The notes under the pieces: generated by a model
Seen by the model: the letters and a program-made list of their open reading frames with translations, nothing else
Told to the model about the DNA's origin: nothing
The model's database searches: none
Shown here: piece by piece, positions 1-64,000 of the stretch
Layout of the letters: the number at the start of each line of letters is the position of its first letter
Position numbering within the stretch: the first letter of the stretch is position 1
Program-made: the position numbers and the translations under genes
IMG/VR virus record: IMGVR_UViG_3300034375_013346
Span: 32,001 to 96,000 of that record
Direction: 5' to 3' (one strand)
Length of the DNA: 64,000 nucleotides
DNA from: a virus

Positions 1-767
1 TTATATAATGTCAGTTCCCTCCCGGACTTTCCCCAATATTTCTGGAAGAATTCTTCCTCGTCTCTATATAGGACGGAATCTTCACCTCCCGAGCATGCTA
101 CAGCCTCTATTATTTCCTCAAAGAACATGTTTCGAAACGTACCAAACCATGAAATACTATCTTTTTCCCACCGTGATGAAAACATCTCATTTTGCTGGAA
201 TATCTCAGTTCGGTATATCGAAAACCCCCCACTTATAAATCCCTCATTTTTTCTCATAAGTAGGAGAGAATCCTTACCCTCTGAAACCATATCTTCTATC
301 TGATCCTTGATTATATCTCCAAAATCCACCAGGGGCTGGGAATAATCATATTCGAGGTATATTGTCCATTCGTAGTTATTACGAGAAGCCAAATTAATTC
401 CATTTTTTATTAAGCTTAAAGCAGATCTTTGGTGTGGTGCGTGTCTGGCCATGAATGAACTAAACAGACCTAGATTAGGAACGGAATACCAGTTAGACCA
501 CCTCTGAGAAATCCCTTCAGGTTTGAATAAGGGACAGCAATTTATAAGCTCGTAATCGTTAACAAAGGTGTTATTCGAATCAAAAATAAGATAATCACAG
601 GCCTCGGCAATTTTGTCCAGCCCATAATTGCAATGTGTAACGAAACAGACGTTAATTCCGCTTCTCTTTAGCGACAGTAGCATATCCATAGTATGTGATA
701 GTTTTTCCATGCTATCCTGGTGAGCTCCCACTATAACTAAGGAATCGTCGATATACTTATTTTCCAT
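1..767 (-). CDS. Putative glycosyltransferase-like protein, runs off the left window edge (absent from ORF track)
   Basis: Manual translation from ATG at 767: MENKYIDDSLVIVGAHQDSMEKLSHT...VCFVTHC...YLIFDSNN...IYLEYD, open to position 1; overlaps the GNAT stop by 11 nt; EYD resembles a GT-A DxD-like motif. Confidence 0.55.
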   Translation of the reverse strand, partial: MENKYIDDSLVIVGAHQDSMEKLSHTMDMLLSLKRSGINVCFVTHCNYGLDKIAEACDYLIFDSNNTFVNDYELINCCPLFKPEGISQRWSNWYSVPNLGLFSSFMARHAPHQRSALSLIKNGINLASRNNYEWTIYLEYDYSQPLVDFGDIIKDQIEDMVSEGKDSLLLMRKNEGFISGGFSIYRTEIFQQNEMFSSRWEKDSISWFGTFRNMFFEEIIEAVACSGGEDSVLYRDEEEFFQKYWGKSGRELTLY

Positions 768-1332
768 CCTTGGGTACATAAGAAATGTTACATAGACCTG
801 ACATATCAACCACCCGGCTAAGACTAACCCAATCTTCCCTCAGGATTCCCAGGAATATGCTATCCAGGTATTGCCCGCATTTATGGATACATCTCCTTTT
901 GATTCCCTCCTTTACAAAACCAACCCAAAGGGCACTCTTTAGACTAGCTATATTATTCTCTAAGACCTCAGTATCAATCCTATTCATATTTAAAACCTCG
1001 AAGCCAAAGTCTATCCCAGCTTCTAGTACAGGTTTGGAATAACCTTGTCCCCTATGATCCGATATCACATCATGGGCAGAATCATACCTTCTATTAACCC
1101 AATCTATATTTTGTATCTTATATAAACCAACCATATCTCCGGACTGGTTCAGAGCTTTAAGAATTAGTGATTTGGAGCTATCTAGAGATGAAAACCACCT
1201 TTCCTGGTCCATCGAATTAACAAAGGATATATTGTGGGTTCCAAACCATGACTCATTCTTGAGATCCTTAAGAATCGGAAGATCCTCACTCTCTATTTTT
1301 AATAGAGTTATCCCATTCTTGTGTTTATACAT
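757..1332 (-). CDS. GNAT N-acetyltransferase (RimJ/RimL, PseH-like)
   Basis: HRGQGYS acetyl-CoA motif, EVLENNIAS...GFVKEG; directly downstream of a sugar aminotransferase; ATG at 1332 preferred. Confidence 0.85.
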   Translation of the reverse strand: MYKHKNGITLLKIESEDLPILKDLKNESWFGTHNISFVNSMDQERWFSSLDSSKSLILKALNQSGDMVGLYKIQNIDWVNRRYDSAHDVISDHRGQGYSKPVLEAGIDFGFEVLNMNRIDTEVLENNIASLKSALWVGFVKEGIKRRCIHKCGQYLDSIFLGILREDWVSLSRVVDMSGLCNISYVPKDGK

Positions 1333-1352
1333 AGTAATTAAAGAAATTATCT

Positions 1353-2540
1353 CTACCATCCCTTCTTAATGCAATCCGCAATATACTCTCTTTGTTCATT
1401 AGTCACCCACCAACCTACTGGGATTGAAACAACATTACCTATAGTCTTATCCAGGGTTGGTAGAAAAGATCTATATTCTGCAACGCAGGTATGCTTATCG
1501 TTTCTCTCATGGACTTGAGATACCGAAATTCCACATTCATCCATCCATCTATAGAACCCATCCCTATTATCCACGAGCATTGAATAGATCCAGAAGGAGG
1601 AATCAAAACCTTCATCCCTCCTTAGGAGATTCACACCGTCTGCATCAGAAAGCTCCGAGTCGTAGAAAGAAGCATTCGATCTATGAGAATTAACTATATC
1701 ATCCGCATGTTTTAGATTTTCTATGCCCACGGTTGCACAGACGTCGTTCATGTGAAATTTATATCCCCATTCCTCTATATTCGCCTCACATCTAAAATCC
1801 TTGCGATCTCCGTCCCTATCTATTCCATACCACCTGATTAGTCTACCTCTGTTGTGCAATTCTTTATGTGGAGAGATAAGTAATCCCCCGTCAACTGAGG
1901 TTACATGCTTTATAGCCTGAAGGGAGAACATAGTTAGATTTCCGTGGGATCCTATTAATTTTCCTTTATACCTCGACCCAAATGAATGAGCCCCGTCCTC
2001 AATAACCGCTGGTTTGAAACCCAGTTTAAGGTAAGATTTTTCCTGTATACTTCTGATCTTATCGAGGTCATTCGGATATCCTCCCCAATGGACCAGCATG
2101 ATAACCTTTGTTTTATGCGTTATCTTCCTTGCAAGATCGTCTAGATCCATGTTGAGTGTTTCAGGATCTATGTCTACCCATTTTATTTTCAGCCCATTTG
2201 CTAAGATAGGCCAGTTTGAAGCGGTACACGTCAGAGGGGTTGCTAAAACCTCATCACCTGGCTGAAGCCCAGGCCATATAGAATCCGCAGCAATTGCCCC
2301 GTGATATATCTGTGTAATCTTGGTTGGTTTTTTCAATAGGTGAAGAGCTAGGTGTAAAGCTGAGGTTCCCGAGTTTACTGTCGAGATATAGTCTTGATTA
2401 AAGTACTTTCTCAGATCAGACTCAAATTGATCGACTTTTGCACCCTGTCCTATGTAGCCACTATTTAAAACCTCAGCAACCTTATCTCCAGCTTGGGGTG
2501 ACATGAAAACTTTAAAAAGAGGAATATTTTCTTTGCTCAT
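1353..2540 (-). CDS. DegT/DnrJ/EryC1/StrS PLP-dependent sugar aminotransferase
   Basis: NSGTSALHLA, IEDGAHSFG, FSLQAIKHVTSVDGG (PLP lysine), GYKFHM. Confidence 0.92.
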   Translation of the reverse strand: MSKENIPLFKVFMSPQAGDKVAEVLNSGYIGQGAKVDQFESDLRKYFNQDYISTVNSGTSALHLALHLLKKPTKITQIYHGAIAADSIWPGLQPGDEVLATPLTCTASNWPILANGLKIKWVDIDPETLNMDLDDLARKITHKTKVIMLVHWGGYPNDLDKIRSIQEKSYLKLGFKPAVIEDGAHSFGSRYKGKLIGSHGNLTMFSLQAIKHVTSVDGGLLISPHKELHNRGRLIRWYGIDRDGDRKDFRCEANIEEWGYKFHMNDVCATVGIENLKHADDIVNSHRSNASFYDSELSDADGVNLLRRDEGFDSSFWIYSMLVDNRDGFYRWMDECGISVSQVHERNDKHTCVAEYRSFLPTLDKTIGNVVSIPVGWWVTNEQREYIADCIKKGW

Positions 2541-2559
2541 TACCTGATATATTTTTAAT

Positions 2560-2587
2560 CTATATAAAAGATGGGAACTAAAGTTTC
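2560..2587 (-). promoter_or_regulatory. Putative GAAAC...TATA promoter (class B)
   Basis: GAAACTTTAGTTCCCATCTTTTATATAG upstream of DegT; same pattern recurs before several non-structural genes. Confidence 0.4.
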
Positions 2588-2599
2588 GTATGTTAACAC

Positions 2600-2626
2600 A
2601 AAAAACCCCGGCCCGATGGGCCAGGG
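2600..2626 (-). terminator. Rho-independent terminator
   Basis: CCCTGGCCC-ATC-GGGCCGGGG followed by T6 on the minus strand. Confidence 0.85.
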
Positions 2627-2642
2627 ATTAATGATAAAAAAC

Positions 2643-2759
2643 GGGATCGTGGTTCGTGTTTTACTTCCCGTCGGAAGAGGGGTTATCTTTTTTTATTGAT
2701 GGTATTATCCCAAAATTCCATCTCTCTGTTTTAACGGTAAAGTTTGCTGAACCGATCCC
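2643..2759 (-). ncRNA. Candidate structured RNA 2 (Y RNA-like end-paired architecture)
   Basis: 5' GGGATCG-GTTC pairs with 3' GAAC-CA-CGATCCC; CAGCAAACTTT at the 5' stem junction; internal hairpins GATGG/CCATC and CTTCC-GACG-GGAAG; lies before a terminator, downstream of a TROVE-like gene. Confidence 0.55.
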
Positions 2760-2764
2760 TTTAC

Positions 2765-2826
2765 CAGGCTTCATTTTTTTCAGTAATCATAATCGTAGTT
2801 GAAAAAAGTTTGCTGTAAGAAGCCTA
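2765..2826 (-). ncRNA. Candidate structured RNA 1 (Y RNA-like end-paired architecture)
   Basis: 5' AGGCTTC pairs with 3' GAAGCCT; then TTACAGCAAAC internal loop and a second stem TTTTTTCA/TGAAAAAA; shares CAGCAAACTTT with element 2. Confidence 0.55.
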
Positions 2827-2837
2827 TTTTTTATACG

Positions 2838-3101
2838 TCAAAGTACTCTTTTGTTCCTTAATTCTTCTCGTAATGAATCAACCATTTGAACAGTCATGAA
2901 ATCCTTATTTTGCCAAATGTCCAATATTAGCTTGGCTATTTCCTCTTCCCTATAGGAGGTGGTAATAAAAGCTTTCTCTCCCGAGGTGTACCCTTCTCTG
3001 ATGGATATCAGAGAGATCTCTTCTCTTTCTCTGTCGCTGCATTCTGACCAAAATTCCTCAGGATCAAAATCTACTTCTCTTTCTATTATAAAGCTAGGCA
3101 T
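2838..3101 (-). CDS. Hypothetical acidic protein
   Basis: 87 aa ORF starting 2 nt after the TROVE-like stop. Confidence 0.7.
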   Translation of the reverse strand: MPSFIIEREVDFDPEEFWSECSDREREEISLISIREGYTSGEKAFITTSYREEEIAKLILDIWQNKDFMTVQMVDSLREELRNKRVL

Positions 3102-3102
3102 A

Positions 3103-4551
3103 TTATATCTTAATTTGTTTATATCTCTCAGAATCGATGGTTTGATCCATAATTTTTTCTGGTGTCATCCCATCACAATTGAGGATACTCCTCATGATTG
3201 CTGGGGAAAATCCAGAAACCAAAGCTGTACCAGCCTCGTCAAAGCTAACTGGTATGTTTTTTCCACTGGCATTAAGGTTCCAATACACTATGGATGGAGC
3301 CTCATATCCTGCTTCTTCATAGGATTTTTTAATCATCTCCTGTGCAGTAGGGTTCCAAATATTCTTTCCCTGCTCTCCCCAACCGAATACCTCTTCCCTT
3401 TTGTATACAGCTTGATCAAACTCCATGTCGGATAAAATTAGAAGTGTTGATGGCATCTCCTCATCAGGAACTGAATTTTTTACCGCCTGGTTGAGTATCA
3501 ATTCAAATACCGCCTGGAGATCGGTGTTCATTCCCCAATCCGAGCGGCTCAATTGTCTAAATCTATCATTGAGGTCTCCGCTTAAAACCTGGAGATCAGG
3601 ATTAGCAGAAAAAGTTATGAAAGAGTCCTTAAAACTTCCTTCATTCCTCTCGGAGATATAAAGACCCAAAGAAATTGCCACGTCCATGCAGGTAAGATTC
3701 TTATTATTACCAGCGCTACATTGCATAGATCCAGAGACGTCTACCACGGGCAGAATCATTCCGTTTGCACCCTCCATATAATTAGGCAAGGATTTCCACT
3801 GCTGATTAGCAACTTCGGAATCTCCAAATCCCAGAGATTTAGTTATATCGTAAGGATATACGGCACCTGCGTTTATTTTTGCGGTCCCGTTTTTAAGAGC
3901 CTCCCTATATTTAGCATATTGCTCGGGTGCATTTTTAGTAAATGCTTTCTGATATCTAGCAGAGGCCAAAGAGGGGAGTTTACTAAAGTCAATGGAATCC
4001 CAATCGCCCGAGCACATCTTACTTTCAACTACGTCCGTAAGAGAAACCAACAGCTTTCTGTATTCCTTGGGAGAGAGCTTCATAAAATTTCTAAGCTTCG
4101 CAGCTACTTTACCCTTTCGTGGCATCCATTTAGCACAAAGCCCGTCCTTGTTATCCAATGCTTCGGTGATTAGACTGAAAGCATCTTTTTCAACTCTGGT
4201 CCCCTCGAAAACTAGCACATCGTCCCACCTTCCGTAGAAAGGTATAAGTGAAAGATTACTCTTAACGATTAGATCTTGGTGTTCAGCAAGGTATATGATA
4301 ATATCCCTGAATATCTGTCTCTCTCCTGCTCCACCTCTCACATCCCTCGCCCAGAAAAGGATCTTCATTGCCCTTTCCGGATCCTCGTTGTATGCAAGGG
4401 AAAACTTCTGGATTAAGACTTCTTTCTCCGACCCCCTCATAGCTCCGATGTTAAAAAATAGATCAACACAGAAGCTAAGGGATGAAGAGTTAGTTGCCAT
4501 ACCGTTTTCGGTAATCGAATCTTTCGTTCTCAAGGCGTTTACTAGTTTCAT
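3103..4551 (-). CDS. DUF2828 / TROVE (Ro60)-like protein with C-terminal vWA domain
   Basis: TENG...DLFF, ARDVRGGAGER, YGRWDD, LCAKWMPR; vWA MIDAS DVSGSM, T in WGMNTD, ILSDMEFD, YWNL, SGFS; ATG at 4551 preferred. Confidence 0.85.
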   Translation of the reverse strand: MKLVNALRTKDSITENGMATNSSSLSFCVDLFFNIGAMRGSEKEVLIQKFSLAYNEDPERAMKILFWARDVRGGAGERQIFRDIIIYLAEHQDLIVKSNLSLIPFYGRWDDVLVFEGTRVEKDAFSLITEALDNKDGLCAKWMPRKGKVAAKLRNFMKLSPKEYRKLLVSLTDVVESKMCSGDWDSIDFSKLPSLASARYQKAFTKNAPEQYAKYREALKNGTAKINAGAVYPYDITKSLGFGDSEVANQQWKSLPNYMEGANGMILPVVDVSGSMQCSAGNNKNLTCMDVAISLGLYISERNEGSFKDSFITFSANPDLQVLSGDLNDRFRQLSRSDWGMNTDLQAVFELILNQAVKNSVPDEEMPSTLLILSDMEFDQAVYKREEVFGWGEQGKNIWNPTAQEMIKKSYEEAGYEAPSIVYWNLNASGKNIPVSFDEAGTALVSGFSPAIMRSILNCDGMTPEKIMDQTIDSERYKQIKI

Positions 4552-4573
4552 AGCTTCCGTTTTAATCAATTCC

Positions 4574-4600
4574 TTATATGGAAAAAATATCTTTTGTTTC
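4574..4600 (-). promoter_or_regulatory. Putative GAAAC-N17-TATAA promoter (class B)
   Basis: Exact GAAAC-17 nt-TATAA upstream of the TROVE-like gene. Confidence 0.45.
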
Positions 4601-4658
4601 TTTTTTAATTGGGAGCAAATTTAGTTATCCAAATCGTACTAAAAAAATTTTATTCCAT

Positions 4659-5330
4659 TTATTTTCTAGTTGAGATGACCTCATCTATAATTCCATATTC
4701 TACCGCCTCCTGTGAATCTAGCCAAAAATCACGAGTCGCATCATTCTTTACTTGTTCCGGATCTTTATCGCAATATGAGCCCAGAAGATCAAATAGGATC
4801 TTATTATACTTATCCCATTCAACGAAATCGATTTTAGCGTCTTGTATATTACCACTAAAACCCCCGGAAGATTGATGAAGCATTACCTTCGAGAATCTGA
4901 GAGAATATCTTTTCCCCTTGGTCCCAGCTCCAAGCAGCACAGATCCCATGGAAGCTGCCATACCGGTATTAACCGTGATTATGTCGGATTTAATATAATC
5001 CATAACGTCCACCATCGAAAGGCCAGACTTTACAGATCCCCCTGGTGAATCTATATGCATAGTTATGTCCTTCTTGTCAACCGAATCTAGGAACATTAAC
5101 TGAGCCTGAACGATAGTCGACATTTTATCGTTGACCACCCCGGAGACCCAAAGGAGTCTATCCATCATCAGTCGGGAAAATATATCCATCTGGGTAGCTC
5201 TCAATTCCCTTTCCTCCAATATATATGGGGTAAGAGAGGATTCGACCATATTTTCGTAATACATCATATTCAATGAGCTGATTCCATGTTCGCTCATTGC
5301 ATATTTACCGAATTCATCTTTTATGTTCAT
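4659..5330 (-). CDS. clpP: ATP-dependent Clp protease proteolytic subunit
   Basis: MDIFSRL, IDSPGGSV, GMAASMG (catalytic Ser), MLHQ, RDFWL. Confidence 0.95.
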   Translation of the reverse strand: MNIKDEFGKYAMSEHGISSLNMMYYENMVESSLTPYILEERELRATQMDIFSRLMMDRLLWVSGVVNDKMSTIVQAQLMFLDSVDKKDITMHIDSPGGSVKSGLSMVDVMDYIKSDIITVNTGMAASMGSVLLGAGTKGKRYSLRFSKVMLHQSSGGFSGNIQDAKIDFVEWDKYNKILFDLLGSYCDKDPEQVKNDATRDFWLDSQEAVEYGIIDEVISTRK

Positions 5331-5517
5331 CTATTTTTTGCTGTTTTAATGTTATGCTAAGGGCTTCATTAAGCATTTTCTGTGTCACCTTAATTTCCTC
5401 TACAACGTCAAGTATATTAACTCTCCTATTCTTGGAAATGGTTAGGTCCTCAATGTCTGTAACCACGGAGTTTAGCTTGGACTCCGCGCCTTGGATTAAT
5501 AATTTTAACTGATTCAT
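5314..5517 (-). CDS. Hypothetical coiled-coil protein
   Basis: 67 aa ORF overlapping the clpP start. Confidence 0.6.
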   Translation of the reverse strand: MNQLKLLIQGAESKLNSVVTDIEDLTISKNRRVNILDVVEEIKVTQKMLNEALSITLKQQKIDEHKR

Positions 5518-5586
5518 TTTTTCACTTTTTACGAAATGTATTACAAAAATACCAGAATCAGTCGTTTTAAAAAAATTTTTATGAAA

Positions 5587-5910
5587 TTAAATAAGAGAGG
5601 TATTCACCGATCTATTAGCAACCCCATTAACTCCAGATATACCTGAATATAGAGTAGCGACACTTTTTATAGTGCTATCCCAAGGGGAATAGTTTTCAAA
5701 GAATCTTTTCATTGGGGTTATCGAAGTAACTTTTACGTCATTCATATTTCTGTGTATGCCGCATCTAATTCTACCCTTACCGTGATCGGGATGTTCCAAA
5801 TCAACATAGACAACACCCTTTCCTTCTAATCCCCATCTTACATTAGAGCAGCAAACCTGGGTACCCCCTGATTTTTCGAAGAATTCTTTCAGACTATCAA
5901 CTAAACTCAT
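5587..5910 (-). CDS. Hypothetical protein
   Basis: 107 aa, ATGA overlap with thioredoxin. Confidence 0.65.
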   Translation of the reverse strand: MSLVDSLKEFFEKSGGTQVCCSNVRWGLEGKGVVYVDLEHPDHGKGRIRCGIHRNMNDVKVTSITPMKRFFENYSPWDSTIKSVATLYSGISGVNGVANRSVNTSLI

Positions 5911-6209
5911 GGAAGATTACTATCTATGATTTCCTGAAGCTGATTTTTCTGCTTAATTCCTATCGCCCTTTGTATCTCATCATCTCCCTTGAAGAAAACA
6001 ACCGTTGGTATATTTCTTACATTAAACTGTCCAGCAAGATCTGGTGATTCGTCTACATTTATTTTGATCAGCTTTACCCTTGGGTTATCCTCCTCAACCG
6101 ACTCCAAGATAGGTTTCATCATTTTACATGGACCGCACCATGGGGCCCAAAAATCCACCATAGTTAAATCAGATCCATCCATTTCCTTAATAAGTTCTAA
6201 AGCATTCAT
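5907..6209 (-). CDS. trxA: Thioredoxin
   Basis: DFWAPWCGPC active site, NIPT cis-Pro motif. Confidence 0.95.
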   Translation of the reverse strand: MNALELIKEMDGSDLTMVDFWAPWCGPCKMMKPILESVEEDNPRVKLIKINVDESPDLAGQFNVRNIPTVVFFKGDDEIQRAIGIKQKNQLQEIIDSNLP

Positions 6210-6280
6210 ATCTTTCGCTATTTATTTTCTTAGATTTTTTAGACACAGACTACATGAATATTTCGATCCTCCGATATTAT

Positions 6281-6601
6281 TTATCCCATTATGGTTTGAA
6301 CCATGTCCGGTTGGGTTCGATATATCATCTGCGGATTAGGAGCCATTATAACAGATATACCATCAGATAAGTCCTGTAAACCCGATATGTAGTTTTTCAC
6401 TGCATCCTCCAGGTTGGGTTTGAATGAGAATTGGTTCATAACATCCTTAACTATCTCATCTAAAGAATTTTCAAATTCATCTGGGTCATGGAATTTAAAG
6501 TACTTCTCATATTTCCTCACGAAATTTTTAATCATCTCCTGCTGGGGCAAGGATAAAGAAAGATCTGACATAAAGTCATCGAATTCAAAAAGTCTTTTCA
6601 T
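6281..6601 (-). CDS. Hypothetical protein with CTS-like N-terminus
   Basis: MKRLFEFDDF; GATAAATA at 6624-6631. Confidence 0.7.
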   Translation of the reverse strand: MKRLFEFDDFMSDLSLSLPQQEMIKNFVRKYEKYFKFHDPDEFENSLDEIVKDVMNQFSFKPNLEDAVKNYISGLQDLSDGISVIMAPNPQMIYRTQPDMVQTIMG

Positions 6602-6698
6602 GTTGATAAAGATTATTATACACTATTTATCTTAGGGAGAAACAAAAAACGGAAATATGAATACTAATATATAGATCAACATCTTATAAAAAATCAAA

Positions 6699-7007
6699 AT
6701 GACAGAAGAGGAAAACATTGACGTCCAAATTGAGGATACACTTGAATTCGACGACCAAGAACAGGATTCAACAGAGGATTTTCCGGTAAACCAAGAATTT
6801 CCAGGAGAAACAGACCCGCAAGAAATAGCGGAAGATCCAGAAGGACATAATGGTATATCTGAGATTCCTGACAATGAGGTAGATCGACAAGAGGACGTTG
6901 GACTTCAAAACACCGACCACAATCAACCCGAGATAGAACAACAAAAAACCTCACCTAACCCAACAAGGGTGATGAGGTTTGAAGATTTTATCAGGGATCA
7001 ATCCTAA
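6699..7007 (+). CDS. Acidic disordered protein with C-terminal RFEDF motif
   Basis: D/E/Q-rich 102 aa ending RVMRFEDFIRDQS; AATATATA at 6666-6673. Confidence 0.7.
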   Translation: MTEEENIDVQIEDTLEFDDQEQDSTEDFPVNQEFPGETDPQEIAEDPEGHNGISEIPDNEVDRQEDVGLQNTDHNQPEIEQQKTSPNPTRVMRFEDFIRDQS

Positions 7008-7187
7008 TTAATCACCCGATCCGGATCTACCCAGATCTCTCCTGATCAATCTTCTCACGTAATGTGAAATCGACTCTGGAGGTTGTCCCTGGGTCAATGC
7101 TTTTTTGGATATCTTTTTGCTTAGTTCCTCGAGATCTTCACTAGATAGGAGAACTTGGATCTTTTCAGTTTTTTCTTCGCTAGCCAT
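7008..7187 (-). CDS. Ribbon-helix-helix (CopG/Arc-like) DNA-binding protein (absent from ORF track)
   Basis: MASEEKTEKIQVLLSSEDLEELSKKISKKALTQGQPPESISHYVRRLIRRDLGRSGSGD; alternating beta strand then two helices with S-x-S-x-Y-V-R; GATATATA at 7212-7219. Confidence 0.7.
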   Translation of the reverse strand: MASEEKTEKIQVLLSSEDLEELSKKISKKALTQGQPPESISHYVRRLIRRDLGRSGSGD

Positions 7188-7228
7188 TTTAGATTGGTTT
7201 TTTTATTGATTTATATATCCCCGAGGTT

Positions 7229-8707
7229 TCAATTACTCTGATCAAATTCTATACCTCCGTGCCTTTCCCCTTTTGTCTTAAGTGGGGAGTAATCATCGAT
7301 AGGATCGGATATCACAAAAGCCTTATGTGGATTGACCATAACACCCAATCTCTTCATAAGTTTTCGGTTAATAAGCAAAGGGGTGGATTTGGATACCCTA
7401 TCAGTTGGTGCTATTTTAACACCTGGTATCTTAACACCATTAAAAATTAGATCAACCTCTATTATTGGTCTCTCTACCGTTTCTCTTCCAATTTCTGTGT
7501 TTGTATATCCTACTATTTTATTTTCTAACTCAACATCACCGATCTTCCATTTTAGTTGGTCTCCATCTATATTAAGCTCATCCGCATGTATAGAGCTAGC
7601 GGTGGAACCATTACCAGTATCAAATTTAGCTACAAATTTTCCTATTTGAGGGATTTCCACCGTTTCTAGATATCCCACCTCCATCTTGGTGTAAGACCAA
7701 TTGTTCTTGTTGGATATAAAATCGATCACATCACCCACAATAGGTTTTCCTATAGCCTCTGATATACCCTCTGTTCCCGGGGAGGAATTAACCTCCAGAA
7801 CATAGGGATTCCCGGTTTTTGAATCTATCATAATATCAACACCACACCAATGACAAGCTACAGCATTAGCAGATTCGCAAGCTATCTTTTCGATCTCCTC
7901 TGTGATTTCATACGAGGAAACGCTTCCTCCTAGTGAATAGTTAGTTCTGAAATCCTTCTCAACTGCCTCTCTTTTCATAGCACCCAGAATTTCAAAATTA
8001 TCCTTGCCAGGATTAAGAGGGTCAAACTTCTTAGTAATGACTTGAACCCTAATATCGAAGTTGGAATCTATTTTTTCCTGGAGTAGGATCTCACCATCCG
8101 GATCGAGCTTCCTTATTGTCTGATATACAGATTTAAGAGAAGCATAGGAATCAACTACGGATACTCCGATTCCCTGAGTACCCGCTAACAGCTTCATTAC
8201 TATCGGAAATTCCCCACCAACTTCTTCGAGCGATCTATCAAGTGTATCTTCTCCACTTACTAAAGAATACCTAGGAACGGGAATTCCTGAATCGTCAAGT
8301 ACCTGTGAAGTTGTGTATTTGCTTTCGCAGATCTCTATAGACTCGAGGGAGTTCAGACAAAAGTATCTGGAGTCTTCCAGATCCGACATGATCCTCTTAG
8401 TATGCGAGTTGGTTATGACTCCTCTTCTCGGAACTATGGCTGTAGTTTCCGGGCGTATTAGTATCTCTATGGTTTCATCCCCTTTTTCTTCTCTAAGTAA
8501 ATGTCCGTTATAAACCTTCTCGAGTACGCAGTTATTGACATTGACTGCCTTACATTCTATTCCTCTGTTCGAACACTCACTAATGAAAGATTCAGCTGTT
8601 TTACTGGGCGAGGATTGACCACTTAAAATTATTATATCTATTGACCCTCTATCCTCTGCTTCGTTTAAGAAAGAGCTATAATTAAGAGCTGGGGATATTT
8701 TTCCCAT
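7229..8707 (-). CDS. RimK-family ATP-grasp ligase fused to C-terminal RimK-associated aspartyl-type protease
   Basis: K in IVMKLLAGTQGIGV, QEKI, DIRV, FRTNYSLGG, GVD, EVNSSPG; protease KFDTGN...ERP...LINR; N-terminal LNYSSFLNE. Confidence 0.88.
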   Translation of the reverse strand: MGKISPALNYSSFLNEAEDRGSIDIIILSGQSSPSKTAESFISECSNRGIECKAVNVNNCVLEKVYNGHLLREEKGDETIEILIRPETTAIVPRRGVITNSHTKRIMSDLEDSRYFCLNSLESIEICESKYTTSQVLDDSGIPVPRYSLVSGEDTLDRSLEEVGGEFPIVMKLLAGTQGIGVSVVDSYASLKSVYQTIRKLDPDGEILLQEKIDSNFDIRVQVITKKFDPLNPGKDNFEILGAMKREAVEKDFRTNYSLGGSVSSYEITEEIEKIACESANAVACHWCGVDIMIDSKTGNPYVLEVNSSPGTEGISEAIGKPIVGDVIDFISNKNNWSYTKMEVGYLETVEIPQIGKFVAKFDTGNGSTASSIHADELNIDGDQLKWKIGDVELENKIVGYTNTEIGRETVERPIIEVDLIFNGVKIPGVKIAPTDRVSKSTPLLINRKLMKRLGVMVNPHKAFVISDPIDDYSPLKTKGERHGGIEFDQSN

Positions 8708-8744
8708 CGGTTGTTTCTTTTCTTGTATATATCCACGTTTACAT

Positions 8745-9023
8745 CTAGTAGTTCCTTTCCCTGTTATAAACTTCAGATATTATGTAATCTACTTCCAGTG
8801 CTGCCTTTATATACATAAGCTTCTCGCACTTGTCATATCGGTCCTCCAATAGGAAGAAGTCCAACATCTCTTGTACCCTGCTGAGCTTGTATTTAGGGCT
8901 AAAATAGTCATCCCTCATGAACTCGAAGGTATTCTGGCTTATTACATCAAAGTTTAAATACATCGAATCCCGGTATTCTTCAAAACCAGCATCAATTTCG
9001 TCATCTTCAAAAACTTCTCTCAT
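8745..9023 (-). CDS. Hypothetical protein with UVR-like motif
   Basis: LEDRYDKCEKL helix motif. Confidence 0.6.
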   Translation of the reverse strand: MREVFEDDEIDAGFEEYRDSMYLNFDVISQNTFEFMRDDYFSPKYKLSRVQEMLDFFLLEDRYDKCEKLMYIKAALEVDYIISEVYNRERNY

Positions 9024-9193
9024 TTTTGAATCTCCCTTTCCAATTTATGTAGATATTCCATGGATTCAGTGGGACCAATTAAAGCATCGGGTTTATATAG
9101 GTAAATTTCAAGAAACCTTGAGTCGTCATTCATTCTCTCCCTTATTGATTTAAGTTCAGCTAGATCGGGAAGATATCTCTTATTAAATCCCAT
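9020..9193 (-). CDS. Small hypothetical protein (absent from ORF track)
   Basis: MGFNKRYLPDLAELKSIRERMNDDSRFLEIYLYKPDALIGPTESMEYLHKLEREIQK; fills the gap exactly, ATGA overlap with the next gene. Confidence 0.65.
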   Translation of the reverse strand: MGFNKRYLPDLAELKSIRERMNDDSRFLEIYLYKPDALIGPTESMEYLHKLEREIQK

Positions 9194-9194
9194 A

Positions 9195-10340
9195 TTAAAA
9201 AAGAGTGTTTATCATAAATAAATTAGGGCTTATCGGGTTGTAACCCATTACCTCTATAAATCTGTTAATCGGATCAAGGATAGTTTTAGTAAACTGCTCA
9301 TCAAAATCTATAGGTGGAGCAAATTCATGTGGGAATGTACCCTGAGCATATGCAAAAACGTTATTTTCCATTACGTTCTTCCTCTTTACAAAATAAAATC
9401 TAACCTTTTCCCCGCCCCCGATCAAGGGATATTTATCCTTGAACTTCGTTGAATTCAGAAGGTAATTGTGATATGCTGATGCTCTAACATGTATAGGACA
9501 ACCCTTGGCTACCTCCAGATTGGTTGTGTCGTTTAATACAAACTTCTCGTAGTTATTAACCATGATAGCAGCGGATATATTTTCGGGCTCTTGAGCCTTA
9601 AAGTCTCTCTTGATCTTCTTGAGCTCCTGAACAAATTCTCGGAGCTCGAATTTATTACCCTTGCTAAAAATAAATTTGGTTAAGTATATGAGCTTCTCCC
9701 TTACGAATGATGGGGTTCCGCCTTTCACCATCTCAACCCCAGTAGTTTTGATGGATGTTAAAGGCTCGGAATGTACACCTTCGGAATAAACGATATTGGT
9801 AACATATTTTTTCTTACCCAGGAATATCCCGTTGATGGAGAGAGTCTCCATCTCAAAATCCTGATAATTATCAGTTCCCCATTTTTCTGCGTAGATATCA
9901 AAGCACTTCTTGAGATATCCGACTAATCGATTCTCATTTATTGCTAATATCAAATCCTTTTCACTTCCTTCCCATCCTTCACAAGAGGCTACGACTTCCT
10001 GAAAGGTTACATAGTTGGAGTCAGTATCACCATAAACGACCATCGGCTTGTGTATCTTCTTAACCGATGTTAGTCCCAGCTTATCATGCAATTCCTTGTC
10101 CTTATGCCAAAACTCATGAAAATACTTATCGAGAATCTTCTCGGAGTGCTTAATCAAGCTTTGTCCTTGTAGGGTAACAGCTTCAGCTACTTCGGGATTA
10201 AAACAGGCAAACCAGCTATTCCCTATTGCACCATAAATGGAATTCATGGTAAGTTTTACAGCTTGCTCCTCGTTCTTAAGCTCATTCTTAAGAGCCGTAA
10301 GAACCTCAATTTTTTCCTTTAATTCTTCCCTCTCAGACAT
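9195..10340 (-). CDS. Family B DNA polymerase, C-terminal subunit (fingers helix, palm, thumb)
   Basis: Motif B KLTMNSIYG, motif C YGDTDS, KKKY, GVE; no exonuclease domain or motif A. Confidence 0.92.
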   Translation of the reverse strand: MSEREELKEKIEVLTALKNELKNEEQAVKLTMNSIYGAIGNSWFACFNPEVAEAVTLQGQSLIKHSEKILDKYFHEFWHKDKELHDKLGLTSVKKIHKPMVVYGDTDSNYVTFQEVVASCEGWEGSEKDLILAINENRLVGYLKKCFDIYAEKWGTDNYQDFEMETLSINGIFLGKKKYVTNIVYSEGVHSEPLTSIKTTGVEMVKGGTPSFVREKLIYLTKFIFSKGNKFELREFVQELKKIKRDFKAQEPENISAAIMVNNYEKFVLNDTTNLEVAKGCPIHVRASAYHNYLLNSTKFKDKYPLIGGGEKVRFYFVKRKNVMENNVFAYAQGTFPHEFAPPIDFDEQFTKTILDPINRFIEVMGYNPISPNLFMINTLF

Positions 10341-10348
10341 AGCTTATC

Positions 10349-11107
10349 TTACTTCTCTATAATACCCACAGCAGTTGATGTATCGGACTGCTCAGAAAAA
10401 AACACGATTCTGTTTTCGTGCAAATAACATCCACACGTTTCAGTATCAACATAGTTGAGATGTGATTTATAGATGGAGGATTCTGTGCTACCCTCAACGG
10501 AAATCTCATCCGGGCCTATGTTTAGCTTATAATTGAATGAATCCCCATTGATTTTCACATTCTCAGCGTCTACCTTGTAGACTAGAAGTTCCTCGGAATT
10601 ACTTTCCAACCCACATAGGGCCATTACAGAGGAGAAATCCGAACTATAGATCTTAAACTTTGAGAGAGGATCCTCCTTTGAATGCACTATGGAAAGGATA
10701 TTGTCCTCAACATATGATATCAGGGAAAGATCTGCACATCTAATTTTAATCTGGAGAGAATTTGATATAACATGTAGTTGTGTAGCTACGCAATCTCCAT
10801 CAATCTCAGAAACCTCGAGATCAAGATGTATATCCTCCTCCGGCCTGAAGTGCTTGAAGCAATCCATGAGTCTAGTGACGTCGATTAAACCGATCTTTAT
10901 TCTATCACAGGACCCATCTAATTCAGGCATTTCATCAAATACCTGATCAACATCCACCGAGGCATACTTCATAACAGATTTATCGGGGGTGTGGACCTTA
11001 CAAAAGAGCTTCTCGCTATCTAATTCAAGAAGGACGCTCTTATCAACAACCTTCAGCTTCTTCAGGAAAGAAATAAGGTTGCTGGTGCTGGTTACTCTAA
11101 TCTTCAT
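10349..11107 (-). CDS. Sliding clamp (gp45-like)
   Basis: 252 aa acidic beta-rich protein adjacent to the polymerase; N-terminus FLKKLKVVDKSVLL resembles gp45-type clamps. Confidence 0.6.
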   Translation of the reverse strand: MKIRVTSTSNLISFLKKLKVVDKSVLLELDSEKLFCKVHTPDKSVMKYASVDVDQVFDEMPELDGSCDRIKIGLIDVTRLMDCFKHFRPEEDIHLDLEVSEIDGDCVATQLHVISNSLQIKIRCADLSLISYVEDNILSIVHSKEDPLSKFKIYSSDFSSVMALCGLESNSEELLVYKVDAENVKINGDSFNYKLNIGPDEISVEGSTESSIYKSHLNYVDTETCGCYLHENRIVFFSEQSDTSTAVGIIEK

Positions 11108-11162
11108 AGTGTTAATATTTAGATCTTCTATGACGACACTGTAGATTGTTTTCGATTAAAAC

Positions 11163-11192
11163 AAAAAATCCCAGCCTTTTTTGCTGGGATTT
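11163..11192 (-). terminator. Rho-independent terminator
   Basis: TCCCAGC/GCTGGGA stem with flanking A/T tracts. Confidence 0.75.
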
Positions 11193-11217
11193 AAATCTCG
11201 TTAAGTTACATTATATC

Positions 11218-12141
11218 TTACCTCATGCCAGTAGATCTAATGGTATCTATTATAACTTGCTTAGTAGCTGGGTCTAAGGTCTTTGCCCATTTCTTTACTG
11301 AAGGGACATCAGTGGGGATAGTCGATTGACTGTCATTTTTTGATCCTCCGGTAGACTTAGATTTGGCCAGATCTGCACTAAAAGAGGAAAGCTGCTTCTC
11401 TAGCTCCGCAAGGGATTTCTTAGCTTCAGGAGACTTTATATCGGATTTCACATCCTCTACGTTGCCATCCTCTACCTCCGGTTTCTTTAATAGCTTGAAA
11501 TCTATCTTTTTACTACCAAGTCTGGAATTAAGATCCGTAAATAAATCGGAAAGCATCTTGTTTGACATCTCAACTCTTCTTCCACCGAAAAGTCGAGAAA
11601 ATGTGTTTCCCATCAATTCTATGAAAAGATTAGCCTGTTCTTCTACAATCATACTATAAGTAGGATTATACAGTGCATCAGCTAATCCGTCCATCACTTC
11701 ATCGTACGTGGTCTCAGGGGATAGGACGGTATATTTCTTGAGAAGTTTTTTCTCGGGTTCACTGAATTCACTCCATACTTTAGGCCAAGCTTCCTTCCAA
11801 AATTGTTGTGGAGTTATGACTTTCTCTTTTATAACGTCCTTTCCCTCATATTTAATTCCCGGGATTATATAGGGGACCAAAGCAGGAAATATCTTTTTGG
11901 CCATCCTATTAAAAGCTACCAAGAAGATCGGCCTTGCAGCATTCACAACATTTTCTTTGGAAACTTCCCTAATGTTTTCCAAACAGGTATCAACAACATT
12001 CAGTGAGATCTCATATGGCTTTACGGACTGGTTGTTTATTTTAATCTCACTGTCTATAGGGAGTCCTGACTTCTCCCAGTCAACTTGAAGTCCCTCATCG
12101 ATTGCGGTTAGGAAGTAGTGGTCTACATAGTCATTAATCAT
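11218..12141 (-). CDS. Hypothetical late protein
   Basis: 307 aa; GATATATA at 12164-12171; IDEG near the N-terminus. Confidence 0.75.
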   Translation of the reverse strand: MINDYVDHYFLTAIDEGLQVDWEKSGLPIDSEIKINNQSVKPYEISLNVVDTCLENIREVSKENVVNAARPIFLVAFNRMAKKIFPALVPYIIPGIKYEGKDVIKEKVITPQQFWKEAWPKVWSEFSEPEKKLLKKYTVLSPETTYDEVMDGLADALYNPTYSMIVEEQANLFIELMGNTFSRLFGGRRVEMSNKMLSDLFTDLNSRLGSKKIDFKLLKKPEVEDGNVEDVKSDIKSPEAKKSLAELEKQLSSFSADLAKSKSTGGSKNDSQSTIPTDVPSVKKWAKTLDPATKQVIIDTIRSTGMR

Positions 12142-12162
12142 GGATAACCTGTATAATTTATC

Positions 12163-13536
12163 CTATATATCCTCCTCGTCATCTGTTAATTCAAAAATCT
12201 CCACCTCGGGATCTATCTCCTGGGGAGTTCTAACGTTGGATTTAGGAAGTAGAGAAGCAGCCTTGGTTTTTCTAAGAGAAGCTGTTACTTTTTTAACCAC
12301 CGATTCCTGCTTCTTAATTAGGGCCTGAGTTTTTCTAATCTCACTTTTAACTCTTTTTATTTCATCCTCGGTCTCCTTGATGTGATCAGAAGAGAGCTTT
12401 ATAATTTGGATAGATGATAGCTTCTGTGATATCCACTTTTTGAATCCAGATAAGAAAGATATAATTTCACTATTCTTCCTCTTCTTCTCGCTCATGTAGA
12501 GCAGGAACTTTAACTTGGCCTCCAAGAATTCGAGATCAAGGTTAAGATTCACCTCGTCTCTAATTAGTCTCTTCAAGCGGACATTCTCTAAGTGAACCCT
12601 GAACGCATCCAGATACTCTTTTACGGAGTCAAATTGAGCAACAAGCCCGTCTTTGATTAAGACGACATCCTCTTTCACCACTATCTTCGTTTGTTTCTTA
12701 ATAAGCTCAACAGCAGAATCAAATTCCTTAGTTGGCACCTTATTTAGATACACCGTAACATCGCAGGTACTCTGAGAATTATTGTTGACCCTAAATTCCC
12801 AATCTGAAAAATCCAGCTTGGATAGGAGCTTTTTCATGAATGAGTCATACCTCATAACGGGAGGAAGATCAAAAATTCTAACTGTCTTCCTAGTTTTATT
12901 GACCTCAAATCCGCTCTCCAGAATCCAGATATTATCCTCTGGACCAACCTTATAAATTTTCCCTCTGAAGTCTTTGAAATATGGTTTCAATAACTTATTC
13001 TTCCCCTCCAAATACTCCACTATATCCTCCATCTTACGGGGAAGTATATTACTCCGGTACCCAACCGCAATACCGACCACATGGGTAAGAAGACCCACAG
13101 GAACTTCCAGATGTATCCAATCATGACCACCCTCCTCATTCTTCTCATTGAGATCCTCATGTCTCTTGACTATATCCTTTATATCCCGGTTTATTCTTAC
13201 CGAGGTATATCTGGGAGCGGAAGGGTTAGGGTTAACAGGAGATCCAAAAAACCCATCCCCCTCGAGTATAGGATAGGCACAGCCAAAAGGTCGAGCCAAT
13301 TTTGATATAGCGCCAGCCAGCGAAGAATCGCCATGATGATATAGGCCAGTTCTTATCACCTCTCCCACGAGGCCAACGGTCTTATTGAAAGAATTTGGCG
13401 AATTTTCTATTATTATTCTCTGTACCGGGGTCAAGGAATCATAGAAATTAGGTATTCCTCTAGCCTGCAAGACATATAAGGCATATTCCCTATATTTCTG
13501 GTTTATCTGATCCGTAATGGTTAAAGTAGAGCTCAA
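12163..13536 (-). CDS. DNA topoisomerase II, GyrA/gp52-like subunit
   Basis: DSLTPVQR, YHHGDSS, SAPRYT catalytic Tyr, GIAVGY; TTG start. Confidence 0.92.
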   Translation of the reverse strand: MSSTLTITDQINQKYREYALYVLQARGIPNFYDSLTPVQRIIIENSPNSFNKTVGLVGEVIRTGLYHHGDSSLAGAISKLARPFGCAYPILEGDGFFGSPVNPNPSAPRYTSVRINRDIKDIVKRHEDLNEKNEEGGHDWIHLEVPVGLLTHVVGIAVGYRSNILPRKMEDIVEYLEGKNKLLKPYFKDFRGKIYKVGPEDNIWILESGFEVNKTRKTVRIFDLPPVMRYDSFMKKLLSKLDFSDWEFRVNNNSQSTCDVTVYLNKVPTKEFDSAVELIKKQTKIVVKEDVVLIKDGLVAQFDSVKEYLDAFRVHLENVRLKRLIRDEVNLNLDLEFLEAKLKFLLYMSEKKRKNSEIISFLSGFKKWISQKLSSIQIIKLSSDHIKETEDEIKRVKSEIRKTQALIKKQESVVKKVTASLRKTKAASLLPKSNVRTPQEIDPEVEIFELTDDEEDI

Positions 13537-13614
13537 ATCCGAGTTATTTTGTGTCTTTTCTATAAGGACATCGTGATTTTGTTTCTATATTGGTAAAGCA
13601 AAAAAATAAGACAA

Positions 13615-13758
13615 ATGCCCAAATCAAAAATCCACAGAAAAAAGAAGCAGGGATCAACAATCATCATTGTACATCCCAAGGGTGAGATTCCAGATATGGT
13701 AATGGACAGAAAGGAGAGAAGAAAAATTATGAGAAAGGAGAGAGGATCTACTAGCTAA
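13615..13758 (+). CDS. Small basic peptide (absent from ORF track)
   Basis: MPKSKIHRKKKQGSTIIIVHPKGEIPDMVMDRKERRKIMRKERGSTS fills the intergenic gap, with an A-rich leader. Confidence 0.45.
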   Translation: MPKSKIHRKKKQGSTIIIVHPKGEIPDMVMDRKERRKIMRKERGSTS

Positions 13759-14959
13759 GAGATGAAATAACGCTCTCTATTTCCTTACGTGCACTCGAAT
13801 CTAATTTATCCAACTCTAACAAATACACATCTACTTTACTTTGCTTGTTCTTCTCAAGAGCGTAAAGAGTGTTGGAGAGTCCACTCGAATCCTCGAAAAC
13901 AAAACATCCAGCTGAATAACTATTTATTTTTTCAGTAGATCCTGAGCGATCAGCTCTGTGGATGTTTATTCCAAACTTACCGGATTCAGAGTTACCAGGA
14001 GAATAAGTGGTATATTTGGCATCGCCTGGAGATGCAACAGGAACGTATCGATGCACCTTTACGCTTCCGTCCTGTACCAATGCCTGGTAGCCTCTATGGC
14101 TTCCGATCTTATATGAATATTTACCAGGTTGTACGATAGCTAAACCCTTTGGATTAATCGAGGAATCCGGGTTAGCAGCAACATACCAGTTTCTGAAAGG
14201 AACCGCCAAATACAAAGGACCAGGAGTAGTCGTTGCTTCAAACATCCGAATAATCTTATCCTTTTTTGGGTTCATCACAATAATCCAATCTGTGAAGTGG
14301 TTTTGATGTCCAATCTTCTCGGAGAGGTTATTTCTTATCGCAATAAGGTTAACTTCTTTGGTGTTAACCTTATATCCCTCATCCGTAAGTGCTTTCTTGA
14401 CCGCATCCCACCTTTCATCATCGGTATCAGTGTGGGATCTTTTCTTGGACCAAGAACCGTAATTATATGGGGAGCTGGGAGGCAATAGACTAGACGATGG
14501 TTCCATCACCGCGTTTTCATCCTCTGCTGCGGCTTTTATAGATTCCACATTGTTATCAAATTGGTCCTTGTCCGCTCTAGATTTATTGAGCCTATCCAAA
14601 ACCGAACCAACAGTCATAGGGGAATCAGATACCGATTGAGTTGGTACACCCTCTTGAGCAATATAATCCGGATTATTAGCCAAAATCTTAGCTAGGCCCG
14701 CTCCGGCAGGAGTTGCTAATAGTAGGTCTATTGCCTTTATGCTTCCAATGTCACCCACCTTAGGTTGGTCGACTTGTTGCTGGTTGGGACCTGATGATAA
14801 GGCTATATTAGTCCTAGCTTGGTTTATTCGATCGCTGTTTTTCTGTATTTGATCCGCTAAGGCGTGAAGTTGAGCTTTAGCAGGATCTAATGTCCCGCTA
14901 GAGTTTTCATTTAATATCTCTTCCCTGAAATCACTGAAGTTAAGTATCCTGCTATCCAT
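13751..14959 (-). CDS. Putative virion protein with C-terminal YkuD/L,D-transpeptidase-like domain
   Basis: ATTTPG, GINIHRA...SAGCFV His/Cys motif; N-terminus ILNFSDF..ILNE; GATAAATA at 14981-14988. Confidence 0.7.
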   Translation of the reverse strand: MDSRILNFSDFREEILNENSSGTLDPAKAQLHALADQIQKNSDRINQARTNIALSSGPNQQQVDQPKVGDIGSIKAIDLLLATPAGAGLAKILANNPDYIAQEGVPTQSVSDSPMTVGSVLDRLNKSRADKDQFDNNVESIKAAAEDENAVMEPSSSLLPPSSPYNYGSWSKKRSHTDTDDERWDAVKKALTDEGYKVNTKEVNLIAIRNNLSEKIGHQNHFTDWIIVMNPKKDKIIRMFEATTTPGPLYLAVPFRNWYVAANPDSSINPKGLAIVQPGKYSYKIGSHRGYQALVQDGSVKVHRYVPVASPGDAKYTTYSPGNSESGKFGINIHRADRSGSTEKINSYSAGCFVFEDSSGLSNTLYALEKNKQSKVDVYLLELDKLDSSARKEIESVISSLS

Positions 14960-15005
14960 GCAAACCCAATGTGTTTGTTCTATTTATCTGTTTCCAAATA
15001 ACTTT

Positions 15006-15335
15006 CTATTCCTTTATGAGATAAACTATCAGGGAATCCAGAATCACACTAACCCCACTATTCAAAAAACCATAGGAAATACAAGTTAGAAAGACCTCGG
15101 ATAGCCAGTGAGAGGAAAGTACCCAGGAATCCACGGGATTAGTAACAACACCAGTAAATGAAAGAATTCCTAGAAAAACCCCTACCCAAAATCCACTACA
15201 TTGTATACACGTAAGCAGTTTGGAAAGTGAGGGAGCTTTGACTTGAAGATATACGCGGAGTCCGTCGAATATTGTTCCGTTAACTAGAATACTGGTAATA
15301 GACCAGCCGATAATGAGTGTAATTAAAAATTCCAT
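15006..15335 (-). CDS. DUF1360-like membrane protein
   Basis: IFDGLR...LLTCIQCSGFWVG, hydrophobic helices. Confidence 0.7.
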   Translation of the reverse strand: MEFLITLIIGWSITSILVNGTIFDGLRVYLQVKAPSLSKLLTCIQCSGFWVGVFLGILSFTGVVTNPVDSWVLSSHWLSEVFLTCISYGFLNSGVSVILDSLIVYLIKE

Positions 15336-15336
15336 A

Positions 15337-16362
15337 TCAAAATATTTTCTTGTATTCTTCTAAAAATTCCCTCTGCTCCTGGGATAGAACAGGAGGGACC
15401 GAGACATCTATTCTCACTAGGATATCACCTCTAAAATTATTTCCAAATTCAGGCACCCCCTTCCCAGCTAATCTAAATATCTTACCTGGGCTGGTTCCAG
15501 GAGGGATAGTTATCTTATATTCCCCACCTGTTGAGATATTCGGAATTTTAATCTCACTGCCAAGACAAACTTCAGGGAATGTAAGGGTTTCAGAACATAT
15601 GAGGTTTAGTCCATCCCTTTTATAAAATGGATGCGGCATGTCAAAAACGGTAATAATCAGATCCCCGGGATCGGAAGGAGATTTAGCCATATCACCTTTT
15701 CCGCTTAAGGTAAAACTAATACCTGATACAGATCCCTTAGGTATATTGATATCTACCTTATCCTGTCTTCTCTCCGTTCCTTGGCCTCCGCAGGAAGGGC
15801 AAATGGTTTTCGGAGTTTTTCCAGTACCAGAGCAAGAGTAACAGGTTTCGTCCATAGCTATCTGCCCGAAATTGCTATTTACTATTTTCCTCTTTACCCC
15901 AATCCCGCTGCAGACCTGACATGTATCCATCTGTCCATCCTTAGCACCGGTACCCATACAAGGGCTACATTGCATCCTTCTAAAGATATTAGCGGATTTT
16001 TTGGTTCCGTTAATAACCTCCTCGAGGTTTATCTCAACCCTGGCATTGATGTTCTTTCCCCTTTTGATTATCTCCTGCTCGGAAAAACCACCGAATGGGT
16101 TAAAACCACCGGGGAATGGGTTACCTGAAGAAAATGTGCTATGAGAAGAAAATGGGTTGGGGTTATCGTAATCTCTCCTTTTTTGAGGATTACCTAGGAT
16201 TTCATAGGCCTCAGCTATTTCCTTAAACTTATTCTCGGAATCCTTATCGTTACCAGTTTTATCCGGGTGATACTTCTGAACGAGCTTACGATAAGATTTC
16301 TTTATCTCGTCCTGAGTAGCAGTTCGTTGAACTTCTAATATCCTGTAGTAATCCTTTGTCAT
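15337..16362 (-). CDS. dnaJ: DnaJ chaperone
   Basis: DYY..L, HPD motif, G/F region, four CxxCxGxG repeats, C-terminal domain. Confidence 0.95.
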   Translation of the reverse strand: MTKDYYRILEVQRTATQDEIKKSYRKLVQKYHPDKTGNDKDSENKFKEIAEAYEILGNPQKRRDYDNPNPFSSHSTFSSGNPFPGGFNPFGGFSEQEIIKRGKNINARVEINLEEVINGTKKSANIFRRMQCSPCMGTGAKDGQMDTCQVCSGIGVKRKIVNSNFGQIAMDETCYSCSGTGKTPKTICPSCGGQGTERRQDKVDINIPKGSVSGISFTLSGKGDMAKSPSDPGDLIITVFDMPHPFYKRDGLNLICSETLTFPEVCLGSEIKIPNISTGGEYKITIPPGTSPGKIFRLAGKGVPEFGNNFRGDILVRIDVSVPPVLSQEQREFLEEYKKIF

Positions 16363-16368
16363 CAATAA

Positions 16369-16716
16369 TTAGAAAGATGACTTAAGCCACTCCCTAATTA
16401 CCATCTCTTTTCCTCTATCGGAATCAGGTACCATTTTCCACTTAGATAGAAGCTCATTCTCCAGTGATAGAATTTCCCCGCAAATTTCATAGCTCTCTTC
16501 ATTTTCCCAGTATTTGCACATTTTTTTGCAGAAATCTGAGATCTGCTCCTTACTGGCAAATATGTAGATGAACTCCTGGCTTTGGCCTCGTAGGGCTTCC
16601 AAAAAAAGATCCTGGACTGCTCTCTCGACGTGACACTTTAAAACTGAAAGCTGAGGATGATCTTCAAAGGAAGATCTCCAATCTGGAAAATGTTGATTGT
16701 CGAAAGATAGATTCAT
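16369..16716 (-). CDS. Hypothetical protein with UVR-like motif
   Basis: YWENEESYEICGEI. Confidence 0.65.
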   Translation of the reverse strand: MNLSFDNQHFPDWRSSFEDHPQLSVLKCHVERAVQDLFLEALRGQSQEFIYIFASKEQISDFCKKMCKYWENEESYEICGEILSLENELLSKWKMVPDSDRGKEMVIREWLKSSF

Positions 16717-16723
16717 GCCGGTT

Positions 16724-16987
16724 TTATTTAATGGTATCTAGAAATTTATATATCTCCACATAAATTTCATGTTCGCTCAAATCTAAATAATTTAGGTTTA
16801 ATTTTTTCAATGCCCAATCAGTTTTTTTTGAACCAAATTTTTCAAACAGCACTTCACGCTTGATTTGAGCTTCCATTTCAGTGTCCCTGCTATAAGAAAC
16901 ACCAGAGTCTTTTAGAGAAATAATCTTCTCCTCGAACTCTCTCAACCTTTCATAGTCTTCTTTCTTTAATTCGTGGTTTCCTGACAT
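16724..16987 (-). CDS. Hypothetical protein
   Basis: 87 aa overlapping the uvsE end. Confidence 0.65.
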   Translation of the reverse strand: MSGNHELKKEDYERLREFEEKIISLKDSGVSYSRDTEMEAQIKREVLFEKFGSKKTDWALKKLNLNYLDLSEHEIYVEIYKFLDTIK

Positions 16988-17919
16988 ATAATTTCCTCGA
17001 TATTAGAGTGGTAATGAAGAAGTGCTTTGTCCTTCATTTTAACCTCCAATTCTATATCGAAGTTATGTCCATAAGTTTCGATCTTTTCGTGGATCCAATC
17101 AGAGTGAGCTAAATCTTTTGCTGAGTTGTCTTCAAATAAAGCACGGGATTCCGAAAAATGAGTTAAAGGGGTTACGTCATTAGGCCAGGTTGATAGACAC
17201 ACTAATAGTGATTCCTCCTCAGAAAGACCCTCCGGAGGATTACACCGATTATGCAAGTAATCAAATGTAACCGGAATTCCTATCGAGTCATGTATCATTT
17301 CTTTGAGATCCAAAGAGGTATACTGAGATCCCTTATCATCAATTTCCACGACCAACCTTTTCTTTACCGAATCGGGGAGTAGCATAAAGTTCTTACAGAA
17401 TCTAGATGCAGCTTCCTCTTTAGTTGGCTTGGTAGTATTGACGTGTATATTTATGGGATAGTGGAGATTTTGATCCAGACCCATTAAATCCATAATTTCT
17501 CCATGCTGCCTTAATTCCTTCAAAGCATTATGGACAACATCTTCCCGGAGAGAAGCAAGAACACCGTAGGGAGATGGATGGAATGTTATTCTCTGATCTC
17601 CGCTAATTGCTAGACCCCCAGCACGTTTAAGATGGGTCTTTATCTCCTCGAAGTCAGGTAGATCGGATAGCTCATATTCAGAACACCAAGGAAAAATATC
17701 GGAGCTCATCCGGTACATCTTTATTCCCATCTGATTGTTCCACTCAATTATGGTGCAGAGATCTTTCACATTGAGCAGAGATAACTCAGAGACATACTCA
17801 ATACCCCTTTCAAGAAATGTTTTCTTGGTCATAGATCTGTTAGTAGTCACTCGATCTTTCTTTTTTCTGCCCTCAGAAATACTCAGGTTAATGCAGCAAT
17901 ATCCATATCTTCTATCCAT
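16966..17919 (-). CDS. uvsE: UV damage endonuclease
   Basis: GYCCIN, YRMSSDIFP, TFHP, INIH, VEIDDK, FDYLH, HFSE, AHSD, EVKMKD. Confidence 0.92.
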   Translation of the reverse strand: MDRRYGYCCINLSISEGRKKKDRVTTNRSMTKKTFLERGIEYVSELSLLNVKDLCTIIEWNNQMGIKMYRMSSDIFPWCSEYELSDLPDFEEIKTHLKRAGGLAISGDQRITFHPSPYGVLASLREDVVHNALKELRQHGEIMDLMGLDQNLHYPINIHVNTTKPTKEEAASRFCKNFMLLPDSVKKRLVVEIDDKGSQYTSLDLKEMIHDSIGIPVTFDYLHNRCNPPEGLSEEESLLVCLSTWPNDVTPLTHFSESRALFEDNSAKDLAHSDWIHEKIETYGHNFDIELEVKMKDKALLHYHSNIEEIICQETTN

Positions 17920-17957
17920 AAACCAAAATTACAATTACCAGCCGTTCTAAAAAAATA

Positions 17958-19742
17958 TTAACCCATGGAAGATAACCAGGCTTTTCTAGCCTCCGAAGAT
18001 TTACCGAAAGCCATATCAAGCATTGCTGATGATTTTTTATCCTTTACGATATTTGTCATCTTTTTATTCCTCATCACGTAATCCCAATCATCCAGAGATA
18101 GGGATCCAAGGCCTTTTAAATATCGGACTCCAGAGAGTCTGGAGTTTTTAGATTCTTTTTTGAAATCATCGAGAGAATAAAAATATTTTTTATTTCTCTC
18201 CCCTATAGATACAAGAGGAGTTTCCAGGAAATATAGCATTCTTTTCTCAACAATCCAAGGGAACCATCGGAAAAATAGGCTTATCAAAAGGGATGTGATG
18301 TGTGCACCGTCAGGATCCTGGTCCGTCGCTATTACGATGTTCTGATAAGGACATCGCAAATTTGAGTTTTCCGGATCCAAATTGAGTATCTGCATAAGCT
18401 CCAATATTTCTCTATTCTCCGCAAGGTCCGAAAGGCTTCGTGCATTTTTAATCTTGCCCTTTAAAGCATATACCCCATCCCTAGAAGGATTCCTCTTCTG
18501 CAAGATCGATCCCATAGCACTAAGACCTTCAACTATAAACAAATTCTGAGCGGACCTTGAGGTAGGAGGAAAATATTTATGCGAGTATTTTACGTTCACA
18601 CTCTTCTTTTCCCTCCTAATTTTTTTCAGATTAGATTCCTTCTTTCTCCGCTCAACCTTGTCCTTTACTTTTTTATATAAGGGGGTGGAGAAGAATTTTT
18701 TTAGGGAACCACTAAAGGAATTCAATATTATTCCCTCTACCTCTTCCCTCCTTGTGACAAATTTGGTCTTATTCTGATCCCCAAATTTTACCTTACCTGG
18801 GGGTAAGTTCAATATTAAACAGAAGTCGTAGAAGTGATGAGCCAGAGAATCGTCCAGGGTTCCATTGATCTGATCCATGATTATCTTTTGGTGTATGCCT
18901 GTGCAAGTAGCGGAATTAACAAATGATACAGAACCAGAATCATCAATCTTCTCCCATATCAATATTTCTCCGATCCTAGTCTTATATGAGAGCTGCTGGA
19001 AAACCTTGGTGTCTATAGGTATAACGACCTCATCCCAGATGAAATTAATCTTTATACTTTTAGTATTATCCTCCGTCTCCAAAACTCTTTTTTTCAGCAG
19101 CAACAGGGATCTTAGAACTTCTTTATTCCACCTGCAGTTATCGAATATCTCAGCTAATGGAGAGAAGCTAACAGAGGTTCCCAGTTTTTTTCTACCTCGC
19201 TTGAGGACCTTAGGTTTCCCTGGTTTAAAGTTATTCCACTCCTGAAAGTAATACTCATTGGGACTAACAGTCTCTATGGAAAAATAACTGGACATGGCAT
19301 TAACAAGGCTAACCCCCATCCCGTTGGTACCTATCAGGGTTTCAGCTATATCGTCATTATTAAAATTGGACCCTGCTCTTAACATCGAGACCGCAGTAGC
19401 AACATTGGACATTCCACTCTTCTTATTGATAGACGAGCCGTTAATAAATCCTTCGCCAGAGTCTGTTACCCTAATGGTATTGGTTTTTGAATCAACCTCG
19501 ATTGTGATTGAGTCCATGGACTTCTTCATCCTTTTAGCCTCATCAACAGAATTAGAAAAGACCTCATCGAATAACTTATACATACCTATAGATATGTTAT
19601 AAGGAACCAGTCTTATCTTATCTTTCTCCACTATCGGGATCTGCTCCTCCGTTACTTTTACGGATCCAACATAAATAGTTGGTCTTTTGAGTATATGTTC
19701 AAAATCCGAAAGTACCTGTATGCTCTTATTAGCTGATTTCAT
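17958..19742 (-). CDS. DNA topoisomerase II large subunit (gp39+gp60 / GyrB-like)
   Basis: HILKRP, EVFSNSVDE, DSGEG, GTNGMG, VEGLSA, LKGK, DQDPDG, RYLKGLG. Confidence 0.93.
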   Translation of the reverse strand: MKSANKSIQVLSDFEHILKRPTIYVGSVKVTEEQIPIVEKDKIRLVPYNISIGMYKLFDEVFSNSVDEAKRMKKSMDSITIEVDSKTNTIRVTDSGEGFINGSSINKKSGMSNVATAVSMLRAGSNFNNDDIAETLIGTNGMGVSLVNAMSSYFSIETVSPNEYYFQEWNNFKPGKPKVLKRGRKKLGTSVSFSPLAEIFDNCRWNKEVLRSLLLLKKRVLETEDNTKSIKINFIWDEVVIPIDTKVFQQLSYKTRIGEILIWEKIDDSGSVSFVNSATCTGIHQKIIMDQINGTLDDSLAHHFYDFCLILNLPPGKVKFGDQNKTKFVTRREEVEGIILNSFSGSLKKFFSTPLYKKVKDKVERRKKESNLKKIRREKKSVNVKYSHKYFPPTSRSAQNLFIVEGLSAMGSILQKRNPSRDGVYALKGKIKNARSLSDLAENREILELMQILNLDPENSNLRCPYQNIVIATDQDPDGAHITSLLISLFFRWFPWIVEKRMLYFLETPLVSIGERNKKYFYSLDDFKKESKNSRLSGVRYLKGLGSLSLDDWDYVMRNKKMTNIVKDKKSSAMLDMAFGKSSEARKAWLSSMG

Positions 19743-19795
19743 ATTTAAATCCTATTGATCTAGGTTTATATGTCCAATCGATGTGATTATTTCAC

Positions 19796-19828
19796 AAAAA
19801 AAAGGTCTGGAGTTAACCAAACCTTTTT
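19796..19828 (-). terminator. Rho-independent terminator
   Basis: AAAGGT..ACCTTT stem with T-tract, after the holin-like gene. Confidence 0.65.
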
Positions 19829-19850
19829 AAATCGAAGATTATAGGAGGGT

Positions 19851-20027
19851 TTAGGCCTCCTCAGGAGCTTTGTTTTTGTCCAATACAGACCAAATACCAC
19901 CTATTAAGGTCATAGTGGCACCAAATAGTTCTGTGAACATAGCATCATCAATAAGACCTTGCGTTATTAACACACCTCCCAAGAAGGTTAAAGCGTGTCT
20001 AATGATTCCTAGTGTTTTTTCTTTCAT
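19851..20027 (-). CDS. Putative holin, two TM helices (absent from ORF track)
   Basis: MKEKTLGIIRHALTFLGGVLITQGLIDDAMFTELFGATMTLIGGIWSVLDKNKAPEEA; RH.LT..GG....G...WS pattern of small phage holin-like proteins. Confidence 0.65.
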   Translation of the reverse strand: MKEKTLGIIRHALTFLGGVLITQGLIDDAMFTELFGATMTLIGGIWSVLDKNKAPEEA

Positions 20028-20053
20028 TTTTTTATTAATTTGATTTTGGGGTT

Positions 20054-20587
20054 TTATTCCTCTCCGGCTGGGGTAAAATATATTTCATCGACCTTCATAG
20101 GGGAGATCTTAGCTTCATATCCTTTATCCGGCAAAGAAGCTGGAATTCCTATTATCATATCATTACCACCTACATTTTCAATGCGATCTACGATAAATTC
20201 AGAATCGAAGAATATTGTTCTCTGGTCACCGAACCTGTTAACATCAAAGTCAAATTCTTCCGCCTCTACGTCGCTCCCTATTTTTTTACCTATGGTCGAT
20301 TTATATTGTCTGGCTAGTCGTTCTCTTTCTTGAGCTATAATATCTTTTATATAATCAGGAGCACCCTTTCCCTGGGTTGGGACTTCAGCAATAACATTGA
20401 TGTTCTCAACCGATCCCATTTCTTTCTGTGCTAGAAGATCCCTCAATCTAGGTATGATTTCGGAGTATTTCAATTCCTCGACAGGAGCTGCATTTATATT
20501 CTTCTTAAAGTCCAGCTCGTTATAAAGAGGAGTAGATCCTTCGTTTACCTTATTTGAATAGTCTTCGAATAAACTTATGTGCTTCAT
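20054..20587 (-). CDS. Hypothetical protein with CTS-like N-terminus
   Basis: MKHISLFEDYSNKVNEG; GATATATA at 20610-20617. Confidence 0.75.
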   Translation of the reverse strand: MKHISLFEDYSNKVNEGSTPLYNELDFKKNINAAPVEELKYSEIIPRLRDLLAQKEMGSVENINVIAEVPTQGKGAPDYIKDIIAQERERLARQYKSTIGKKIGSDVEAEEFDFDVNRFGDQRTIFFDSEFIVDRIENVGGNDMIIGIPASLPDKGYEAKISPMKVDEIYFTPAGEE

Positions 20588-20617
20588 CTACTTAAAAATT
20601 AGATTTATCTATATATC

Positions 20618-20893
20618 TCATTCAGGGAAATATTTTGTAACAATCACCTCAAGCTTAGAATTTCCCTTTATAAGCCGATGCCAGACCCCCGCTTTTATTT
20701 TTATCTTACCTTTACATTCAACCGGGAGTTGGTTATCGATCTGAAATAGCCAGTCATTCGGGGTTAAAAATTCCAAAGTTCGATCCTCCTCATCCCAATG
20801 CCACTTTAGAGAATTCTCGTCAGAATTTTCACTGAACACTCTCCGGTAGGTGCTGCCAGATTCGTGTATTTCTATATAAGGATGATCTACCAA
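20618..20893 (-). CDS. Small cupin-fold protein
   Basis: KWHWDEEDR...IKAGVWHRLIKG. Confidence 0.65.
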   Translation of the reverse strand: MVDHPYIEIHESGSTYRRVFSENSDENSLKWHWDEEDRTLEFLTPNDWLFQIDNQLPVECKGKIKIKAGVWHRLIKGNSKLEVIVTKYFPE

Positions 20894-21438
20894 GGATTAC
20901 TTGATTTAAGTCCTAGTAGTTTATGATACCTGTGAACATTACATGACCACCATCTTGGTTTCCATCTTGGCCCGGGATCATTACATCTGTGTCTAGCTCT
21001 AAAAGACTTTGATGCCTCTTTGTCGGAATTCTTTATTCTCATTCCAGGCTGACCAAACCTAACCAGTATGACTTTCCCATCTCCGTTCTTAGTGTAAACC
21101 CCGAACTTTCTGGGAGCTTTAGGTGTTCTGAAAGGCTTATTCAATTCCACGTCTCTTCCTTTATATTCAGCCTCGTTAATCTCAAAGGGGACATCCAATA
21201 AGACTTCTTCGCCAAGATAAGTGGATTTAGATCCAGCGTCAGTACTTATAAGGAAAACATCATCGAATGATAGATCCAATCTATCATTAAGCCACATATC
21301 CCTGGATTCATTAATTAGATCTAACCAGGACTCAGACTCTATCCTATACACGCTTTCCATTAGAGAGACCTCATTTTTCAAATGGTAGTCCATCCCTTCG
21401 CTTAATCTATCAAAATCTGAGAATCCCTTTATTCGCAT
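20887..21438 (-). CDS. Conserved phage protein (DUF6321-like C-terminal domain) with CTS-like N-terminus
   Basis: MRIKGFSDF..LSE; INEAEYKG, KPFRTP, VRFG, SFRARHRC, WWSC. Confidence 0.7.
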   Translation of the reverse strand: MRIKGFSDFDRLSEGMDYHLKNEVSLMESVYRIESESWLDLINESRDMWLNDRLDLSFDDVFLISTDAGSKSTYLGEEVLLDVPFEINEAEYKGRDVELNKPFRTPKAPRKFGVYTKNGDGKVILVRFGQPGMRIKNSDKEASKSFRARHRCNDPGPRWKPRWWSCNVHRYHKLLGLKSSNPW

Positions 21439-21470
21439 ATGCTATATATCGATTCGGAATTTCCCATTCA

Positions 21471-22754
21471 TCAGGTATCCTGTTTACTGAGCTTCTTTTT
21501 CTCCTCGATAGCTTTGGCTTTTTTCAAAGCTGCTTCCCTAAAATATTCATGGTTTTTCCTTATCCTAGATTTTTCATTTTCGCTCATTGTAACAAAGAAA
21601 GGCATCCTCATGATGGCTTCCATCTTCTCAGCGGAGATTTCAGGATTTCCTGTGTGATATGCAGCTAATGCAAATTCATCAAGAAGACGCCATTGCCAAA
21701 TTTCAGGTTCTACAAATAATATATCCGATGTTCCTGGATTCTTTACTGCCATATTTCCGTAAGTAAAGGAAAGAACCCATCTTTCCTGCTCCCTTAGTTT
21801 TCTCATAGCATGGAATATAGCTTCGAGCCTTTCCGGTCTGTATTCCCAGGCTTTGGAATAGGCAGTAATGACTTCATCGGGGTGCCTCCCGAGCTGCTCT
21901 TTTAATCTACCTATCATGTAAAGGGAATAGTAAACCTCCTCATCCCATCCGCCAGCATCTGCCCTTTTTTGATAAGCGTCTATGGCTTTTACCTTCTGTT
22001 GGGAATCTCTATAACTTTGAGCCAAATAGAACATATATCGGGTATTTTCTGGATCCTTATCTAATGCTTCCTCCAATATTTCAGCATCCTTTGCGTATTT
22101 TTCTTCCAAGGAGCTAGCCCTTTTCAGAGGACTTATATCGGCATCTACCCTACATCTGTCACCTGGAATTTGGTATTGTATTACCGGCTCTTTTCCAGGT
22201 AGATCCAAATACTCATGCAAAACCCCTTTGTATACCCAATCTTGATCGGATCTAACTATCTGAGCTCGATGATACTGTAGGTTATTTAATCTGTACATTA
22301 TCTGGAAGCAATCAACATCAGAGGGTAAATCCGAGAATGGATTAATGTTGGGATTTAAAACTTCGAAGGTATCATCAGCATCTATTATCCATGAGTAATC
22401 ACATTTACCTCTGGCTAATTCCAGACTTTCCGTGCGATTAACTTCAAAGTTAACCCAGGGTCTCTCGTAGATTTCGCCTTCTATACCAAGCTCATCCATA
22501 GTTGATTTTATCTCATCTATTGTATTATCGCTTGATCCAGTGTCACATATTACATAATATGAGATATATGGTGCACATCTGGTTAAACATTTTCGGATCG
22601 TGTCCTCCTCATCTTTCACGATCATAACAAGACAGAGACTAATCGATTGGGACTTATCTACTTTTTCCGTAGATGCATCCTCCGTAGCGATTTCTTTTTT
22701 ACTTTCTTTGTTAATTGCAGGTCTGGATTTGCTCCTTGATTTTTTGGATGCCAT
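21471..22754 (-). CDS. GT2 glycosyltransferase with TPR repeats
   Basis: LVMIVKDEE, DTGSSD, IIDADD, GVLHEY, RYMFYLAQSYRD and TPR-like helices. Confidence 0.9.
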   Translation of the reverse strand: MASKKSRSKSRPAINKESKKEIATEDASTEKVDKSQSISLCLVMIVKDEEDTIRKCLTRCAPYISYYVICDTGSSDNTIDEIKSTMDELGIEGEIYERPWVNFEVNRTESLELARGKCDYSWIIDADDTFEVLNPNINPFSDLPSDVDCFQIMYRLNNLQYHRAQIVRSDQDWVYKGVLHEYLDLPGKEPVIQYQIPGDRCRVDADISPLKRASSLEEKYAKDAEILEEALDKDPENTRYMFYLAQSYRDSQQKVKAIDAYQKRADAGGWDEEVYYSLYMIGRLKEQLGRHPDEVITAYSKAWEYRPERLEAIFHAMRKLREQERWVLSFTYGNMAVKNPGTSDILFVEPEIWQWRLLDEFALAAYHTGNPEISAEKMEAIMRMPFFVTMSENEKSRIRKNHEYFREAALKKAKAIEEKKKLSKQDT

Positions 22755-22810
22755 CTTTTATATGAGTATATTTTCCATTTATATGGGGAATACACTAAAA
22801 AATTTCACCC

Positions 22811-23497
22811 TTATCCCTGATCTAACGAGGTTATTCTCTCAAGAATGAGTCCATCATTGAGTGTCATAGTAAATTCACCCTTAGCTACGACATTTCTTTT
22901 GCTTGTAGATATGAGATCCACATTAAGAAATCCCGTTTCCTCGCATATGTCGATATCCTCCGTCGGGTTAACCCTGGGAAGAAAGGTAGATCTACTCATA
23001 CCCCTACCGTTCCAATAAACCAGGGTGAGATTATCTATTTTACCATCCAATATCTTTACAACCTGATTTTCTCTTAGGCATTCTATCTTTATCGAGGGTC
23101 CTCTAGACTTGAAACCTGAAGAAAATGAGGTCAAAAAATACCCTCTACCCTCGAGAAGCCCGGGGACGGTATCATTTTTGCAGGAAAACATTCCTAAAGA
23201 ACCCGAGAATCTATGGTGCTTAAATCTTACACCTAGCTCCATGAAGGATTTTCTTAGGGCCTCCATTATCTCCTCCACATCCTCAGATTTATAGAAATCC
23301 ATTAGGTAATGGGGATTAGCTCCCTTTATAATCTTGGAAGACCTGATGCGAAGGTTGGAATAATACCTTATATAATTTTCGAAGACAATACCTATGGAAG
23401 CAACTTGTTCCTCCTCAGATTTAGTCATCTTCTTCCTCATATTCATCTCATGTTCGAATCTTTCTACAAACTCTGAGAGGATGTTATTATCGTTCAT
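22811..23497 (-). CDS. Hypothetical protein
   Basis: ORF in operon context; ATG at 23497 avoids the upstream overlap. Confidence 0.65.
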   Translation of the reverse strand: MNDNNILSEFVERFEHEMNMRKKMTKSEEEQVASIGIVFENYIRYYSNLRIRSSKIIKGANPHYLMDFYKSEDVEEIMEALRKSFMELGVRFKHHRFSGSLGMFSCKNDTVPGLLEGRGYFLTSFSSGFKSRGPSIKIECLRENQVVKILDGKIDNLTLVYWNGRGMSRSTFLPRVNPTEDIDICEETGFLNVDLISTSKRNVVAKGEFTMTLNDGLILERITSLDQG

Positions 23498-23504
23498 ATT
23501 CAAT

Positions 23505-23918
23505 TTAGATTCTTTTCCAGGAGTAATCCGTGTCAAGCTTGAATCTCCCTAAACACTCAAACTTATTACCCCATTCTTCGGGTGAAATTATGCTAGCAAA
23601 TGTCTTTTCTTTATTACCAACATATAGATATATCTCTATTCCTATATAGGGTTCAAAAGAAATTTTAGAAGACCATATCATCTGGTTATCCGAATATTCA
23701 CTATACAGATCCCTAATCTGCTCTTTTATTTCCTCAGCCCTCTTGTTAAATTTTTTAGCAGCTTTGGATACAGCACCTCCTTTAAACTTGTCGATGTCAT
23801 CTATCTGGAAACTAGGGGAACTTAAAGAAGTTGGATATGGCTTTAGAAAAGCATCAAAAACCCCGGTCTCCTGATTAAACACTACGGAATCCGGTAATTT
23901 ACGATTTTTCTTTTTCAA
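23505..23918 (-). CDS. DUF2452-like protein (Bacteroidota-type)
   Basis: PYPTSLSSPSF, FEPYIG..YLY, SIISPEEW, LDTDYSW. Confidence 0.7.
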   Translation of the reverse strand: MKKKNRKLPDSVVFNQETGVFDAFLKPYPTSLSSPSFQIDDIDKFKGGAVSKAAKKFNKRAEEIKEQIRDLYSEYSDNQMIWSSKISFEPYIGIEIYLYVGNKEKTFASIISPEEWGNKFECLGRFKLDTDYSWKRI

Positions 23919-24540
23919 GTGAGGTTGGCTTTATTCCTATCTTATCTATCACTTGTTTATAGACTTCTTCGGATCCGGGGGAGGCATTAATCTTAACCAG
24001 CTTTCTACTTTTCCTATACTTATCCAATAGAGGTTTGGTTTTATTCTCATATTCGTCGAACCTCTTATTAATTACATCTGGATTTTTATCATCTTCCCTT
24101 CCTTCCTTCTCGGCTCTATTGAGGATTCTTTCCCTCGATTTTTTTCTGCTCAGGTCCAGGTAGATGCAATGGTTTAATCCAACACCCAATTTACCCAGGA
24201 TGGAGTCAAGCATCTTAGTTTGCTTAATAGTTCTTGGAAATCCGTCTATTACTACACCACTTTCAAGATCCGCTTTACCAAGCTCTCTTCTTAACATTCT
24301 AGCCATTATTCTATCCGGAATATAATCTCCTTTGGCTATGATCTTTTTTAGATCTTCATCCTTGGAATTCCTGATTAGTTCTCCCGTAGAAATATGGGTA
24401 AATCCGTTCTTGGAGGCAAGTTTTTTAGAAACCGTTCCCTTTCCGGAACCGGGAGGACCCATTATGATTATGATTTCTCCTTGCTTATCTGGGATTTCCC
24501 TCTCGTTGATAAAATATTCGTAGCTTTTAACCTTATCCAT
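23899..24540 (-). CDS. adk: Adenylate kinase (short-LID type) with CTS-like N-terminal extension
   Basis: GPPGSGKGT, HISTGELIR, DGFPRT, GREDD; N-terminus MDKVKSYEYFINE. Confidence 0.92.
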   Translation of the reverse strand: MDKVKSYEYFINEREIPDKQGEIIIIMGPPGSGKGTVSKKLASKNGFTHISTGELIRNSKDEDLKKIIAKGDYIPDRIMARMLRRELGKADLESGVVIDGFPRTIKQTKMLDSILGKLGVGLNHCIYLDLSRKKSRERILNRAEKEGREDDKNPDVINKRFDEYENKTKPLLDKYRKSRKLVKINASPGSEEVYKQVIDKIGIKPTSLEKEKS

Positions 24541-24551
24541 CTCAATTTAGC

Positions 24552-25160
24552 TTATTTTTTCTCGAAATACCAAGTACCGAACCACTCATCGGTTACAGAT
24601 AGCTGATACCCCATTCTCTCACAGAACTCATCTACTGCAGGATTCACACCAAATACACCACAATACCATTTATGGATATTATCATAAATGTGCTTATCCT
24701 TGCCGTTTGGTAAAAAAGGCCCCTCCTTCCAATTAAGGTCTATATAATCGTGGCCCATTAATATGCCCCCGCTTTTAACTTTGGGATACCAAAGACCAAT
24801 ATCCTCACAAACTGACTTGTAGGTATGGTTAGCATCTATAAAAACAAAATCCAGGCTCTCGTCAGGAAATAGCTTATAGGTCTTATTAGAAAAGTTCCTT
24901 ATCATAGTCGATCTCTCACCAAACTGTTCCATCCTTTCCGCACATTCAGTCATGATTGCGTAGGGTTCAAAAGACCCATGGTTGGATCCATCTGGGTAAT
25001 CCTCGAAATCCAATTCTCTCCAAACATCGATCATGTAGAGATCTCCGTCCCACGTTTTCAATATTTCCTCAGCAAATTCTCCCTTAAAGGAACCAATCTC
25101 AGCTCCTACTTTAAAGCCCCTTTTAACAAAGATCTCTTTTATTAAATCTTCCCTCTTCAT
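24552..25160 (-). CDS. Class I SAM methyltransferase (Methyltransf_24-like)
   Basis: GAEIGSFKG, IDVW, FVFIDANH, GHDY. Confidence 0.85.
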   Translation of the reverse strand: MKREDLIKEIFVKRGFKVGAEIGSFKGEFAEEILKTWDGDLYMIDVWRELDFEDYPDGSNHGSFEPYAIMTECAERMEQFGERSTMIRNFSNKTYKLFPDESLDFVFIDANHTYKSVCEDIGLWYPKVKSGGILMGHDYIDLNWKEGPFLPNGKDKHIYDNIHKWYCGVFGVNPAVDEFCERMGYQLSVTDEWFGTWYFEKK

Positions 25161-25178
25161 CAGCTATTTTTAAATGTG

Positions 25179-27674
25179 TTACGATCCACAGGATATACAG
25201 TCATCCGGATTATCTAGACTACATGATATATCAGACATTGCCTGATTTGCTAGCTCCTTTAACTCCTCACTAGCAGATTCAGAGTGATTAGAATTCTTTT
25301 CATCATTGGGAACATTGACAGTTTCCTCAACCTTAACTACACTGGGAGACTTGGTTTTATACTTACTTGAATCTATACCGAGACCGGATAAGGCATCCAC
25401 TGCTGCCTTAGTTCTCAAATAGTACATACCAGTTTTAAGACCCATCTTCCAGGAATGGAAATGAGCTGCAGTTAACTTGGCTGCATTCACGCCCTCTATG
25501 AAAAGATTAAGGGACTGAGACTGGCATATAAATTTACCTCTCTCAGCAGACATTTCAATAAGATCCTTCTGCTTTATCTCCCAGACAGTTTTATAGATCT
25601 CCTTAATATCGTCGGGTATATTGGGTATATTCTGAATTGACCCCTTATGGATGATAATCATATTCTTCATATCATCATCCCATAGATTGAGTGAAATTAG
25701 ATCATTCACGAGATGCTTATTAATCACAATAAATTCCCCACTCAAAGTTCTTCGAGTATAAATGTTTGAAGTGAAAGGCTCGAAAGCTTCATTATTCCCC
25801 ATAATCTGAGCGGTAGAAGCAGTTGGCATTGGGGCTAAAAGCAATGAATTTCTTGCCCCATGCTTCATAACTTCCTTCCTAAGCTTTTTCCAGTCCCACC
25901 TACCAGATAATTCCTCGTCGGTGAAATTCCATAGATTGAATTGGAATTTGCCCTGGCTCAGAGGAGATCCATCAAAGGTCTCATATGCTCCAAGTTTTTT
26001 GGCTAAAGAAACTGAGGCGGACATAGAAGCAAAATATATCGTTTCAAATATATCTGAGTTTATTTTCCTAGCCTCATCCGATGAGAATGGTATTCCCATA
26101 ATAGCATAAAGATCAGCCAGACCCTGTATTCCTATCCCTATGGGTCTATGCCTCATGTTGGATTTTCTAGTTTCTGGAGTAGGATAAAAATTAACATCTA
26201 TAACCTTATTAAGATTAATAGCGGTTTGATAGGCCACCTCATACAGAAGATCGTGATCGACTTCACACTTTCCTCTCAGTATTTTGGAGGTTCTAGCATC
26301 AGTAGATTTCAAGAAGTTATTTACCGCTATCGAAGCAAGATTACAAACTGCTTGTTCATCTTTATCAGTATACTCGATTATCTCGGTACACAGATTAGAA
26401 GATTTTATAGTACCGAGGTTTTGCTGATTTGATTTCCTATTTGCAGCATCTTTATATAGGATATATGGTGTACCAGTCTCTATCTGGGATTCTATTATTT
26501 TTCCCCATAGTTCGCGAGCTCTAACTTTTTTCCTGACTTTCCCTTCTCTCTCAGCAGCTATGTATTTCTTATTGAATTCTTCTCCATAAACCTCGTGTAA
26601 ACCAGGAACTTCAGAAGGAGATATTAATGACCAGTCCTCATCCTTTTCTACTCTCTCCATAAACAGGTCCGGAACCCAGAGAGCCAAAAATAAATCTCTT
26701 GCTCTCCTCTCCTCCTTACCCGTATTTTTTCTTAGCTCTAGAAAATCCTCCACATCTGCGTGCCATGGTTCAAGGTAAATGGCGAAAGATCCCTTTCTCT
26801 TTCCACCACCCTGATCAACATATCTGGCGGTCTCGTTATAGACCTTCAACATCGGAACAATCCCATTCGACTTACCATTTGTTCCTCGTATATAGGAACC
26901 AGTAGATCTCACATTATGTATGGCTAGTCCAATACCTCCCGCATTTTGAGAGATCAAAGCAACATCGGATAGGGTCTTATAGATACCCGGAATTGAATCA
27001 TCACTCATCGTGAGAAGAAAGCAGGACGATAATTGGGGTTTTCTAGTACCCGCATTAAATAGGGTAGGAGTAGCGTGAGTCATCATATGAGTTGACAAAA
27101 GCTCATACGTCTTAATGGCATTCTTTATGTCGCTTCCCCATATTCCTACCGCAACCCTCATGTACATGTGCTGAGGGGTTTCTGAAGGATTCCCATGCAT
27201 TTTTAGAAGATAACTCTTCTCCAATGTTTTGAAACCAAAATACTCAAAATTGAAATCACGATCATGTATAATCGAGGAATCCAACTTGTTCTTATTTTTT
27301 CTAACAACCTCGTACGTCTCATCACTGATAAGACCTGCAGGCTTGTCCGTTTCCGGATCGATATAGGAATATAGGTCCTCTATGGTATCCGAGAATTTCT
27401 TCTTAGTTGTTTTATGTAACCTCGAGACCGCTATTCTTGAAGCCAGAATTGAGTGGTCCGGGTGAATGGGTATAAGTGAAGCAGCGGTTTCGGCTGCTAA
27501 ATTGTCAAGTTCACCTGTGGTGATACCGTCATAAATTCCGGCGATCACCTTTTGTGATATACCCATTGAATCCACAAAATCTGTGTTCAATCCATAAGTC
27601 ATTTTCCTCACGCGGTTAGATATTTTATCAAATCTTACCGCTTCGCTAGATCCGTCTCTCTTAGTTACGTACAT
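25179..27674 (-). CDS. nrdA: Ribonucleotide reductase class Ia alpha subunit
   Basis: ATP cone [25 protein letters not shown]-terminal CISCGS. Confidence 0.97.
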
Positions 27675-27693
27675 TGTTCTTTTTTGGTTATTT

Positions 27694-28674
27694 TTAAAAA
27701 TCCACGTCCATATCGAACGTGTTCTCTGAGGAGTTCATAACTCCCGCTTTCTGATATTCCCCAACTCTTTTTTCGAAGAAGTTGGTTTTTCCCTGAAGTG
27801 ATATATTGGTCATAAAATCAAACGGATTCTCCACATTGAAAACTTTAGAGCATTCAAGATCAACCAAAAGTCTATCAGCAACAAACTCCAAATATTGCTT
27901 CATCAGATCTGAATTCATACCAATCAATTTAACTGGAAGGGACTCGGTGATGAATTCTTTCTCTATCTCAAGAGCACTTAATATGATCTCCCTTATTCTT
28001 TCTTCAGATACCTTATTATTTACAAATCTATTGTGGAGCATAACAGCAAAATCGCAATGCATCCCTTCGTCTCTGGAGATAAGCTCGTTAGAAAAACTAA
28101 GACCCGGCATTAGACCCCTTTTCTTAAGCCAAAAAATGGAACAAAAAGATCCGGAAAAGAATATGCCCTCCACCGCGGCAAAAGCAATAAGTCTTTCCTG
28201 GAAGTGATCTGATTCCACCCATTTAAGAGCCCATTCAGCTTTCCTTTTAACAGCTGGGATAGTATCAATTGCATTAAAAAGATTGGACTTCTCCTCAGGG
28301 TCTGAGATATAAGTATCGATCAGGAGGGAGTAAGTCTCGGAATGTATATTCTCCATCATAATCTGGAATCCGTAGAAAAATTTAGCCTCCGTATATTGTA
28401 CCTCACTAACAAAATTCTCAGCAAGATTCTCGTTAACTATACCATCAGAGGCAGCAAAAAAAGCTAAGACATGCTTAATAAAATGCCTTTCATTATCATT
28501 GAGCTTATTTCTCCAATCATCAATATCACTGGATAAATCAATTTCCTCAGCAGTCCAAATACATGCTTGCTGTTTTTTATACATCTCCCAGATCTCCTGG
28601 TGTTCTATTGGGAAAATCACAAAGCGATTTGGATTTTCATTTAATATCGGTTCAGGTAACGAATATCCTTCCAT
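27694..28674 (-). CDS. nrdB: Ribonucleotide reductase class Ia beta subunit
   Basis: [34 protein letters not shown]. Confidence 0.97.
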
Positions 28675-28715
28675 AGGTATTAATTTTTTGGTTAATTTTT
28701 AATCGATCTTTGTTC

Positions 28716-29183
28716 TTAATAGTTATTCTCCTGTCTCCTCCTATTCTCCTCATTCTTACTCATGTACATATTGTACATTTCCTGGGAAGTCATTCCTATG
28801 GAGGCAGCATAATTCATAAAAAAATGAAGCATGTCAACTATTTCGAACTTGCACTCAAGCTGGTCTGATTCAGATAAATCACTAAATCGGATCTCCGTGT
28901 AACTATTATACGCTTGCTTCCATCTTTTCCAGATTGCGTTTCCCCCGCCTTGCTTAATACCACCCAAGGCATCAGTAGCTTCGTGGATCTCGTCAATCAT
29001 AGCATGGTTATTCATATGCCAGAAATCCATTAGATCCCTGAGAGTCATGTCCTGAAAATTGTAGCCGTAAACGTTCTTCTGAGTGTCTGCTTGAAGTTCA
29101 AGAATTTCACCTAGTGTATCGGAAGATTCAGAATACAGATCCTTAATTTCTAGTTCTGCACAAGTATTATCAGTGTTTGCCAT
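28716..29183 (-). CDS. Dimeric all-alpha dUTPase/dCTPase (gp56-like)
   Basis: DEIHEATD, WKRWK, EIVDMLHF, KNEENRRRQ. Confidence 0.82.
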   Translation of the reverse strand: MANTDNTCAELEIKDLYSESSDTLGEILELQADTQKNVYGYNFQDMTLRDLMDFWHMNNHAMIDEIHEATDALGGIKQGGGNAIWKRWKQAYNSYTEIRFSDLSESDQLECKFEIVDMLHFFMNYAASIGMTSQEMYNMYMSKNEENRRRQENNY

Positions 29184-29273
29184 ATTTTTTTGTTTGATCT
29201 ATTTTTAATCCTCTAGACACTAGGTTTTTTATATATCAAGTGGTCTATAGAGGTCGAGTATTTTTAGGATTTT

Positions 29274-30686
29274 CTACCCCATTTTTTTTAATTGTTTCTC
29301 CATCTGATCAATTTCAATCTGGAGTTTTAACATTCGATCTTTAGTTGCTTTACGCTTGGCATAAAGATCTTTAATTATTGTCTTAAGTATTGGATTTTCC
29401 GAGTCACCTCCAAAAACGGCCTTAGATGAAGTTCTCACCCATCCTTCCTTAACTTCGGATAAGTTTATTCCCTCCTTTCCTTTATAAACCTCAGGGGATA
29501 TTCCCCATTGAACAATCGTATTAGGATACAGAGAGGCAAAGTCGTAACAAGCCACCCATTCATGTAGACCTTTGATGGGCTCTTTCACATATCCACCTAT
29601 AAATTTAACGTGGCTTTCCTCTTTCCTCTCGTTAACAAAAACCTGTCCCCTCTCTAAGAATTTGCGGAGCATCAGCACTTCCGTTGACCAAACAGGAGAA
29701 AGAGCCCTACTTATCTCAACGCCATTTAAATTGGCAATTTTGAGATAAGTAAGCATTGTTTGAAGCTTTACGTCTATATAGTGAACAAGAGCGCAGTCAA
29801 TAACATTATACAGTATAAATTTTGGAAAATCGGACTGATACAGGTCCCTTAGGGATCCATTATAGACTATCTTTTTAAGTCCCGTGGCCTTTTCCGCTAC
29901 GTAATCAAGTCTATTACTTTCTTTAATTTTTATTACTCGGTCCCACTTCCGGTATATCTCCAGATAATCGACCATGAGCAAGTGCATGGGGAGGTTGTTC
30001 TTTCCAATGAGCCAATTGGAAGGAGATATTATCTTAGGATCTATGCCCAACCTCTTAGCTCTGTTAACCAAATACGGCCAGTCATATCCAAACCAGTTCC
30101 ATCCAGTAATCAGGGACATTTTGGGTGCTAGGTTCTTGAAGAAAGTATAAAGCATATCATATTCACTCTCGAATTTATGATACTTAAAACTCCACTCATC
30201 GCCCATTGGAGACAGATACTCGTTAGTCCTTCTATGGATATCGGCTTGCTCTTCAGGGGTAAGTGGGTCTAGACCAAGCATAATCGCCTTACATCGGTCA
30301 GTGGCTATACCTATTGAAAGAACCTTATTCTTTGCCGATGCTGTATCGAGTGAATCCCTCATCTCGTCGGTCATCTCTACCTCTATATCGACAAAATATT
30401 TTTTGGGAGTCTGGAATTCAAAAAGGGGCTTAGTTAACTCCGGATCAGCCTCTTCCAAGATCTGTATCATCCGATACTTGTCATATTTCTGGGTTTTTGC
30501 TTTTCTAACTGGGAACCCGTCCCAGCTCTCCCATTCCTTCTCCCTTCTACTATCTGATGGTGAGCATTTTTCCCATATGAATCTCTCCTTATCAGGGACC
30601 GGAACATTAATAAATATTAAATCACCGTCCTCAGAAAAACTTGATACCTTCAAGTAGGTTCCTTTATTCTCAATATCAACTATCAT
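29274..30686 (-). CDS. Family B DNA polymerase, N-terminal subunit (3'-5' exonuclease and motif A)
   Basis: Exo I VDIEVE, Exo II GWNWFGYD, Exo III YNVID, GGYV, DFASLYP; ends in fingers helix LYAKRKATK; ATG at 30686 preferred. Confidence 0.92.
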   Translation of the reverse strand: MIVDIENKGTYLKVSSFSEDGDLIFINVPVPDKERFIWEKCSPSDSRREKEWESWDGFPVRKAKTQKYDKYRMIQILEEADPELTKPLFEFQTPKKYFVDIEVEMTDEMRDSLDTASAKNKVLSIGIATDRCKAIMLGLDPLTPEEQADIHRRTNEYLSPMGDEWSFKYHKFESEYDMLYTFFKNLAPKMSLITGWNWFGYDWPYLVNRAKRLGIDPKIISPSNWLIGKNNLPMHLLMVDYLEIYRKWDRVIKIKESNRLDYVAEKATGLKKIVYNGSLRDLYQSDFPKFILYNVIDCALVHYIDVKLQTMLTYLKIANLNGVEISRALSPVWSTEVLMLRKFLERGQVFVNERKEESHVKFIGGYVKEPIKGLHEWVACYDFASLYPNTIVQWGISPEVYKGKEGINLSEVKEGWVRTSSKAVFGGDSENPILKTIIKDLYAKRKATKDRMLKLQIEIDQMEKQLKKMG

Positions 30687-30744
30687 CAAATATTTAGATT
30701 TATTATATCCTAACCAGATCAGGTTGGAGGATATATAGAAGTAT

Positions 30745-31068
30745 ATGAAAGCTAACATCAAAAGTTTCGAAGATTTCTTATTAGAATATTACGTTTCGGA
30801 AGCTCCAGGTAGCGTTGTAGTACCGGGTGAATGGTACAAGGACAGCGTTAATTCCAGGAACTACCGCCCAGCATATACTCAAATGCCCCAAGTAGTGGAC
30901 TCAATGTTCCAAACAACCGACCTATACAACTATCTGGATACCCTTTCCGAGGAGGAAGAGTTTAATAGGATAGTCAAAGAGAATAACGGAGAACCGAAGA
31001 AAATAATTAAATATCTTAAGAGACGAATAAACGAGGAGCTTCTACCTCAGCAGAAGGGGGAAAAATAA
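30745..31068 (+). CDS. Hypothetical protein with CTS-like N-terminus
   Basis: MKANIKSFEDFLLE; GATATATA at 30730-30737. Confidence 0.75.
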   Translation: MKANIKSFEDFLLEYYVSEAPGSVVVPGEWYKDSVNSRNYRPAYTQMPQVVDSMFQTTDLYNYLDTLSEEEEFNRIVKENNGEPKKIIKYLKRRINEELLPQQKGEK

Positions 31069-31080
31069 GGAGCTGGTAAA

Positions 31081-31914
31081 GTGGAAATAATCAAACATCC
31101 CATCAATGAGGGATCTTATTATTCGGATCCCAACTTTAAAGATTCGATATTCATACATCACACAGGAGGACACCATAGACCAGACTGGACAATAGATAGC
31201 TGGGGCAGAGACCGAAAGGAATCAACAAATAAAATAAGATCCGGAGCTTCTTACGTAATAGGTGGTCCCGATCCAATTAACGCAAAGAATAAAAAACACG
31301 ACGGTAAGATACTAGAGGCATTCAACTCAGAACATTGGTCACATCACCTCTTCATAAAAAACAAAAGCAATACCTTTCTCAACCAAAAAAGTATAGCTAT
31401 CGAGATCTGTAATTACGGGGAGCTTACTAAGAGCACGGATGGAGAATTCTTTACCAAGGGCAATATAAAGATACCCAAAGGACAGGTGGAAATATTAAAG
31501 GATCCATTCAAAGGGGAAAGGTATTTCCATTCATATTCGGATCATCAAATAGAGTCACTCCGGTACCTAATATTGCTACTAGCGAAAAAACATGATATAG
31601 ATCTAAAGAGGGGATTATTAAAGGAGATCGGGAGGAGCGAAATCCAAATGCCCGAGGGTTTATCAGTAAGGGATCAGAAGAAATGGATGAACAAGAACGG
31701 AATAACCGATAGCAAAGGGAAAAAGCTAATCGAAAATAGCGAAGAGGATACCAGATATTTGCAAGCAATCGATTATCTCAATAGTAATCCATTTGATCTC
31801 TCACCACAAGCTTTACAGGGATTTCAGGGACTGTGGTCACATTCCAACGTAAGGGCAGATATCAGAGACTGCTACCCTTCACAACAAATGATACAGATGT
31901 TAAGATCTCTCTAG
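31081..31914 (+). CDS. N-acetylmuramoyl-L-alanine amidase (endolysin candidate)
   Basis: IHHTGG, SIAIEICN, SHSNVR..RDCYP zinc/catalytic motifs. Confidence 0.8.
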   Translation: MEIIKHPINEGSYYSDPNFKDSIFIHHTGGHHRPDWTIDSWGRDRKESTNKIRSGASYVIGGPDPINAKNKKHDGKILEAFNSEHWSHHLFIKNKSNTFLNQKSIAIEICNYGELTKSTDGEFFTKGNIKIPKGQVEILKDPFKGERYFHSYSDHQIESLRYLILLLAKKHDIDLKRGLLKEIGRSEIQMPEGLSVRDQKKWMNKNGITDSKGKKLIENSEEDTRYLQAIDYLNSNPFDLSPQALQGFQGLWSHSNVRADIRDCYPSQQMIQMLRSL

Positions 31915-32294
31915 TGGTTCATACTCTCCAGATATCCCCTTAGCTTCTTATCACTGGGTGATATTGAAAAATTTCCATTGACAAAGATCTCCCAGGATTC
32001 AATAGCATATTTACCAACGCCAGGCAAGTCTGAGGGGTCTTTAAAACCGGAAATCCACACACCTGACATATCAACTATCCTCCTTGCCTTAATGTTATAA
32101 AATCCGGTGGGCCTTATCACCTTTGCGATCAAGTCAGGATCCATCTTGGAACAGGTAACAGGATCCTTAATCAGATTAAATAACTCCGGCAGTATTCTCC
32201 GGACCTGCAAATTGGTCGTTTGATTAAGGAGTATGCAGATTACGACCATTTCCCATGGCTTATCTACATAATCCTCTTGAATTAACCTCTCCAA
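31911..32294 (-). CDS. HhH-GPD DNA glycosylase (MBD4/endonuclease III-like, minimal)
   Basis: PWEMVVICILLNQT, GFYNIKA, LPGVGKYA, PSDKKL. Confidence 0.82.
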   Translation of the reverse strand: MERLIQEDYVDKPWEMVVICILLNQTTNLQVRRILPELFNLIKDPVTCSKMDPDLIAKVIRPTGFYNIKARRIVDMSGVWISGFKDPSDLPGVGKYAIESWEIFVNGNFSISPSDKKLRGYLESMNH

Positions 32295-32295
32295 C

Positions 32296-32514
32296 CTAGA
32301 AATTATTTCTCCTAAGAATATCCTGATATTTCTTTACCTCCTTATCAAAGAGTGCAGTGGTCTTCAGATAGTTGGTGCCCAGTATTATCGAAAGCTTCCT
32401 TATACAGGAATCCCGATCTATCATCATTTTATACTGAGGGTTCTTCATTTTTTCTTCTAGCTCCGAGGCATGTTCCTTGGCTATCCTTTGTAACATTTCA
32501 ATTTCTCTTGACAT
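32296..32514 (-). CDS. Hypothetical protein
   Basis: 72 aa ORF. Confidence 0.6.
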   Translation of the reverse strand: MSREIEMLQRIAKEHASELEEKMKNPQYKMMIDRDSCIRKLSIILGTNYLKTTALFDKEVKKYQDILRRNNF

Positions 32515-32536
32515 CTAAAAATAATTCACATTTAAC

Positions 32537-32565
32537 AAAAAAGCCCGCCTTCGGGCGAGCTTTTT
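32537..32565 (-). terminator. Rho-independent terminator
   Basis: GCTCGCC-CGAA-GGCGGGC then T6 after hsp20. Confidence 0.85.
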
Positions 32566-32593
32566 ATTAGTAGGTGGTTGAAAAATTTCGTCT

Positions 32594-32950
32594 TTATGAG
32601 ATCTTAATTCTCCTAGGTAGCGATTCTTTTTTCTTATCCAAAGAAATCGTTAGTACTCCCTCCGTGATAACAGCCTTAATTTTATCAGAATTCACCTCAT
32701 TGGGTATTCTAAACCTCTTGGTGAAATCTCCGGTCCAGTGGGAATCATTGCCTCTTCCCTCTATAACCAATGTGCTACCATCAAGCTCCACATCGATGTC
32801 ATCGTTCTTGTATCCAGGAACTGGAATTTCTATAAGATATGATTTATCTTCCTCCCGAATGAAATATTCCTTGCTATTAACAAGTCCGTTTCGATTTTCT
32901 AGGATTCTCTCCATCATCTCTAAAGGTGAATAAATAGTTGTACTTATCAT
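32594..32950 (-). CDS. Small heat shock protein (Hsp20)
   Basis: VPGYKNDDIDV, LVIEG, FTKRFRIP, GVLTISL. Confidence 0.92.
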   Translation of the reverse strand: MISTTIYSPLEMMERILENRNGLVNSKEYFIREEDKSYLIEIPVPGYKNDDIDVELDGSTLVIEGRGNDSHWTGDFTKRFRIPNEVNSDKIKAVITEGVLTISLDKKKESLPRRIKIS

Positions 32951-33003
32951 TTTTGTTTTTTATTCACTACTATTTCGAAAAATGTTCCAATGAATAAGAA
33001 CAC

Positions 33004-33031
33004 AAAAAAAGGTGACTTTGTGTCACCTTTT
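33004..33031 (-). terminator. Rho-independent terminator
   Basis: GGTGAC/GTCACC stem with T7 on the minus strand. Confidence 0.8.
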
Positions 33032-33056
33032 CTAATGTGAGTATGAAATTTTGTCT

Positions 33057-33554
33057 TTATTTCTTGAGCTGTAGCTTCTTCATGGCTTCCACAAAGGTTC
33101 CAAAGTCCTTCACTACACGATCTCTCTTCTTTTTCTTTAATCCCTTCCTTGCCGCAGGGGTGCCAACGGTTAAGGTATCGAATTTATCCCCCGATCCAAC
33201 TGGTCCGTTGTAGAAATCAGCGTTAGTCCCTCCAGCTCCTGGTGCTTCCACCGGGCCCATACCGGAGACAGTATTAAGCGTAGCAAAGGATCCGCCACCC
33301 ATATCTCCCGCAGGAGCTCCACCGTCCATTTCCTTGAGAGAATAGGAATCGCAGTCACATTTTTCCAGAATCTCTTCCTCAATCTGCCATTTTTCTACAC
33401 AATAGTCATTTTCATCTAGCCATGATTTATATGCGGATTCTACCATCTCGGGTGAACATCCAGACTCCATAACAGGGGTATCATCTTCACAACAGAGACA
33501 AACTAATGTTCTACCTGCTGGGGATTGTCCTGTGGGATAATATAGATTTTCCAT
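33057..33554 (-). CDS. Hypothetical late protein
   Basis: FATLNTVSGMG, GSGD; C-terminal VKDFGTF motif. Confidence 0.7.
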   Translation of the reverse strand: MENLYYPTGQSPAGRTLVCLCCEDDTPVMESGCSPEMVESAYKSWLDENDYCVEKWQIEEEILEKCDCDSYSLKEMDGGAPAGDMGGGSFATLNTVSGMGPVEAPGAGGTNADFYNGPVGSGDKFDTLTVGTPAARKGLKKKKRDRVVKDFGTFVEAMKKLQLKK

Positions 33555-33559
33555 ATCGA

Positions 33560-33793
33560 TTATAATGTTGTTTTTATGTTTTTAGAAAATATTCTAACAG
33601 TGTTCTGGGATTCGTCTTTGGTGATATACCCTATTATATCATTATAAGAGTCGTATATCGGAGAGATCACCAAAAGCTTCCTATCCTTATTATCAATCAC
33701 CCAGCTCCCGGTTAGATCGCTACCGCTTTTTTCCGCAGACAAGCTAGGTTTAGCAGAAGATAGATTTCTTTTTTTATTACAACCACATCCCAT
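33560..33793 (-). CDS. Small protein with MGCGC N-terminus
   Basis: MGCGCNKK; GATAAATA at 33819-33826. Confidence 0.65.
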   Translation of the reverse strand: MGCGCNKKRNLSSAKPSLSAEKSGSDLTGSWVIDNKDRKLLVISPIYDSYNDIIGYITKDESQNTVRIFSKNIKTTL

Positions 33794-33821
33794 GTTTTAA
33801 ATATTTCTAGTTACTTTCTAT

Positions 33822-34241
33822 TTATCTGTAATTTCCCCTTAATTCTTTCCTTCTTAAATAATTGAAGAGATATCTAAGTCCCTTCTTATATTCGGTTGAA
33901 TTCCTAAATGGACCGGGATATGTACGGATAGGATTACCTTGACCCTCGGGGGTTTCTTCGTTACCTCTAACTTCAACCGGGTTATACCTTCTAACCACAC
34001 CAGTAGGGTGTATTGTATAAAAGACGTCCCCGTATCCATCTACGTCAGGTTGTGATTTTCTCTGAAATTTCAAGGTATTATTAAGCTCCTGCTGATGAGA
34101 GGTTATATCATCAAACCCGAGGTCTAGTATATCAAGGTACTCAATTCCCTTCCTAATTTTATCCAGATCTATATCTCTCCTATTATCCTCCAGGTATTCC
34201 TCCCTAGGTTCGTAATCTTTATATGATTTTATCTGAGACAT
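33822..34241 (-). CDS. Hypothetical protein with CTS-like N-terminus
   Basis: MSQIKSYKDY. Confidence 0.7.
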   Translation of the reverse strand: MSQIKSYKDYEPREEYLEDNRRDIDLDKIRKGIEYLDILDLGFDDITSHQQELNNTLKFQRKSQPDVDGYGDVFYTIHPTGVVRRYNPVEVRGNEETPEGQGNPIRTYPGPFRNSTEYKKGLRYLFNYLRRKELRGNYR

Positions 34242-34675
34242 TACCCCTTACTAGATTTTATCCAATCCCGATAATCTTTCAAGTTAGCAAGATTCTTTCC
34301 ACCAGGCTTTTTCTTTTTAGCATCTGGCCTTAAATAAGGGATAATCGGGTTTATACCATCACCAAAATTCATCTTAGGTGTAAAGGAAGGAATATCCTTA
34401 GAATCAATAACACCGAGAGAATTACCCTCCTCATTTAGTGGTTTACCGTCCTTTACATTCTCAGGTAGATCCTTAGATTTTGTTTTTGCAAACTTTTTAA
34501 GTTCCTTGTCAGTCATAGGGGCAATAAACTTACCGTCCTTATCTTTGTATCCAAAAGCAATCTTTTCAATTTCCTCTCGGTATCTAGGATCGATTTCCTT
34601 TAGCTTTAACTCGTTTTGTCTTAGAGCCCAAGCTTGACCCATAATTGCTTGTTGTGCTTTACTTACTGATGGCAT
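34241..34675 (-). CDS. Hypothetical protein (DUF3008-like MPxxSKAQQ N-terminus)
   Basis: MPSVSKAQQAIMG, MTDKELKKFAKTKSKDLPE; C-terminal LKDYRDW. Confidence 0.7.
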   Translation of the reverse strand: MPSVSKAQQAIMGQAWALRQNELKLKEIDPRYREEIEKIAFGYKDKDGKFIAPMTDKELKKFAKTKSKDLPENVKDGKPLNEEGNSLGVIDSKDIPSFTPKMNFGDGINPIIPYLRPDAKKKKPGGKNLANLKDYRDWIKSSKG

Positions 34676-34676
34676 C

Positions 34677-35213
34677 TCAAATTCTATATTTTTCGAATGG
34701 GATAATAATTTTCATACCCTCTTCGACTTTTTTAAGTTTAGTGTAATAGTTGGGATCTTCTGCCAGATGGTCCCTAGCTATCTCAGAAGCTATCTCCTCG
34801 TCCTCGGTATGTTCCATTTCTACCTCAATGCCAATCTGAAGCTGTCTCTCTAAGTGTAAAAGCATCTTTTCTATGGCATCCCTATCAACATGGTCCATCG
34901 AATCATCGTATGTGTGCAAGATAGCGATATCCCTCAAGTTCTTACCCGATGAGATCCCACCTTCAATCTTCTCGTCAGAATCTTCCTGTAGATAAAGGCC
35001 CTTCATCTTTTTTTTAATTTCTGCAGGACTCATCGGCTTAGCATTCAGGCCCCAGTTAGCATTGGGATCGATGATCTTCTTCTTGCTTTTCTTCCATTCC
35101 GGATACATCCAGAGCCATCTATTGTATCCCTTACCAACTATTTCAAAGCCCTTGTCACCTGGTTGTATGGCGATGGGGGATTGGGGTGGTATATAGCTTC
35201 CTGTTTCTGCCAT
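34677..35213 (-). CDS. DUF5661-like protein
   Basis: GIEVEMEHT..IARDHLAEDPNYYTKL. Confidence 0.75.
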   Translation of the reverse strand: MAETGSYIPPQSPIAIQPGDKGFEIVGKGYNRWLWMYPEWKKSKKKIIDPNANWGLNAKPMSPAEIKKKMKGLYLQEDSDEKIEGGISSGKNLRDIAILHTYDDSMDHVDRDAIEKMLLHLERQLQIGIEVEMEHTEDEEIASEIARDHLAEDPNYYTKLKKVEEGMKIIIPFEKYRI

Positions 35214-35419
35214 TATTCTATTACAGCTTCTATTTTGGATTTTGAGATTTGTGTGGTCTCAAAAAATCCAGTAGTTCCCTCTAGGAACCCAGCTACTTTT
35301 GTCTCTACCTCAAGCACAGACTCTGCAGCAACTAAAAATTCAGATTTGTGAATTACCGGATCACCATTTCTTTTGGTCTCGGTTGACTCAAAACTTACTT
35401 TTGCAACGTAATATCCCAT
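35213..35419 (-). CDS. DUF4494-like small protein
   Basis: YYVAKV..EFLVAAESVLEVETKV; GATATATA at 35439-35446. Confidence 0.65.
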   Translation of the reverse strand: MGYYVAKVSFESTETKRNGDPVIHKSEFLVAAESVLEVETKVAGFLEGTTGFFETTQISKSKIEAVIE

Positions 35420-35456
35420 TTTCTAATATTTTACAGTTTATATATCCTTCTAATAC

Positions 35457-35483
35457 AAGAAAGGCAACCACTTGGGTTGCCTC
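35457..35483 (-). terminator. Probable terminator
   Basis: AGGCAACC/GGTTGCCT stem after the Hc1-like gene. Confidence 0.65.
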
Positions 35484-35504
35484 TCCTTCTTTTCCTCAAG
35501 GGGA

Positions 35505-35681
35505 TCAAGAATTATTCTTCATCTCCTGTACATCGAGTCTAACCTGCTGCGCAAGTTTTTTAACTTCCTGCATTGCTTGTCTAATTCTCGTTCCTGCTGC
35601 CTTGTTTCCTTTTTCAGTAAACTTAGCAACGTCAGCTTCAGCAGATTCTAGAACTGCTTTAATTTGATCAAATGTTTCCAT
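35505..35681 (-). CDS. Histone H1-like (Hc1 family) nucleoid protein (absent from ORF track)
   Basis: METFDQIKAVLESAEADVAKFTEKGNKAAGTRIRQAMQEVKKLAQQVRLDVQEMKNNS; KGNKAAGTR.R signature; own promoter and terminator. Confidence 0.85.
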   Translation of the reverse strand: METFDQIKAVLESAEADVAKFTEKGNKAAGTRIRQAMQEVKKLAQQVRLDVQEMKNNS

Positions 35682-35706
35682 CTTCCTTTTTATTAAGATT
35701 TAAAAT

Positions 35707-35733
35707 TTATATCGATGTCGTTATTTTTGTTTC
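35707..35733 (-). promoter_or_regulatory. Putative GAAAC-N17-TATAA promoter (class B)
   Basis: Exact GAAAC-17 nt-TATAA upstream of the Hc1-like gene. Confidence 0.45.
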
Positions 35734-35737
35734 GACC

Positions 35738-36274
35738 TTATCTGCTAATTATGAAAGTTCCTTCGTGAGATCCTTCTTGTATTGACCACTCCGGACCAAT
35801 AAAGGATAACAATATGGACTTCATATTCTCCCCGTAATTTTCCACTTCCAGATGATCCTGCATTTCATCAAATATTCTTATGACCTTAGGATTCTTCTCA
35901 AGGTAACTCAGGATAGCTTTAGAAATTTGTTCGAAGTATCTGGACATATCGTTATCTCTCAATCTGAATTTACCGTCACTCATCTCAGGGATTTCCGCTT
36001 TACCCATCGCAATATCCTCTATTATTTCAGGAGCAATCTCATTTACGTTTAAAACAGCATATGAGTTTTTAGGACCCTCCATGGTTTCATATTGGGAGTA
36101 TTTGCCTATCATGAACATAATTCCCTTCTGACCACCATTCTCTAGCTCCAGCTGGAAGAAATAATAAAATAGATCACCATCTCTCTTTTGCAGGAATGGC
36201 AATGTTCCAAAACCATCTCCCTCGTCTATTCTGCTTCCTACGAAATCCGCGAAGTTTCTAATTCTTTTTTCCAC
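35738..36274 (-). CDS. Hypothetical protein with CTS-like N-terminus
   Basis: MEKRIRNFADF..IDEG; GATATATA at 36293-36300. Confidence 0.75.
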   Translation of the reverse strand: MEKRIRNFADFVGSRIDEGDGFGTLPFLQKRDGDLFYYFFQLELENGGQKGIMFMIGKYSQYETMEGPKNSYAVLNVNEIAPEIIEDIAMGKAEIPEMSDGKFRLRDNDMSRYFEQISKAILSYLEKNPKVIRIFDEMQDHLEVENYGENMKSILLSFIGPEWSIQEGSHEGTFIISR

Positions 36275-36300
36275 TTTGAATAGTTATTTTTTTATATATC

Positions 36301-38214
36301 TCATACATCCTTTATCAGATCGTTATAAAGGTTGGAAATCTCTCTCGGGACTAGCTTTTTAAATTTAGAAAAATCCCTATCTGCTAGGGTTTGTCTAACC
36401 TTAGTCCCTGATGTTCCTCTAGGAGTCTCCTCTAAAGAAAAGCCCGGACCTAGTTTGTCCTTTATATCGGATACCTTTATGTAATCGAGCTGCTTTGAAT
36501 AATCGTCAATTCTATCCTCCCCAGCACCAATCAATTGAGGATCATATCCCATAGAGATAAGTTTTGCAATTCCAGATCCCAAAAGTCCTCTGGTAATCAT
36601 CTCATATCCAGCGATCTCCTCGTTATTCTGAACAACGGAATCCATATATCTTTTAACCGTGGCAGGGTCGAATGGAGATTTGCCAGATTTATTATGTCCT
36701 GGATGAACCACCAAAAGATAAGAAGGGCTACCGTTCTTATCCATCATATATCTAGCCATCTTTAGATGTCCCGAATGGAATGGCTGGAATCTCCCCATAA
36801 TAACATTGATCTTTCTCGACACATCCTCATTATCCTCTCTCACCTCAGAAATTCCCACCTCCTTAGGTGAACTAGTATCGATAGTTTCCAAGGCACTTAT
36901 AAATTCATCATAAGAATGGAAGTGGTCCTCGTCACTATCGGATAAATCGTCTTCCTCCTTTAAATAATTAACCGGTGCTATAAACTCCTTTCTAAACTCA
37001 TTAAAAGAGAAAAATTGAGACTCGTTAACCTTCTTTTTTGGTTTTTTGATGTGTTCCTTTATCTGATTGATGAGAGAATTGAGTTGATCCTTCATCCCTG
37101 GGGTAATGATACCTCCTGCTCTGGTCTTAATTTTTCTGAATGAATTGAGCATTAGCTTAAATAGGGCTTCAAAAGAATCATCCTTCTTAACCAGCTTAAG
37201 AACCCTGCTATCTTTAATCATATCAAGATTCAATCTAAATTCATCTCTTTTAAGATAATCTGGTTCCTCAAAATCAGTACCACTATATTTCTTAGAATAC
37301 AGATCCAAAAACCTCACAAAGACCTCGGACATGAATGAAATATACCTCTCATCGTCAGTTTCACCCTCAACCTCAAATGAATCTATACCCTCCTCGAGAA
37401 TAAAATTCATCACATCCATGATAGTGATTCCCAAAAAATCGCTAGGTTTCTTCGATCTCCTCTCCTGGGCTTTCTGCTTAGCCAGTTCAGTAAAAACCGG
37501 ATCCACCATCTTGGCTAGTACAGTGTCATTTTCCTTATCAGGTTCTCCAAATCTAAAAACTATTCCCTCAACATCCTTATCAAGATCATCATTCAGAGCT
37601 GTCTTAGTAAGACCTGGATTTAGAGTCTTTATTATAAATCGGACAAAACTATTTGTACGGAATTTCTCGACCAACTCCTTGAACGGGGTTTCCATGAATT
37701 CCATCAGTTCCGACTTTTGCTCTTCGTCAAGTCTTCCCTGGAATATAATCGGAGGTTTTTCAACACCCAGGAGATCCGCCCAATTGTTTAATTCGTCCTT
37801 ATCTTGTACGGTTTTCTTGATTTTACCCCCGTCACCCATCTGGTGTACGTAGGAAAGTATCAGATTGTTCTTTGGTATACGATCATACACAATTTCCACT
37901 GGGGATTTATTGGCAAAGTATTCAAGACCAAATCTCCATCCTCTTGGTATTCTCTCTAGGATATGGGGAGGGAGGGACTCTATGTATTGTATAGGCTTCT
38001 CATAATACTTCATGAGGGTCCTATCCACTAAGGTTATTGGATTTCTCTGGTCCCTTCTATAAAACCTGAACTTCCCGCTTTCCCTATCCCTTTCGAAAGA
38101 AAATGCAGACCCGTCCATCTTCTCGTTAATAGTCACAAACTGGTTGAAGAGTTGATTTATAAAATCAGATCCCTTCTTATTGTACATGTCATATAGATGA
38201 TTAATCCCTGCCAT
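36301..38214 (-). CDS. Fusion: ATP-dependent RNA-ligase-like domain plus HIGH-family (cytidylyl/NMN-adenylyl) nucleotidyltransferase
   Basis: Ligase motifs EKMDGS, LEYF, PIIFQG, EGIVFR, AKMV; C-terminal GRFQPFHSGH, GEDR, SGTKVR. Confidence 0.75.
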   Translation of the reverse strand: MAGINHLYDMYNKKGSDFINQLFNQFVTINEKMDGSAFSFERDRESGKFRFYRRDQRNPITLVDRTLMKYYEKPIQYIESLPPHILERIPRGWRFGLEYFANKSPVEIVYDRIPKNNLILSYVHQMGDGGKIKKTVQDKDELNNWADLLGVEKPPIIFQGRLDEEQKSELMEFMETPFKELVEKFRTNSFVRFIIKTLNPGLTKTALNDDLDKDVEGIVFRFGEPDKENDTVLAKMVDPVFTELAKQKAQERRSKKPSDFLGITIMDVMNFILEEGIDSFEVEGETDDERYISFMSEVFVRFLDLYSKKYSGTDFEEPDYLKRDEFRLNLDMIKDSRVLKLVKKDDSFEALFKLMLNSFRKIKTRAGGIITPGMKDQLNSLINQIKEHIKKPKKKVNESQFFSFNEFRKEFIAPVNYLKEEDDLSDSDEDHFHSYDEFISALETIDTSSPKEVGISEVREDNEDVSRKINVIMGRFQPFHSGHLKMARYMMDKNGSPSYLLVVHPGHNKSGKSPFDPATVKRYMDSVVQNNEEIAGYEMITRGLLGSGIAKLISMGYDPQLIGAGEDRIDDYSKQLDYIKVSDIKDKLGPGFSLEETPRGTSGTKVRQTLADRDFSKFKKLVPREISNLYNDLIKDV

Positions 38215-38219
38215 TCTTA

Positions 38220-38672
38220 TTAATTATAGTTTATATCCGGGCTATCAGAGCTAGATTTAACAAAGTGAGGACCAAACTGCAAATCCATCTCGGATTTGGC
38301 CTTCCCAATTACTATTAGATAACCTATACCTTGTATGAGAGTTTCCAAAAGAATTTTCGATTTATTTCTGAGGTCTTTCTTATACAAATCTGATAGCTCT
38401 AGGAGAAGCTTGTCCAAATCCGGATCGGTGTCTTCCCTTTCACTCGCTATGAGATCAAATATCTCCCTCTCCATGGTATAAACAATCTCATCCTCTAATA
38501 AAATATCCCATTCGCCATCGCTGTTCTCCGACAAAACTCCATGGTTACCCAATATGGTAGAGAATTCTATCGTATCCCCGTCTCTTCCCACTAGTAAAGG
38601 TGAATCTTTTTCCAGGAACACCTCAAGAGCTCCGTACATCAAATCGTTATGTTTGCTAGTAAAATTCATCAT
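38220..38672 (-). CDS. Hypothetical protein
   Basis: 150 aa acidic ORF in operon. Confidence 0.7.
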   Translation of the reverse strand: MMNFTSKHNDLMYGALEVFLEKDSPLLVGRDGDTIEFSTILGNHGVLSENSDGEWDILLEDEIVYTMEREIFDLIASEREDTDPDLDKLLLELSDLYKKDLRNKSKILLETLIQGIGYLIVIGKAKSEMDLQFGPHFVKSSSDSPDINYN

Positions 38673-39580
38673 CTAACTTCCATCGGGATTTCATAACCAC
38701 CATTCTTTAGATATCGAATGAGGTCCTCCTTTATTGATTCCATCTTGTCAGAGTGTATAAAATCAGGGGAAGAAACTATAGACCATACATCCTCGAATGT
38801 TTTTACGTCATTCTCGTTAAAACCTTTACCGAGTATCATTTCTATAAACTCCTGTGGATCCCTTGTTATGAACTCTGTGCTCCCGCTCACAGTTTTGGGG
38901 TTTTTGAGCCTCTTGGTCGCTCCTTTAAAACTCTTCTTGTTCTTAAATATCCCATCACTGAGACGGAGTGCGTATGAATAATAATCCTCAATCTCACCAT
39001 CGGAATCTTCCGAGATTACCTCCTTCAACGAAGATAATATCGCTTGAAAAAGCCAGTTACGGTGTGCAGACTTATATTTACTCTCATTTTTCCTATAGTC
39101 AGGAGAATAGAAAATAAACTTGGCCCAATCCATATCAGATAGAGGAATAAGATCTAGCTGTACTATGCCCAAATTAGGATCTCCCTCTATAGGCCACCCT
39201 ATCGAAATAACATTTATACCCTTCATGAGCTTCATATCAGGAACAAAGCCCAATTTGTCCGGAAGCTCATCCAGAAGCTTATTGTAAATAAATTCTAGTA
39301 CACCGTCCGCGTTTGTGCTGTACTTTCTAGCTATAAAACTCTTATCTATCCCGAGGTCTATATCACCAGAAGTTTCATCACCACCTTTTTTTTTACCAAC
39401 ACTTCCTATAACCAGATAATCCTTACCAATCTCACCATCACCAATAAGGGGGAAAAGTACCTCCTTTATAGATTCAAGAGTACCAGGTACCTCCCTCTCT
39501 TTTATTCTCCGGGAGAACTTTATGGCTGCTCCGCCTTCGAATAGTGCTATGAATTTTTTATAAGAATATATTCTGTCCAT
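38669..39580 (-). CDS. Pol-beta superfamily nucleotidyltransferase with CTS-like N-terminus
   Basis: IGS..SGDIDL and VQLDL third Asp; MDRIYSYKKFIALFE. Confidence 0.75.
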   Translation of the reverse strand: MDRIYSYKKFIALFEGGAAIKFSRRIKEREVPGTLESIKEVLFPLIGDGEIGKDYLVIGSVGKKKGGDETSGDIDLGIDKSFIARKYSTNADGVLEFIYNKLLDELPDKLGFVPDMKLMKGINVISIGWPIEGDPNLGIVQLDLIPLSDMDWAKFIFYSPDYRKNESKYKSAHRNWLFQAILSSLKEVISEDSDGEIEDYYSYALRLSDGIFKNKKSFKGATKRLKNPKTVSGSTEFITRDPQEFIEMILGKGFNENDVKTFEDVWSIVSSPDFIHSDKMESIKEDLIRYLKNGGYEIPMEVR

Positions 39581-40063
39581 TTATACGTCAAAATATTTTT
39601 CAGCTCCAGAGATATAGTCGGAATATATTCTCTCCTCCCTATTTTTTGGGTTATTAATATCATATTTACCGCCGAAGGTTTTCTTTCCTTTTATTACCGC
39701 ATCGGTGTAAAATTCTTCGTAATCTTTTTGCTTGTTTCTACCAGAAGTCCTAATTCCATCACCCCATTTAGAGAGTATCTCGTCTCTATTTTTTTCCAGC
39801 GATCCGTCATCCATTTTGGAGATATCCTCCTTTTTGAAAACATCAGCAATACCCCTGCTAACTCCAGTGATAGCATTTATAGTCCTGGAAAGTAACCTCC
39901 CTGCTGCTCCGCCCTCGTCGTAAACAGTTTGGTATACCTTTTCCTCCGGGGTTTGGGCCTCAATCCTCTTTCTGATTGCTCTGATTCTATCTTCAGCGGA
40001 GAGAGGTGAATATGAGTAATCATCCTCGTTCAGGAATGAATAAAAGCTCTTCAAGTTATTCAT
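39581..40063 (-). CDS. Hypothetical protein with CTS-like N-terminus
   Basis: MNNLKSFYSFLNE from ATG 40063; GATATATA at 40085-40092. Confidence 0.72.
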   Translation of the reverse strand: MNNLKSFYSFLNEDDYSYSPLSAEDRIRAIRKRIEAQTPEEKVYQTVYDEGGAAGRLLSRTINAITGVSRGIADVFKKEDISKMDDGSLEKNRDEILSKWGDGIRTSGRNKQKDYEEFYTDAVIKGKKTFGGKYDINNPKNREERIYSDYISGAEKYFDV

Positions 40064-40103
40064 GATAGCGCATTTTTTGTACACTATATATCCCACGATA
40101 AGG

Positions 40104-41627
40104 TTAAAGCTTTACCTTGAATATCTTATACCTGAAATTCTCGTTCTTGTAGATCTGGATTCGAGCCTCCCCGTGCTTCATGAGGTAGTTATTGTATTTA
40201 GCTGTGCTGAAATCATCCACGAAATCAATCACATTAACCTTTTCCTTCCCTTCCATTTTTCTCATCCCCCTGCCCAAGCTTTGCTTTATCAGTACCTCGC
40301 TTTTATAGGATTCAACCAGGAATATATTGTGAAGATTATTAATGGAAATACCAGTAGAAAAGGTTCCATACGTAGCAACTAGAACCTTATTCTCTCCAGA
40401 GGACATCCGGTTTTTGTACTCCTCCCTCAGGGATTCGTCGGTATCTCCATCCACATAAAATACCTCCTTATTGTTAGTAATATCTCTAAGTCTATTCCAT
40501 ATCTGCTTCCCATATTCATCCTTAACTGACTGGAATAAGACCAGGGAATTTTTTGAAGTCCTCCCTATAAAGTCCACGATATACTTTAACCTCTTCTCGC
40601 TCTCTATTACGAGTTTTCTCTCGATATTATAAAGTTCGTTACCCTCCAGGTTCTGTGAATTAGACTTTAAATTGGCCAATTTTTCTTTGATCGATTTATC
40701 AAGCCAATCCAGCATAACGACCTTTATCTCCACCGGGGTAGCATGCTTGTTTTTAAACAGAAAATCCGGAGAAATCTCCACTATTACAGGTCCTAAAAAT
40801 TGCTGTATAGTAAGATGATCAGCAGATCCACGTTTAGTAAGGGTACCAGTAAGTCCAAATCTCCATCCACAGTGCATACATTTTGACACTATCTTTTTAA
40901 TCGACATGGAATTGGTGTGATGAGCCTCATCTACAAAGACACCATCAATCTCCTCAAAGAATTCCTTATCCTTCTTTACCAGGGACTGGAAGGTTCCTAT
41001 TATGAGATCACACCCTTCTCTCATCTTGCTTCCTCCACCGATCTGCTGTATTTTTACTCCCAGGTCATCAATTCCATAATCTATGAAGTCGTCATTTCCT
41101 TGGAAAACCAGGTTGGTATTTGGTACTATTACCATAAACTTCCTGATCAGTCCCATCTGCTTCAAATAAGCGAATATCATGAACGATATAAGGGTCTTAC
41201 CCGAGGATGTAGCAATTTCGGAAACTGAATATCTATATTTTACTATTTTCCAAGCAGCTTCCACCTGGTAGTCCCTGGGTTCGATCTCCTTATCCTTAAA
41301 AAAATCATCCACCCACGACTGGAAATCCTCTAGACTTAAATCGCTCAACAAGAGATCAGATAATCCTTCTATCTCCATCTCTATATTAAACTCCTTACCA
41401 ATCTCAAGAACCTCTCTCCAAAGTCCTATCGGGATTTTCCAAAAAGCACCTTTTTTCTCAACGAAGCATATACTCCCATCCCATATTTTTTTCTTAACCA
41501 GAGGGTGAAAGTACCAGTTGTGTATTTTTTTGGTTAACGAAAGCTCTATCTGTCTTTTTTCCACCTCGTCTGGTGAATGAACTAAAATAAGCCATTGTCT
41601 GTCTTCAGAGACGTTGAATTTTAGCAT
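40104..41627 (-). CDS. uvsW: SF2 DNA helicase
   Basis: WDGSI, PRDYQ, ATSSGKT, DEAH, GLTGT, STGISI, QSLGRGMR, DFVDD. Confidence 0.92.
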   Translation of the reverse strand: MLKFNVSEDRQWLILVHSPDEVEKRQIELSLTKKIHNWYFHPLVKKKIWDGSICFVEKKGAFWKIPIGLWREVLEIGKEFNIEMEIEGLSDLLLSDLSLEDFQSWVDDFFKDKEIEPRDYQVEAAWKIVKYRYSVSEIATSSGKTLISFMIFAYLKQMGLIRKFMVIVPNTNLVFQGNDDFIDYGIDDLGVKIQQIGGGSKMREGCDLIIGTFQSLVKKDKEFFEEIDGVFVDEAHHTNSMSIKKIVSKCMHCGWRFGLTGTLTKRGSADHLTIQQFLGPVIVEISPDFLFKNKHATPVEIKVVMLDWLDKSIKEKLANLKSNSQNLEGNELYNIERKLVIESEKRLKYIVDFIGRTSKNSLVLFQSVKDEYGKQIWNRLRDITNNKEVFYVDGDTDESLREEYKNRMSSGENKVLVATYGTFSTGISINNLHNIFLVESYKSEVLIKQSLGRGMRKMEGKEKVNVIDFVDDFSTAKYNNYLMKHGEARIQIYKNENFRYKIFKVKL

Positions 41628-41636
41628 GCATTTATT

Positions 41637-42089
41637 TTATTTTATAGTGCTACCCCTGAGGTAATCTTCCAGAGCTATCCTGGATTTTATCCCATATAGC
41701 ATATGGTCCACAGTTTGGATAGTCTGGTCTATAAACTTCCTATGTCCTTCCACCATTTCAATTTTACCAACGATCTCAGCCACGTCTCCCTCTATCAGGA
41801 CTTTGGTCTCATTGGATCCATACCTAACATCGCTGTTTTGGTTGTAGTCCTTAAGCTTAGCTGCTCTTGTTTGTCTTTCTCTCGAGCTCAACTTACTAAC
41901 TATTTGAGCTAGCTTGAAGCTGTATTCTAATAGAATTTGCCGTGTGGAAAACAGCTCGACCTGAGCCTCCGCTACAGTCTTAATGTTTTTAAGATTCAGC
42001 GATATAATCTGAATCTTTTCCCTCCATTCGAACCTTTCCTTCTCGAATAGCTTAGCATAATCAACCTTATCCGTCTGTTGTTCCGACAT
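41637..42089 (-). CDS. uvsY: Recombination mediator UvsY-like
   Basis: 150 aa helical protein immediately upstream of uvsW; C-terminal YGIKSRI pattern. Confidence 0.6.
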   Translation of the reverse strand: MSEQQTDKVDYAKLFEKERFEWREKIQIISLNLKNIKTVAEAQVELFSTRQILLEYSFKLAQIVSKLSSRERQTRAAKLKDYNQNSDVRYGSNETKVLIEGDVAEIVGKIEMVEGHRKFIDQTIQTVDHMLYGIKSRIALEDYLRGSTIK

Positions 42090-42090
42090 C

Positions 42091-42333
42091 CTAAAAAAGT
42101 TTATTTCCTTTGTTCCTATTTATATGGGATTTACCAAGTTTAATTTCTCTAACCTTCGAATTTACCATCCTTGGTTTAGAAATACTTAGAGATCCTTTAA
42201 CCTCACCGATATCCGATATGGACTCCCTATCTAGTATAGAGATCGGAAATTTTAAGCTACCAGTCTTGCTTCCGTCAAGCGATTCCTCCCATTCTTCAGT
42301 TCTGTCTATTGTTGGCATTTCAAAATTAAGCAT
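42091..42333 (-). CDS. Hypothetical protein
   Basis: 80 aa, overlaps the primase end. Confidence 0.6.
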   Translation of the reverse strand: MLNFEMPTIDRTEEWEESLDGSKTGSLKFPISILDRESISDIGEVKGSLSISKPRMVNSKVREIKLGKSHINRNKGNKLF

Positions 42334-43387
42334 CGATAAAATCTATTAGGTCGAGAACCTCGCCAGTGAAATAATTATCGAATCTTCTTATTTTTATTTT
42401 CTTGGCCCTTAGATAATTTACTATATCGTTCAGGTCCCATTTCTTATTTATCGGAAGATCGTGATCAGTCAGAAATTTCTTCCAATTAAAAACACTAAAT
42501 CCCTTGGAAAGGAGCTCAGAATTTTTAGCTCTTCCCGCACGATCCCAGTCATACCAATACCTTATATTCTCCATCTCGAAGGGAAATTTATTCTCGACTG
42601 AACACAAAGCAACCGAATTTTTCCACAACCAGGAATCCATCGGTCCCTCGAATATCGTTATTGTGTGATCAAAAGAAACAGTCCCCACATTAAAAACGCT
42701 GGATACAGGATCTATCTTCCTGGCTTCTTCAAGAAATTCATTGTCGGTAACACCCAACATTTTTTCCCATATCCCGCTGAGTTTATATGTATAGTATTTT
42801 GAACCATAGTTTGAAGACATATTCCTAAACTGAAGACCCAGTATCTCATTATTCCTTGTCAGGTTAAAAAGATATAGCTTCTGGTCCTCTTCGCTCCATG
42901 CAAACTTTTGATCTGGTATTTGGTTTCTTCTTCTAAGATATCTCTCCATCTTGCTACCAGCAACCTCCAACAATCCCATCTTCTCCATGAAAATGGCTCT
43001 AGGAATAACCACCTTGCTAAAATCAGTGTCAAAGAAAAGGGAGATATCCACATCCCCGTATATCTTTCTTCTCTTTTCCTTCCCATTTTGTATGATATCA
43101 AGTATATCAGCTTTCTCTTTTTTTTCAAGTCTCGATACCTCACCAAAATCCCTAAATAATGAGAATGCGTCCTTAAAGATCCCGCATCCTCCGTTGTAAC
43201 ACTTATAGGTTAATGTATCCAAATAGAAGTTACCCCTTTTCTTTCGGTAATTATTACTATCCCCACAATAAGGACAGGAAAAATTGAGCCTATTTCCAGC
43301 CTTGTATATTTTCCTGCGGTTGGGATCGTTAGGAAATCCCTTAATTAATACCCCGCCAATAAGCTCTTCAATTCTCCCTAAATCCAT
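42326..43387 (-). CDS. DNA primase (gp61-like)
   Basis: Zn ribbon CPYCGDS...KCYNGGC, TOPRIM FEGPMDS, DWD, WDLND. Confidence 0.9.
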   Translation of the reverse strand: MDLGRIEELIGGVLIKGFPNDPNRRKIYKAGNRLNFSCPYCGDSNNYRKKRGNFYLDTLTYKCYNGGCGIFKDAFSLFRDFGEVSRLEKKEKADILDIIQNGKEKRRKIYGDVDISLFFDTDFSKVVIPRAIFMEKMGLLEVAGSKMERYLRRRNQIPDQKFAWSEEDQKLYLFNLTRNNEILGLQFRNMSSNYGSKYYTYKLSGIWEKMLGVTDNEFLEEARKIDPVSSVFNVGTVSFDHTITIFEGPMDSWLWKNSVALCSVENKFPFEMENIRYWYDWDRAGRAKNSELLSKGFSVFNWKKFLTDHDLPINKKWDLNDIVNYLRAKKIKIRRFDNYFTGEVLDLIDFIDA

Positions 43388-43404
43388 TTAAAAAAATCTC
43401 TTTG

Positions 43405-43443
43405 AAAAAAAGAGGAACAGCTCCTTTGTGGCTGTTCCTCTTT
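43405..43443 (-). terminator. Rho-independent terminator
   Basis: 10 bp perfect stem GAGGAACAGC/GCTGTTCCTC with T7, after gp32. Confidence 0.88.
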
Positions 43444-43456
43444 AAGTGTTATAACC

Positions 43457-44404
43457 TTATAGGTCAGAGTAAAGATCGTCCAGAGAGGAAGCAGTTTCGG
43501 GGCTTGAAGGCTGCTTCAAAGGCTCTTCTTTGACTGATCCTACCTTAGTGGAAGATACCTCATTGTAGATATCATCCGATGTTTTGGTAGTCGGGGTCGA
43601 TGAAGAGGTCGTAACGTTAGCTCCAGACATCACTTCATTAACCATTCTACCGTCGGGGACGGTATTCTTGATAATGTTCATCACCCTCTCGGTAGTATTA
43701 TCGTCCCAATCTTTGTATTCAAAATTAGCAAGATTATCCGGACCTGTCTTCAGATATTCCAGAATGGTATTCATATCCTCCTTATTCTTATCCATCTTCT
43801 TGCCATCAATTTCTATCGGAGCATTGTTTCCTACAAACTGACATAGATCATAGTTATTCCATTCCCCCACCTTTCTAGAATGAATTGAGAATAGCTTACC
43901 TTCAAAGAGATCGTACGGGTTACATGGATCTCCATACTCGGGCTTAAGCTGAGACTCAAGCATATCATTGATCTTCCTTCCAAATTTGAAAGTCATGATC
44001 TTTCCCTCTAGTTCCGGATTATTCTTATCCTGAACAATCTGAATCAGCGAATAGTAGTCTTCCTTTCTTGAGAAATTCCTTGCCAGATCCTGATCGGCAG
44101 CGGAATTGGAATTCTTAAGCTTCCAAAAAATGTCCTTAAGCACTGATTTTTTACCTACGGTAGAAGGGCAATCTACTGGAAACCCTTCTCCAGTTGCAGG
44201 ATCGTTTAAATACACGTAGTACTTTTGAATTTTGGATTTAGACGGATCTACGTGGTTTGGCAAAAATCTAATCAAAGATTTATAAACCCCGTCTTTTCCA
44301 TTTTCCGGGTATGGCTTGTAAAACTCTAAATCCCTCGAATCCTCTTTCTTGGTCTTCGTTACGAAGTTTTCAACGTCTAAGTTGAAGATGTCTAAATTAC
44401 TCAT
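43457..44404 (-). CDS. Single-stranded DNA binding protein (gp32-like)
   Basis: LIRFLP, CPST.G, DKNNPELEGK..FKFG.KI, PYDLFEG, NYD, acidic tail LDDLYSDL. Confidence 0.9.
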   Translation of the reverse strand: MSNLDIFNLDVENFVTKTKKEDSRDLEFYKPYPENGKDGVYKSLIRFLPNHVDPSKSKIQKYYVYLNDPATGEGFPVDCPSTVGKKSVLKDIFWKLKNSNSAADQDLARNFSRKEDYYSLIQIVQDKNNPELEGKIMTFKFGRKINDMLESQLKPEYGDPCNPYDLFEGKLFSIHSRKVGEWNNYDLCQFVGNNAPIEIDGKKMDKNKEDMNTILEYLKTGPDNLANFEYKDWDDNTTERVMNIIKNTVPDGRMVNEVMSGANVTTSSSTPTTKTSDDIYNEVSSTKVGSVKEEPLKQPSSPETASSLDDLYSDL

Positions 44405-44445
44405 TGTTCCTTTAATTTTGTTTTTTAAAATCCTTTATTTAATCT

Positions 44446-45231
44446 CTAAGTGTCCCAAAAGTTTCCCCTAGATTGTATATATCCCGAACTTTTTTTCATA
44501 TTGTTACTCCTATTTACCTCCTTGTGAGATAGCATATTCCCTCGGAGAGAAACTTGTAGATCACTCCTTATTATTTTATATCCGGATATAAGCAAATGGT
44601 TTCTTAATAGGGTTTCAGGGTGGAAAAAAACAGAATCTCTAGAAAGATAGTTTTCTATGCTTCTATACAATCCACAGTAGTGAGACATAGGATTTCTACC
44701 CCCATATGCTATTACATCGTTAATTCCACCCCTCCAATCAAACCCATGCGGAATATTTATTACTGACTTGTCAGGGTCGAAAAAAAGATCGTTATGGATC
44801 TTTATATCGAATCTACCTTTTATAACATAGTCATATTTCTTTCCCACGGAGCTCTCGTATTTTTCCATGAGGGAATATGAGGAGTCTATTTTATACCACA
44901 TACAGAATACCGACTGCGGGTTCATTTCACCATTCATCGGAGAATACTCATCATATAAGTTTGATCTTTCGAGGATTCTTGTTATGGAATCAGAATCAAA
45001 ATCCTCGGATAGCATCAGTTTGGGCTTATACATGGAGATAATATCACCAACCGAGAGACTATCACTAAGATTAGACGTATCTGCTTGTACTGTAGAATTT
45101 ATATGATCCGAAGGATTCCAGCACGAGATAAAAACATCGGGTGAATACACATCGAGTATTCTGCTCTTTATATATGGATAACATTCAAGGCCCTCTCTAA
45201 ATTGACCAGAAAGAAGTAAAGCAACCCTCAT
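44446..45231 (-). CDS. Putative glycosyltransferase (MKIALxxSGxxR-type)
   Basis: MRVALLLSGQFR, DVFISCW, MWYKI, YDYVIKGRFD, INDVIAYG, HPETLL. Confidence 0.65.
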   Translation of the reverse strand: MRVALLLSGQFREGLECYPYIKSRILDVYSPDVFISCWNPSDHINSTVQADTSNLSDSLSVGDIISMYKPKLMLSEDFDSDSITRILERSNLYDEYSPMNGEMNPQSVFCMWYKIDSSYSLMEKYESSVGKKYDYVIKGRFDIKIHNDLFFDPDKSVINIPHGFDWRGGINDVIAYGGRNPMSHYCGLYRSIENYLSRDSVFFHPETLLRNHLLISGYKIIRSDLQVSLRGNMLSHKEVNRSNNMKKSSGYIQSRGNFWDT

Positions 45232-45671
45232 TGATACCTTTCTATATAGTCACTACAGACACCCATACACAGGGAGATATCCTCCCCGTGGATCTCGGGC
45301 ATAACAGCTATGCTTCCTTCTATAGGTTGGTTACCAACAAGAGCCCATCTATATCCTTTGCTAGTAAAGACAACATCATCAGAATCATGCATAAAATAGT
45401 TCAGCACGTTCCCCTTAGGATCCATAACGGAAAGTTCCCTGAAGGAAGGGATATTCTTGCAGTGTATCCAAAGCTTTTCGGAGTGTTCAACCAAGAAGGA
45501 GTACTGTGTGTCATACTGCGGTCTATCATGGCCAAGTTTAAAAAGCCCATCAACAAACCATAAATCTATCTCAACGTCATATTTTTCCATTGCTTTCAAA
45601 ATATAATCAGTCGAGTTTTCCCTCTCAGGAGATGACCCGTTTACATTACCCCGGTGAGATATAAGTATCAT
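45228..45671 (-). CDS. Small GDPD-like phosphodiesterase
   Basis: ISHRGN, ENS, DVEID, LGHD, WIHCKN, GVCSD. Confidence 0.75.
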   Translation of the reverse strand: MILISHRGNVNGSSPERENSTDYILKAMEKYDVEIDLWFVDGLFKLGHDRPQYDTQYSFLVEHSEKLWIHCKNIPSFRELSVMDPKGNVLNYFMHDSDDVVFTSKGYRWALVGNQPIEGSIAVMPEIHGEDISLCMGVCSDYIERYQ

Positions 45672-45674
45672 CAA

Positions 45675-46868
45675 TTATTTAGGATTTCCAAACTTACCAA
45701 CAGCTTCCCTGAATTCTTTACCAACAATTCCATCTATTGCCTGCCTCATTGCTATGGCTCCACTTTTAGTCCCACTAGGGTGACCGTGCATAGCCCCACC
45801 TACATTAGCTAGATAATCTACGCCAACCTGCTCGTTTATATTGTTAACTAGACCAGGATGAAATCCGCAGCTTAGAGCAGGAAGGGTTCCTTGTTTTCTT
45901 GACTCCTCCATCGCTTTTAAAACTTCTTCCTCATCAGCAGGATAATATCCGCCAATCATACCAGAGTGTATAAAATCAACACCCATCATTCCTGCCAGTT
46001 TACACATGAAGGGCCAGGATATACTAAAATTGTGATCCGGGTTCGTTATAACCCGATCCCCGCTCTTTTGGAAGTGCATGAATATGGGAAGATCCAATTC
46101 CCTGATATTTTTATAAGACCCGAGACCACACCAAAAATTGACATGCACCCCATTGCCACCTAATTCATGAACCTGCTTTACCCTTTCCAGTATATAAGCT
46201 GGATCCGAATGTATGGAAACACAATAGACAACCCTTTTATCTTTCAGGTAATCCATTATAAGAGGAACCCTATCCTCTATCCTGCAAAAAGAGGGGCTTG
46301 ATAGTATTTCATCCTCTTTGATAAAATTCACACCACCTTCAACCATCTCTTTTACCATCTCAAGCATTATCCTAGGGGAAACTCCGGTCTTAGGTTTTAA
46401 TATACCGCCGAGTAAAGGTTTATCATATACCCCAGTGTATTCGCGGATACCATTTATTCCGTACTTGGGCCCTAGAAAACATTCCGAAACACAATCAGGG
46501 AATTCAATATCCAATAATTTGCAAGATTTGATCTCTTCAATATCCATCTGTCCACCCATCACATTTACCAAGAGGTGAGATACACCATCTGTTCTAAAAT
46601 CTATATTTACAACAGGGAATGCAATTATAACCTCCCCAGAGGTGCTATCCAGCATGCTTTCCATATCTCCTACTATGATACAGGAGTGATCCCGAAACAG
46701 CTCCTCAGTTTCCCATACGCTCCTGGAAGACGGGTTACCTACACTCTGTCCTATCGCTATATTCCAAGCAGCAGATGCCAGATTTTTGGAACATTCAACA
46801 TAGTATTTAGCAAAGAAATAATTCTCGCTATCTATTTGTTCCTTTAATTTAAATAAATCAGATTTCAT
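45675..46868 (-). CDS. RuBisCO-like protein (form IV)
   Basis: GPKYG..GIR, LLGGILKPKTG, FIKEDE, DFIHSG, SCGFHPG, GGAMHGHP; several carboxylase residues replaced. Confidence 0.92.
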   Translation of the reverse strand: MKSDLFKLKEQIDSENYFFAKYYVECSKNLASAAWNIAIGQSVGNPSSRSVWETEELFRDHSCIIVGDMESMLDSTSGEVIIAFPVVNIDFRTDGVSHLLVNVMGGQMDIEEIKSCKLLDIEFPDCVSECFLGPKYGINGIREYTGVYDKPLLGGILKPKTGVSPRIMLEMVKEMVEGGVNFIKEDEILSSPSFCRIEDRVPLIMDYLKDKRVVYCVSIHSDPAYILERVKQVHELGGNGVHVNFWCGLGSYKNIRELDLPIFMHFQKSGDRVITNPDHNFSISWPFMCKLAGMMGVDFIHSGMIGGYYPADEEEVLKAMEESRKQGTLPALSCGFHPGLVNNINEQVGVDYLANVGGAMHGHPSGTKSGAIAMRQAIDGIVGKEFREAVGKFGNPK

Positions 46869-47178
46869 ATTTATCTCCCGGTTTAGAGGGTGTCTTAACT
46901 ATAAAAACCTCGCAATCCTCGAGGAAAACTGGATTAGCTATCTCATATCTCCGTATGACAAAAACGTCACCAGATTCGAGGACTCTATCCTGTATAATCA
47001 TTCTACCCTTATGTAAGTAATTTATTTCGTCCGCTTCCTTATGGTAATGTGCTGTCCATTCCTCTCCCTTTTTATGTTCCTTAAAGCAGACCTCAAATTT
47101 ATCGGTTTCATAAGATGAAGGTAAGAAATCACCAACAAACCAACCTCCCTTATATTCTTCTATTCTAGATACTTCCAT
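46858..47178 (-). CDS. Cupin-fold protein
   Basis: GGWFVGDF, HYHKEADEIN, VKTPS. Confidence 0.8.
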   Translation of the reverse strand: MEVSRIEEYKGGWFVGDFLPSSYETDKFEVCFKEHKKGEEWTAHYHKEADEINYLHKGRMIIQDRVLESGDVFVIRRYEIANPVFLEDCEVFIVKTPSKPGDKYEI

Positions 47179-47911
47179 ATCTTACTTTATTTTTGTATAT
47201 CTCCAAATCCTCCGGCGTCCCTATCGGGAAATGAAGGTTAAAAAAATATGGCAATATTTTCTTACCCCTTTTTATAAGATAGTTGTATGTTGGGGCAACA
47301 TAAAACTCATTGTTATATCGATCATTATTGTCGATCATCTCAAGGGCAGATTCAACAAAATCTGAACCCCTCTCCCAGTAATGTAGCCCGTTAGTGGCTA
47401 TATTCGAAATAACTATCTTTTCCTTGACATCACAAACTTCTCCATTAGGGTCAAGCTTGACATAGCTATTTTTTTTAGACGAGGAAAGGAAGCATCCTAT
47501 AAATCCATCACAATTGGTATTAGAAGCGAACTTGGCTAAAATACCCAGATTAAAATCCAGTATTACCTGGTCACAATTCGCTATAATAAGTGGATTTTTA
47601 GTGTTAATAAGGTCTTTCGCAAGGAGTGCGGTACAAGCTGGGCCCTCAGTTAATGCTGGAGTAGAAACGACATCAAAAGAGATTCCAGTATCACCTATAT
47701 GTTCCCTGAATTCATCGATAGAAATATGCTCCTCATTGATGACAAATATGAAGTGTGAAGACCCGTCTCTGAGGTTATCGATTACTGTCCTTATCATGGA
47801 ATCATCTATAACTTTGATGTAGGGTTTTATCTCACTGTATCCAGCATCAGAAAACCTTCTTCCCATTCCCCCCAGAGGTATCAATATGTTAATCTTCTTT
47901 GAGTCTCTCAT
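47165..47911 (-). CDS. Sugar-phosphate nucleotidyltransferase-like protein (GT-A, BcbE-like)
   Basis: IPLGGMGRRF..GY..KP.I, TEGPACT, NCDQ, VKEK..IS..ATNG, NNEFYVAP, IGTPED. Confidence 0.85.
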   Translation of the reverse strand: MRDSKKINILIPLGGMGRRFSDAGYSEIKPYIKVIDDSMIRTVIDNLRDGSSHFIFVINEEHISIDEFREHIGDTGISFDVVSTPALTEGPACTALLAKDLINTKNPLIIANCDQVILDFNLGILAKFASNTNCDGFIGCFLSSSKKNSYVKLDPNGEVCDVKEKIVISNIATNGLHYWERGSDFVESALEMIDNNDRYNNEFYVAPTYNYLIKRGKKILPYFFNLHFPIGTPEDLEIYKNKVRYGSI

Positions 47912-48557
47912 CTAAAAACAGACATATCCAGGTGGCATCAATAATATCATCCAATGGCTTATTCACGTTCCCACTGGGGGTTATCCATTCACCCTTATTA
48001 TCATTTAGTATATTAGTGAAATAGCTCAGGTTGGTTTCAACGATTTCGGTATTAATCAGTGCCTCATACAATTGATCCTTTTTGGCATTCCCCTTAATCG
48101 CAAATTTTTTAACAGAGGTTGGGGAGAAAACGAAAAAATTTGAGCTTCCTACGAAATCTACTATCTTTTTCCGGAGCAAGGCAGTTGCCATTGATATGTC
48201 TATAAGTGCATTGCCATTAGAAGCAAAGCTTAAGCCCTCTATAGCTATAAACACATCATCTCCAGGCTCAATGTGGTTCTTAACAGAGTCCCAGAATTTT
48301 TCCACCAGATCCGAAAAATAATCAATTTTTATCCTCTCTCTTTCAGTGTATTCATCAGGCATTTTCTCCTTGCCCATGAACACAAGATCAAATTCATCAA
48401 TATCCGAAAAGAAAGCAAATGGCTTATTTTTAGACTTTTTCAAGGATTCCTCAGATCTGTCACTCCTTGTAAGTGATCCCCATCTAAAATGATTATCTCT
48501 AAACGAACAAAATGCTGGGGAATTCAATGAGAAATCTATTCCTATAAGGGTTCTCAA
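47889..48557 (-). CDS. RuvC-like Holliday junction resolvase
   Basis: IGIDFSLNSP, IEG, PTSVKK..GNAKK, DDIIDA; TTG start. Confidence 0.82.
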   Translation of the reverse strand: MRTLIGIDFSLNSPAFCSFRDNHFRWGSLTRSDRSEESLKKSKNKPFAFFSDIDEFDLVFMGKEKMPDEYTERERIKIDYFSDLVEKFWDSVKNHIEPGDDVFIAIEGLSFASNGNALIDISMATALLRKKIVDFVGSSNFFVFSPTSVKKFAIKGNAKKDQLYEALINTEIVETNLSYFTNILNDNKGEWITPSGNVNKPLDDIIDATWICLFLDERLKED

Positions 48558-48582
48558 AATAGTTTTATTTAAAAGTTCACTC

Positions 48583-48590
48583 TATATATC
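48583..48590 (-). promoter_or_regulatory. GATATATA late-promoter-like motif heading the resolvase-RLP-gp32 unit
   Basis: 26 nt upstream of the resolvase start, immediately after a terminator; same motif recurs before about 15 genes. Confidence 0.65.
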
Positions 48591-48595
48591 ACCAC

Positions 48596-48621
48596 AAAAA
48601 ACCCCGGGATTCCGGGGTTTT
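48596..48621 (-). terminator. Rho-independent terminator
   Basis: CCCCGG-loop-CCGGGG with T6. Confidence 0.85.
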
Positions 48622-48643
48622 AGATAATTAGGTTTTTTGGTGA

Positions 48644-49009
48644 TTAGACCTTTACTAATCTCTTAGTGACTAGTCCTGGGATCTCAATTTCTTTCTCCCC
48701 TTTACCAACAGCTTGTTCTATCTTGCCTACTATTTCCTTATCTATGGAGCTTTCAAGCTCTGTAGGCTCCGTGATTTTTACCTTCAGATTTTCCCCCGAC
48801 GGGTTTAATTCAACAATCTGAACCCTGTTCCATTTTTTACCAAATGGATTTAGATAATTCCCGGGATTAAAATTAGCCTCCAGCTGATACTCCTCACCAT
48901 TCAAAACGATGTTTCCCTTGCTGTTTTTCTTGACCTCCAGTTTCTCGTTGATCTGTATAGAGGAATTTCCTCGATCTTTAAAAGATTCGTAAGTTAAGAG
49001 GGATTCCAT
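48644..49009 (-). CDS. Hypothetical protein with CTS-like N-terminus
   Basis: MESLLTYESF...INEK. Confidence 0.7.
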   Translation of the reverse strand: MESLLTYESFKDRGNSSIQINEKLEVKKNSKGNIVLNGEEYQLEANFNPGNYLNPFGKKWNRVQIVELNPSGENLKVKITEPTELESSIDKEIVGKIEQAVGKGEKEIEIPGLVTKRLVKV

Positions 49010-49011
49010 AA

Positions 49012-49260
49012 TTAATCTAGAGATGGTTTTACCACGTTGCCCTTCTTGCCCGTGTAGTTATAAACATTAACAAGCTTGTCGTAGCATTTTTTCATCTGGT
49101 CGTCACTTAAGCAATCCACCAGGTCGTTCAATACCCTTTGATCGTTACCTGAAGCAGCTACTAATAGATCCTTCATATGCTGTTTTAGGTCATCCTCCCC
49201 ATACATGGGCTGACCATATTTCATTTCATTTAACTGAGTTAGTTCAGAGAATTTTTTCAT
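49012..49260 (-). CDS. Hypothetical protein with CTS-like N-terminus
   Basis: MKKFSELTQLNEM; GATATATA at 49282-49289. Confidence 0.7.
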   Translation of the reverse strand: MKKFSELTQLNEMKYGQPMYGEDDLKQHMKDLLVAASGNDQRVLNDLVDCLSDDQMKKCYDKLVNVYNYTGKKGNVVKPSLD

Positions 49261-49289
49261 TTTCTTTGCTTTTTTCTGTTTTATATATC

Positions 49290-49850
49290 TTACTTCTCCC
49301 TACCAATTTCTAGAGATATGTCCAAATAATTACATTTAAACCCTACAGAGAATGTATAAACCGAGGGAGCATTCTGGGTATAATTGAGATTTAGATTATT
49401 CATCGAAGTCAATGTCACCTCCTTAAAGGTAACAGTGGTAACTATATTCCCGTCATTGTCCAATATTCTTAGCGGGAGATTCTGAATGAAAACTTGTGGA
49501 TTTTTAAAGTTTAACTTGTCCAGTACAGTTTCCAACATAATGAAGTAGTTTATGAAACCCTCGGATATACGGAAAGAAACATCAAATTCCCTGCTGAATA
49601 GATCCTGAACAGGTGTTGCACTCTGGTAGTTTATCCTTTTGCCAAGATTCCTCGTCTGCTCCACCAGGTCCATCTGTAATCCTGGAAATCCTACCGACTG
49701 TATAGAACTATTCATGAACGAGGTTATTGTATCGTAGGGGGTAGGCTGCCTCTTGATATAATCAAGATACTTCTCTTGGACAACATCTGGGAAAAATCCT
49801 CTAGGAAAAACAAAATAAAAGCTATTAGCCCTTGCGTTTAACATGCTCAT
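49290..49850 (-). CDS. Tail tube-fold protein (gp3/gp19-like)
   Basis: IQSVGFPG, FDVSF...NY, LRILD..GN, TF.V.F pattern typical of tube-fold proteins. Confidence 0.6.
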   Translation of the reverse strand: MSMLNARANSFYFVFPRGFFPDVVQEKYLDYIKRQPTPYDTITSFMNSSIQSVGFPGLQMDLVEQTRNLGKRINYQSATPVQDLFSREFDVSFRISEGFINYFIMLETVLDKLNFKNPQVFIQNLPLRILDNDGNIVTTVTFKEVTLTSMNNLNLNYTQNAPSVYTFSVGFKCNYLDISLEIGREK

Positions 49851-50358
49851 AATTTATCTTTATATGGTTTATTTTATAGTTATTCTGCTCGGATTTAGCT
49901 ATAGCTTTACTTGTATCAAAATTAGAGTACAGGTAAAGCCCAGGAATTAATTCCTTACAGTCTCCTTCTACTATATATTCAGTCCTGTTATCTCGATCAA
50001 AGAACTCGACTTTTCTATAATTCAATATCTTCGTATTTCTGGCAGCATATGATTTAGGGTCTTCCCTCCATATAATGTCAACCAAGATACCTCTATCCAT
50101 TCCCATAGAAACCCCGGAATCCAGAAGCTTCTTTAATTCGGTGTATCTGAACATATTACCTGAGAGCACGACATCTATGTCGGTGGTACTTATCTCGGTT
50201 CCTAGAAAGTAATTAGAGCAAAATGCACCACAAAGGTACAAGTCGACAGTAGGTGTTCCGTTATGATCCAGCCAGGAGGAAATCCAGTCATCGAAAAGAT
50301 CCCTAGTCGGTTTCTTAAAAATTCCATCGTATGTAAAATTTCCTCTACTGTATTCCAA
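49825..50358 (-). CDS. Minimal Pol-beta nucleotidyltransferase
   Basis: LYLCGAF..TTDIDVVL...VDI. Confidence 0.6.
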   Translation of the reverse strand: MEYSRGNFTYDGIFKKPTRDLFDDWISSWLDHNGTPTVDLYLCGAFCSNYFLGTEISTTDIDVVLSGNMFRYTELKKLLDSGVSMGMDRGILVDIIWREDPKSYAARNTKILNYRKVEFFDRDNRTEYIVEGDCKELIPGLYLYSNFDTSKAIAKSEQNNYKINHIKINYEHVKRKG

Positions 50359-50370
50359 TATTAACTAGAA

Positions 50371-52827
50371 TTAGCTTCTTCCGCCCGGATCTGGATCGAT
50401 AATCACATCCTTTGGGTTAGGCAGTGAAGACCCGTTATCACTCCCCGATTGATTCGCAGTACCCCCATTGGAACTAGCAGATCCACCAGTGGTTCTGCCT
50501 GCACCGGTGTTGCCATAAGCAAACACTAAGGACATATCTCCACTTCCGAATATACCCTGAACCGCCTGTATGAACAACTCTTTTGTAATTCCAACATAGA
50601 GCTTATACCCAGTAGAACTAGGATCCAGGAAGTAAGAAATTATCTCAGGCGTAGACCACCCAGTAGCTACCTTTCCTTGTACGTCGGAGGAGATGGCAGA
50701 TTTCAGCTGGGCTTGACTTAGTTTTTGCTGACTACTGTTGCTTCCACCCTTGCTAACCTTTCCATTACCACTCGTTCCCAAGTTTCCGCTCTGAATACCC
50801 GAGACCTGCCAGGAACTTTTTCCAGGCTTGTTCGGTGGAGCTTTAAATACAGGAGAAGTCGGGAGAACCTTAACGTCAGCTTCTACTTTGGCCTGTACCG
50901 GAATTTGCTCATCATCTTTTAACCAGTTTCCCCAGTATAGAGTAGAGAAAGAATTACCCCCTATTTTAGCTGTATTTACTGCTCTGCTAGTATTGGAGTC
51001 TTTCTTGGAAGCAAGTATAATATTTCTAGAAGAATCTCTTAGACTAACAGCTCTCTTTGCTAATAGGGACTTAGTTTTATTAACCTTTGAAATCCCCCGG
51101 GTATCAGTATTGTCCCCATCAGGATCTGGTGGTTTATTGGTGATATAGAACTTTCTGTTTGTAAACTGAAGTATCTGGTTAGATATGGACTCATCCACTT
51201 TAAAAGCTAATTCACCCTTAGAAGGTTTTGCTATATTGGCATCAGCAATAGAAGGGGCATATACCTTCTTATCCATATTATTTATGAATACCATATTGTA
51301 GGTACCAGAGGAGCTAAGATCTATCTCCTGTGTTGTACCATCTGGTCCCTTTCTAAAGAATGAAAACTTATAATAGTTATCAAAAGGACTGACCCTAATA
51401 TATGCCTTCCCTATCCCGTAAGAAATAGAAGGGGCACTCGAATTGCTTCTCTCCGTAATATTAGTTCCATTAACATCTAGATTAGTCAATGATGTATTCA
51501 CCAAATTTCTATCAACGAATACATTAGCAAACTTGGTAATTTCTCTAGGTGACATTTGATTAAAAGGAACGGATATATCTGTTTTTCCGGCTAGTTTATT
51601 GTATATCTTTTGCTGTTGCGGCAAAACTGAAAGTTGAAGCGGGGTAATTGTAGAACCATACTTACCCGGATCTGTCGATGTATATGTAGCTACCCTCATA
51701 ATTCTGGTCTGATCCTTGCTATTTATAAGGGTCATAGTATATCTCAATGAGAAGCTTGTAGCCACATTGGAATATCTAACTATTGGTCTAAAAAGATTCG
51801 GAACGTCATATGCAGATGTCTGGATGCTTGTAAAGTTAGAGGTTTCCAGCCAAGCAGCACCAACCTGCTCAAGAACCTCTATCCTATTTTCTATGTAATA
51901 GCTATTGCCTATTGAATTCTGAAACAGTATAAAATCCTCAATAAACCCGCCATCATCCGTACCAAAATATTCAAAGAAATCTCCGGTATCAGCTGGGGAG
52001 ATATAGGCACCTATGTTATTGAACGGATCAGTGGGTTCCAGAGATAATGCTGCCAAAAGCTGAGTCCCGTATGTTTCATATCCGCTAACTACGGAGGTAT
52101 CTGTGATCGAATATGCATTTACCCTTAGAGGTTGGGCAGCTAAAAATCCTCTTCCGCTCTTAGAGGTTTTAGCAGCAAGCGTGAGAGGCTTGTTTGATGG
52201 ACTAGCTGCGTTATACTTATTGATCATATCTGAGAGAGAAGGTATCTTCACCTCAAAATACTTATCATATATGTTAGCCCCTATGGTTAAAGGATTAGGG
52301 TTTAGTGTGTATTGCTGTGAATTACCCTTCGAAAGCTTTATCTGGGAAAAAGTCACATAAGAACCATCAACATCCGGGTACTTGACATTAAGGATTAGTC
52401 CGTCCAGATTGTCCAGGTTATATCCGGCGAGTATATGATATCTCACGGAGTCATAAACAACATTAAGATTTGATGAGAACGATATAGGTAGGTTTGCCGT
52501 ATCAGTCAGCTCAGATTTAAAATCATTGTAAGGTACTATCAGGTTCGGATTAAGGGTTACGAAGGTGGTAAGATTGGTCTGTACAACGCTATTATTAGAG
52601 GTATTCTGTGTTATTGATGCATTTTCATCCAGATTAAAAATCTGAACATCATTAGAAACCTGTCCATCGGAGTCCTTGAGAATCCCATTCACAAGTCTAT
52701 TATAACCCACTGTAGGACTACCGACATTGACAAAGTAATCCTCAGGATTTGGAGGACTTGCATACATATACTCCATAACCAGATATGGAGAGAGTTGTAC
52801 GTATTTAGATGTCGTTGTAAAAGCCAT
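50371..52827 (-). CDS. Putative structural (baseplate/tail) protein
   Basis: 818 aa S/T/N-rich beta protein in the structural block. Confidence 0.6.
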   Translation of the reverse strand: MAFTTTSKYVQLSPYLVMEYMYASPPNPEDYFVNVGSPTVGYNRLVNGILKDSDGQVSNDVQIFNLDENASITQNTSNNSVVQTNLTTFVTLNPNLIVPYNDFKSELTDTANLPISFSSNLNVVYDSVRYHILAGYNLDNLDGLILNVKYPDVDGSYVTFSQIKLSKGNSQQYTLNPNPLTIGANIYDKYFEVKIPSLSDMINKYNAASPSNKPLTLAAKTSKSGRGFLAAQPLRVNAYSITDTSVVSGYETYGTQLLAALSLEPTDPFNNIGAYISPADTGDFFEYFGTDDGGFIEDFILFQNSIGNSYYIENRIEVLEQVGAAWLETSNFTSIQTSAYDVPNLFRPIVRYSNVATSFSLRYTMTLINSKDQTRIMRVATYTSTDPGKYGSTITPLQLSVLPQQQKIYNKLAGKTDISVPFNQMSPREITKFANVFVDRNLVNTSLTNLDVNGTNITERSNSSAPSISYGIGKAYIRVSPFDNYYKFSFFRKGPDGTTQEIDLSSSGTYNMVFINNMDKKVYAPSIADANIAKPSKGELAFKVDESISNQILQFTNRKFYITNKPPDPDGDNTDTRGISKVNKTKSLLAKRAVSLRDSSRNIILASKKDSNTSRAVNTAKIGGNSFSTLYWGNWLKDDEQIPVQAKVEADVKVLPTSPVFKAPPNKPGKSSWQVSGIQSGNLGTSGNGKVSKGGSNSSQQKLSQAQLKSAISSDVQGKVATGWSTPEIISYFLDPSSTGYKLYVGITKELFIQAVQGIFGSGDMSLVFAYGNTGAGRTTGGSASSNGGTANQSGSDNGSSLPNPKDVIIDPDPGGRS

Positions 52828-52839
52828 TCTATCTATTTA

Positions 52840-53631
52840 TTATTTTCCAAATTGGAGCCATTTGGGAGAATAACTTAGTCCAATTCCTACGAAAGGTCCA
52901 ACCGTATATCCACCGTTATTTAAGCCAATCCCGTAACCCGCTGATATTCCAACACCAAAAGGTTTCCTTGCAGATTTTAAAGCCCTCCTGGTCTCAGGAT
53001 CGTCTATCATGTTAAGAGCTTGTAATTCTCTGAACTTTATACCTGGAAAATCAGTAGAGGCCCTTATGTATAATAAGCCATCAGAGGGATTACTATATAA
53101 ACCAGTAACAAGATCTATTCTCTGACTTATGTCAAGGGAGACCTTACCTGGAAAAATTGTGCTATCAGTATCAAATCTATATGGAATAGTCCCACCTATC
53201 AAGAGACGGTTTGTACCAGGTAAATCCGGATTATACTCAAATTCTATATAAGAAGAATCTCCTCTGTTGTGGTTTGTAGAAGCAACCAGTATTGTGGTAT
53301 CTCTATAGACTATCTCAGTTCTAATTATTACACCGGGTTTCTTTTTCCTTTCTAATTCCAATCTCCCCACCAAATTCTCTTGCTCAAGTGAAAGCTCTTT
53401 ATACTTCAGCTGGAAGGCAGCTCTCTCAGCCACTACTGAGTTTAATCTGGATTCCAAGTGTTTAACAGAATCCTGCTCAGCAAGAAAGTTACCTAAATTG
53501 CGGTTAGCCTCTTTCTTTGCATTCTCTGCAATTCCACATTGTCTAAACAGTAGAAATATCAGCACAATTGATAGTGCAATCGGGAAAACCCTACCACTCA
53601 GAAAAGATATTATGTCATTATAAAGTTTCAT
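52840..53631 (-). CDS. Membrane-anchored coiled-coil protein, spanin candidate
   Basis: N-terminal TM helix, coiled coil, C-terminal amphipathic beta hairpin FGVGISAGYG...VGIGLSYS. Confidence 0.55.
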   Translation of the reverse strand: MKLYNDIISFLSGRVFPIALSIVLIFLLFRQCGIAENAKKEANRNLGNFLAEQDSVKHLESRLNSVVAERAAFQLKYKELSLEQENLVGRLELERKKKPGVIIRTEIVYRDTTILVASTNHNRGDSSYIEFEYNPDLPGTNRLLIGGTIPYRFDTDSTIFPGKVSLDISQRIDLVTGLYSNPSDGLLYIRASTDFPGIKFRELQALNMIDDPETRRALKSARKPFGVGISAGYGIGLNNGGYTVGPFVGIGLSYSPKWLQFGK

Positions 53632-53863
53632 ACGTCATCTCAAATGGATTTAAATTCCCATCCCCATATTTTTTATTTAGTGACTCAATAAAATCTTTTT
53701 CAGACTCTCTCAGATCTTCCAATTCTCTAACTAGCGTTCCGGCTTTTAAGTTTAGTTCATCCATTCTTTCCCGGACTACATCTATCTCCGTTCTAACCCT
53801 CGAAAATTCAGATTTAATCGACTGTGCCTTTTTAAGCTCCACTTTAGTTAATTTTTTTATCAT
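53618..53863 (-). CDS. Small coiled-coil protein
   Basis: MIKKLTK...LNKKYGDGNLN; ATG at 53863 preferred. Confidence 0.65.
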   Translation of the reverse strand: MIKKLTKVELKKAQSIKSEFSRVRTEIDVVRERMDELNLKAGTLVRELEDLRESEKDFIESLNKKYGDGNLNPFEMTYETL

Positions 53864-53894
53864 ATTTATCCAAAATTTAAAAACATTCGACAAT

Positions 53895-55583
53895 TTAAAT
53901 AGCCACTCCACCGCCGCCGCCAGGAACAAATATCTCAGCACCACTAATCTGAAGCCATCCGGCAGCGACATTCTCGGAATCAGCCCAAGCTTCGTAAAAA
54001 CAAGAATTATTTCCTGATATGAAAGTCAATCTTATCCTTTTACAGCCTTTCTTCAGCGGATTAATTCCATCAGCGTAGTTGTCCGGGATTGAAATATAAG
54101 CCTTATTCAGAGTTCCTGCTGATATTGCCCTTATACCACCAAATGATCTATTGGCATCATTTACCAGATATTCAATGGTCCTGTATTTTCCAGTCGTGTA
54201 ATTAATCCAGGAGTAGCTGCTACCTATACTGAGGTAAAACCTACCTTTCCTCCCATCCGCAAATATCAAAGAAGGAGAAGTGGCTATTGCTGCTGGTTCT
54301 ATGACTACCACATCTTCATTAGCAGCCACCGAAACATAATGGTAAGACTGACCGGAAAGGGTAAATGTCTGAGTGAAGGGGCTCGTAACAAGCTGGGTAT
54401 ATCTAGTTAGGGTTCCACCAGTAATACCAGAAGCTCCAGTTCGGGATCCAATCTGAAAAGCGTCTCCCATGGATCTTACCATGAAAGACTGCTCCCTGCT
54501 ATGGCCAACCTGCGGAATGGTACCATCACCGCCTACTGCTATACCTCTACCTCCAGTGGTCCCAGCAAGGTAAGCTTGCGTCAAGTCAGCAACAGCATTA
54601 TATGGGGTTCCTGATAAATTAACACTTATACCCTTACTGTGGTTGGTATTGTATCCTCTAAAGGCTTGATAGATTGAGCCGTAAAAAGGTATCAGATTTC
54701 TGTTACTAAAAGCAATATCAGGAGTAAGTCCGGAGTTTCCGCTAAAGCTCAGAGAAAACTCTGCAGAATTTGTTCTTAGATTTGACGATTCAATGTTTAC
54801 ATTTCCTGAGAATGCATAGAGCTGTAAGTTAGTTCCAGTAGCACCAAGTTCAATAGAGCCAGAAGATTTTACATTTAGCAAATTGTTGCTCTGGGCGGTC
54901 ACATTAGACCCAGTTGATCCAATGGACACCGAGCTACCTGCATATCTACTAAGATTCGGATTCTTCCATACCAGGGAATAGTCAGAACTAGACGATGACG
55001 CCCAGTAAAAACCCGCTATATTACTTCTATCAGCAAATGGCTTATCCATACCGAAGATTGGGGATGAAGAATTAGCAGTAGAAATAAGAAGTTTAGCAAA
55101 ATTAGGATTAATATCCCCGGTGGTACCCTCCGAATCGGAAATAACCATGTATTTGTCTCCCGGAGATGAATTTATGACTACCGCATTATCTTCCACAGAT
55201 CCAGCGGGACCAGATATTTCAGTCAAGGTACCAAAAATACCCGTGGTTTGTATAGTTTCTCCGGTGTAAACCCAATCAGTTGTATATTGGTAAACCTTCT
55301 GTCCTCCCGTAATTCCCAGGTTTATCCAGATATCACCAGCCTGTGATATGACAGCAGATGGTTGATCTGGCGAGAAGTACCAATTTGCTGCTCTATCCCC
55401 GGTAGAACCTTGGGATCCATCTTCACCGGCTTGACCTATAATACCAGTAGCACCTATGGCTCCATCTGGTCCCATTTCACCTACTCCATTGAAATAAACT
55501 TGATTGAAATTCTGGTTTAGCTTGGACAACAAAACGTCTTTAGAATCTCCAGGTAAGATATATTTCGTATTAAATTGAGACAT
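53895..55583 (-). CDS. Tail fibre-like protein with short collagen segment
   Basis: KLNQNF, Gly-X-Y repeats, GDIW; paralogous to 55602-57125. Confidence 0.7.
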   Translation of the reverse strand: MSQFNTKYILPGDSKDVLLSKLNQNFNQVYFNGVGEMGPDGAIGATGIIGQAGEDGSQGSTGDRAANWYFSPDQPSAVISQAGDIWINLGITGGQKVYQYTTDWVYTGETIQTTGIFGTLTEISGPAGSVEDNAVVINSSPGDKYMVISDSEGTTGDINPNFAKLLISTANSSSPIFGMDKPFADRSNIAGFYWASSSSSDYSLVWKNPNLSRYAGSSVSIGSTGSNVTAQSNNLLNVKSSGSIELGATGTNLQLYAFSGNVNIESSNLRTNSAEFSLSFSGNSGLTPDIAFSNRNLIPFYGSIYQAFRGYNTNHSKGISVNLSGTPYNAVADLTQAYLAGTTGGRGIAVGGDGTIPQVGHSREQSFMVRSMGDAFQIGSRTGASGITGGTLTRYTQLVTSPFTQTFTLSGQSYHYVSVAANEDVVVIEPAAIATSPSLIFADGRKGRFYLSIGSSYSWINYTTGKYRTIEYLVNDANRSFGGIRAISAGTLNKAYISIPDNYADGINPLKKGCKRIRLTFISGNNSCFYEAWADSENVAAGWLQISGAEIFVPGGGGGVAI

Positions 55584-55601
55584 CAGATTTCTTTTTAGGT
55601 A

Positions 55602-57125
55602 TTATGTTACAGAGATAATTCCAGCGTCCCCCTGGTCGTTATTATAGAATATGGACAGATCAGAAGAAGTGGTACCTCTATAAAGAACCAGATCAACATA
55701 GACCGCTCCTGAGCTGAAAGCCACGCTATCAAAATTAATACCACTTGCCCCTGGGTTTTGCCCTGACACAGACCCAGATTTAACTACATAAAGGCCGTTT
55801 ATTTTCTGAGCACCTGTACCTGGATATACAATTCTAAGCTGCATGGCTGTATCGGGATTAAGATAATCACCCCAAGAGTCAGTGAGTCCGGCGGCATTAA
55901 AAACCAGATATGCAACAGACCCAGTACCAGGGTTGAGGTCAACCTGCAAGAAGTTACCATTGTTTGCTCTGGTATAACCTATGAGCCACTGGTTATTTGT
56001 TCCTCCTCCTCCGGCACTACCATAAGCATTACCAGAATTTCCAGTAAATGTGGATGTTCCCTGTATCATTTTACTCCCCTCTATTCTTCCATCCGCTCTT
56101 ACTCCGAAGTATCTTGTTCCTGAAACCTTAAGATCCAATAAGTAAGAGGTGGTAGAAGTGGTATAGACATCAACAAATAAGCCACCGCCAACGGTGCCCG
56201 TGCTGGTGTTAATTATCTCCATAACATAATTATTAGAAGGTGCATTAACCGTTACTGGACAATTAGTTACAAGATTACCAAGTCCTATGTAGAGGTTACT
56301 GGAATTAACAGTAAACACGCTCGCCTCACCGAAGATACTACCATTAGTGGATTGAAACTTCATAATCGATCCCGAAGTGAAAGTTGTGGAACCAGCGGAC
56401 GTGATGTTTAGATCTCCATTGGTACTCAAGAGATCCAGGGATCCTCCTGACTGGAGGGTAAGGGAATCTTGAGGAACCGTGAATAATAAATCATATGTTG
56501 TTCCTACTGGTGTTAACCATCTAAATTGCGGATGTCGATTATAATCTGCTGGGGTTCCGATACCGGATGCATTGGTTTTAGCAAATTCAACCAGAGGATA
56601 ATCATTAGCACCGTTTGTCGAAATAAGAAGCTTAGAATAAGTAGGATTTGCAGTGGTAGTTGTGGATATGGAATCGCTCAGAACCATCGTAGTTTTATCG
56701 GGGAATGGCGTACTAAAAACTATCGCATCTTTATTTCCAGTTGGTCCTGATATACCCTCTACTAGCTTAAATGATTCCTGAGCCTTTAGGGTTTCCCCCG
56801 TATCAACCCAGCCAGAACTACTATATTGGAAAATCTTATTATCCTGTAGAGGATCCGCCCAATAGTCGCCGACAATTATAGGGTCTGATACTCCACCAAG
56901 AGGCTCAGTACTTTGAATAAACCATTTCGTTCCCCTAGTTCCTTGTTGCCCAGGATCTCCCTTAGGACCAGCAGCACCCACAGGACCCTGAGGACCAGTT
57001 TTACCTCTGATACCTTGAGGTCCACCTCCATTGGAGACTATGGAATCGAAGTTGTTATTAACCTTCCTAATTATATCTTCCTGTGAATCTCCCTGGTTAA
57101 GGTTCGATATATTCAAATTCGGCAT
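55602..57125 (-). CDS. Tail fibre-like protein with short collagen segment
   Basis: KVNNNF, GPQGIRGKTGPQGPVGAAGPKGDPGQQGTRG, GDYW; AATATATA at 57146-57153. Confidence 0.72.
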   Translation of the reverse strand: MPNLNISNLNQGDSQEDIIRKVNNNFDSIVSNGGGPQGIRGKTGPQGPVGAAGPKGDPGQQGTRGTKWFIQSTEPLGGVSDPIIVGDYWADPLQDNKIFQYSSSGWVDTGETLKAQESFKLVEGISGPTGNKDAIVFSTPFPDKTTMVLSDSISTTTTANPTYSKLLISTNGANDYPLVEFAKTNASGIGTPADYNRHPQFRWLTPVGTTYDLLFTVPQDSLTLQSGGSLDLLSTNGDLNITSAGSTTFTSGSIMKFQSTNGSIFGEASVFTVNSSNLYIGLGNLVTNCPVTVNAPSNNYVMEIINTSTGTVGGGLFVDVYTTSTTSYLLDLKVSGTRYFGVRADGRIEGSKMIQGTSTFTGNSGNAYGSAGGGGTNNQWLIGYTRANNGNFLQVDLNPGTGSVAYLVFNAAGLTDSWGDYLNPDTAMQLRIVYPGTGAQKINGLYVVKSGSVSGQNPGASGINFDSVAFSSGAVYVDLVLYRGTTSSDLSIFYNNDQGDAGIISVT

Positions 57126-57169
57126 GTTGAAATCTTATCTTTGTTTATATATTCCAAATTTAACTGTCA

Positions 57170-60100
57170 TCAAATTTTCTCAATCTGGAATGTAAATGTT
57201 GTTGAATAATTGCTGCCAGCCTCCAGGGGTAACTCAAATGTGTACGAGAGCGAATTCCTCCTGGTTAAACGGTAATTATCGTTTAGATAATAGCGATACC
57301 TTACCCTATCCGGATTTATCAAATCACCCCTTAATAGTATCTCAGTGGAGGATAAATCAGTACCTGTTTTTTTAACATACATATCGAATGTTATCCCCTG
57401 ATATATCGGGGCTATATTGTTATCGATGTAAGCATTAATATCATCCTCGATACTGTTAGGATCACCCACGCCATACTCGGAAATGATATTATCAACGAAA
57501 ACTTTATCTATACCCGCATTGAGCAAATACCTTCTGAGTATTCTATCCAATCTAATAGATCCCACGAGCTTATTATTAAGATCATCCTTCTGCCAGAAAA
57601 CCTCAACATCCGGGTATATTCCTTCATCCACAGATTGTAAATCCACACTACTAAAAGCAGTTCCCAACTGACCTACGCCTTTATTGGAATTGGAAGGACC
57701 GATATTCTGTATCTGGGAAACCGAAGCTCTGGCATTATCATTTATGAGTTGTATATCAGTAGATCCCGAGATCCTAGATATTTCCAAAGTAATGAAGGTG
57801 TAAGATGTTATTAAGTAAGGGGTCTGCATCATTTTCGATCCAAGGAAAGATTTATTTTCCCTCATAGATCTGGTGCCAGCAACTGGTGTCTGAGTTGTGG
57901 AATTGGAATAAAGGTTATAATATCCAGGGTCCCAAGAGGACAGAAATATGGAGAAGTTTTTCCTATCTATGGGGGTTTGTCCAATTAGGGGATAAACAGG
58001 ACCGCTAGGGAGTTCTTCAGATGCACTCAGAATGTTACTTCCTCTATCTACCTTGCTATAATTAAGATTCTTTAATAGTCCGAAATCTTTTTTCTCTGGG
58101 GCAAATGTGCAGTTTCTATAAGATAGATCAGCAGCTGTATATCCGGTAACCGTATCACCCTTGTCTCCCTTATACCTGATCACTTTATCAAATAGCGGCT
58201 CATAGGAGCCAGCATATCTTAATATATCGGATGCATATGATCGGCCTCCGTCAGATATACGATATCCAGTTGGTTCAGTTTGTCCTAAAGTTTGTGGACC
58301 TGCATAGGACTTTATCGGGGCAAGCCCGGAGTTCCTTAAAAAAGAAGTGGGCTTTTCGAGACGCATAAGAAAGTTATTGGATCTTGACTTTGTTGATAAT
58401 GTATCCTCGTCCCAGTAGTATGTTGTGTATGAGATGTATTGACTTTCAGAATTTACTCTCTCCGATATTTGGGAAAGGGAGATTCTTCTCATTATATAAG
58501 CCATATTATTGACCCCCCCACCAATCTGGAAAACTGGGTTGCCTCGATAAGTACTTTGAGAACCAATCGGAACCGTAGCAGGACTGCTAAAAGCAAAAGG
58601 GATATCAAATTCATAATTGGTGCCTATAGGACCAAAAGACACAAGATTTTTAGATCTCCCTATCGGCCAAGGATACTTACTGGAAATAGCTGGAACGTCG
58701 AAACTTCCAGGGCCGGTTAAACCAAGAGATCCAGTTCCTCCCACAGGGTAGATAAGGTTTATCTCCTCTCTTAGATCGGTATCGTAAGATTGATTTGGTA
58801 TTATGTAGATAAACCCGGGATTTGTCGTTTCCGTCACGGAGCTCGGAGATACCACGGAGAGATCCAAGGCTGAACTTAGTTTTACATCACTTAGTCCATA
58901 AAGTTGAAGCCCGCCGGCGACTCCTGCGGTTACGCCTATCTGCAAATCCTTCTTTTTATCAACCATACTGTATAATAATGTATAGTCAACAAAAGCACCA
59001 GTAGGTCCGGGATCATTTAAATTAAATGCTCTATAGTCATTTACGACAATATTGCATATAAAGAGTATCGACTTCTGCTGGGTATTTTCTATGAATTCAT
59101 AACTGACCGGAGACTGTATAGTATCAGGCGTCTCGTCGACTACTCTCAGGACTGCAGAAAATTTATAATCCTCAAAACCCCTGTAATTGGAGATAAATTT
59201 CTCAGAATCAGTAGTTGGATTAGCTACATTACTCTTCCTTTTTAAAGACATCTTTACCCCTCTAAACACAGTATCGTAATATCCTGTGGCCTGATTATAG
59301 AAAAAAGGTGTGAAAAGCTCCTTTGTGAAGTTATCTCCAGAATTGTAGGGTGATGGATAATCAAGACTATCCACAGTGAAGAAAGACGAGAAATAAAGAT
59401 AATCGCTTGGGTCCGCACTCTGAATTAAATCCAGATCGACAGCACCAGGTAGATAATTCCTCTGGTCATTTATTTTATCTACGGGATACCCAGGAGGTAT
59501 ACCTTCAAGTAGCATCCATTCGTGGGTAAGATACTTAGGATCCGGGATTTCCCTCTCGAAACTCGGAGAAAAATTAGTGGGGCTAAAAGCTGGAGATACG
59601 TTCAATCTGTAAGAATTTCCTCTAGCGTCGGTTCCACCAAAATACCCCCATTTATTGATATACGGGACTATTTTAGATCTATTAGCCCTCCTCTGCGTGT
59701 AATTCTCTCTCAGGTATTCATACTCACTCTCTAGTTTTCCATATTCAAATAGAGCGCCCTTATTTTCATCAGATGGAACTTGTTCATCCGAATCTATAGA
59801 TTGAATACCATAAAATCCATCAAAAGCATCTAGATTTTCCTCAAATTTAATGGAGCCAACATCATAAATAGTACTAGGATTATCCCAGAAGACCTGGGTA
59901 AAAATGGCAGGAACTACAACCGAAGGAGTCCCGTCTATAGCTATCCCCTCGTCGTAAAAGATACTAACAGATGAACCTATAAAAGCAGATCCTGAGCCTA
60001 AAACCCTTTCGGACGGCAGTCCCCGATCAACCCTAACAGATCCTTTCATCACCAAATATTTGGCATTCTCCACTATCTGTCCGGAGACTCCCGGAATAAG

Positions 60101-62695
60101 GTCAAAATATCTGTGGTATTCCCCGGTAGGTGTTTGTCCATAGGAAGAACTCCAAAGATCGAAATCAAGAGTCTTAAGATCAAAGAATGAAAATACACCG
60201 CTATAAGATTTAGCTACATCAAAAACCTTAAATCTAGAATCACTACCCAGATCTATCTTGATCTTCTGATTACTAAGATTAGCAACCAATAGGTCCTGGA
60301 ATCCACCAAAACCAGTTACAGTTCCCGAGGATGTAATGGGATCTTCAACGTATCTTGATATTGACTCAATCATACCTATTCCTCCAGTAACTCCAGTTCC
60401 CTCGTCTACCTCTATCCAGTAGTCTTTTTTAACCTTATCTGAGTCGTCTATACTAAAGGCCACACGACATAATGGATAATCAGTTCCACCTGAGAAATAA
60501 ACAACTCCATTAGTTTCGGAAGCATCTACGCCTCCTATTTTGACGTATCCCTCACTACTGAAAGTCGAATATGGAGACCAATCGTTGGAATCTACATTAG
60601 GGGGATTATTAGGAGATGATGATGTAGCTGATGGTATACCGGTAGATTCCGTAACCTCATAATATTTTCCTGCATAGAAAACTATGTCACCTAGAGAGAA
60701 AGCGGATGTCCCATTCCAAACACCAGCATAGGAGCTATTAAATGAATCATAGTCCTCGTACAGAACTATAGAAAAATTCCTATTTAGGGAATATCCGGAA
60801 GATTTAGAGGCAATCACAACCGAATTATCTGAGGTTGCACAATCCCAGACAGAGGTATCTATCGACTTTACACATTCAGCAAAAGAGTCTGCAAAGTCGG
60901 TTTTTTTCCCGTCCATCCAATTGAAGTAATGGTAATCTCCAGAGTTATAAGCCTTCCCTTTACCCCATCCGAGAACGCTACCAGAAAAGTTCCCGCTTCG
61001 TATTAGATCATACCTCCCGCTATCTTCTGAATATGTGCCGTTGGGCCAAAATATCTTAAAAACAACCTCGGAGGGTAAATCAAGTTTTTTTAGAAATTCC
61101 ACATAGGAATTAGCTTTACCCCTAGTCCTGGGTAAAATTCCTGCATAATTTCCTATAAGCTCGTCCGCCCCAGTAAAGTTAGACAAATTCACAGATTTAT
61201 CAAAAACAACCAAGCTACCAGTACTTGCACCAGTATTACCCGTTATCCCAAAATCCCCATTGTAATAGGGACCATATTTGGCATATTCGGGAGTGTTATT
61301 ACTCCATGTTTTATTAGAAGAAATATAGTTCTCTGTCCTTTTTAGAGAATAAAATTTATCTCTTTTGTCCGTGATATAGTATAACTTCTGAGGATCATTT
61401 ACGTTAACATCATAGGAACCCGGTATCCATCCACTGGCGCCTTCATAATATAATCTAACCCCACCGGTACTGCTCTGGAACTGTGGCTTATTATTATAGT
61501 AGTAACCCGTATTATTTCTAGAAGGCTTAGGAAGATTCAGGTTATTGTTAGCGTCTTTGAACCTATAAAAATAATCACCATTCAGCCTAAATTCACCCAG
61601 GTCATTACGGGAAACATAAAATCCAAAATACCTATTTATAGTATAGAGATCGGAATCCTGGTCATTGAAAAGAAACTCCAAATTTAGGAGTGATGGTGAT
61701 ATGATCCCATTTCTAGAAAACCCAGAGGTTACATAATCTTCAAAATCCGACTGAATCATAGAATTAGGAGAGGAGAGATAATCATAGTAAAACTCACCAG
61801 ACCTGGTATAAACTCCATCTTTAATCGATACCCCATTATAATAGGTATACGTATTATTCTCAAGGGAAAAATCTATGGGGTTGTACTTAAATCCTGGATC
61901 ATTCACTATACCACGGATATAGCTTCCTATAAGTGTATCCTCCCTTAAGTCAAAGGTGGCTACTACAGAGCAATTTGGCAAAATCTTGCTGTTAAAAAAT
62001 TCCTCCACATTATCAACATCAGGCTGATATTTTAGCTCTGTCATTTCAACTACCTTTCCAGTCCCAGAAAGAACGGAGTACGTGGGGTAGTTATCAACAC
62101 CAGTAAACATGTCATCAGCTACATAAGATATAGGATCACCGAAGTTATCGATCGAGTATGATATGGAAAAAGTCTGTGGGGAATCCGGGTCCTGCACAAG
62201 CTTGTATTCCTTTCCTACAACTATTGTCTCCTGGTTAGTGCTGTATGGATATGAGAGGGGTTCAGGAACCTTGAAGACAACAAAGAATTCCGGAAGCTCC
62301 TTCCTTAACCAAAGGGGCTGGAAATATCTAAAATTCTCGGTATAATTCCTATCTATTAAAGTGGAAGCACCCGATCCATAAAAGAAATCATACTGCAGAT
62401 CAAAGTTATCTACCGCTTTATTCTCACCGTCAGTAAACTTACCAACTTCAAAGATTATATCATTAGGAACCGCCCCTTCCTCGAAAAAATTATAAACATC
62501 CTTAGCGTATGGAAGATTACCAGTTACCTGATATTTCTTAAACCTTTGGGAGCTAAGGGTCGGGTTAGCATTAAATGAATTTAACCACACTCCCCCGGTG
62601 GAATCTAAAGTGATCTTGAGATTCCCAGTCAGGAGAGGATTGGTTCTAAGAACCCCGAAGGATGTATTATAGTCAAAGAGTTTTGGTGAAGACAT
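57170..62695 (-). CDS. Very large structural protein (baseplate/tail)
   Basis: 1841 aa; LRTNPLLTGNLKI N-terminus; aromatic segment W.G...F..GD.V.Y.GKYY.V resembling a carbohydrate-binding module. Confidence 0.65.
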   Translation of the reverse strand: MSSPKLFDYNTSFGVLRTNPLLTGNLKITLDSTGGVWLNSFNANPTLSSQRFKKYQVTGNLPYAKDVYNFFEEGAVPNDIIFEVGKFTDGENKAVDNFDLQYDFFYGSGASTLIDRNYTENFRYFQPLWLRKELPEFFVVFKVPEPLSYPYSTNQETIVVGKEYKLVQDPDSPQTFSISYSIDNFGDPISYVADDMFTGVDNYPTYSVLSGTGKVVEMTELKYQPDVDNVEEFFNSKILPNCSVVATFDLREDTLIGSYIRGIVNDPGFKYNPIDFSLENNTYTYYNGVSIKDGVYTRSGEFYYDYLSSPNSMIQSDFEDYVTSGFSRNGIISPSLLNLEFLFNDQDSDLYTINRYFGFYVSRNDLGEFRLNGDYFYRFKDANNNLNLPKPSRNNTGYYYNNKPQFQSSTGGVRLYYEGASGWIPGSYDVNVNDPQKLYYITDKRDKFYSLKRTENYISSNKTWSNNTPEYAKYGPYYNGDFGITGNTGASTGSLVVFDKSVNLSNFTGADELIGNYAGILPRTRGKANSYVEFLKKLDLPSEVVFKIFWPNGTYSEDSGRYDLIRSGNFSGSVLGWGKGKAYNSGDYHYFNWMDGKKTDFADSFAECVKSIDTSVWDCATSDNSVVIASKSSGYSLNRNFSIVLYEDYDSFNSSYAGVWNGTSAFSLGDIVFYAGKYYEVTESTGIPSATSSSPNNPPNVDSNDWSPYSTFSSEGYVKIGGVDASETNGVVYFSGGTDYPLCRVAFSIDDSDKVKKDYWIEVDEGTGVTGGIGMIESISRYVEDPITSSGTVTGFGGFQDLLVANLSNQKIKIDLGSDSRFKVFDVAKSYSGVFSFFDLKTLDFDLWSSSYGQTPTGEYHRYFDLIPGVSGQIVENAKYLVMKGSVRVDRGLPSERVLGSGSAFIGSSVSIFYDEGIAIDGTPSVVVPAIFTQVFWDNPSTIYDVGSIKFEENLDAFDGFYGIQSIDSDEQVPSDENKGALFEYGKLESEYEYLRENYTQRRANRSKIVPYINKWGYFGGTDARGNSYRLNVSPAFSPTNFSPSFEREIPDPKYLTHEWMLLEGIPPGYPVDKINDQRNYLPGAVDLDLIQSADPSDYLYFSSFFTVDSLDYPSPYNSGDNFTKELFTPFFYNQATGYYDTVFRGVKMSLKRKSNVANPTTDSEKFISNYRGFEDYKFSAVLRVVDETPDTIQSPVSYEFIENTQQKSILFICNIVVNDYRAFNLNDPGPTGAFVDYTLLYSMVDKKKDLQIGVTAGVAGGLQLYGLSDVKLSSALDLSVVSPSSVTETTNPGFIYIIPNQSYDTDLREEINLIYPVGGTGSLGLTGPGSFDVPAISSKYPWPIGRSKNLVSFGPIGTNYEFDIPFAFSSPATVPIGSQSTYRGNPVFQIGGGVNNMAYIMRRISLSQISERVNSESQYISYTTYYWDEDTLSTKSRSNNFLMRLEKPTSFLRNSGLAPIKSYAGPQTLGQTEPTGYRISDGGRSYASDILRYAGSYEPLFDKVIRYKGDKGDTVTGYTAADLSYRNCTFAPEKKDFGLLKNLNYSKVDRGSNILSASEELPSGPVYPLIGQTPIDRKNFSIFLSSWDPGYYNLYSNSTTQTPVAGTRSMRENKSFLGSKMMQTPYLITSYTFITLEISRISGSTDIQLINDNARASVSQIQNIGPSNSNKGVGQLGTAFSSVDLQSVDEGIYPDVEVFWQKDDLNNKLVGSIRLDRILRRYLLNAGIDKVFVDNIISEYGVGDPNSIEDDINAYIDNNIAPIYQGITFDMYVKKTGTDLSSTEILLRGDLINPDRVRYRYYLNDNYRLTRRNSLSYTFELPLEAGSNYSTTFTFQIEKI

Positions 62696-62715
62696 ATTTT
62701 TCCCTTTATCCTATC

Positions 62716-64000
62716 TTATCCAATAATCCGTGAGGAAGTAAAGTTTGGAGAAGAAAGGGTATCATTTTTATATTTTCCGGTAACTTCAACGTCAAATGAG
62801 AATGGACTCTGGTTTTTAACCTGTATATCTATCCCCGCTTTTTTAGTGTATGTAATATTAGTTGGGTTACCATCAGCTCTAAATCCTCCTATATTACCAA
62901 GAGCATCCGTAGCTCTAAATTGAAATATGAGAGGTACATTTATGGAACCGGAAGAATCCGCTATATTCTTGGTAGCTAGTTGTGTTGACCCCTCGACCTG
63001 GATAAGAGATGCAGTTGGTGGTCCAAGAAAGAGGTAAGCACCACAAGTGTATCTCCCGATTAGATATAAATCATCCTCAGTAAATCCTAATTTCTGTGGG
63101 TACATACCATCATCTCTAACTGAAGCTGTTGGGCCAGTCACAAAATCTTCAGAGACTTCCTGATACCCTAGCTGCATAAAGTTACTTGGTAGAGTTGTGT
63201 CGACATAGAAATAATCAGATTGCCTGAAATACGGGTAAACTACCACATCGTTACTAAAATCTGGTTTAACTAGATTTTCAAAATCTATTCCAGAGCCGGT
63301 ATTTAGAATAGGGTGATTCTTATGTATACAGAACTCCGAAAGTGTTCCATTGCCAGCTGGGGTGTATGATCCGGTACTTCCGCTATATGTTCCATTCCAA
63401 ACGTTAGCATTCGTACCAGAAGCTGTGGGGACTGAAGCAACCACGGGATCGAAGGGCAAAAGCTGGCTTCCATTCCTAGGTAAACCGTCCGTGTCCCCAG
63501 TATATGCATATGAAGAATTAAAAGCGGATGGCTGGATATAGAGGTCGTTGTCTAGACCTACACTCCTCCATCTGGGATATAAATACTGGCTACTCGAATT
63601 ACCCGAAGCATACGGTGGTGCCTGCCTGAATAATTGAAAAGAGGTATCAGTAGCCAGGGATGAACCTGGAACAACAATGTCCGACGGATTGAGTGATGTG
63701 ATGGATATAGGAACCTCACCATATCTTAAATTTGTGCTGTATCCGGAAGGAAGAGGATAAGTACTATCAGTTCCTGCCAAAACACTTAATCCACCGGGCA
63801 AAATGGAGGAAAGTTCCAGCACACCCGCAGAAGAATTACTGATCCGGATCTCATAGATAGAGGAAGCTATTTTACCAGCGTCCCCACCAGCTGTAGTTGG
63901 TGTTTCATATATCTGATTATAGAAACCTCCACTAATCTTGATAGTCGATCCATTCTCCACAATCTGAGAATTACCCGACGAGTCAACAATTGAGACCTCC
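62716..64000 (-). CDS. Structural protein, truncated at the right window edge
   Basis: Frame stays open upstream of 63960 to the edge (EVSIVDSSGNSQIVENG); YLIGRYTCGAYLF. Confidence 0.65.
   Translation of the reverse strand, partial: EVSIVDSSGNSQIVENGSTIKISGGFYNQIYETPTTAGGDAGKIASSIYEIRISNSSAGVLELSSILPGGLSVLAGTDSTYPLPSGYSTNLRYGEVPISITSLNPSDIVVPGSSLATDTSFQLFRQAPPYASGNSSSQYLYPRWRSVGLDNDLYIQPSAFNSSYAYTGDTDGLPRNGSQLLPFDPVVASVPTASGTNANVWNGTYSGSTGSYTPAGNGTLSEFCIHKNHPILNTGSGIDFENLVKPDFSNDVVVYPYFRQSDYFYVDTTLPSNFMQLGYQEVSEDFVTGPTASVRDDGMYPQKLGFTEDDLYLIGRYTCGAYLFLGPPTASLIQVEGSTQLATKNIADSSGSINVPLIFQFRATDALGNIGGFRADGNPTNITYTKKAGIDIQVKNQSPFSFDVEVTGKYKNDTLSSPNFTSSRIIG

What the first reader, a model, noticed from the sequence alone, without database searches (positions are those of the whole stretch)
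2600..4600. TROVE/Ro60-like gene followed by two tandem Y RNA-like elements with a shared CAGCAAAC motif
Seen: on the minus strand, a DUF2828/TROVE-vWA gene, an 87 aa ORF, two non-coding elements (2765-2826 and 2643-2759) and a terminator. In each element the 5' and 3' ends pair (AGGCTTC/GAAGCCT; GGGATCG/CGATCCC). The stems differ in sequence, yet both carry CAGCAAACTTT at the same offset after the 5' strand. Different stems around a conserved motif suggests a structured RNA family. Known: Ro60 binds Y RNAs whose ends pair and which are encoded next to Ro genes in bacteria. Inference: a phage ribonucleoprotein with its own small RNAs, perhaps for RNA repair or decay, or as a decoy for host anti-phage nucleases.
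Basis: partly seen in the sequence, partly recalled or inferred. Interest (0 to 1): 0.82.

Follow-up and report, generated by a model that had tools for sequence, protein, structure and literature searches.

The report
Phage Ro60-like protein with partner RNAs
A large uncultured phage encodes a ring-shaped relative of the RNA-surveillance protein Ro60, followed by two small RNA genes that share one conserved "handle"; the same handle lies next to this gene in very different phages, is in no RNA catalogue, and resembles the unexplained Class I RNAs of social amoebae.

Summary
On the minus strand lie a DUF2828+DUF7788 gene, an 87-aa ORF, two end-paired RNAs (2825..2765 and 2759..2642) and an intrinsic terminator. 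Both RNAs carry CAGCAAACTTT 3 nt after the 5' arm.

The predicted protein structure matches only Ro60 proteins over its full length, at 12-18% identity. The RNAs belong to a real family. A covariance model built from 20 short copies found 67 matches in 80 related viral loci, all on the gene's strand. Their 7-bp closing stem is 97.8% paired, with changes on both sides at 6 of 7 pairs. The same handle sits by the gene in Listeria, Felix O1-type and mycobacteriophages.

No Rfam family reaches threshold. Longer relatives carry tRNA or YrlA-like cores, but the window's two RNAs do not. The short RNAs repeatedly give sub-threshold matches to the dictyostelid Class I RNA model. One dictyostelid, Tieghemostelium lacteum, encodes the protein.

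Most likely this is an undescribed branch of the Ro60/Y RNA particle. Binding and function are inferred, not shown. This scan has already noted the same pairing on many other genomes. New here:
- The Class I RNA pull-down protein DDB_G0281243, of unknown function, is a lead to test.
- Listeria phage cka15's unexplained top transcript matches ROOL RNA.

The parts
3103..4569 (-). Ro60-like protein gene (DUF2828 + DUF7788; helical ring plus vWA domain with a DxSGSM MIDAS motif). The probable start is the ATG at 4551, giving 482 aa.
   Evidence: Pfam. PHROG 850 'RNA-binding protein', E 4e-156. AlphaFold model pLDDT 80, pTM 0.76. Foldseek top 12 hits are all Ro60, E 1e-9 to 1e-5, full length. D271, S273, G274, S275 and M276 are invariant in 37 sequences. 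The database copy of the protein has 482 aa.
2838..3101 (-). Small 87-aa ORF between the protein gene and the RNAs. It is an accessory gene of this sub-clade only.
   Evidence: No Pfam or PHROG match. tblastn finds it at the same position only in the two closest loci: L001 at 36% and L002 at 31%.
2826..2835 (-). TATAAAAAAT box directly before the first RNA; a possible promoter of the RNA unit.
   Evidence: Near relatives have TATA(T/A)A 4-6 nt before the AGG start, often after a terminator hairpin of the upstream gene. Listeria phage cka15 has TTGACA-17-TATCAT about 25 nt before its first handle RNA. The sigma-70 scan of the window itself found no promoter here, so this part is inferred.
2765..2825 (-). 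Handle RNA 1, short class, 61 nt. It has a 7-bp closing stem AGGCUUC/GAAGCCU, unpaired UUACAGCAA after the 5' arm, an A/U-rich hairpin body and a trailing G.
   Evidence: Model R1 scores 47.4 bits (this copy was in the training set). Rfam Class I RNA model scores 26.4 bits, full length, below threshold.
2642..2759 (-). Handle RNA 2, long class, 118 nt. It has the stem GGGAUCG/CGAUCCC, GUUCAGCAA, a multi-hairpin body, then a small hairpin (UUCCGACGGGAA), an A-run and ACGAA (2657..2653) before the 3' arm, and a trailing G.
   Evidence: R1 scores 24.8 bits, E 0.004, and this copy was not in the training set. The same 3' module (hairpin, A-run, ACGAA) is present in the long RNAs of L001, L002, L004 and L017.
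2598..2626 (-). Intrinsic terminator closing the RNA unit.
   Evidence: A 9-bp stem with 8 G-C pairs plus a T-run. Fold z-score is -3.9. Every near relative has an equivalent terminator right after its last RNA.

Best explanation
The locus encodes a ribonucleoprotein of the Ro60/Y RNA type. It is built from a divergent Ro60-like ring protein (DUF2828+DUF7788) and two dedicated small RNAs.

Shown:
- The protein's predicted fold is Ro60-like.
- The RNAs belong to a family defined by a 'handle'. This is a 7-bp closing stem that starts (A)G and ends CU, then an invariant G, with unpaired N-U-W-C-A-G-C-A-A next to the 5' arm. The stem covaries while the motif stays fixed.
- The family is rare in genomes. 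It lies on the gene's strand and near the gene across unrelated phage groups.
- The body between the arms is freely exchangeable: simple hairpins here, whole tRNAs or YrlA-like permuted tRNA cores elsewhere.

Inferred:
- The RNAs are made as a short unit from a TATA-type promoter to the terminator, or cut out of the gene's transcript.
- The handle docks on the ring protein as the Y RNA stem docks on Ro60.
- The variable body acts as adaptor or decoy that brings the particle to host RNA enzymes or RNA-targeting defences during infection.
For: Protein:
- Foldseek's top 12 hits are all Ro60: phage phiLo 9kop/9l5y, Deinococcus Rsr 2nvo, Xenopus 1yvp/2i91 and human 9nen.
- The MIDAS motif is invariant.

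RNA family:
- 67 R1 matches in 80 loci, 67:0 on the gene strand.
- 97.8% of stem cells are paired against 64% in shuffles and 29-50% when slid. Six of 7 pairs change on both sides.
- In whole records, hits are few and gene-linked. cka15 has 3, all in the gap before its homologue. warpig has 1, in the tRNA array 340 nt after the gene. KVP40 has 1, on the same strand 7 kb away.
- Distant phages keep the layout: A511 and mycobacteriophage Gabriela with terminator, three RNAs, terminator.
- Bodies hold a tRNA (L050) or YrlA-like cores.

Literature:
- phiLo Ro60 binds two adjacent Y-like RNAs and host PNPase (PMC12135203).
- Bas63 gp130, Ro60-like and lying before the tRNA genes, counters Ppl (10.1101/2024.10.10.617714). 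The Felixounavirus homologue lies exactly so.
- cka15's homologue lies within 2 kb downstream of three highly transcribed non-coding regions and is found in virions (PMC12282133).
Against: - No binding or expression data exist for this phage or for any handle RNA as such.
- Bas63 gp130 alone, expressed from a plasmid, rescued T7 on Ppl hosts (preprint), so at least that activity does not need the phage's RNAs.
- In KVP40 the only model hit is 7 kb from the gene, and some loci show no hit, so linkage is not absolute.
- The alignment behind the covariation counts was selected by, or fitted to, the stem.
- The window's RNAs lack the tRNA-like domain that defines bacterial YrlA.
- The most transcribed cka15 region matches ROOL RNA, not a handle RNA.
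Confidence: 0.75

Rival explanations
1. The elements are cis-acting parts of the protein gene's own transcript. They would be 3' or 5' UTR structures that stabilise it or let the protein regulate itself, not free partner RNAs.
For: In the window no sigma-70 promoter is predicted between the 87-aa ORF and element 1. The single terminator follows element 2, so co-transcription is possible. In the more distant loci the elements lie just upstream of the gene.
Against: There are up to 7 tandem copies (L050/L051). Copies sit inside tRNA arrays and some enclose whole tRNAs. Many relatives have a terminator before and a TATA box at the first RNA. cka15 has a consensus promoter there. The KVP40 copy is 7 kb from the gene.
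Confidence: 0.1
2. The RNAs are real but work without the DUF2828 protein. For example, they could be tRNA-like decoys or processing cassettes of phage tRNA regions. The linkage would then only reflect a shared home near tRNA genes.
For: In distant relatives both the gene and the RNAs sit in tRNA arrays. gp130 works without phage RNAs against Ppl (preprint 10.1101/2024.10.10.617714).
Against: The window has no tRNA gene in 64 kb, yet it keeps gene and RNAs side by side. So do L001-L045 and Gabriela. All loci were fetched by the protein alone, and most carry the RNA on the gene's strand.
Confidence: 0.1
3. The pattern is chance, or a DNA-level repeat such as a mobile element end or recombination site, and not an RNA.
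For: A 7-bp closing stem arises by chance at 8.8% of positions in this AT-rich DNA. The fold z-scores of the two elements are modest, -1.9 and -2.4.
Against: The stem sequences differ between copies yet stay paired, which is the opposite of a conserved DNA site. Strand bias is 67:0. The 11-mer occurs twice against 0.01 expected. The pattern is conserved from AT-rich marine phages to GC-rich mycobacteriophages.
Confidence: 0.03

Closest known systems
Ro60 (Rsr/TROVE2) with Y RNAs: bacterial and mycobacteriophage YrlA/YrlB (Chen et al. 2014, PMC4201824; Rfam RF02553) and Thermus phage phiLo Ro60 with Yrl1/Yrl2 (PMC12135203)
   Same: Both have a ring of helical repeats plus a vWA domain. The small RNAs have paired ends and are encoded within a few kb on the gene's strand. 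Longer relatives carry a permuted tRNA-like core that aligns to the YrlA model. The long class has a CGAA-containing stretch near the closing stem, and phiLo Yrls depend on a CGAA motif.
   Different: The protein does not match Pfam TROVE and is 12-18% identical to solved Ro60s. The handle (short stem plus unpaired UWCAGCAA) is not the Y RNA or YrlA Ro-binding helix. No window RNA matches RF00019 or RF02553 even at E 10. The window's RNAs have no tRNA-like domain. Chen et al. searched only genomes with TROVE-annotated proteins.
Class I RNAs of dictyostelid social amoebae (Rfam RF01414; Kjellin et al. 2021, PMC7919456)
   Same: Both are about 42-65 nt with a 6-7 bp covarying terminal stem, a fixed G near the 5' end, and the 11-nt motif CCUUACAGCAA next to the 5' arm. 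Element 1 has CUUACAGCAA, and the phage family fixes CAGCAA and the U two bases before it. Both end in CUG and have variable A/U-rich bodies. The Rfam model matches handle RNAs full-length at 22.7-28.8 bits, with per-record E 4e-5 to 2e-3, and matches nothing else that well in those records.
   Different: All scores are below Rfam's threshold of 41.5 bits, and shared A/U richness may inflate them. Class I RNAs are eukaryotic genes with a DUSE promoter. Their known direct binder is the RRM protein Rnp1A. I found the DUF2828 protein in only one dictyostelid, T. lacteum.
Bas63 gp130, a Ro60-like counter to the Ppl defence (PhageMaP preprint 10.1101/2024.10.10.617714)
   Same: Bas63 is a Felixounavirus. 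In Felixounavirus phages the homologue of the window protein (42% identity, full length) lies directly before the tRNA array, as described for g130. A handle RNA sits in that array.
   Different: I did not read the Bas63 record itself. The preprint guessed that some annotated tRNAs might be Y RNAs and did not describe the handle RNAs. gp130 acted without them.

Membership tests
Ro60 / TROVE protein family | Ring of HEAT-like helical repeats followed by a vWA domain | tested here: met
   AlphaFold model pLDDT 80. Foldseek's top 12 hits are all Ro60 over 520-588 aligned columns, E 1e-9 to 1e-5.
Ro60 / TROVE protein family | MIDAS motif (DxSxS) in the vWA domain | tested here: met
   D271, S273 and S275 are invariant in 37 sequences.
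Ro60 / TROVE protein family | Sequence match to the Pfam TROVE domain | tested here: not met
   Pfam at E<=0.01 gives only DUF2828 and DUF7788. A family profile against PDB reaches phiLo TROVE protein only at E 0.0035, over the 43 residues around the MIDAS motif.
Ro60 / TROVE protein family | Binds Y RNA on the outer surface and misfolded RNA ends in the cavity | not testable with these tools
   Needs biochemistry or a solved structure.
Y RNA / YrlA (Rfam RF00019, RF02553) | 5' and 3' ends pair into a stem; encoded near the Ro gene on the same strand | tested here: met
Y RNA / YrlA (Rfam RF00019, RF02553) | tRNA-like domain (T and D arms) in at least one RNA per genome | tested here: not met
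   The window has no tRNA and no YrlA or tRNA match in 2500-2950 at E<=10. Relatives' long RNAs do show it below threshold: L050 at 40 bits and Gabriela at 21 bits.
Y RNA / YrlA (Rfam RF00019, RF02553) | Conserved Ro-binding helix / GNCGAAN0-1G motif | tested here: inconclusive
   Element 2 and its relatives carry (C/U)ACGAA just before the 3' arm. Element 1 has none. The handle motif CAGCAA is not part of the YrlA description (PMC4201824).
Y RNA / YrlA (Rfam RF00019, RF02553) | Rfam gathering score | tested here: not met
   No family reaches its threshold in the 64-kb window.
Dictyostelid Class I RNA (Rfam RF01414) | 42-65 nt, short terminal stem that covaries, with a conserved G near the 5' end | tested here: met
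   Element 1 is 61 nt. The stem covaries. G at the second stem position is invariant in 51 distinct copies. Element 2, at 118 nt, is outside the size range.
Dictyostelid Class I RNA (Rfam RF01414) | 11-nt motif CCUUACAGCAA next to the 5' arm, with U3, C6, C9, A10 and A11 nearly invariant | tested here: met
   Element 1 has CUUACAGCAA. Among 51 phage copies, the U two bases before CAGCAA is kept in 45, and C, G, C, A are kept in all 51.
Dictyostelid Class I RNA (Rfam RF01414) | Rfam gathering score (41.5 bits) | tested here: not met
   Scores are 26.4 bits in the window and 22.7-28.8 bits in relatives.
Dictyostelid Class I RNA (Rfam RF01414) | Eukaryotic gene with a DUSE promoter about 60 nt upstream, found in Dictyostelia | tested here: not met
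   The window is an IMG/VR phage record with phage replication genes.

The most novel reading that the evidence does not exclude
The phage handle RNAs and the Class I RNAs of dictyostelid amoebae are one RNA family, by descent or by convergence on the same protein surface. Its natural partner would be the Ro60-like DUF2828 protein. Class I RNAs, published as unique to Dictyostelia and of unknown mechanism, would then be the Y RNA equivalents of a second, widespread Ro-like particle shared by phages, bacteria and protists.

Leads in favour:
- T. lacteum encodes a full-length homologue, 34% identical to the phage protein.
- The DdR-21 Class I RNA pull-down contained DDB_G0281243, a protein of unknown function whose family I could not determine (preprint 10.1101/2020.04.05.026054).

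Against:
- No other dictyostelid homologue appeared in the searches.
- The known direct binder of Class I RNA is an RRM protein.
- All Rfam scores are below threshold.
Probability: 0.2. Interest if true: 0.9.

Novelty: new variant of a known kind. Interest (0 to 1): 0.75.

Why it matters
DUF2828 is a very large family of unknown function. I counted 711 phage records and more than 6,600 clusters at 50% identity, and it also occurs in fungi, amoebae and Naegleria. Giving it a defined RNA partner makes its function testable in cultured phages such as A511/P100, Felix O1-type phages, KVP40 and mycobacteriophages.

It would extend the Ro60/Y RNA principle, a ring protein plus a handle RNA with an exchangeable adaptor, to a second and much commoner phage system. 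It would also give a molecular starting point for the reported counter-defence activity of Bas63 gp130. Finally, it offers the first outside relative, and a candidate protein partner, for the dictyostelid Class I RNAs.

Tried and rejected
- **Rfam and tRNA scans of the window.** Rfam at gathering thresholds found nothing, and ARAGORN found no tRNA. The window RNAs are therefore not YrlA, tRNA or any other catalogued family.
- **Other copies.** The only other R1 hit in the window (17886-17939, E 2.8) and six other CAGCAA-plus-stem sites fit chance; 4.1 were expected. The 114.6-kb record shows no further copy.
- **Long RNAs of the window's clade.** They have no tRNA or YrlA similarity.
- **Sequence search against PDB.** The single protein gave only spurious repeat-protein hits.
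- **D. discoideum homologue.** Two word-based searches and one exhaustive HMMER search, with 20 of the best 150 hits looked up, showed only T. lacteum among dictyostelids. The amino-acid composition screen found no Dictyostelium-like hit.
- **Papers.** Avesson et al. 2011, the pull-down paper, is not held. DDB_G0281243 appears in one preprint only.
- **cka15 expression.** I tested whether its unexplained top-expressed region holds handle RNAs. It does not; it matches ROOL RNA. The paper's supplement gives no transcript start coordinates.
- **Bas63 record.** Guessed accession numbers led to other BASEL phages, and Bas63 was not among the 60 rows listed.
- **KVP40.** No RNA lies next to the gene; the single hit is 7 kb away.
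Full report
**What is in the window.** On the minus strand the order is as follows.
- A ClpP gene lies at 5330..4659.
- A 488-codon ORF lies at 4569..3103. Its probable start is the ATG at 4551, because the database copy has 482 aa.
- An 87-aa ORF lies at 3101..2838.
- The box TATAAAAAAT lies at 2835..2826.
- Element 1 lies at 2825..2765 and element 2 at 2759..2642.
- A strong intrinsic terminator lies at 2626..2606 and is followed by a T-run.
- A DegT-type aminotransferase gene follows.

The 11-mer occurs only at these two sites in 64 kb, against 0.01 expected. The window is part of a 114.6-kb IMG/VR virus record that CheckV rates 42% complete. It carries phage replication genes: topoisomerase II, ribonucleotide reductase, helicase and DNA polymerase. 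It has no tRNA gene and no close relative among cultured phages at the DNA level.

**The protein.** Pfam gives DUF7788 (E 7e-56) and DUF2828 (E 1e-28) but no TROVE match. PHROG 850 calls it 'RNA-binding protein'. An alignment of 37 relatives (A4) shows an invariant DxSGSM MIDAS motif and invariant W-RD-R-G-GER and GRWDD motifs in the helical part. The AlphaFold model built from that alignment has pLDDT 80 and pTM 0.76. Its 12 best PDB matches are all Ro60, over the full length: phage phiLo, Deinococcus Rsr, Xenopus and human, with E 1e-9 to 1e-5 and 12-18% identity. Isolated vWA domains come next. By sequence, the family profile reaches the phiLo protein only at E 0.0035, around the MIDAS motif. 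The protein is thus Ro60-like in fold but not a Pfam TROVE member.

**The RNA family.** The protein has full-length relatives in 711 phage records. I fetched 80 IMG/VR loci by the protein alone. A simple script found 'stem, 1-4 nt, CAGCAA ... complementary arm' elements on the gene's strand. They lie just downstream of the gene in the closest relatives and just upstream in more distant ones. Up to seven stand in tandem.

From 20 short copies I built covariance model R1. It gave these results.
- In the window it finds only the two elements. Element 2, which was not in the training set, scores 24.8 bits at E 0.004.
- In the 80 loci it finds 67 matches at E<=0.1, all on the gene's strand.
- On the resulting alignment of 51 distinct copies, the 7-bp stem is 97.8% paired. 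Shuffled controls give 64% and slid controls 29-50%. Six of seven pairs show changes on both sides, and one G-C pair is invariant.

The alignment was selected by, or fitted to, the stem, so these figures lean towards it. Independent counts agree, however. 46% of CAGCAA sites on the gene strand have the stem at the fixed offset, against 2% on the other strand and 8.8% at random positions.

The consensus handle is W-W-A-G-R-N4 | N-U-W-C-A-G-C-A-A | body | N4-Y-C-U | G.

Whole-record searches show that the family is rare and gene-linked.
- Listeria phage cka15 (137 kb) has three hits, all in the 395-nt gap before its homologue.
- Felixounavirus warpig (86 kb) has one hit, in the tRNA array 340 nt after the gene.
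- KVP40 (245 kb) has one hit, on the same strand 7 kb away.

GC-rich mycobacteriophage Gabriela keeps the layout of terminator, three handle RNAs and terminator directly after its 'Ro-like RNA binding protein'. There the first stem pair is switched from A-U to U-A.

**Bodies and transcription.** The part between the arms is exchangeable.
- In the window it is an A/U-rich hairpin in element 1.
- In element 2 it is several hairpins followed by a conserved 3' module: a small hairpin, an A-run and ACGAA. The long RNAs of L001, L002, L004 and L017 share this module.
- Elsewhere it is a whole tRNA (L050 2023-2093), or a permuted T-arm/D-arm core that aligns to YrlA below threshold: 40 bits in L050 and 21 bits in Gabriela.
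- The long RNAs of the window's own clade show no tRNA or YrlA similarity.

Near relatives have a TATA(T/A)A box 4-6 nt before the AGG start, often just after a terminator hairpin of the upstream gene. All have a terminator after the last RNA. cka15 has TTGACA-17-TATCAT about 25 nt before its first handle RNA. An independent small transcription unit is therefore likely, but it is not shown for the window, where the sigma-70 scan found nothing. The 87-aa ORF is conserved only in the two closest loci and is not a general part of the system.

**Comparison with known families.** No Rfam family reaches its threshold. Y_RNA and YrlA do not match the window RNAs even at E 10. Chen et al. 2014 (PMC4201824) found YrlA only next to TROVE-annotated proteins. 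They define it by a tRNA-like domain and a GNCGAAN0-1G motif, and the handle described here is different.

The one Rfam model that does respond is the dictyostelid Class I RNA, RF01414.
- It scores 26.4 bits, full length, on element 1.
- It scores 28.6, 26.9, 28.8 and 22.7 bits on short handle RNAs of L071, L047 and L002. Per-record E-values are 4e-5 to 2e-3, and nothing else in those records scores as well.

Kjellin et al. 2021 (PMC7919456) describe Class I RNAs as follows: 42-65 nt, a 6-bp covarying terminal stem, an invariant 5' G, the motif CCUUACAGCAA next to the 5' arm, start AAG and end CUGU. All of these features are mirrored in the phage handle. The scores stay below Rfam's 41.5 bits, and shared A/U richness may inflate them; the GC-rich Gabriela copy scores only 18.9 bits.

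[quoted passage not shown] I found eukaryotic DUF2828+DUF7788 proteins in several groups.
- The amoebozoan Cavostelium apophysatum: 33% identity over 97% of the phage protein.
- Fungi, Naegleria gruberi and a chytrid.
- One dictyostelid, Tieghemostelium (Dictyostelium) lacteum DLAC_02580: 504 aa, 34% identical to the window protein over its full length, E 9e-81.

No other dictyostelid appeared. This holds for the word-based searches and for the 20 hits I could name out of the best 150 of an exhaustive HMMER search. The protein is therefore not shown to be general in Dictyostelia.

The bioRxiv version of the Kjellin paper lists the four proteins pulled down with Class I RNA DdR-21: GuaB, NdkC, the RRM protein CIBP/Rnp1A, and DDB_G0281243, 'function unknown', with orthologues in all dictyostelids studied. 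I could not determine that protein's family. This lead was absent from the scan's earlier notes and is cheap to test.

**Function.** Nothing here shows binding or activity. Three published observations frame the inference.
1. phiLo Ro60 binds two adjacent Y-like RNAs through a CGAA motif and forms a ternary complex with host PNPase (PMC12135203).
3. In Listeria phage cka15 the homologue CKA15_055 was found in purified virions. It lies within 2 kb downstream of three very highly transcribed non-coding regions that the authors guessed might be Y RNAs (PMC12282133).

I checked the third point. The top region (26,236-26,727) matches ROOL RNA (90.1 bits, E 8e-18, full length) and holds no handle RNA. 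The three handle RNAs lie at 25,554-25,289, behind a consensus promoter. Whether they are among the other two abundant regions cannot be told from the text or the supplement.

**Verdict.** The locus is an undescribed variant of the Ro60/Y RNA particle: a divergent ring protein plus a new handle-RNA family with exchangeable bodies. This scan has met the same pairing on many other genomes. I reached the same reading independently before consulting those notes and re-tested the main points here. The Class I RNA connection remains an open, testable possibility, which I put at about one in five.

Noticed in passing
L088:2602-3153 (+), which is Listeria phage cka15 OR088597.1 about 26,195-26,746: This is the phage's most transcribed region. 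PMC12282133 reports 7-34% of all reads here, annotates it as CKA15_059-061 and leaves it unexplained. It matches ROOL RNA (RF03087) over the full model at 90.1 bits (threshold 99.1), E 7.9e-18. It lies between tRNA-Pro and the Ro60-like gene.
   Followed up: partly
window 36301-38214 (-): This 637-aa protein has an N-terminal RNA ligase domain (PF09414, E 1e-6) and a C-terminal part that matches phage cytidylyltransferases. It may be an RNA-repair enzyme in the same phage as the Ro60-like system.
   Followed up: no
window 9195-10340 (-) and 29274-30761 (-): Two separate ORFs 19 kb apart each match family-B / phage DNA polymerase. This suggests a split or duplicated polymerase.
   Followed up: no
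window 757-2540 (-), 4659-5330 (-) and 7229-8707 (-): The genes around the locus are a DegT-type aminotransferase plus a GNAT acetyltransferase (sugar modification), a ClpP protease directly upstream of the Ro60-like gene, and a RimK-like ATP-grasp enzyme.
   Followed up: no
window 50371-63960 (-): Five consecutive large ORFs of 818, 562, 507, 1841 and 414 aa have no Pfam match. The two tested, of 818 and 562 aa, have no PHROG match either.
   Followed up: no
L089:4483-4607 (+), Mycobacterium phage Gabriela MN703406.1: The middle handle RNA encloses a permuted tRNA-like core (T-arm, then stem, then D-arm) that aligns to YrlA positions 30-81 at 21.4 bits. The handle family and YrlA-type bodies therefore combine in one RNA.
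   Followed up: partly
NC_005083.2 176,664-176,724 (-), Vibrio phage KVP40: This is the only R1 match in KVP40 (45.1 bits). It lies 7 kb from the DUF2828 gene on the same strand, so gene and RNA are not always adjacent.
   Followed up: no

Follow-up and report, generated by a model that had tools for sequence, protein, structure and literature searches.

What might a large marine phage do with a relative of RuBisCO? The question is raised by a 64,000-nt stretch of DNA (the window; positions 32,001 to 96,000 of IMG/VR record IMGVR_UViG_3300034375_013346) in which the gene for a RuBisCO-like protein (RLP) lies within a compact cassette. To our knowledge, every characterized RLP serves salvage or catabolism. 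A sequence-only reading of the window had identified the five genes as encoding a nucleotidyltransferase (NTase), a cupin, an RLP, a GDPD-like phosphodiesterase, and a putative glycosyltransferase, and had proposed that the RLP acts biosynthetically. All five identities hold, by Pfam for the RLP and the NTase, by motif and profile matches for the cupin, and, more tentatively, by motifs and fold for the phosphodiesterase (here called mini-GDPD) and by fold for the GT-A-like protein.

The cassette and its flanks

The five genes occupy positions 44446-47911 of the minus strand, where a check of the ORF coordinates found them co-directional and abutting or overlapping (Table 1). The NTase and cupin genes share 14 nt, the cupin and RLP genes 11 nt, and the mini-GDPD and GT-A genes 4 nt, and the TAA stop codon of the RLP gene is followed after 3 nt by the likely ATG of the mini-GDPD gene. 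Upstream, the start of the NTase gene shares 23 nt with a gene for a RuvC-like resolvase. Downstream, a gp32-type single-stranded DNA-binding protein (SSB) is followed by primase and helicase genes. The cassette in the window thus sits amid DNA-replication genes and without a glycan island, and the resolvase and the SSB are outside its pathway.

The absence of salvage or catabolic partners, part of the original argument for a biosynthetic role, was borne out. No salvage genes were found in the flanks (RuvC-like, gp32 SSB, primase, helicase), and the 114-kb record, about 42% complete, yielded no gene of the MtnA family (IF-2B/MtnA).

Table 1. Genes of the cassette and its immediate flanks, in window coordinates
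Feature	Position	Strand	Length or matches
RuvC-like resolvase, upstream flank	47889-48557	-	phrog_159 at 8.2e-15
NTase, sugar-phosphate nucleotidyltransferase, stand-alone form	47165-47911	-	248 aa
Cupin, small, single-domain, predicted metal site	46858-47178	-	106 aa
RLP, "IV-like" clade	45675-46868	-	397 aa
Mini-GDPD (g148), putative GDPD-type phosphodiesterase	45228-45674	-	147-148 aa; likely ATG 45671
GT-A-fold, DUF7796-like putative transferase (g261)	44446-45231	-	261 aa
gp32-type SSB, downstream flank	43457-44404	-	PF08804 4.1e-12; phrog_224 3e-35

A form IV-like RLP that retains its metal-binding core

Membership of the RLP in the RuBisCO superfamily is clear. The protein scores 119.3 bits against PF00016 (cut-off 30.1; E 2.5e-34) and matches 99 RuBisCO and RLP sequences in the PDB, the best at 1.8e-38; its N-terminal domain reaches 18.5 bits, under the Pfam cut-off of 20.7 (PF02788). 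A bona fide RuBisCO is defined here by the residues N123, K175, K177, K201, D203, E204, H294, R295, H298, H327, K334, S379, G381, G403, and G404. The phage protein retains the Mg/carbamate core (K175, K177, K201, D203, E204, and H327) as well as S379, G381, G403, and G404. Its substitutions are N123G, H294Q, R295K, H298D, K334Y, and G380C, the first five of which are invariant throughout its clade. With these catalytic residues lost and a score of 185 bits against the rubisco_III model (cut-off 497), the protein was rejected as a RuBisCO of forms I-III. It is predicted to be a Mg-dependent enolizing isomerase rather than a carboxylase.

Loss of the carboxylase residues, with nothing else in its favor, might suggest an acquired gene that is inactive or decaying and has no current function. 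We give this idea almost no credence. The frame is intact. Across 20 clade members with pairwise identities of 59-86%, alignment columns average 77% identity, the active-site motifs do not vary, and both the Mg/carbamate core and the P1 phosphate site are strongly conserved. Homologs also number in the thousands in metagenomes: a protein search found 2617 (E <= 0.001), and the best-scoring 120 of these are 61-99% identical to the RLP of the window.

Every NCBIfam equivalog model scores the RLP far under its own cut-off. The MtnW/YkrW type of DK-MTP-1-P enolase was rejected on the scores of two models (PRK09549, 155 vs 409; TIGR03332, 127 vs 514) and the lack of an MtnA-family gene in the 114-kb record (about 42% complete). 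An OiaX-type (IV-NonPhoto) assignment failed on score (138 bits vs 700) and on its separate clade, and a DeepYkrW-type assignment on its separate clade (SH-aLRT 100). The RLP clade, the DeepYkrW-like references, and the OiaX-like references form separate clades with SH-aLRT 100 each, in a tree built without a bona fide MtnW reference and without the sequences of Jaffe et al., and with references that are exclusively from Alphaproteobacteria and labeled by their best NCBIfam match under cut-off. Unlike the DeepYkrW and OiaX groups, the phage protein keeps K177 and has Gly at position 123. The phylogenetic check called for at the outset therefore places the RLP outside DeepYkrW and OiaX by tree and outside MtnW by model scores, as no MtnW sequence was in the tree.

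Phage RLPs as such have already been published. Jaffe, Castelle, Dupont, and Banfield described a "form IV-like" RuBisCO-related clade of divergent RLPs that lack carboxylase residues, group with Beckwithbacteria, and were met in many environments on large phage contigs of the myovirus type (Jaffe et al. 2018; bioRxiv 10.1101/386292). Judged by sequence, the RLP of the window is a member of this clade: with the other phage sequences it groups with one from Beckwithbacteria (L025, 53% identity; SH-aLRT 100), which falls inside a clade of 32 rows whose stem measures 1.04 substitutions per site. That report gave neither a function nor gene context, whereas here an NTase, a cupin, and a mini-GDPD emerge as partners of the clade, which extends to SAR11, Verrucomicrobiota, Planctomycetota, Saccharibacteria, and Woesearchaeota.

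The chemistry proposed below is modeled most closely by the RLP of Rhodospirillum rubrum (5-methylthio-D-ribulose-1-phosphate 1,3-isomerase), an enolizing isomerase that acts on a ketose monophosphate and is followed by a cupin. The MTA-isoprenoid shunt of Rhodospirillum and Rhodopseudomonas is known to pair an RLP isomerase with a cupin methylsulfurylase (PMC5893883, PMC4958253). This RLP and cupin pairing, together with nonzero bit scores against the MtnW and OiaX models, could point to an auxiliary gene for salvage or catabolism, whether shunt-like or of acid sugars, that recycles host metabolites during infection. Such a role seems very unlikely given that those scores lie far under the curated cut-offs, that the clade stands apart from the DeepYkrW-like and OiaX-like references and differs from them at K177 and N123, and that no MtnA-family gene was found in the 114-kb record, about 42% complete. 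The phage RLP also belongs to a different clade from that of R. rubrum and differs in its active-site set (K177 kept, E204 kept, N123G), and it has no MtnA or MtnP partners. Its constant partner is a nucleotidyltransferase, an enzyme for which those pathways have no use. Because the downstream enzyme is of this type, the pathway would be anabolic rather than one of salvage.

The partner proteins

The module centers on the NTase. This enzyme belongs to the family defined by PF00483 (38.9 bits, cut-off 21.2; 9.5e-10), matches phrog_3980 at 1.3e-54 and a nucleoside-diphosphate-sugar pyrophosphorylase (PDB 4evw) at 6e-13, and conserves the full pyrophosphorylase motifs (G-x-G-x-R-F...K-P, C-D-Q, and E-K) across 17 aligned sequences. 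Any kinship of the phage NTase with the capsule protein BcbE runs through this 4evw match and a CDD group to which both would belong. The link of BcbE to fructose decoration, cited in the sequence-only reading, is real in the literature: this uncharacterized NTase-like protein is genetically required for a fructose (ketose) side chain (PMC13552107). In the type B capsule locus of Pasteurella multocida (BcbE/BcbF/BcbG), the polysaccharide depends on it for its ketose branch; the activated donor is uncharacterized, and no RLP is reported among the side-chain genes (PMC13552107).

The cupin belongs to its superfamily by an invariant motif 1 (H44-x-H46-x4-E51-x6-G58) and by profile matches in the PDB to a quercetinase cupin (3.8e-6), Cupin_2 proteins, a 113-aa mannose-6-phosphate isomerase (7zvm), and KdgF. 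H35 is likewise invariant, and no His was seen in motif 2. The match to Pfam Cupin_2 is weak (17 bits, under the cut-off of 27.2), and phrog_24762 is matched at 1.2e-28.

The mini-GDPD has no Pfam match, PF03009 included, and its sequence similarity to the GDPD 7e0v in the PDB (1e-4) covers only the N-terminal part (first 55 residues). Even so, its predicted structure (AF2 pLDDT 98) superimposes on the GDPD 1vd6 with a VIA Z score of 10.4 (rmsd 3.3, 141 of 148 residues aligned). Scores range from 8.6 to 10.4 against 1vd6, 1o1z, 5t91, and 9f49, and the top 22 VIA rows are all of the GDPD/PLD superfamily. All 87 aligned sequences share the motifs H-R-G-N, E-N, E-x-D, G-H-D, H-x-K, and H..D. In its His/Arg/Glu/Asp catalytic motifs and predicted barrel the protein resembles known GDPDs (PF03009), including the teichoic-acid-cleaving GlpQ and the C-terminal domain of phage K gp155. 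These span 220-330 aa compared with 148 aa here, a barrel about 40% shorter. The family comprises 2938 cluster representatives, some of which are fused to DUF7796, WavE, GT61, methyltransferase, or sulfotransferase domains. Unlike GlpQ and gp155, mini-GDPDs are joined to glycan-modifying domains, and they are neither secreted nor virion-borne.

The fifth protein is without a Pfam match of its own, and its homologs reach or approach PF25072 (DUF7796; 27.5 bits vs a cut-off of 27). Foldseek aligns its predicted structure (AF2 pLDDT 87) with GT6 and GT8 glycosyltransferases (4ayl at 2.8e-7, and glycogenin) with probability 1.0 and a moderate TM score of about 0.44. Residues Y133-D134 and R140-x-D142 are invariant, and there is no canonical DXD motif. 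Atlas neighbors are labeled DUF7796, capsular polysaccharide biosynthesis, or glycosyltransferase, and in one protein (P0251) a mini-GDPD is fused to DUF7796.

A widespread core with an optional front end

Gene neighborhoods were compared at 34 RLP loci from phages, SAR11, Patescibacteria, Verrucomicrobia, and Woesearchaeota, which are related and hence not independent. An NTase gene adjoins the RLP gene in 32 of them; about 27 have a mini-GDPD, 22 a cupin, and 11 (about a third) a GT-A gene. Two single polypeptides (P0312 and P0313) are triple fusions of RLP, NTase, and cupin. The clustering is not due to chance, because the same genes recur together in 34 loci, in varied order and sometimes fused. 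Synteny thus upholds the co-occurrence of the core genes across many genomes, at times within one chain, and at the same time dissolves the idea of a five-gene cassette as a fixed unit, given how often the GT-A and cupin genes are missing. The cupin is not an obligatory step, because about a third of RLP loci, those of SAR11 among them, do without it.

The NTase gene also adjoins the mini-GDPD gene in 52 of 58 mini-GDPD loci. These two genes form the widespread core, to which the RLP and the cupin are an optional front end. In phages the core is in fact the commoner module, an observation that is new here. Of 80 phage loci found via the mini-GDPD, 67 lack an RLP and 13 have one. A HAD-NTase fusion occurs in 55 of the 67 and in only 2 of the 13 (Fisher p = 7e-6, with loci that are not independent), and cupins are enriched with the RLP (11 of 13 vs 17 of 67). 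The closest solved relatives of the HAD domain are beta-phosphoglucomutases and sugar-phosphate phosphatases. In other phages and in Pelagibacter, the HAD-NTase modules share with this cassette the NTase family (about 40% identity), the mini-GDPD, and glycan-cluster contexts, and differ in carrying the HAD domain where this phage has RLP and cupin. Because the two arrangements are nearly mutually exclusive, RLP and cupin seem to be a substitute front end, one that provides the NTase with its substrate. The swap yields a hypothesis of what the RLP provides that is concrete enough to test, and comparison of the two module types opens a way to its substrate.

Genomic contexts and the probable destination of the product

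In other phages, the neighbors of the RLP cassette are GT1, GT2, and GT7 glycosyltransferases, NAD epimerases/dehydratases, UDP-glucose dehydrogenase, and CmcI/FkbM methyltransferases. One complete Pelagibacter genome carries the set at a distance of 1.3 kb from its 23S rRNA gene, in the company of GT9, a HAD-NTase fusion, and a gene resembling CMP-sugar synthetase. This position is within HVR2, the cell-surface/LPS region of Pelagibacter (PMC2217521). The RLP clade is not rare; large marine phages carry it, and so does SAR11, in its hypervariable cell-surface region. SAR11 is the most abundant marine bacterium, and surface glycans decide phage adsorption.

The location of the cassette in this phage and in two close relatives (L001 and L027), inside the replication module between the RuvC-like gene and the gp32-primase-helicase genes, invites a different reading. 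The GT-A protein might place an activated sugar on phage DNA bases and so evade host restriction, and a gene with the DUF1599 "nucleotide modification associated domain" does lie near the mini-GDPD in 12 of the 80 phage loci. We consider DNA hypermodification unlikely, however. Neither a thymidylate-synthase-like hydroxymethylase nor a DUF1599 gene was found in the 114-kb record (about 42% complete), two thirds of RLP loci lack the GT-A gene, and cellular genomes also have the RLP-NTase(-GDPD) core, located in regions for the cell surface such as HVR2. Moreover, the several glycosyltransferases, epimerases, and O-methyltransferases around most phage loci fit a polysaccharide.

Some cellular loci are devoid of nearby glycan genes. 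At one (L017), an orphan RLP lies next to arginase and ornithine cyclodeaminase. At another (L033, a Verrucomicrobiae genome), RLP, NTase, and cupin are next to a fatty-acid desaturase with no glycosyltransferase close by. The latter, and the fact that one polypeptide can hold all three domains, leave a small chance that RLP, cupin, and NTase alone make a soluble nucleotide-linked metabolite other than a glycan (cofactor-like, signaling, or protective), the transferases being incidental. Most loci are nevertheless glycan clusters, and the NTase almost always accompanies the mini-GDPD, itself fused elsewhere to glycan-modifying domains.

A proposed biosynthetic role

On balance, we favor the cassette as a biosynthetic module that produces a sugar (or sugar-like) phosphate in nucleotide-activated form and spends it on a glycan, most likely of the envelope or virion. 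The earlier proposal that the RLP acts biosynthetically, feeding the NTase, survives as the best reading, because at most loci the genes around it serve the synthesis of nucleotide sugars and glycans. What the data show is the identity of the genes, the conservation of their catalytic cores, how they co-occur and fuse, and their genomic contexts; from these we infer an order of steps, a chemistry, a product, and a target. The RLP, as a Mg2+/carbamyl-lysine enzyme, would enolize a keto-sugar monophosphate and move or invert a carbonyl or stereocenter by proton transfer, like characterized RLPs. Where present, the metal cupin may contribute an isomerization step. Together they would convert a common host ketose phosphate into an unusual phosphate ester, to which the NTase would join an NMP. 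Most related phages would have, in the position of RLP and cupin, the HAD domain that resembles beta-phosphoglucomutase and is fused to the NTase. The GT-A/DUF7796 protein and the mini-GDPD would act on the glycan at a stage of transfer or editing, and the glycan would most likely be carried by the virion or by the envelope of the infected cell. If the clade is indeed wired to a nucleotidyltransferase in glycan clusters, this would be the first biosynthetic use of the fold.

A more specific version of this scheme, which we offer tentatively and regard as doubtful, is that RLP and cupin lead to a sugar 1-phosphate without any mutase. Starting from a common ketose omega-phosphate, the RLP would shift the carbonyl stepwise along the chain until it stands beside the phosphorylated carbon, using a 1,3-proton transfer of the R. 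rubrum type in the opposite sense. The cupin, functionally MtnA-like, would then turn the resulting ketose-1-phosphate into an aldose-1-phosphate. Without ever moving, the phosphate would come to sit at the anomeric carbon, giving a rare sugar ready for activation by the NTase. If true, this route would explain why RLP and cupin replace the beta-phosphoglucomutase-like HAD domain in the module. It would also be the first anabolic role, in glycan building, for the RuBisCO superfamily, and an abundant one in ocean phages and SAR11.

The cassette and its boundaries

The sequence-only reading had placed five packed genes on the minus strand at 44446-47911, and both its coordinates and its gene list proved correct. 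These genes encode a sugar-phosphate nucleotidyltransferase (NTase), a cupin, a RuBisCO-like protein (RLP), a small GDPD-like protein (mini-GDPD, g148), and a GT-A/DUF7796-like protein (g261). Adjacent ORFs overlap by 14, 11, and 4 nt, with a single gap of 3 nt. A consensus scan of positions 43300-49300 revealed no excess of promoter- or terminator-like sites over shuffled sequence, and therefore leaves the operon boundaries undefined. The cassette is a real, conserved, and intact module of undescribed biochemistry within nucleotide-sugar and glycan pathways.

Features of the window and of compared loci (L-numbers)
Feature	Location	Strand	Remarks
NTase	47165-47911	-	above Pfam NTP_transferase cut-off
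Cupin	46858-47178	-	invariant H-x-H-x4-E-x6-G and another invariant His
RLP	45675-46868	-	unambiguous RuBisCO large-chain homolog
Mini-GDPD (g148)	45228-45674	-	GDPD catalytic motifs
GT-A-like protein (g261)	44446-45231	-	fold match
Aminotransferase	1353-2540	-	phrog_3139
phrog_850 protein	3103-4569	-	PHROG label "RNA-binding protein" (3.6e-156)
UvdE UV-damage endonuclease	16966-17919	-	
GT2 glycosyltransferase	21471-22754	-	with TPR repeats
DUF2452 protein	23505-23918	-	
Adenylate kinase	23899-24540	-	
Methyltransf_24 methyltransferase	24552-25160	-	
637-aa protein	36301-38214	-	C-terminal cytidylyltransferase-like domain; phrog_3041/395
Tail-fiber-like protein	55602-57125	-	adjoins 1841-aa ORF
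1841-aa ORF	57170-62695	-	phrog_31887 (function unknown in PHROG)
HAD_2-NTase fusion, 455 aa	L097:4235-5602; L018:770-2140		also at 54 other loci among L072-L151
Orphan RLP	L017:8001-9191		
DUF1599 protein	L104:4962-5324		

The RLP belongs to a distinct clade

When compared with proteins of known structure in the PDB, the RLP is about equally distant from form III enzymes and from MtnW (~1e-36), and it scores far under every curated NCBIfam cut-off. Active-site positions were read by motif from an alignment with form I and form II references, using spinach numbering. The residues K175, K177, K201, D203, E204, S379, G381, G403, and G404 are kept, as is H327 by alignment to RuBisCO and RLP sequences from the PDB. 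Six positions are changed (N123G, H294Q, R295K, H298D, K334Y, and G380C), and these changes are invariant throughout a clade whose mean column identity is 77%. By this combination of kept and changed residues, the RLP retains the carbamyl-lysine/Mg2+ enolization core and the P1 phosphate cradle, whereas its P2 site is gone, as are the carboxylase residues. OiaX-like references carry S or N in place of K177, and DeepYkrW-like references carry K177Q and E204H, whereas the phage RLP keeps both residues.

We built a tree of 55 sequences by a quick search under LG+G4, comprising 12 phage, 17 cellular, and three fusion proteins together with 23 alphaproteobacterial references named by their best NCBIfam match; the reference set did not include MtnW, IV-Photo, or form III. 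In this tree, the phage and cellular RLPs form a single clade (SH-aLRT 100, stem 1.04) that branches separately from the bona fide RuBisCOs and from both the OiaX-like and the DeepYkrW-like references. A role in methionine salvage was rejected because of this separation from the DeepYkrW- and OiaX-like groups because of the low NCBIfam scores, and because the 114-kb record contains no MtnA-family gene. The presence of a Beckwithbacteria sequence within the clade links it to the "IV-like" RLPs previously reported on phage contigs with no function assigned (Jaffe et al., bioRxiv 10.1101/386292). Phage RLPs are thus already published, and the RLP of the cassette is a member of an already reported clade.

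The NTase and the cupin

The closest structural match to the NTase is 4evw, an uncharacterized nucleoside-diphosphate-sugar pyrophosphorylase from Vibrio (6e-13). An alignment of 17 relatives revealed that the NTase family keeps G-x-G-x-R-F, K-P, C-D-Q, and E-K, which we take, from RmlA and GalU, to be the nucleotide and sugar-phosphate motifs of sugar-1-phosphate nucleotidyltransferases. We also considered an IspD/IspF-type reading, in which the NTase and g148 would be IspD/IspF-like and the RLP and cupin would provide DXP. This reading was dropped because the NTase motifs are of the sugar-1-phosphate type and g148 is GDPD-like. The association that had been drawn between BcbE-like proteins and the decoration of capsules with a ketose (fructose) has a basis in the literature, as BcbE and BcbG are genetically needed for the fructose branch of the Pasteurella multocida type B capsule (PMC13552107). 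For the cupin, a profile search recovered only weak relatives, namely quercetinase domains, Cupin_2 proteins, a 113-aa mannose-6-phosphate isomerase, and KdgF.

Genomic contexts of the RLP

Loci seeded on the RLP were collected from IMG/VR (15 loci) and from species-representative genomes (20 loci). Among the cellular genomes that carry the clade are a complete Pelagibacter chromosome, single-cell genomes of SAR11, a Verrucomicrobiae chromosome, Planctomycetota, Woesearchaeota, Patescibacteria, Beckwithbacteria, and Saccharibacteria. Among 34 RLP loci, the window included, the NTase is present in 32, the mini-GDPD in ~27, the cupin in 22, an NAD epimerase/dehydratase in 12, and a DUF7796 protein in 11. 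The order of the cassette genes varies among these loci, and an RLP-NTase-cupin arrangement is fused into one polypeptide in two metagenomic proteins (813 and 817 aa). The orphan RLP of locus L017, which is sister to the Verrucomicrobiae copy, has no NTase within 8 kb and is flanked by genes for arginase, ornithine cyclodeaminase, and an amino-acid permease. At another locus, L033, the RLP, NTase, and cupin are present and glycan genes are absent nearby.

In other phages, the set lies amid GT1, GT2, and GT7 transferases, epimerases, UDP-glucose dehydrogenase, and methyltransferases. In Pelagibacter, 1.3 kb separate the set from the 23S rRNA gene, and its neighbors are a GT9 gene, a CMP-sugar-synthetase-like gene, a 2-hydroxyacid dehydrogenase gene, and a HAD-NTase fusion. 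This position falls in HVR2, where cell-surface and LPS genes are located between the 23S and 5S genes (PMC2217521). Because of these cellular and multi-transferase contexts, we favor an envelope or virion glycan as the target of the pathway. Alternatively, it is possible that the cassette serves DNA modification in the phage of the window. The position of the cassette within the window points in this direction, and the main hint comes from DUF1599 ("nucleotide modification associated domain 1"), which is encoded close to the NTase/mini-GDPD module in 12 of the best 80 of 591 mini-GDPD phage loci, L104 among them. However, neither a hydroxymethylase-type gene nor a DUF1599 gene was found in the 114-kb record, which is ~42% complete.

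Alternation of the RLP with a HAD domain

A scan of viral contigs with a mini-GDPD profile yielded 591 confirmed stretches, of which the best 80 were analyzed. Among these 80, 58 loci have at least 4 kb on both sides; the NTase is present in 52 of the 58 and the RLP in only 13. Clustering of neighbors revealed that, in RLP-less loci, the NTase is mostly 455 aa long and carries a HAD_2 domain at its N terminus; among solved structures, this domain is closest to beta-phosphoglucomutases and sugar-phosphate phosphatases. Within the same best 80 of 591, this fusion occurs in 55 of 67 RLP-less loci versus two of 13 RLP loci (Fisher p = 7e-6, although such p-values overstate independence because the mini-GDPD loci are mutually related). 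The cupin, present in 11 of the 13 RLP loci versus 17 of the 67 others, tracks the RLP and is not restricted to it. Across the 35 RLP-seeded loci, the fusion is confined to Pelagibacter, which carries two NTase genes. The fusion is the usual partner of the mini-GDPD in RLP-less phages, and it also occurs in Pelagibacter HVR2.

The common core is the NTase together with the mini-GDPD. We propose that the NTase substrate is supplied either by the RLP with the cupin or, alternatively, by the HAD domain. We found no paper in which RLPs are connected with nucleotide sugars, with capsules, or with glycan genes of viruses; what is new here is the near-exclusivity of RLP versus HAD, and the NTase plus mini-GDPD as the wider module.

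To our knowledge, every characterized enzyme of the RuBisCO superfamily begins by enolizing a keto-sugar phosphate at a Mg2+/carbamate center. As the RLP retains precisely this machinery, it most likely isomerizes or epimerizes a ketose monophosphate, and the predicted metal cupin would contribute an isomerization of the aldose-ketose type. One possibility that we infer is that the RLP shifts the ketose carbonyl while the phosphate stays in place, leaving it on the future anomeric carbon with a net effect like that of a phosphomutase. Such a carbonyl walk is consistent with the swap between RLP-cupin and HAD; that SAR11 loci lack the cupin weakens it. An equally open alternative is that the NTase activates a ketose omega-phosphate directly, as happens in the pneumococcal CDP-xylulose/CDP-arabinitol route.

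The mini-GDPD and the GT-A-like protein

The mini-GDPD has no Pfam match. Its profile matches a Pyrococcus GDPD over the first 55 residues (1e-4), and its AF2 model (pLDDT 98) aligned to GDPDs over 141 of 148 residues (Z 10.4) in a VIA wide search. The top 22 rows of this search all belong to the GDPD/PLD superfamily, including the teichoic-acid enzyme GlpQ and the C-terminal domain of phage K gp155; a Foldseek search with the same model gave no row below E 1e-3. The protein is probably a compressed GDPD barrel, with the catalytic residues of GDPDs intact. Elsewhere, mini-GDPDs are fused to DUF7796, WavE, GT61, CmcI-like methyltransferase, and sulfotransferase domains. Since the mini-GDPD is constantly paired with the NTase, joins glycan-modifying domains in these fusions, and is related to teichoic-acid phosphodiesterases, it may make, trim, or edit a phosphodiester on the glycan, a role that is the least clear of the cassette.

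The GT-A-like protein itself has no Pfam match, but its homologs do reach DUF7796. Its alignment profile gave only chance-level matches to the PDB. Its model (pLDDT 87) resembles GT-A glycosyltransferases of families GT6 and GT8, and its Atlas neighbors are labeled DUF7796, capsular polysaccharide biosynthesis, and glycosyltransferase. Structurally, it further resembles Nucleocytoviricota proteins in the Atlas, as well as a portion of a Campylobacterota "capsular biosynthesis protein" (DUF8374, 626 aa).

The phage and its other genes

The window spans bases 32001-96000 of its parent IMG/VR virus record, which is 114.6 kb long (CheckV completeness ~42%). The window is from a phage, and its genes, almost entirely on the minus strand, encode a gp32 SSB, primase, helicase, RuvC-like resolvase, topoisomerase II subunits, ribonucleotide reductase, UvdE, and tail-fiber proteins. 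Neither the 818-aa ORF (50371-52827) nor the 562-aa ORF (53895-55583) has a PHROG match. Among the cultured phages of INPHARED, there were zero matches to the cassette (blastn) or to the RLP (tblastn), and therefore no cultured phage is usable as a model. The metagenomic protein P0002, among the closest homologs, is on a 185-kb contig. The protein P0121, identical to the GT-A-like protein of the window, is recorded on 20 contigs that reach up to 349 kb, so that the phage, when complete, may be a jumbo phage of ~350 kb.

Locus L027 (contig CALAZP010000190.1), assigned by binning to a Saprospirales MAG, shares synteny with the window over the 818-aa gene, RuvC, the cassette, gp32, primase, and helicase, and the proteins across this stretch share 49-86% identity. 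This "bacterial" contig is a related phage, either mis-binned or a hint of a Bacteroidota host.

The methyltransferase of the window was rejected as a cassette partner, as its match to the cassette-linked methyltransferase of locus L003 is at chance level (E 0.004, 50 residues). Together with the GT2, adenylate kinase, and DUF2452 genes, it sits between the topoisomerase and ribonucleotide reductase genes; the GT2 and methyltransferase genes thus indicate that more genes of glycan type are scattered across the DNA-metabolism region.
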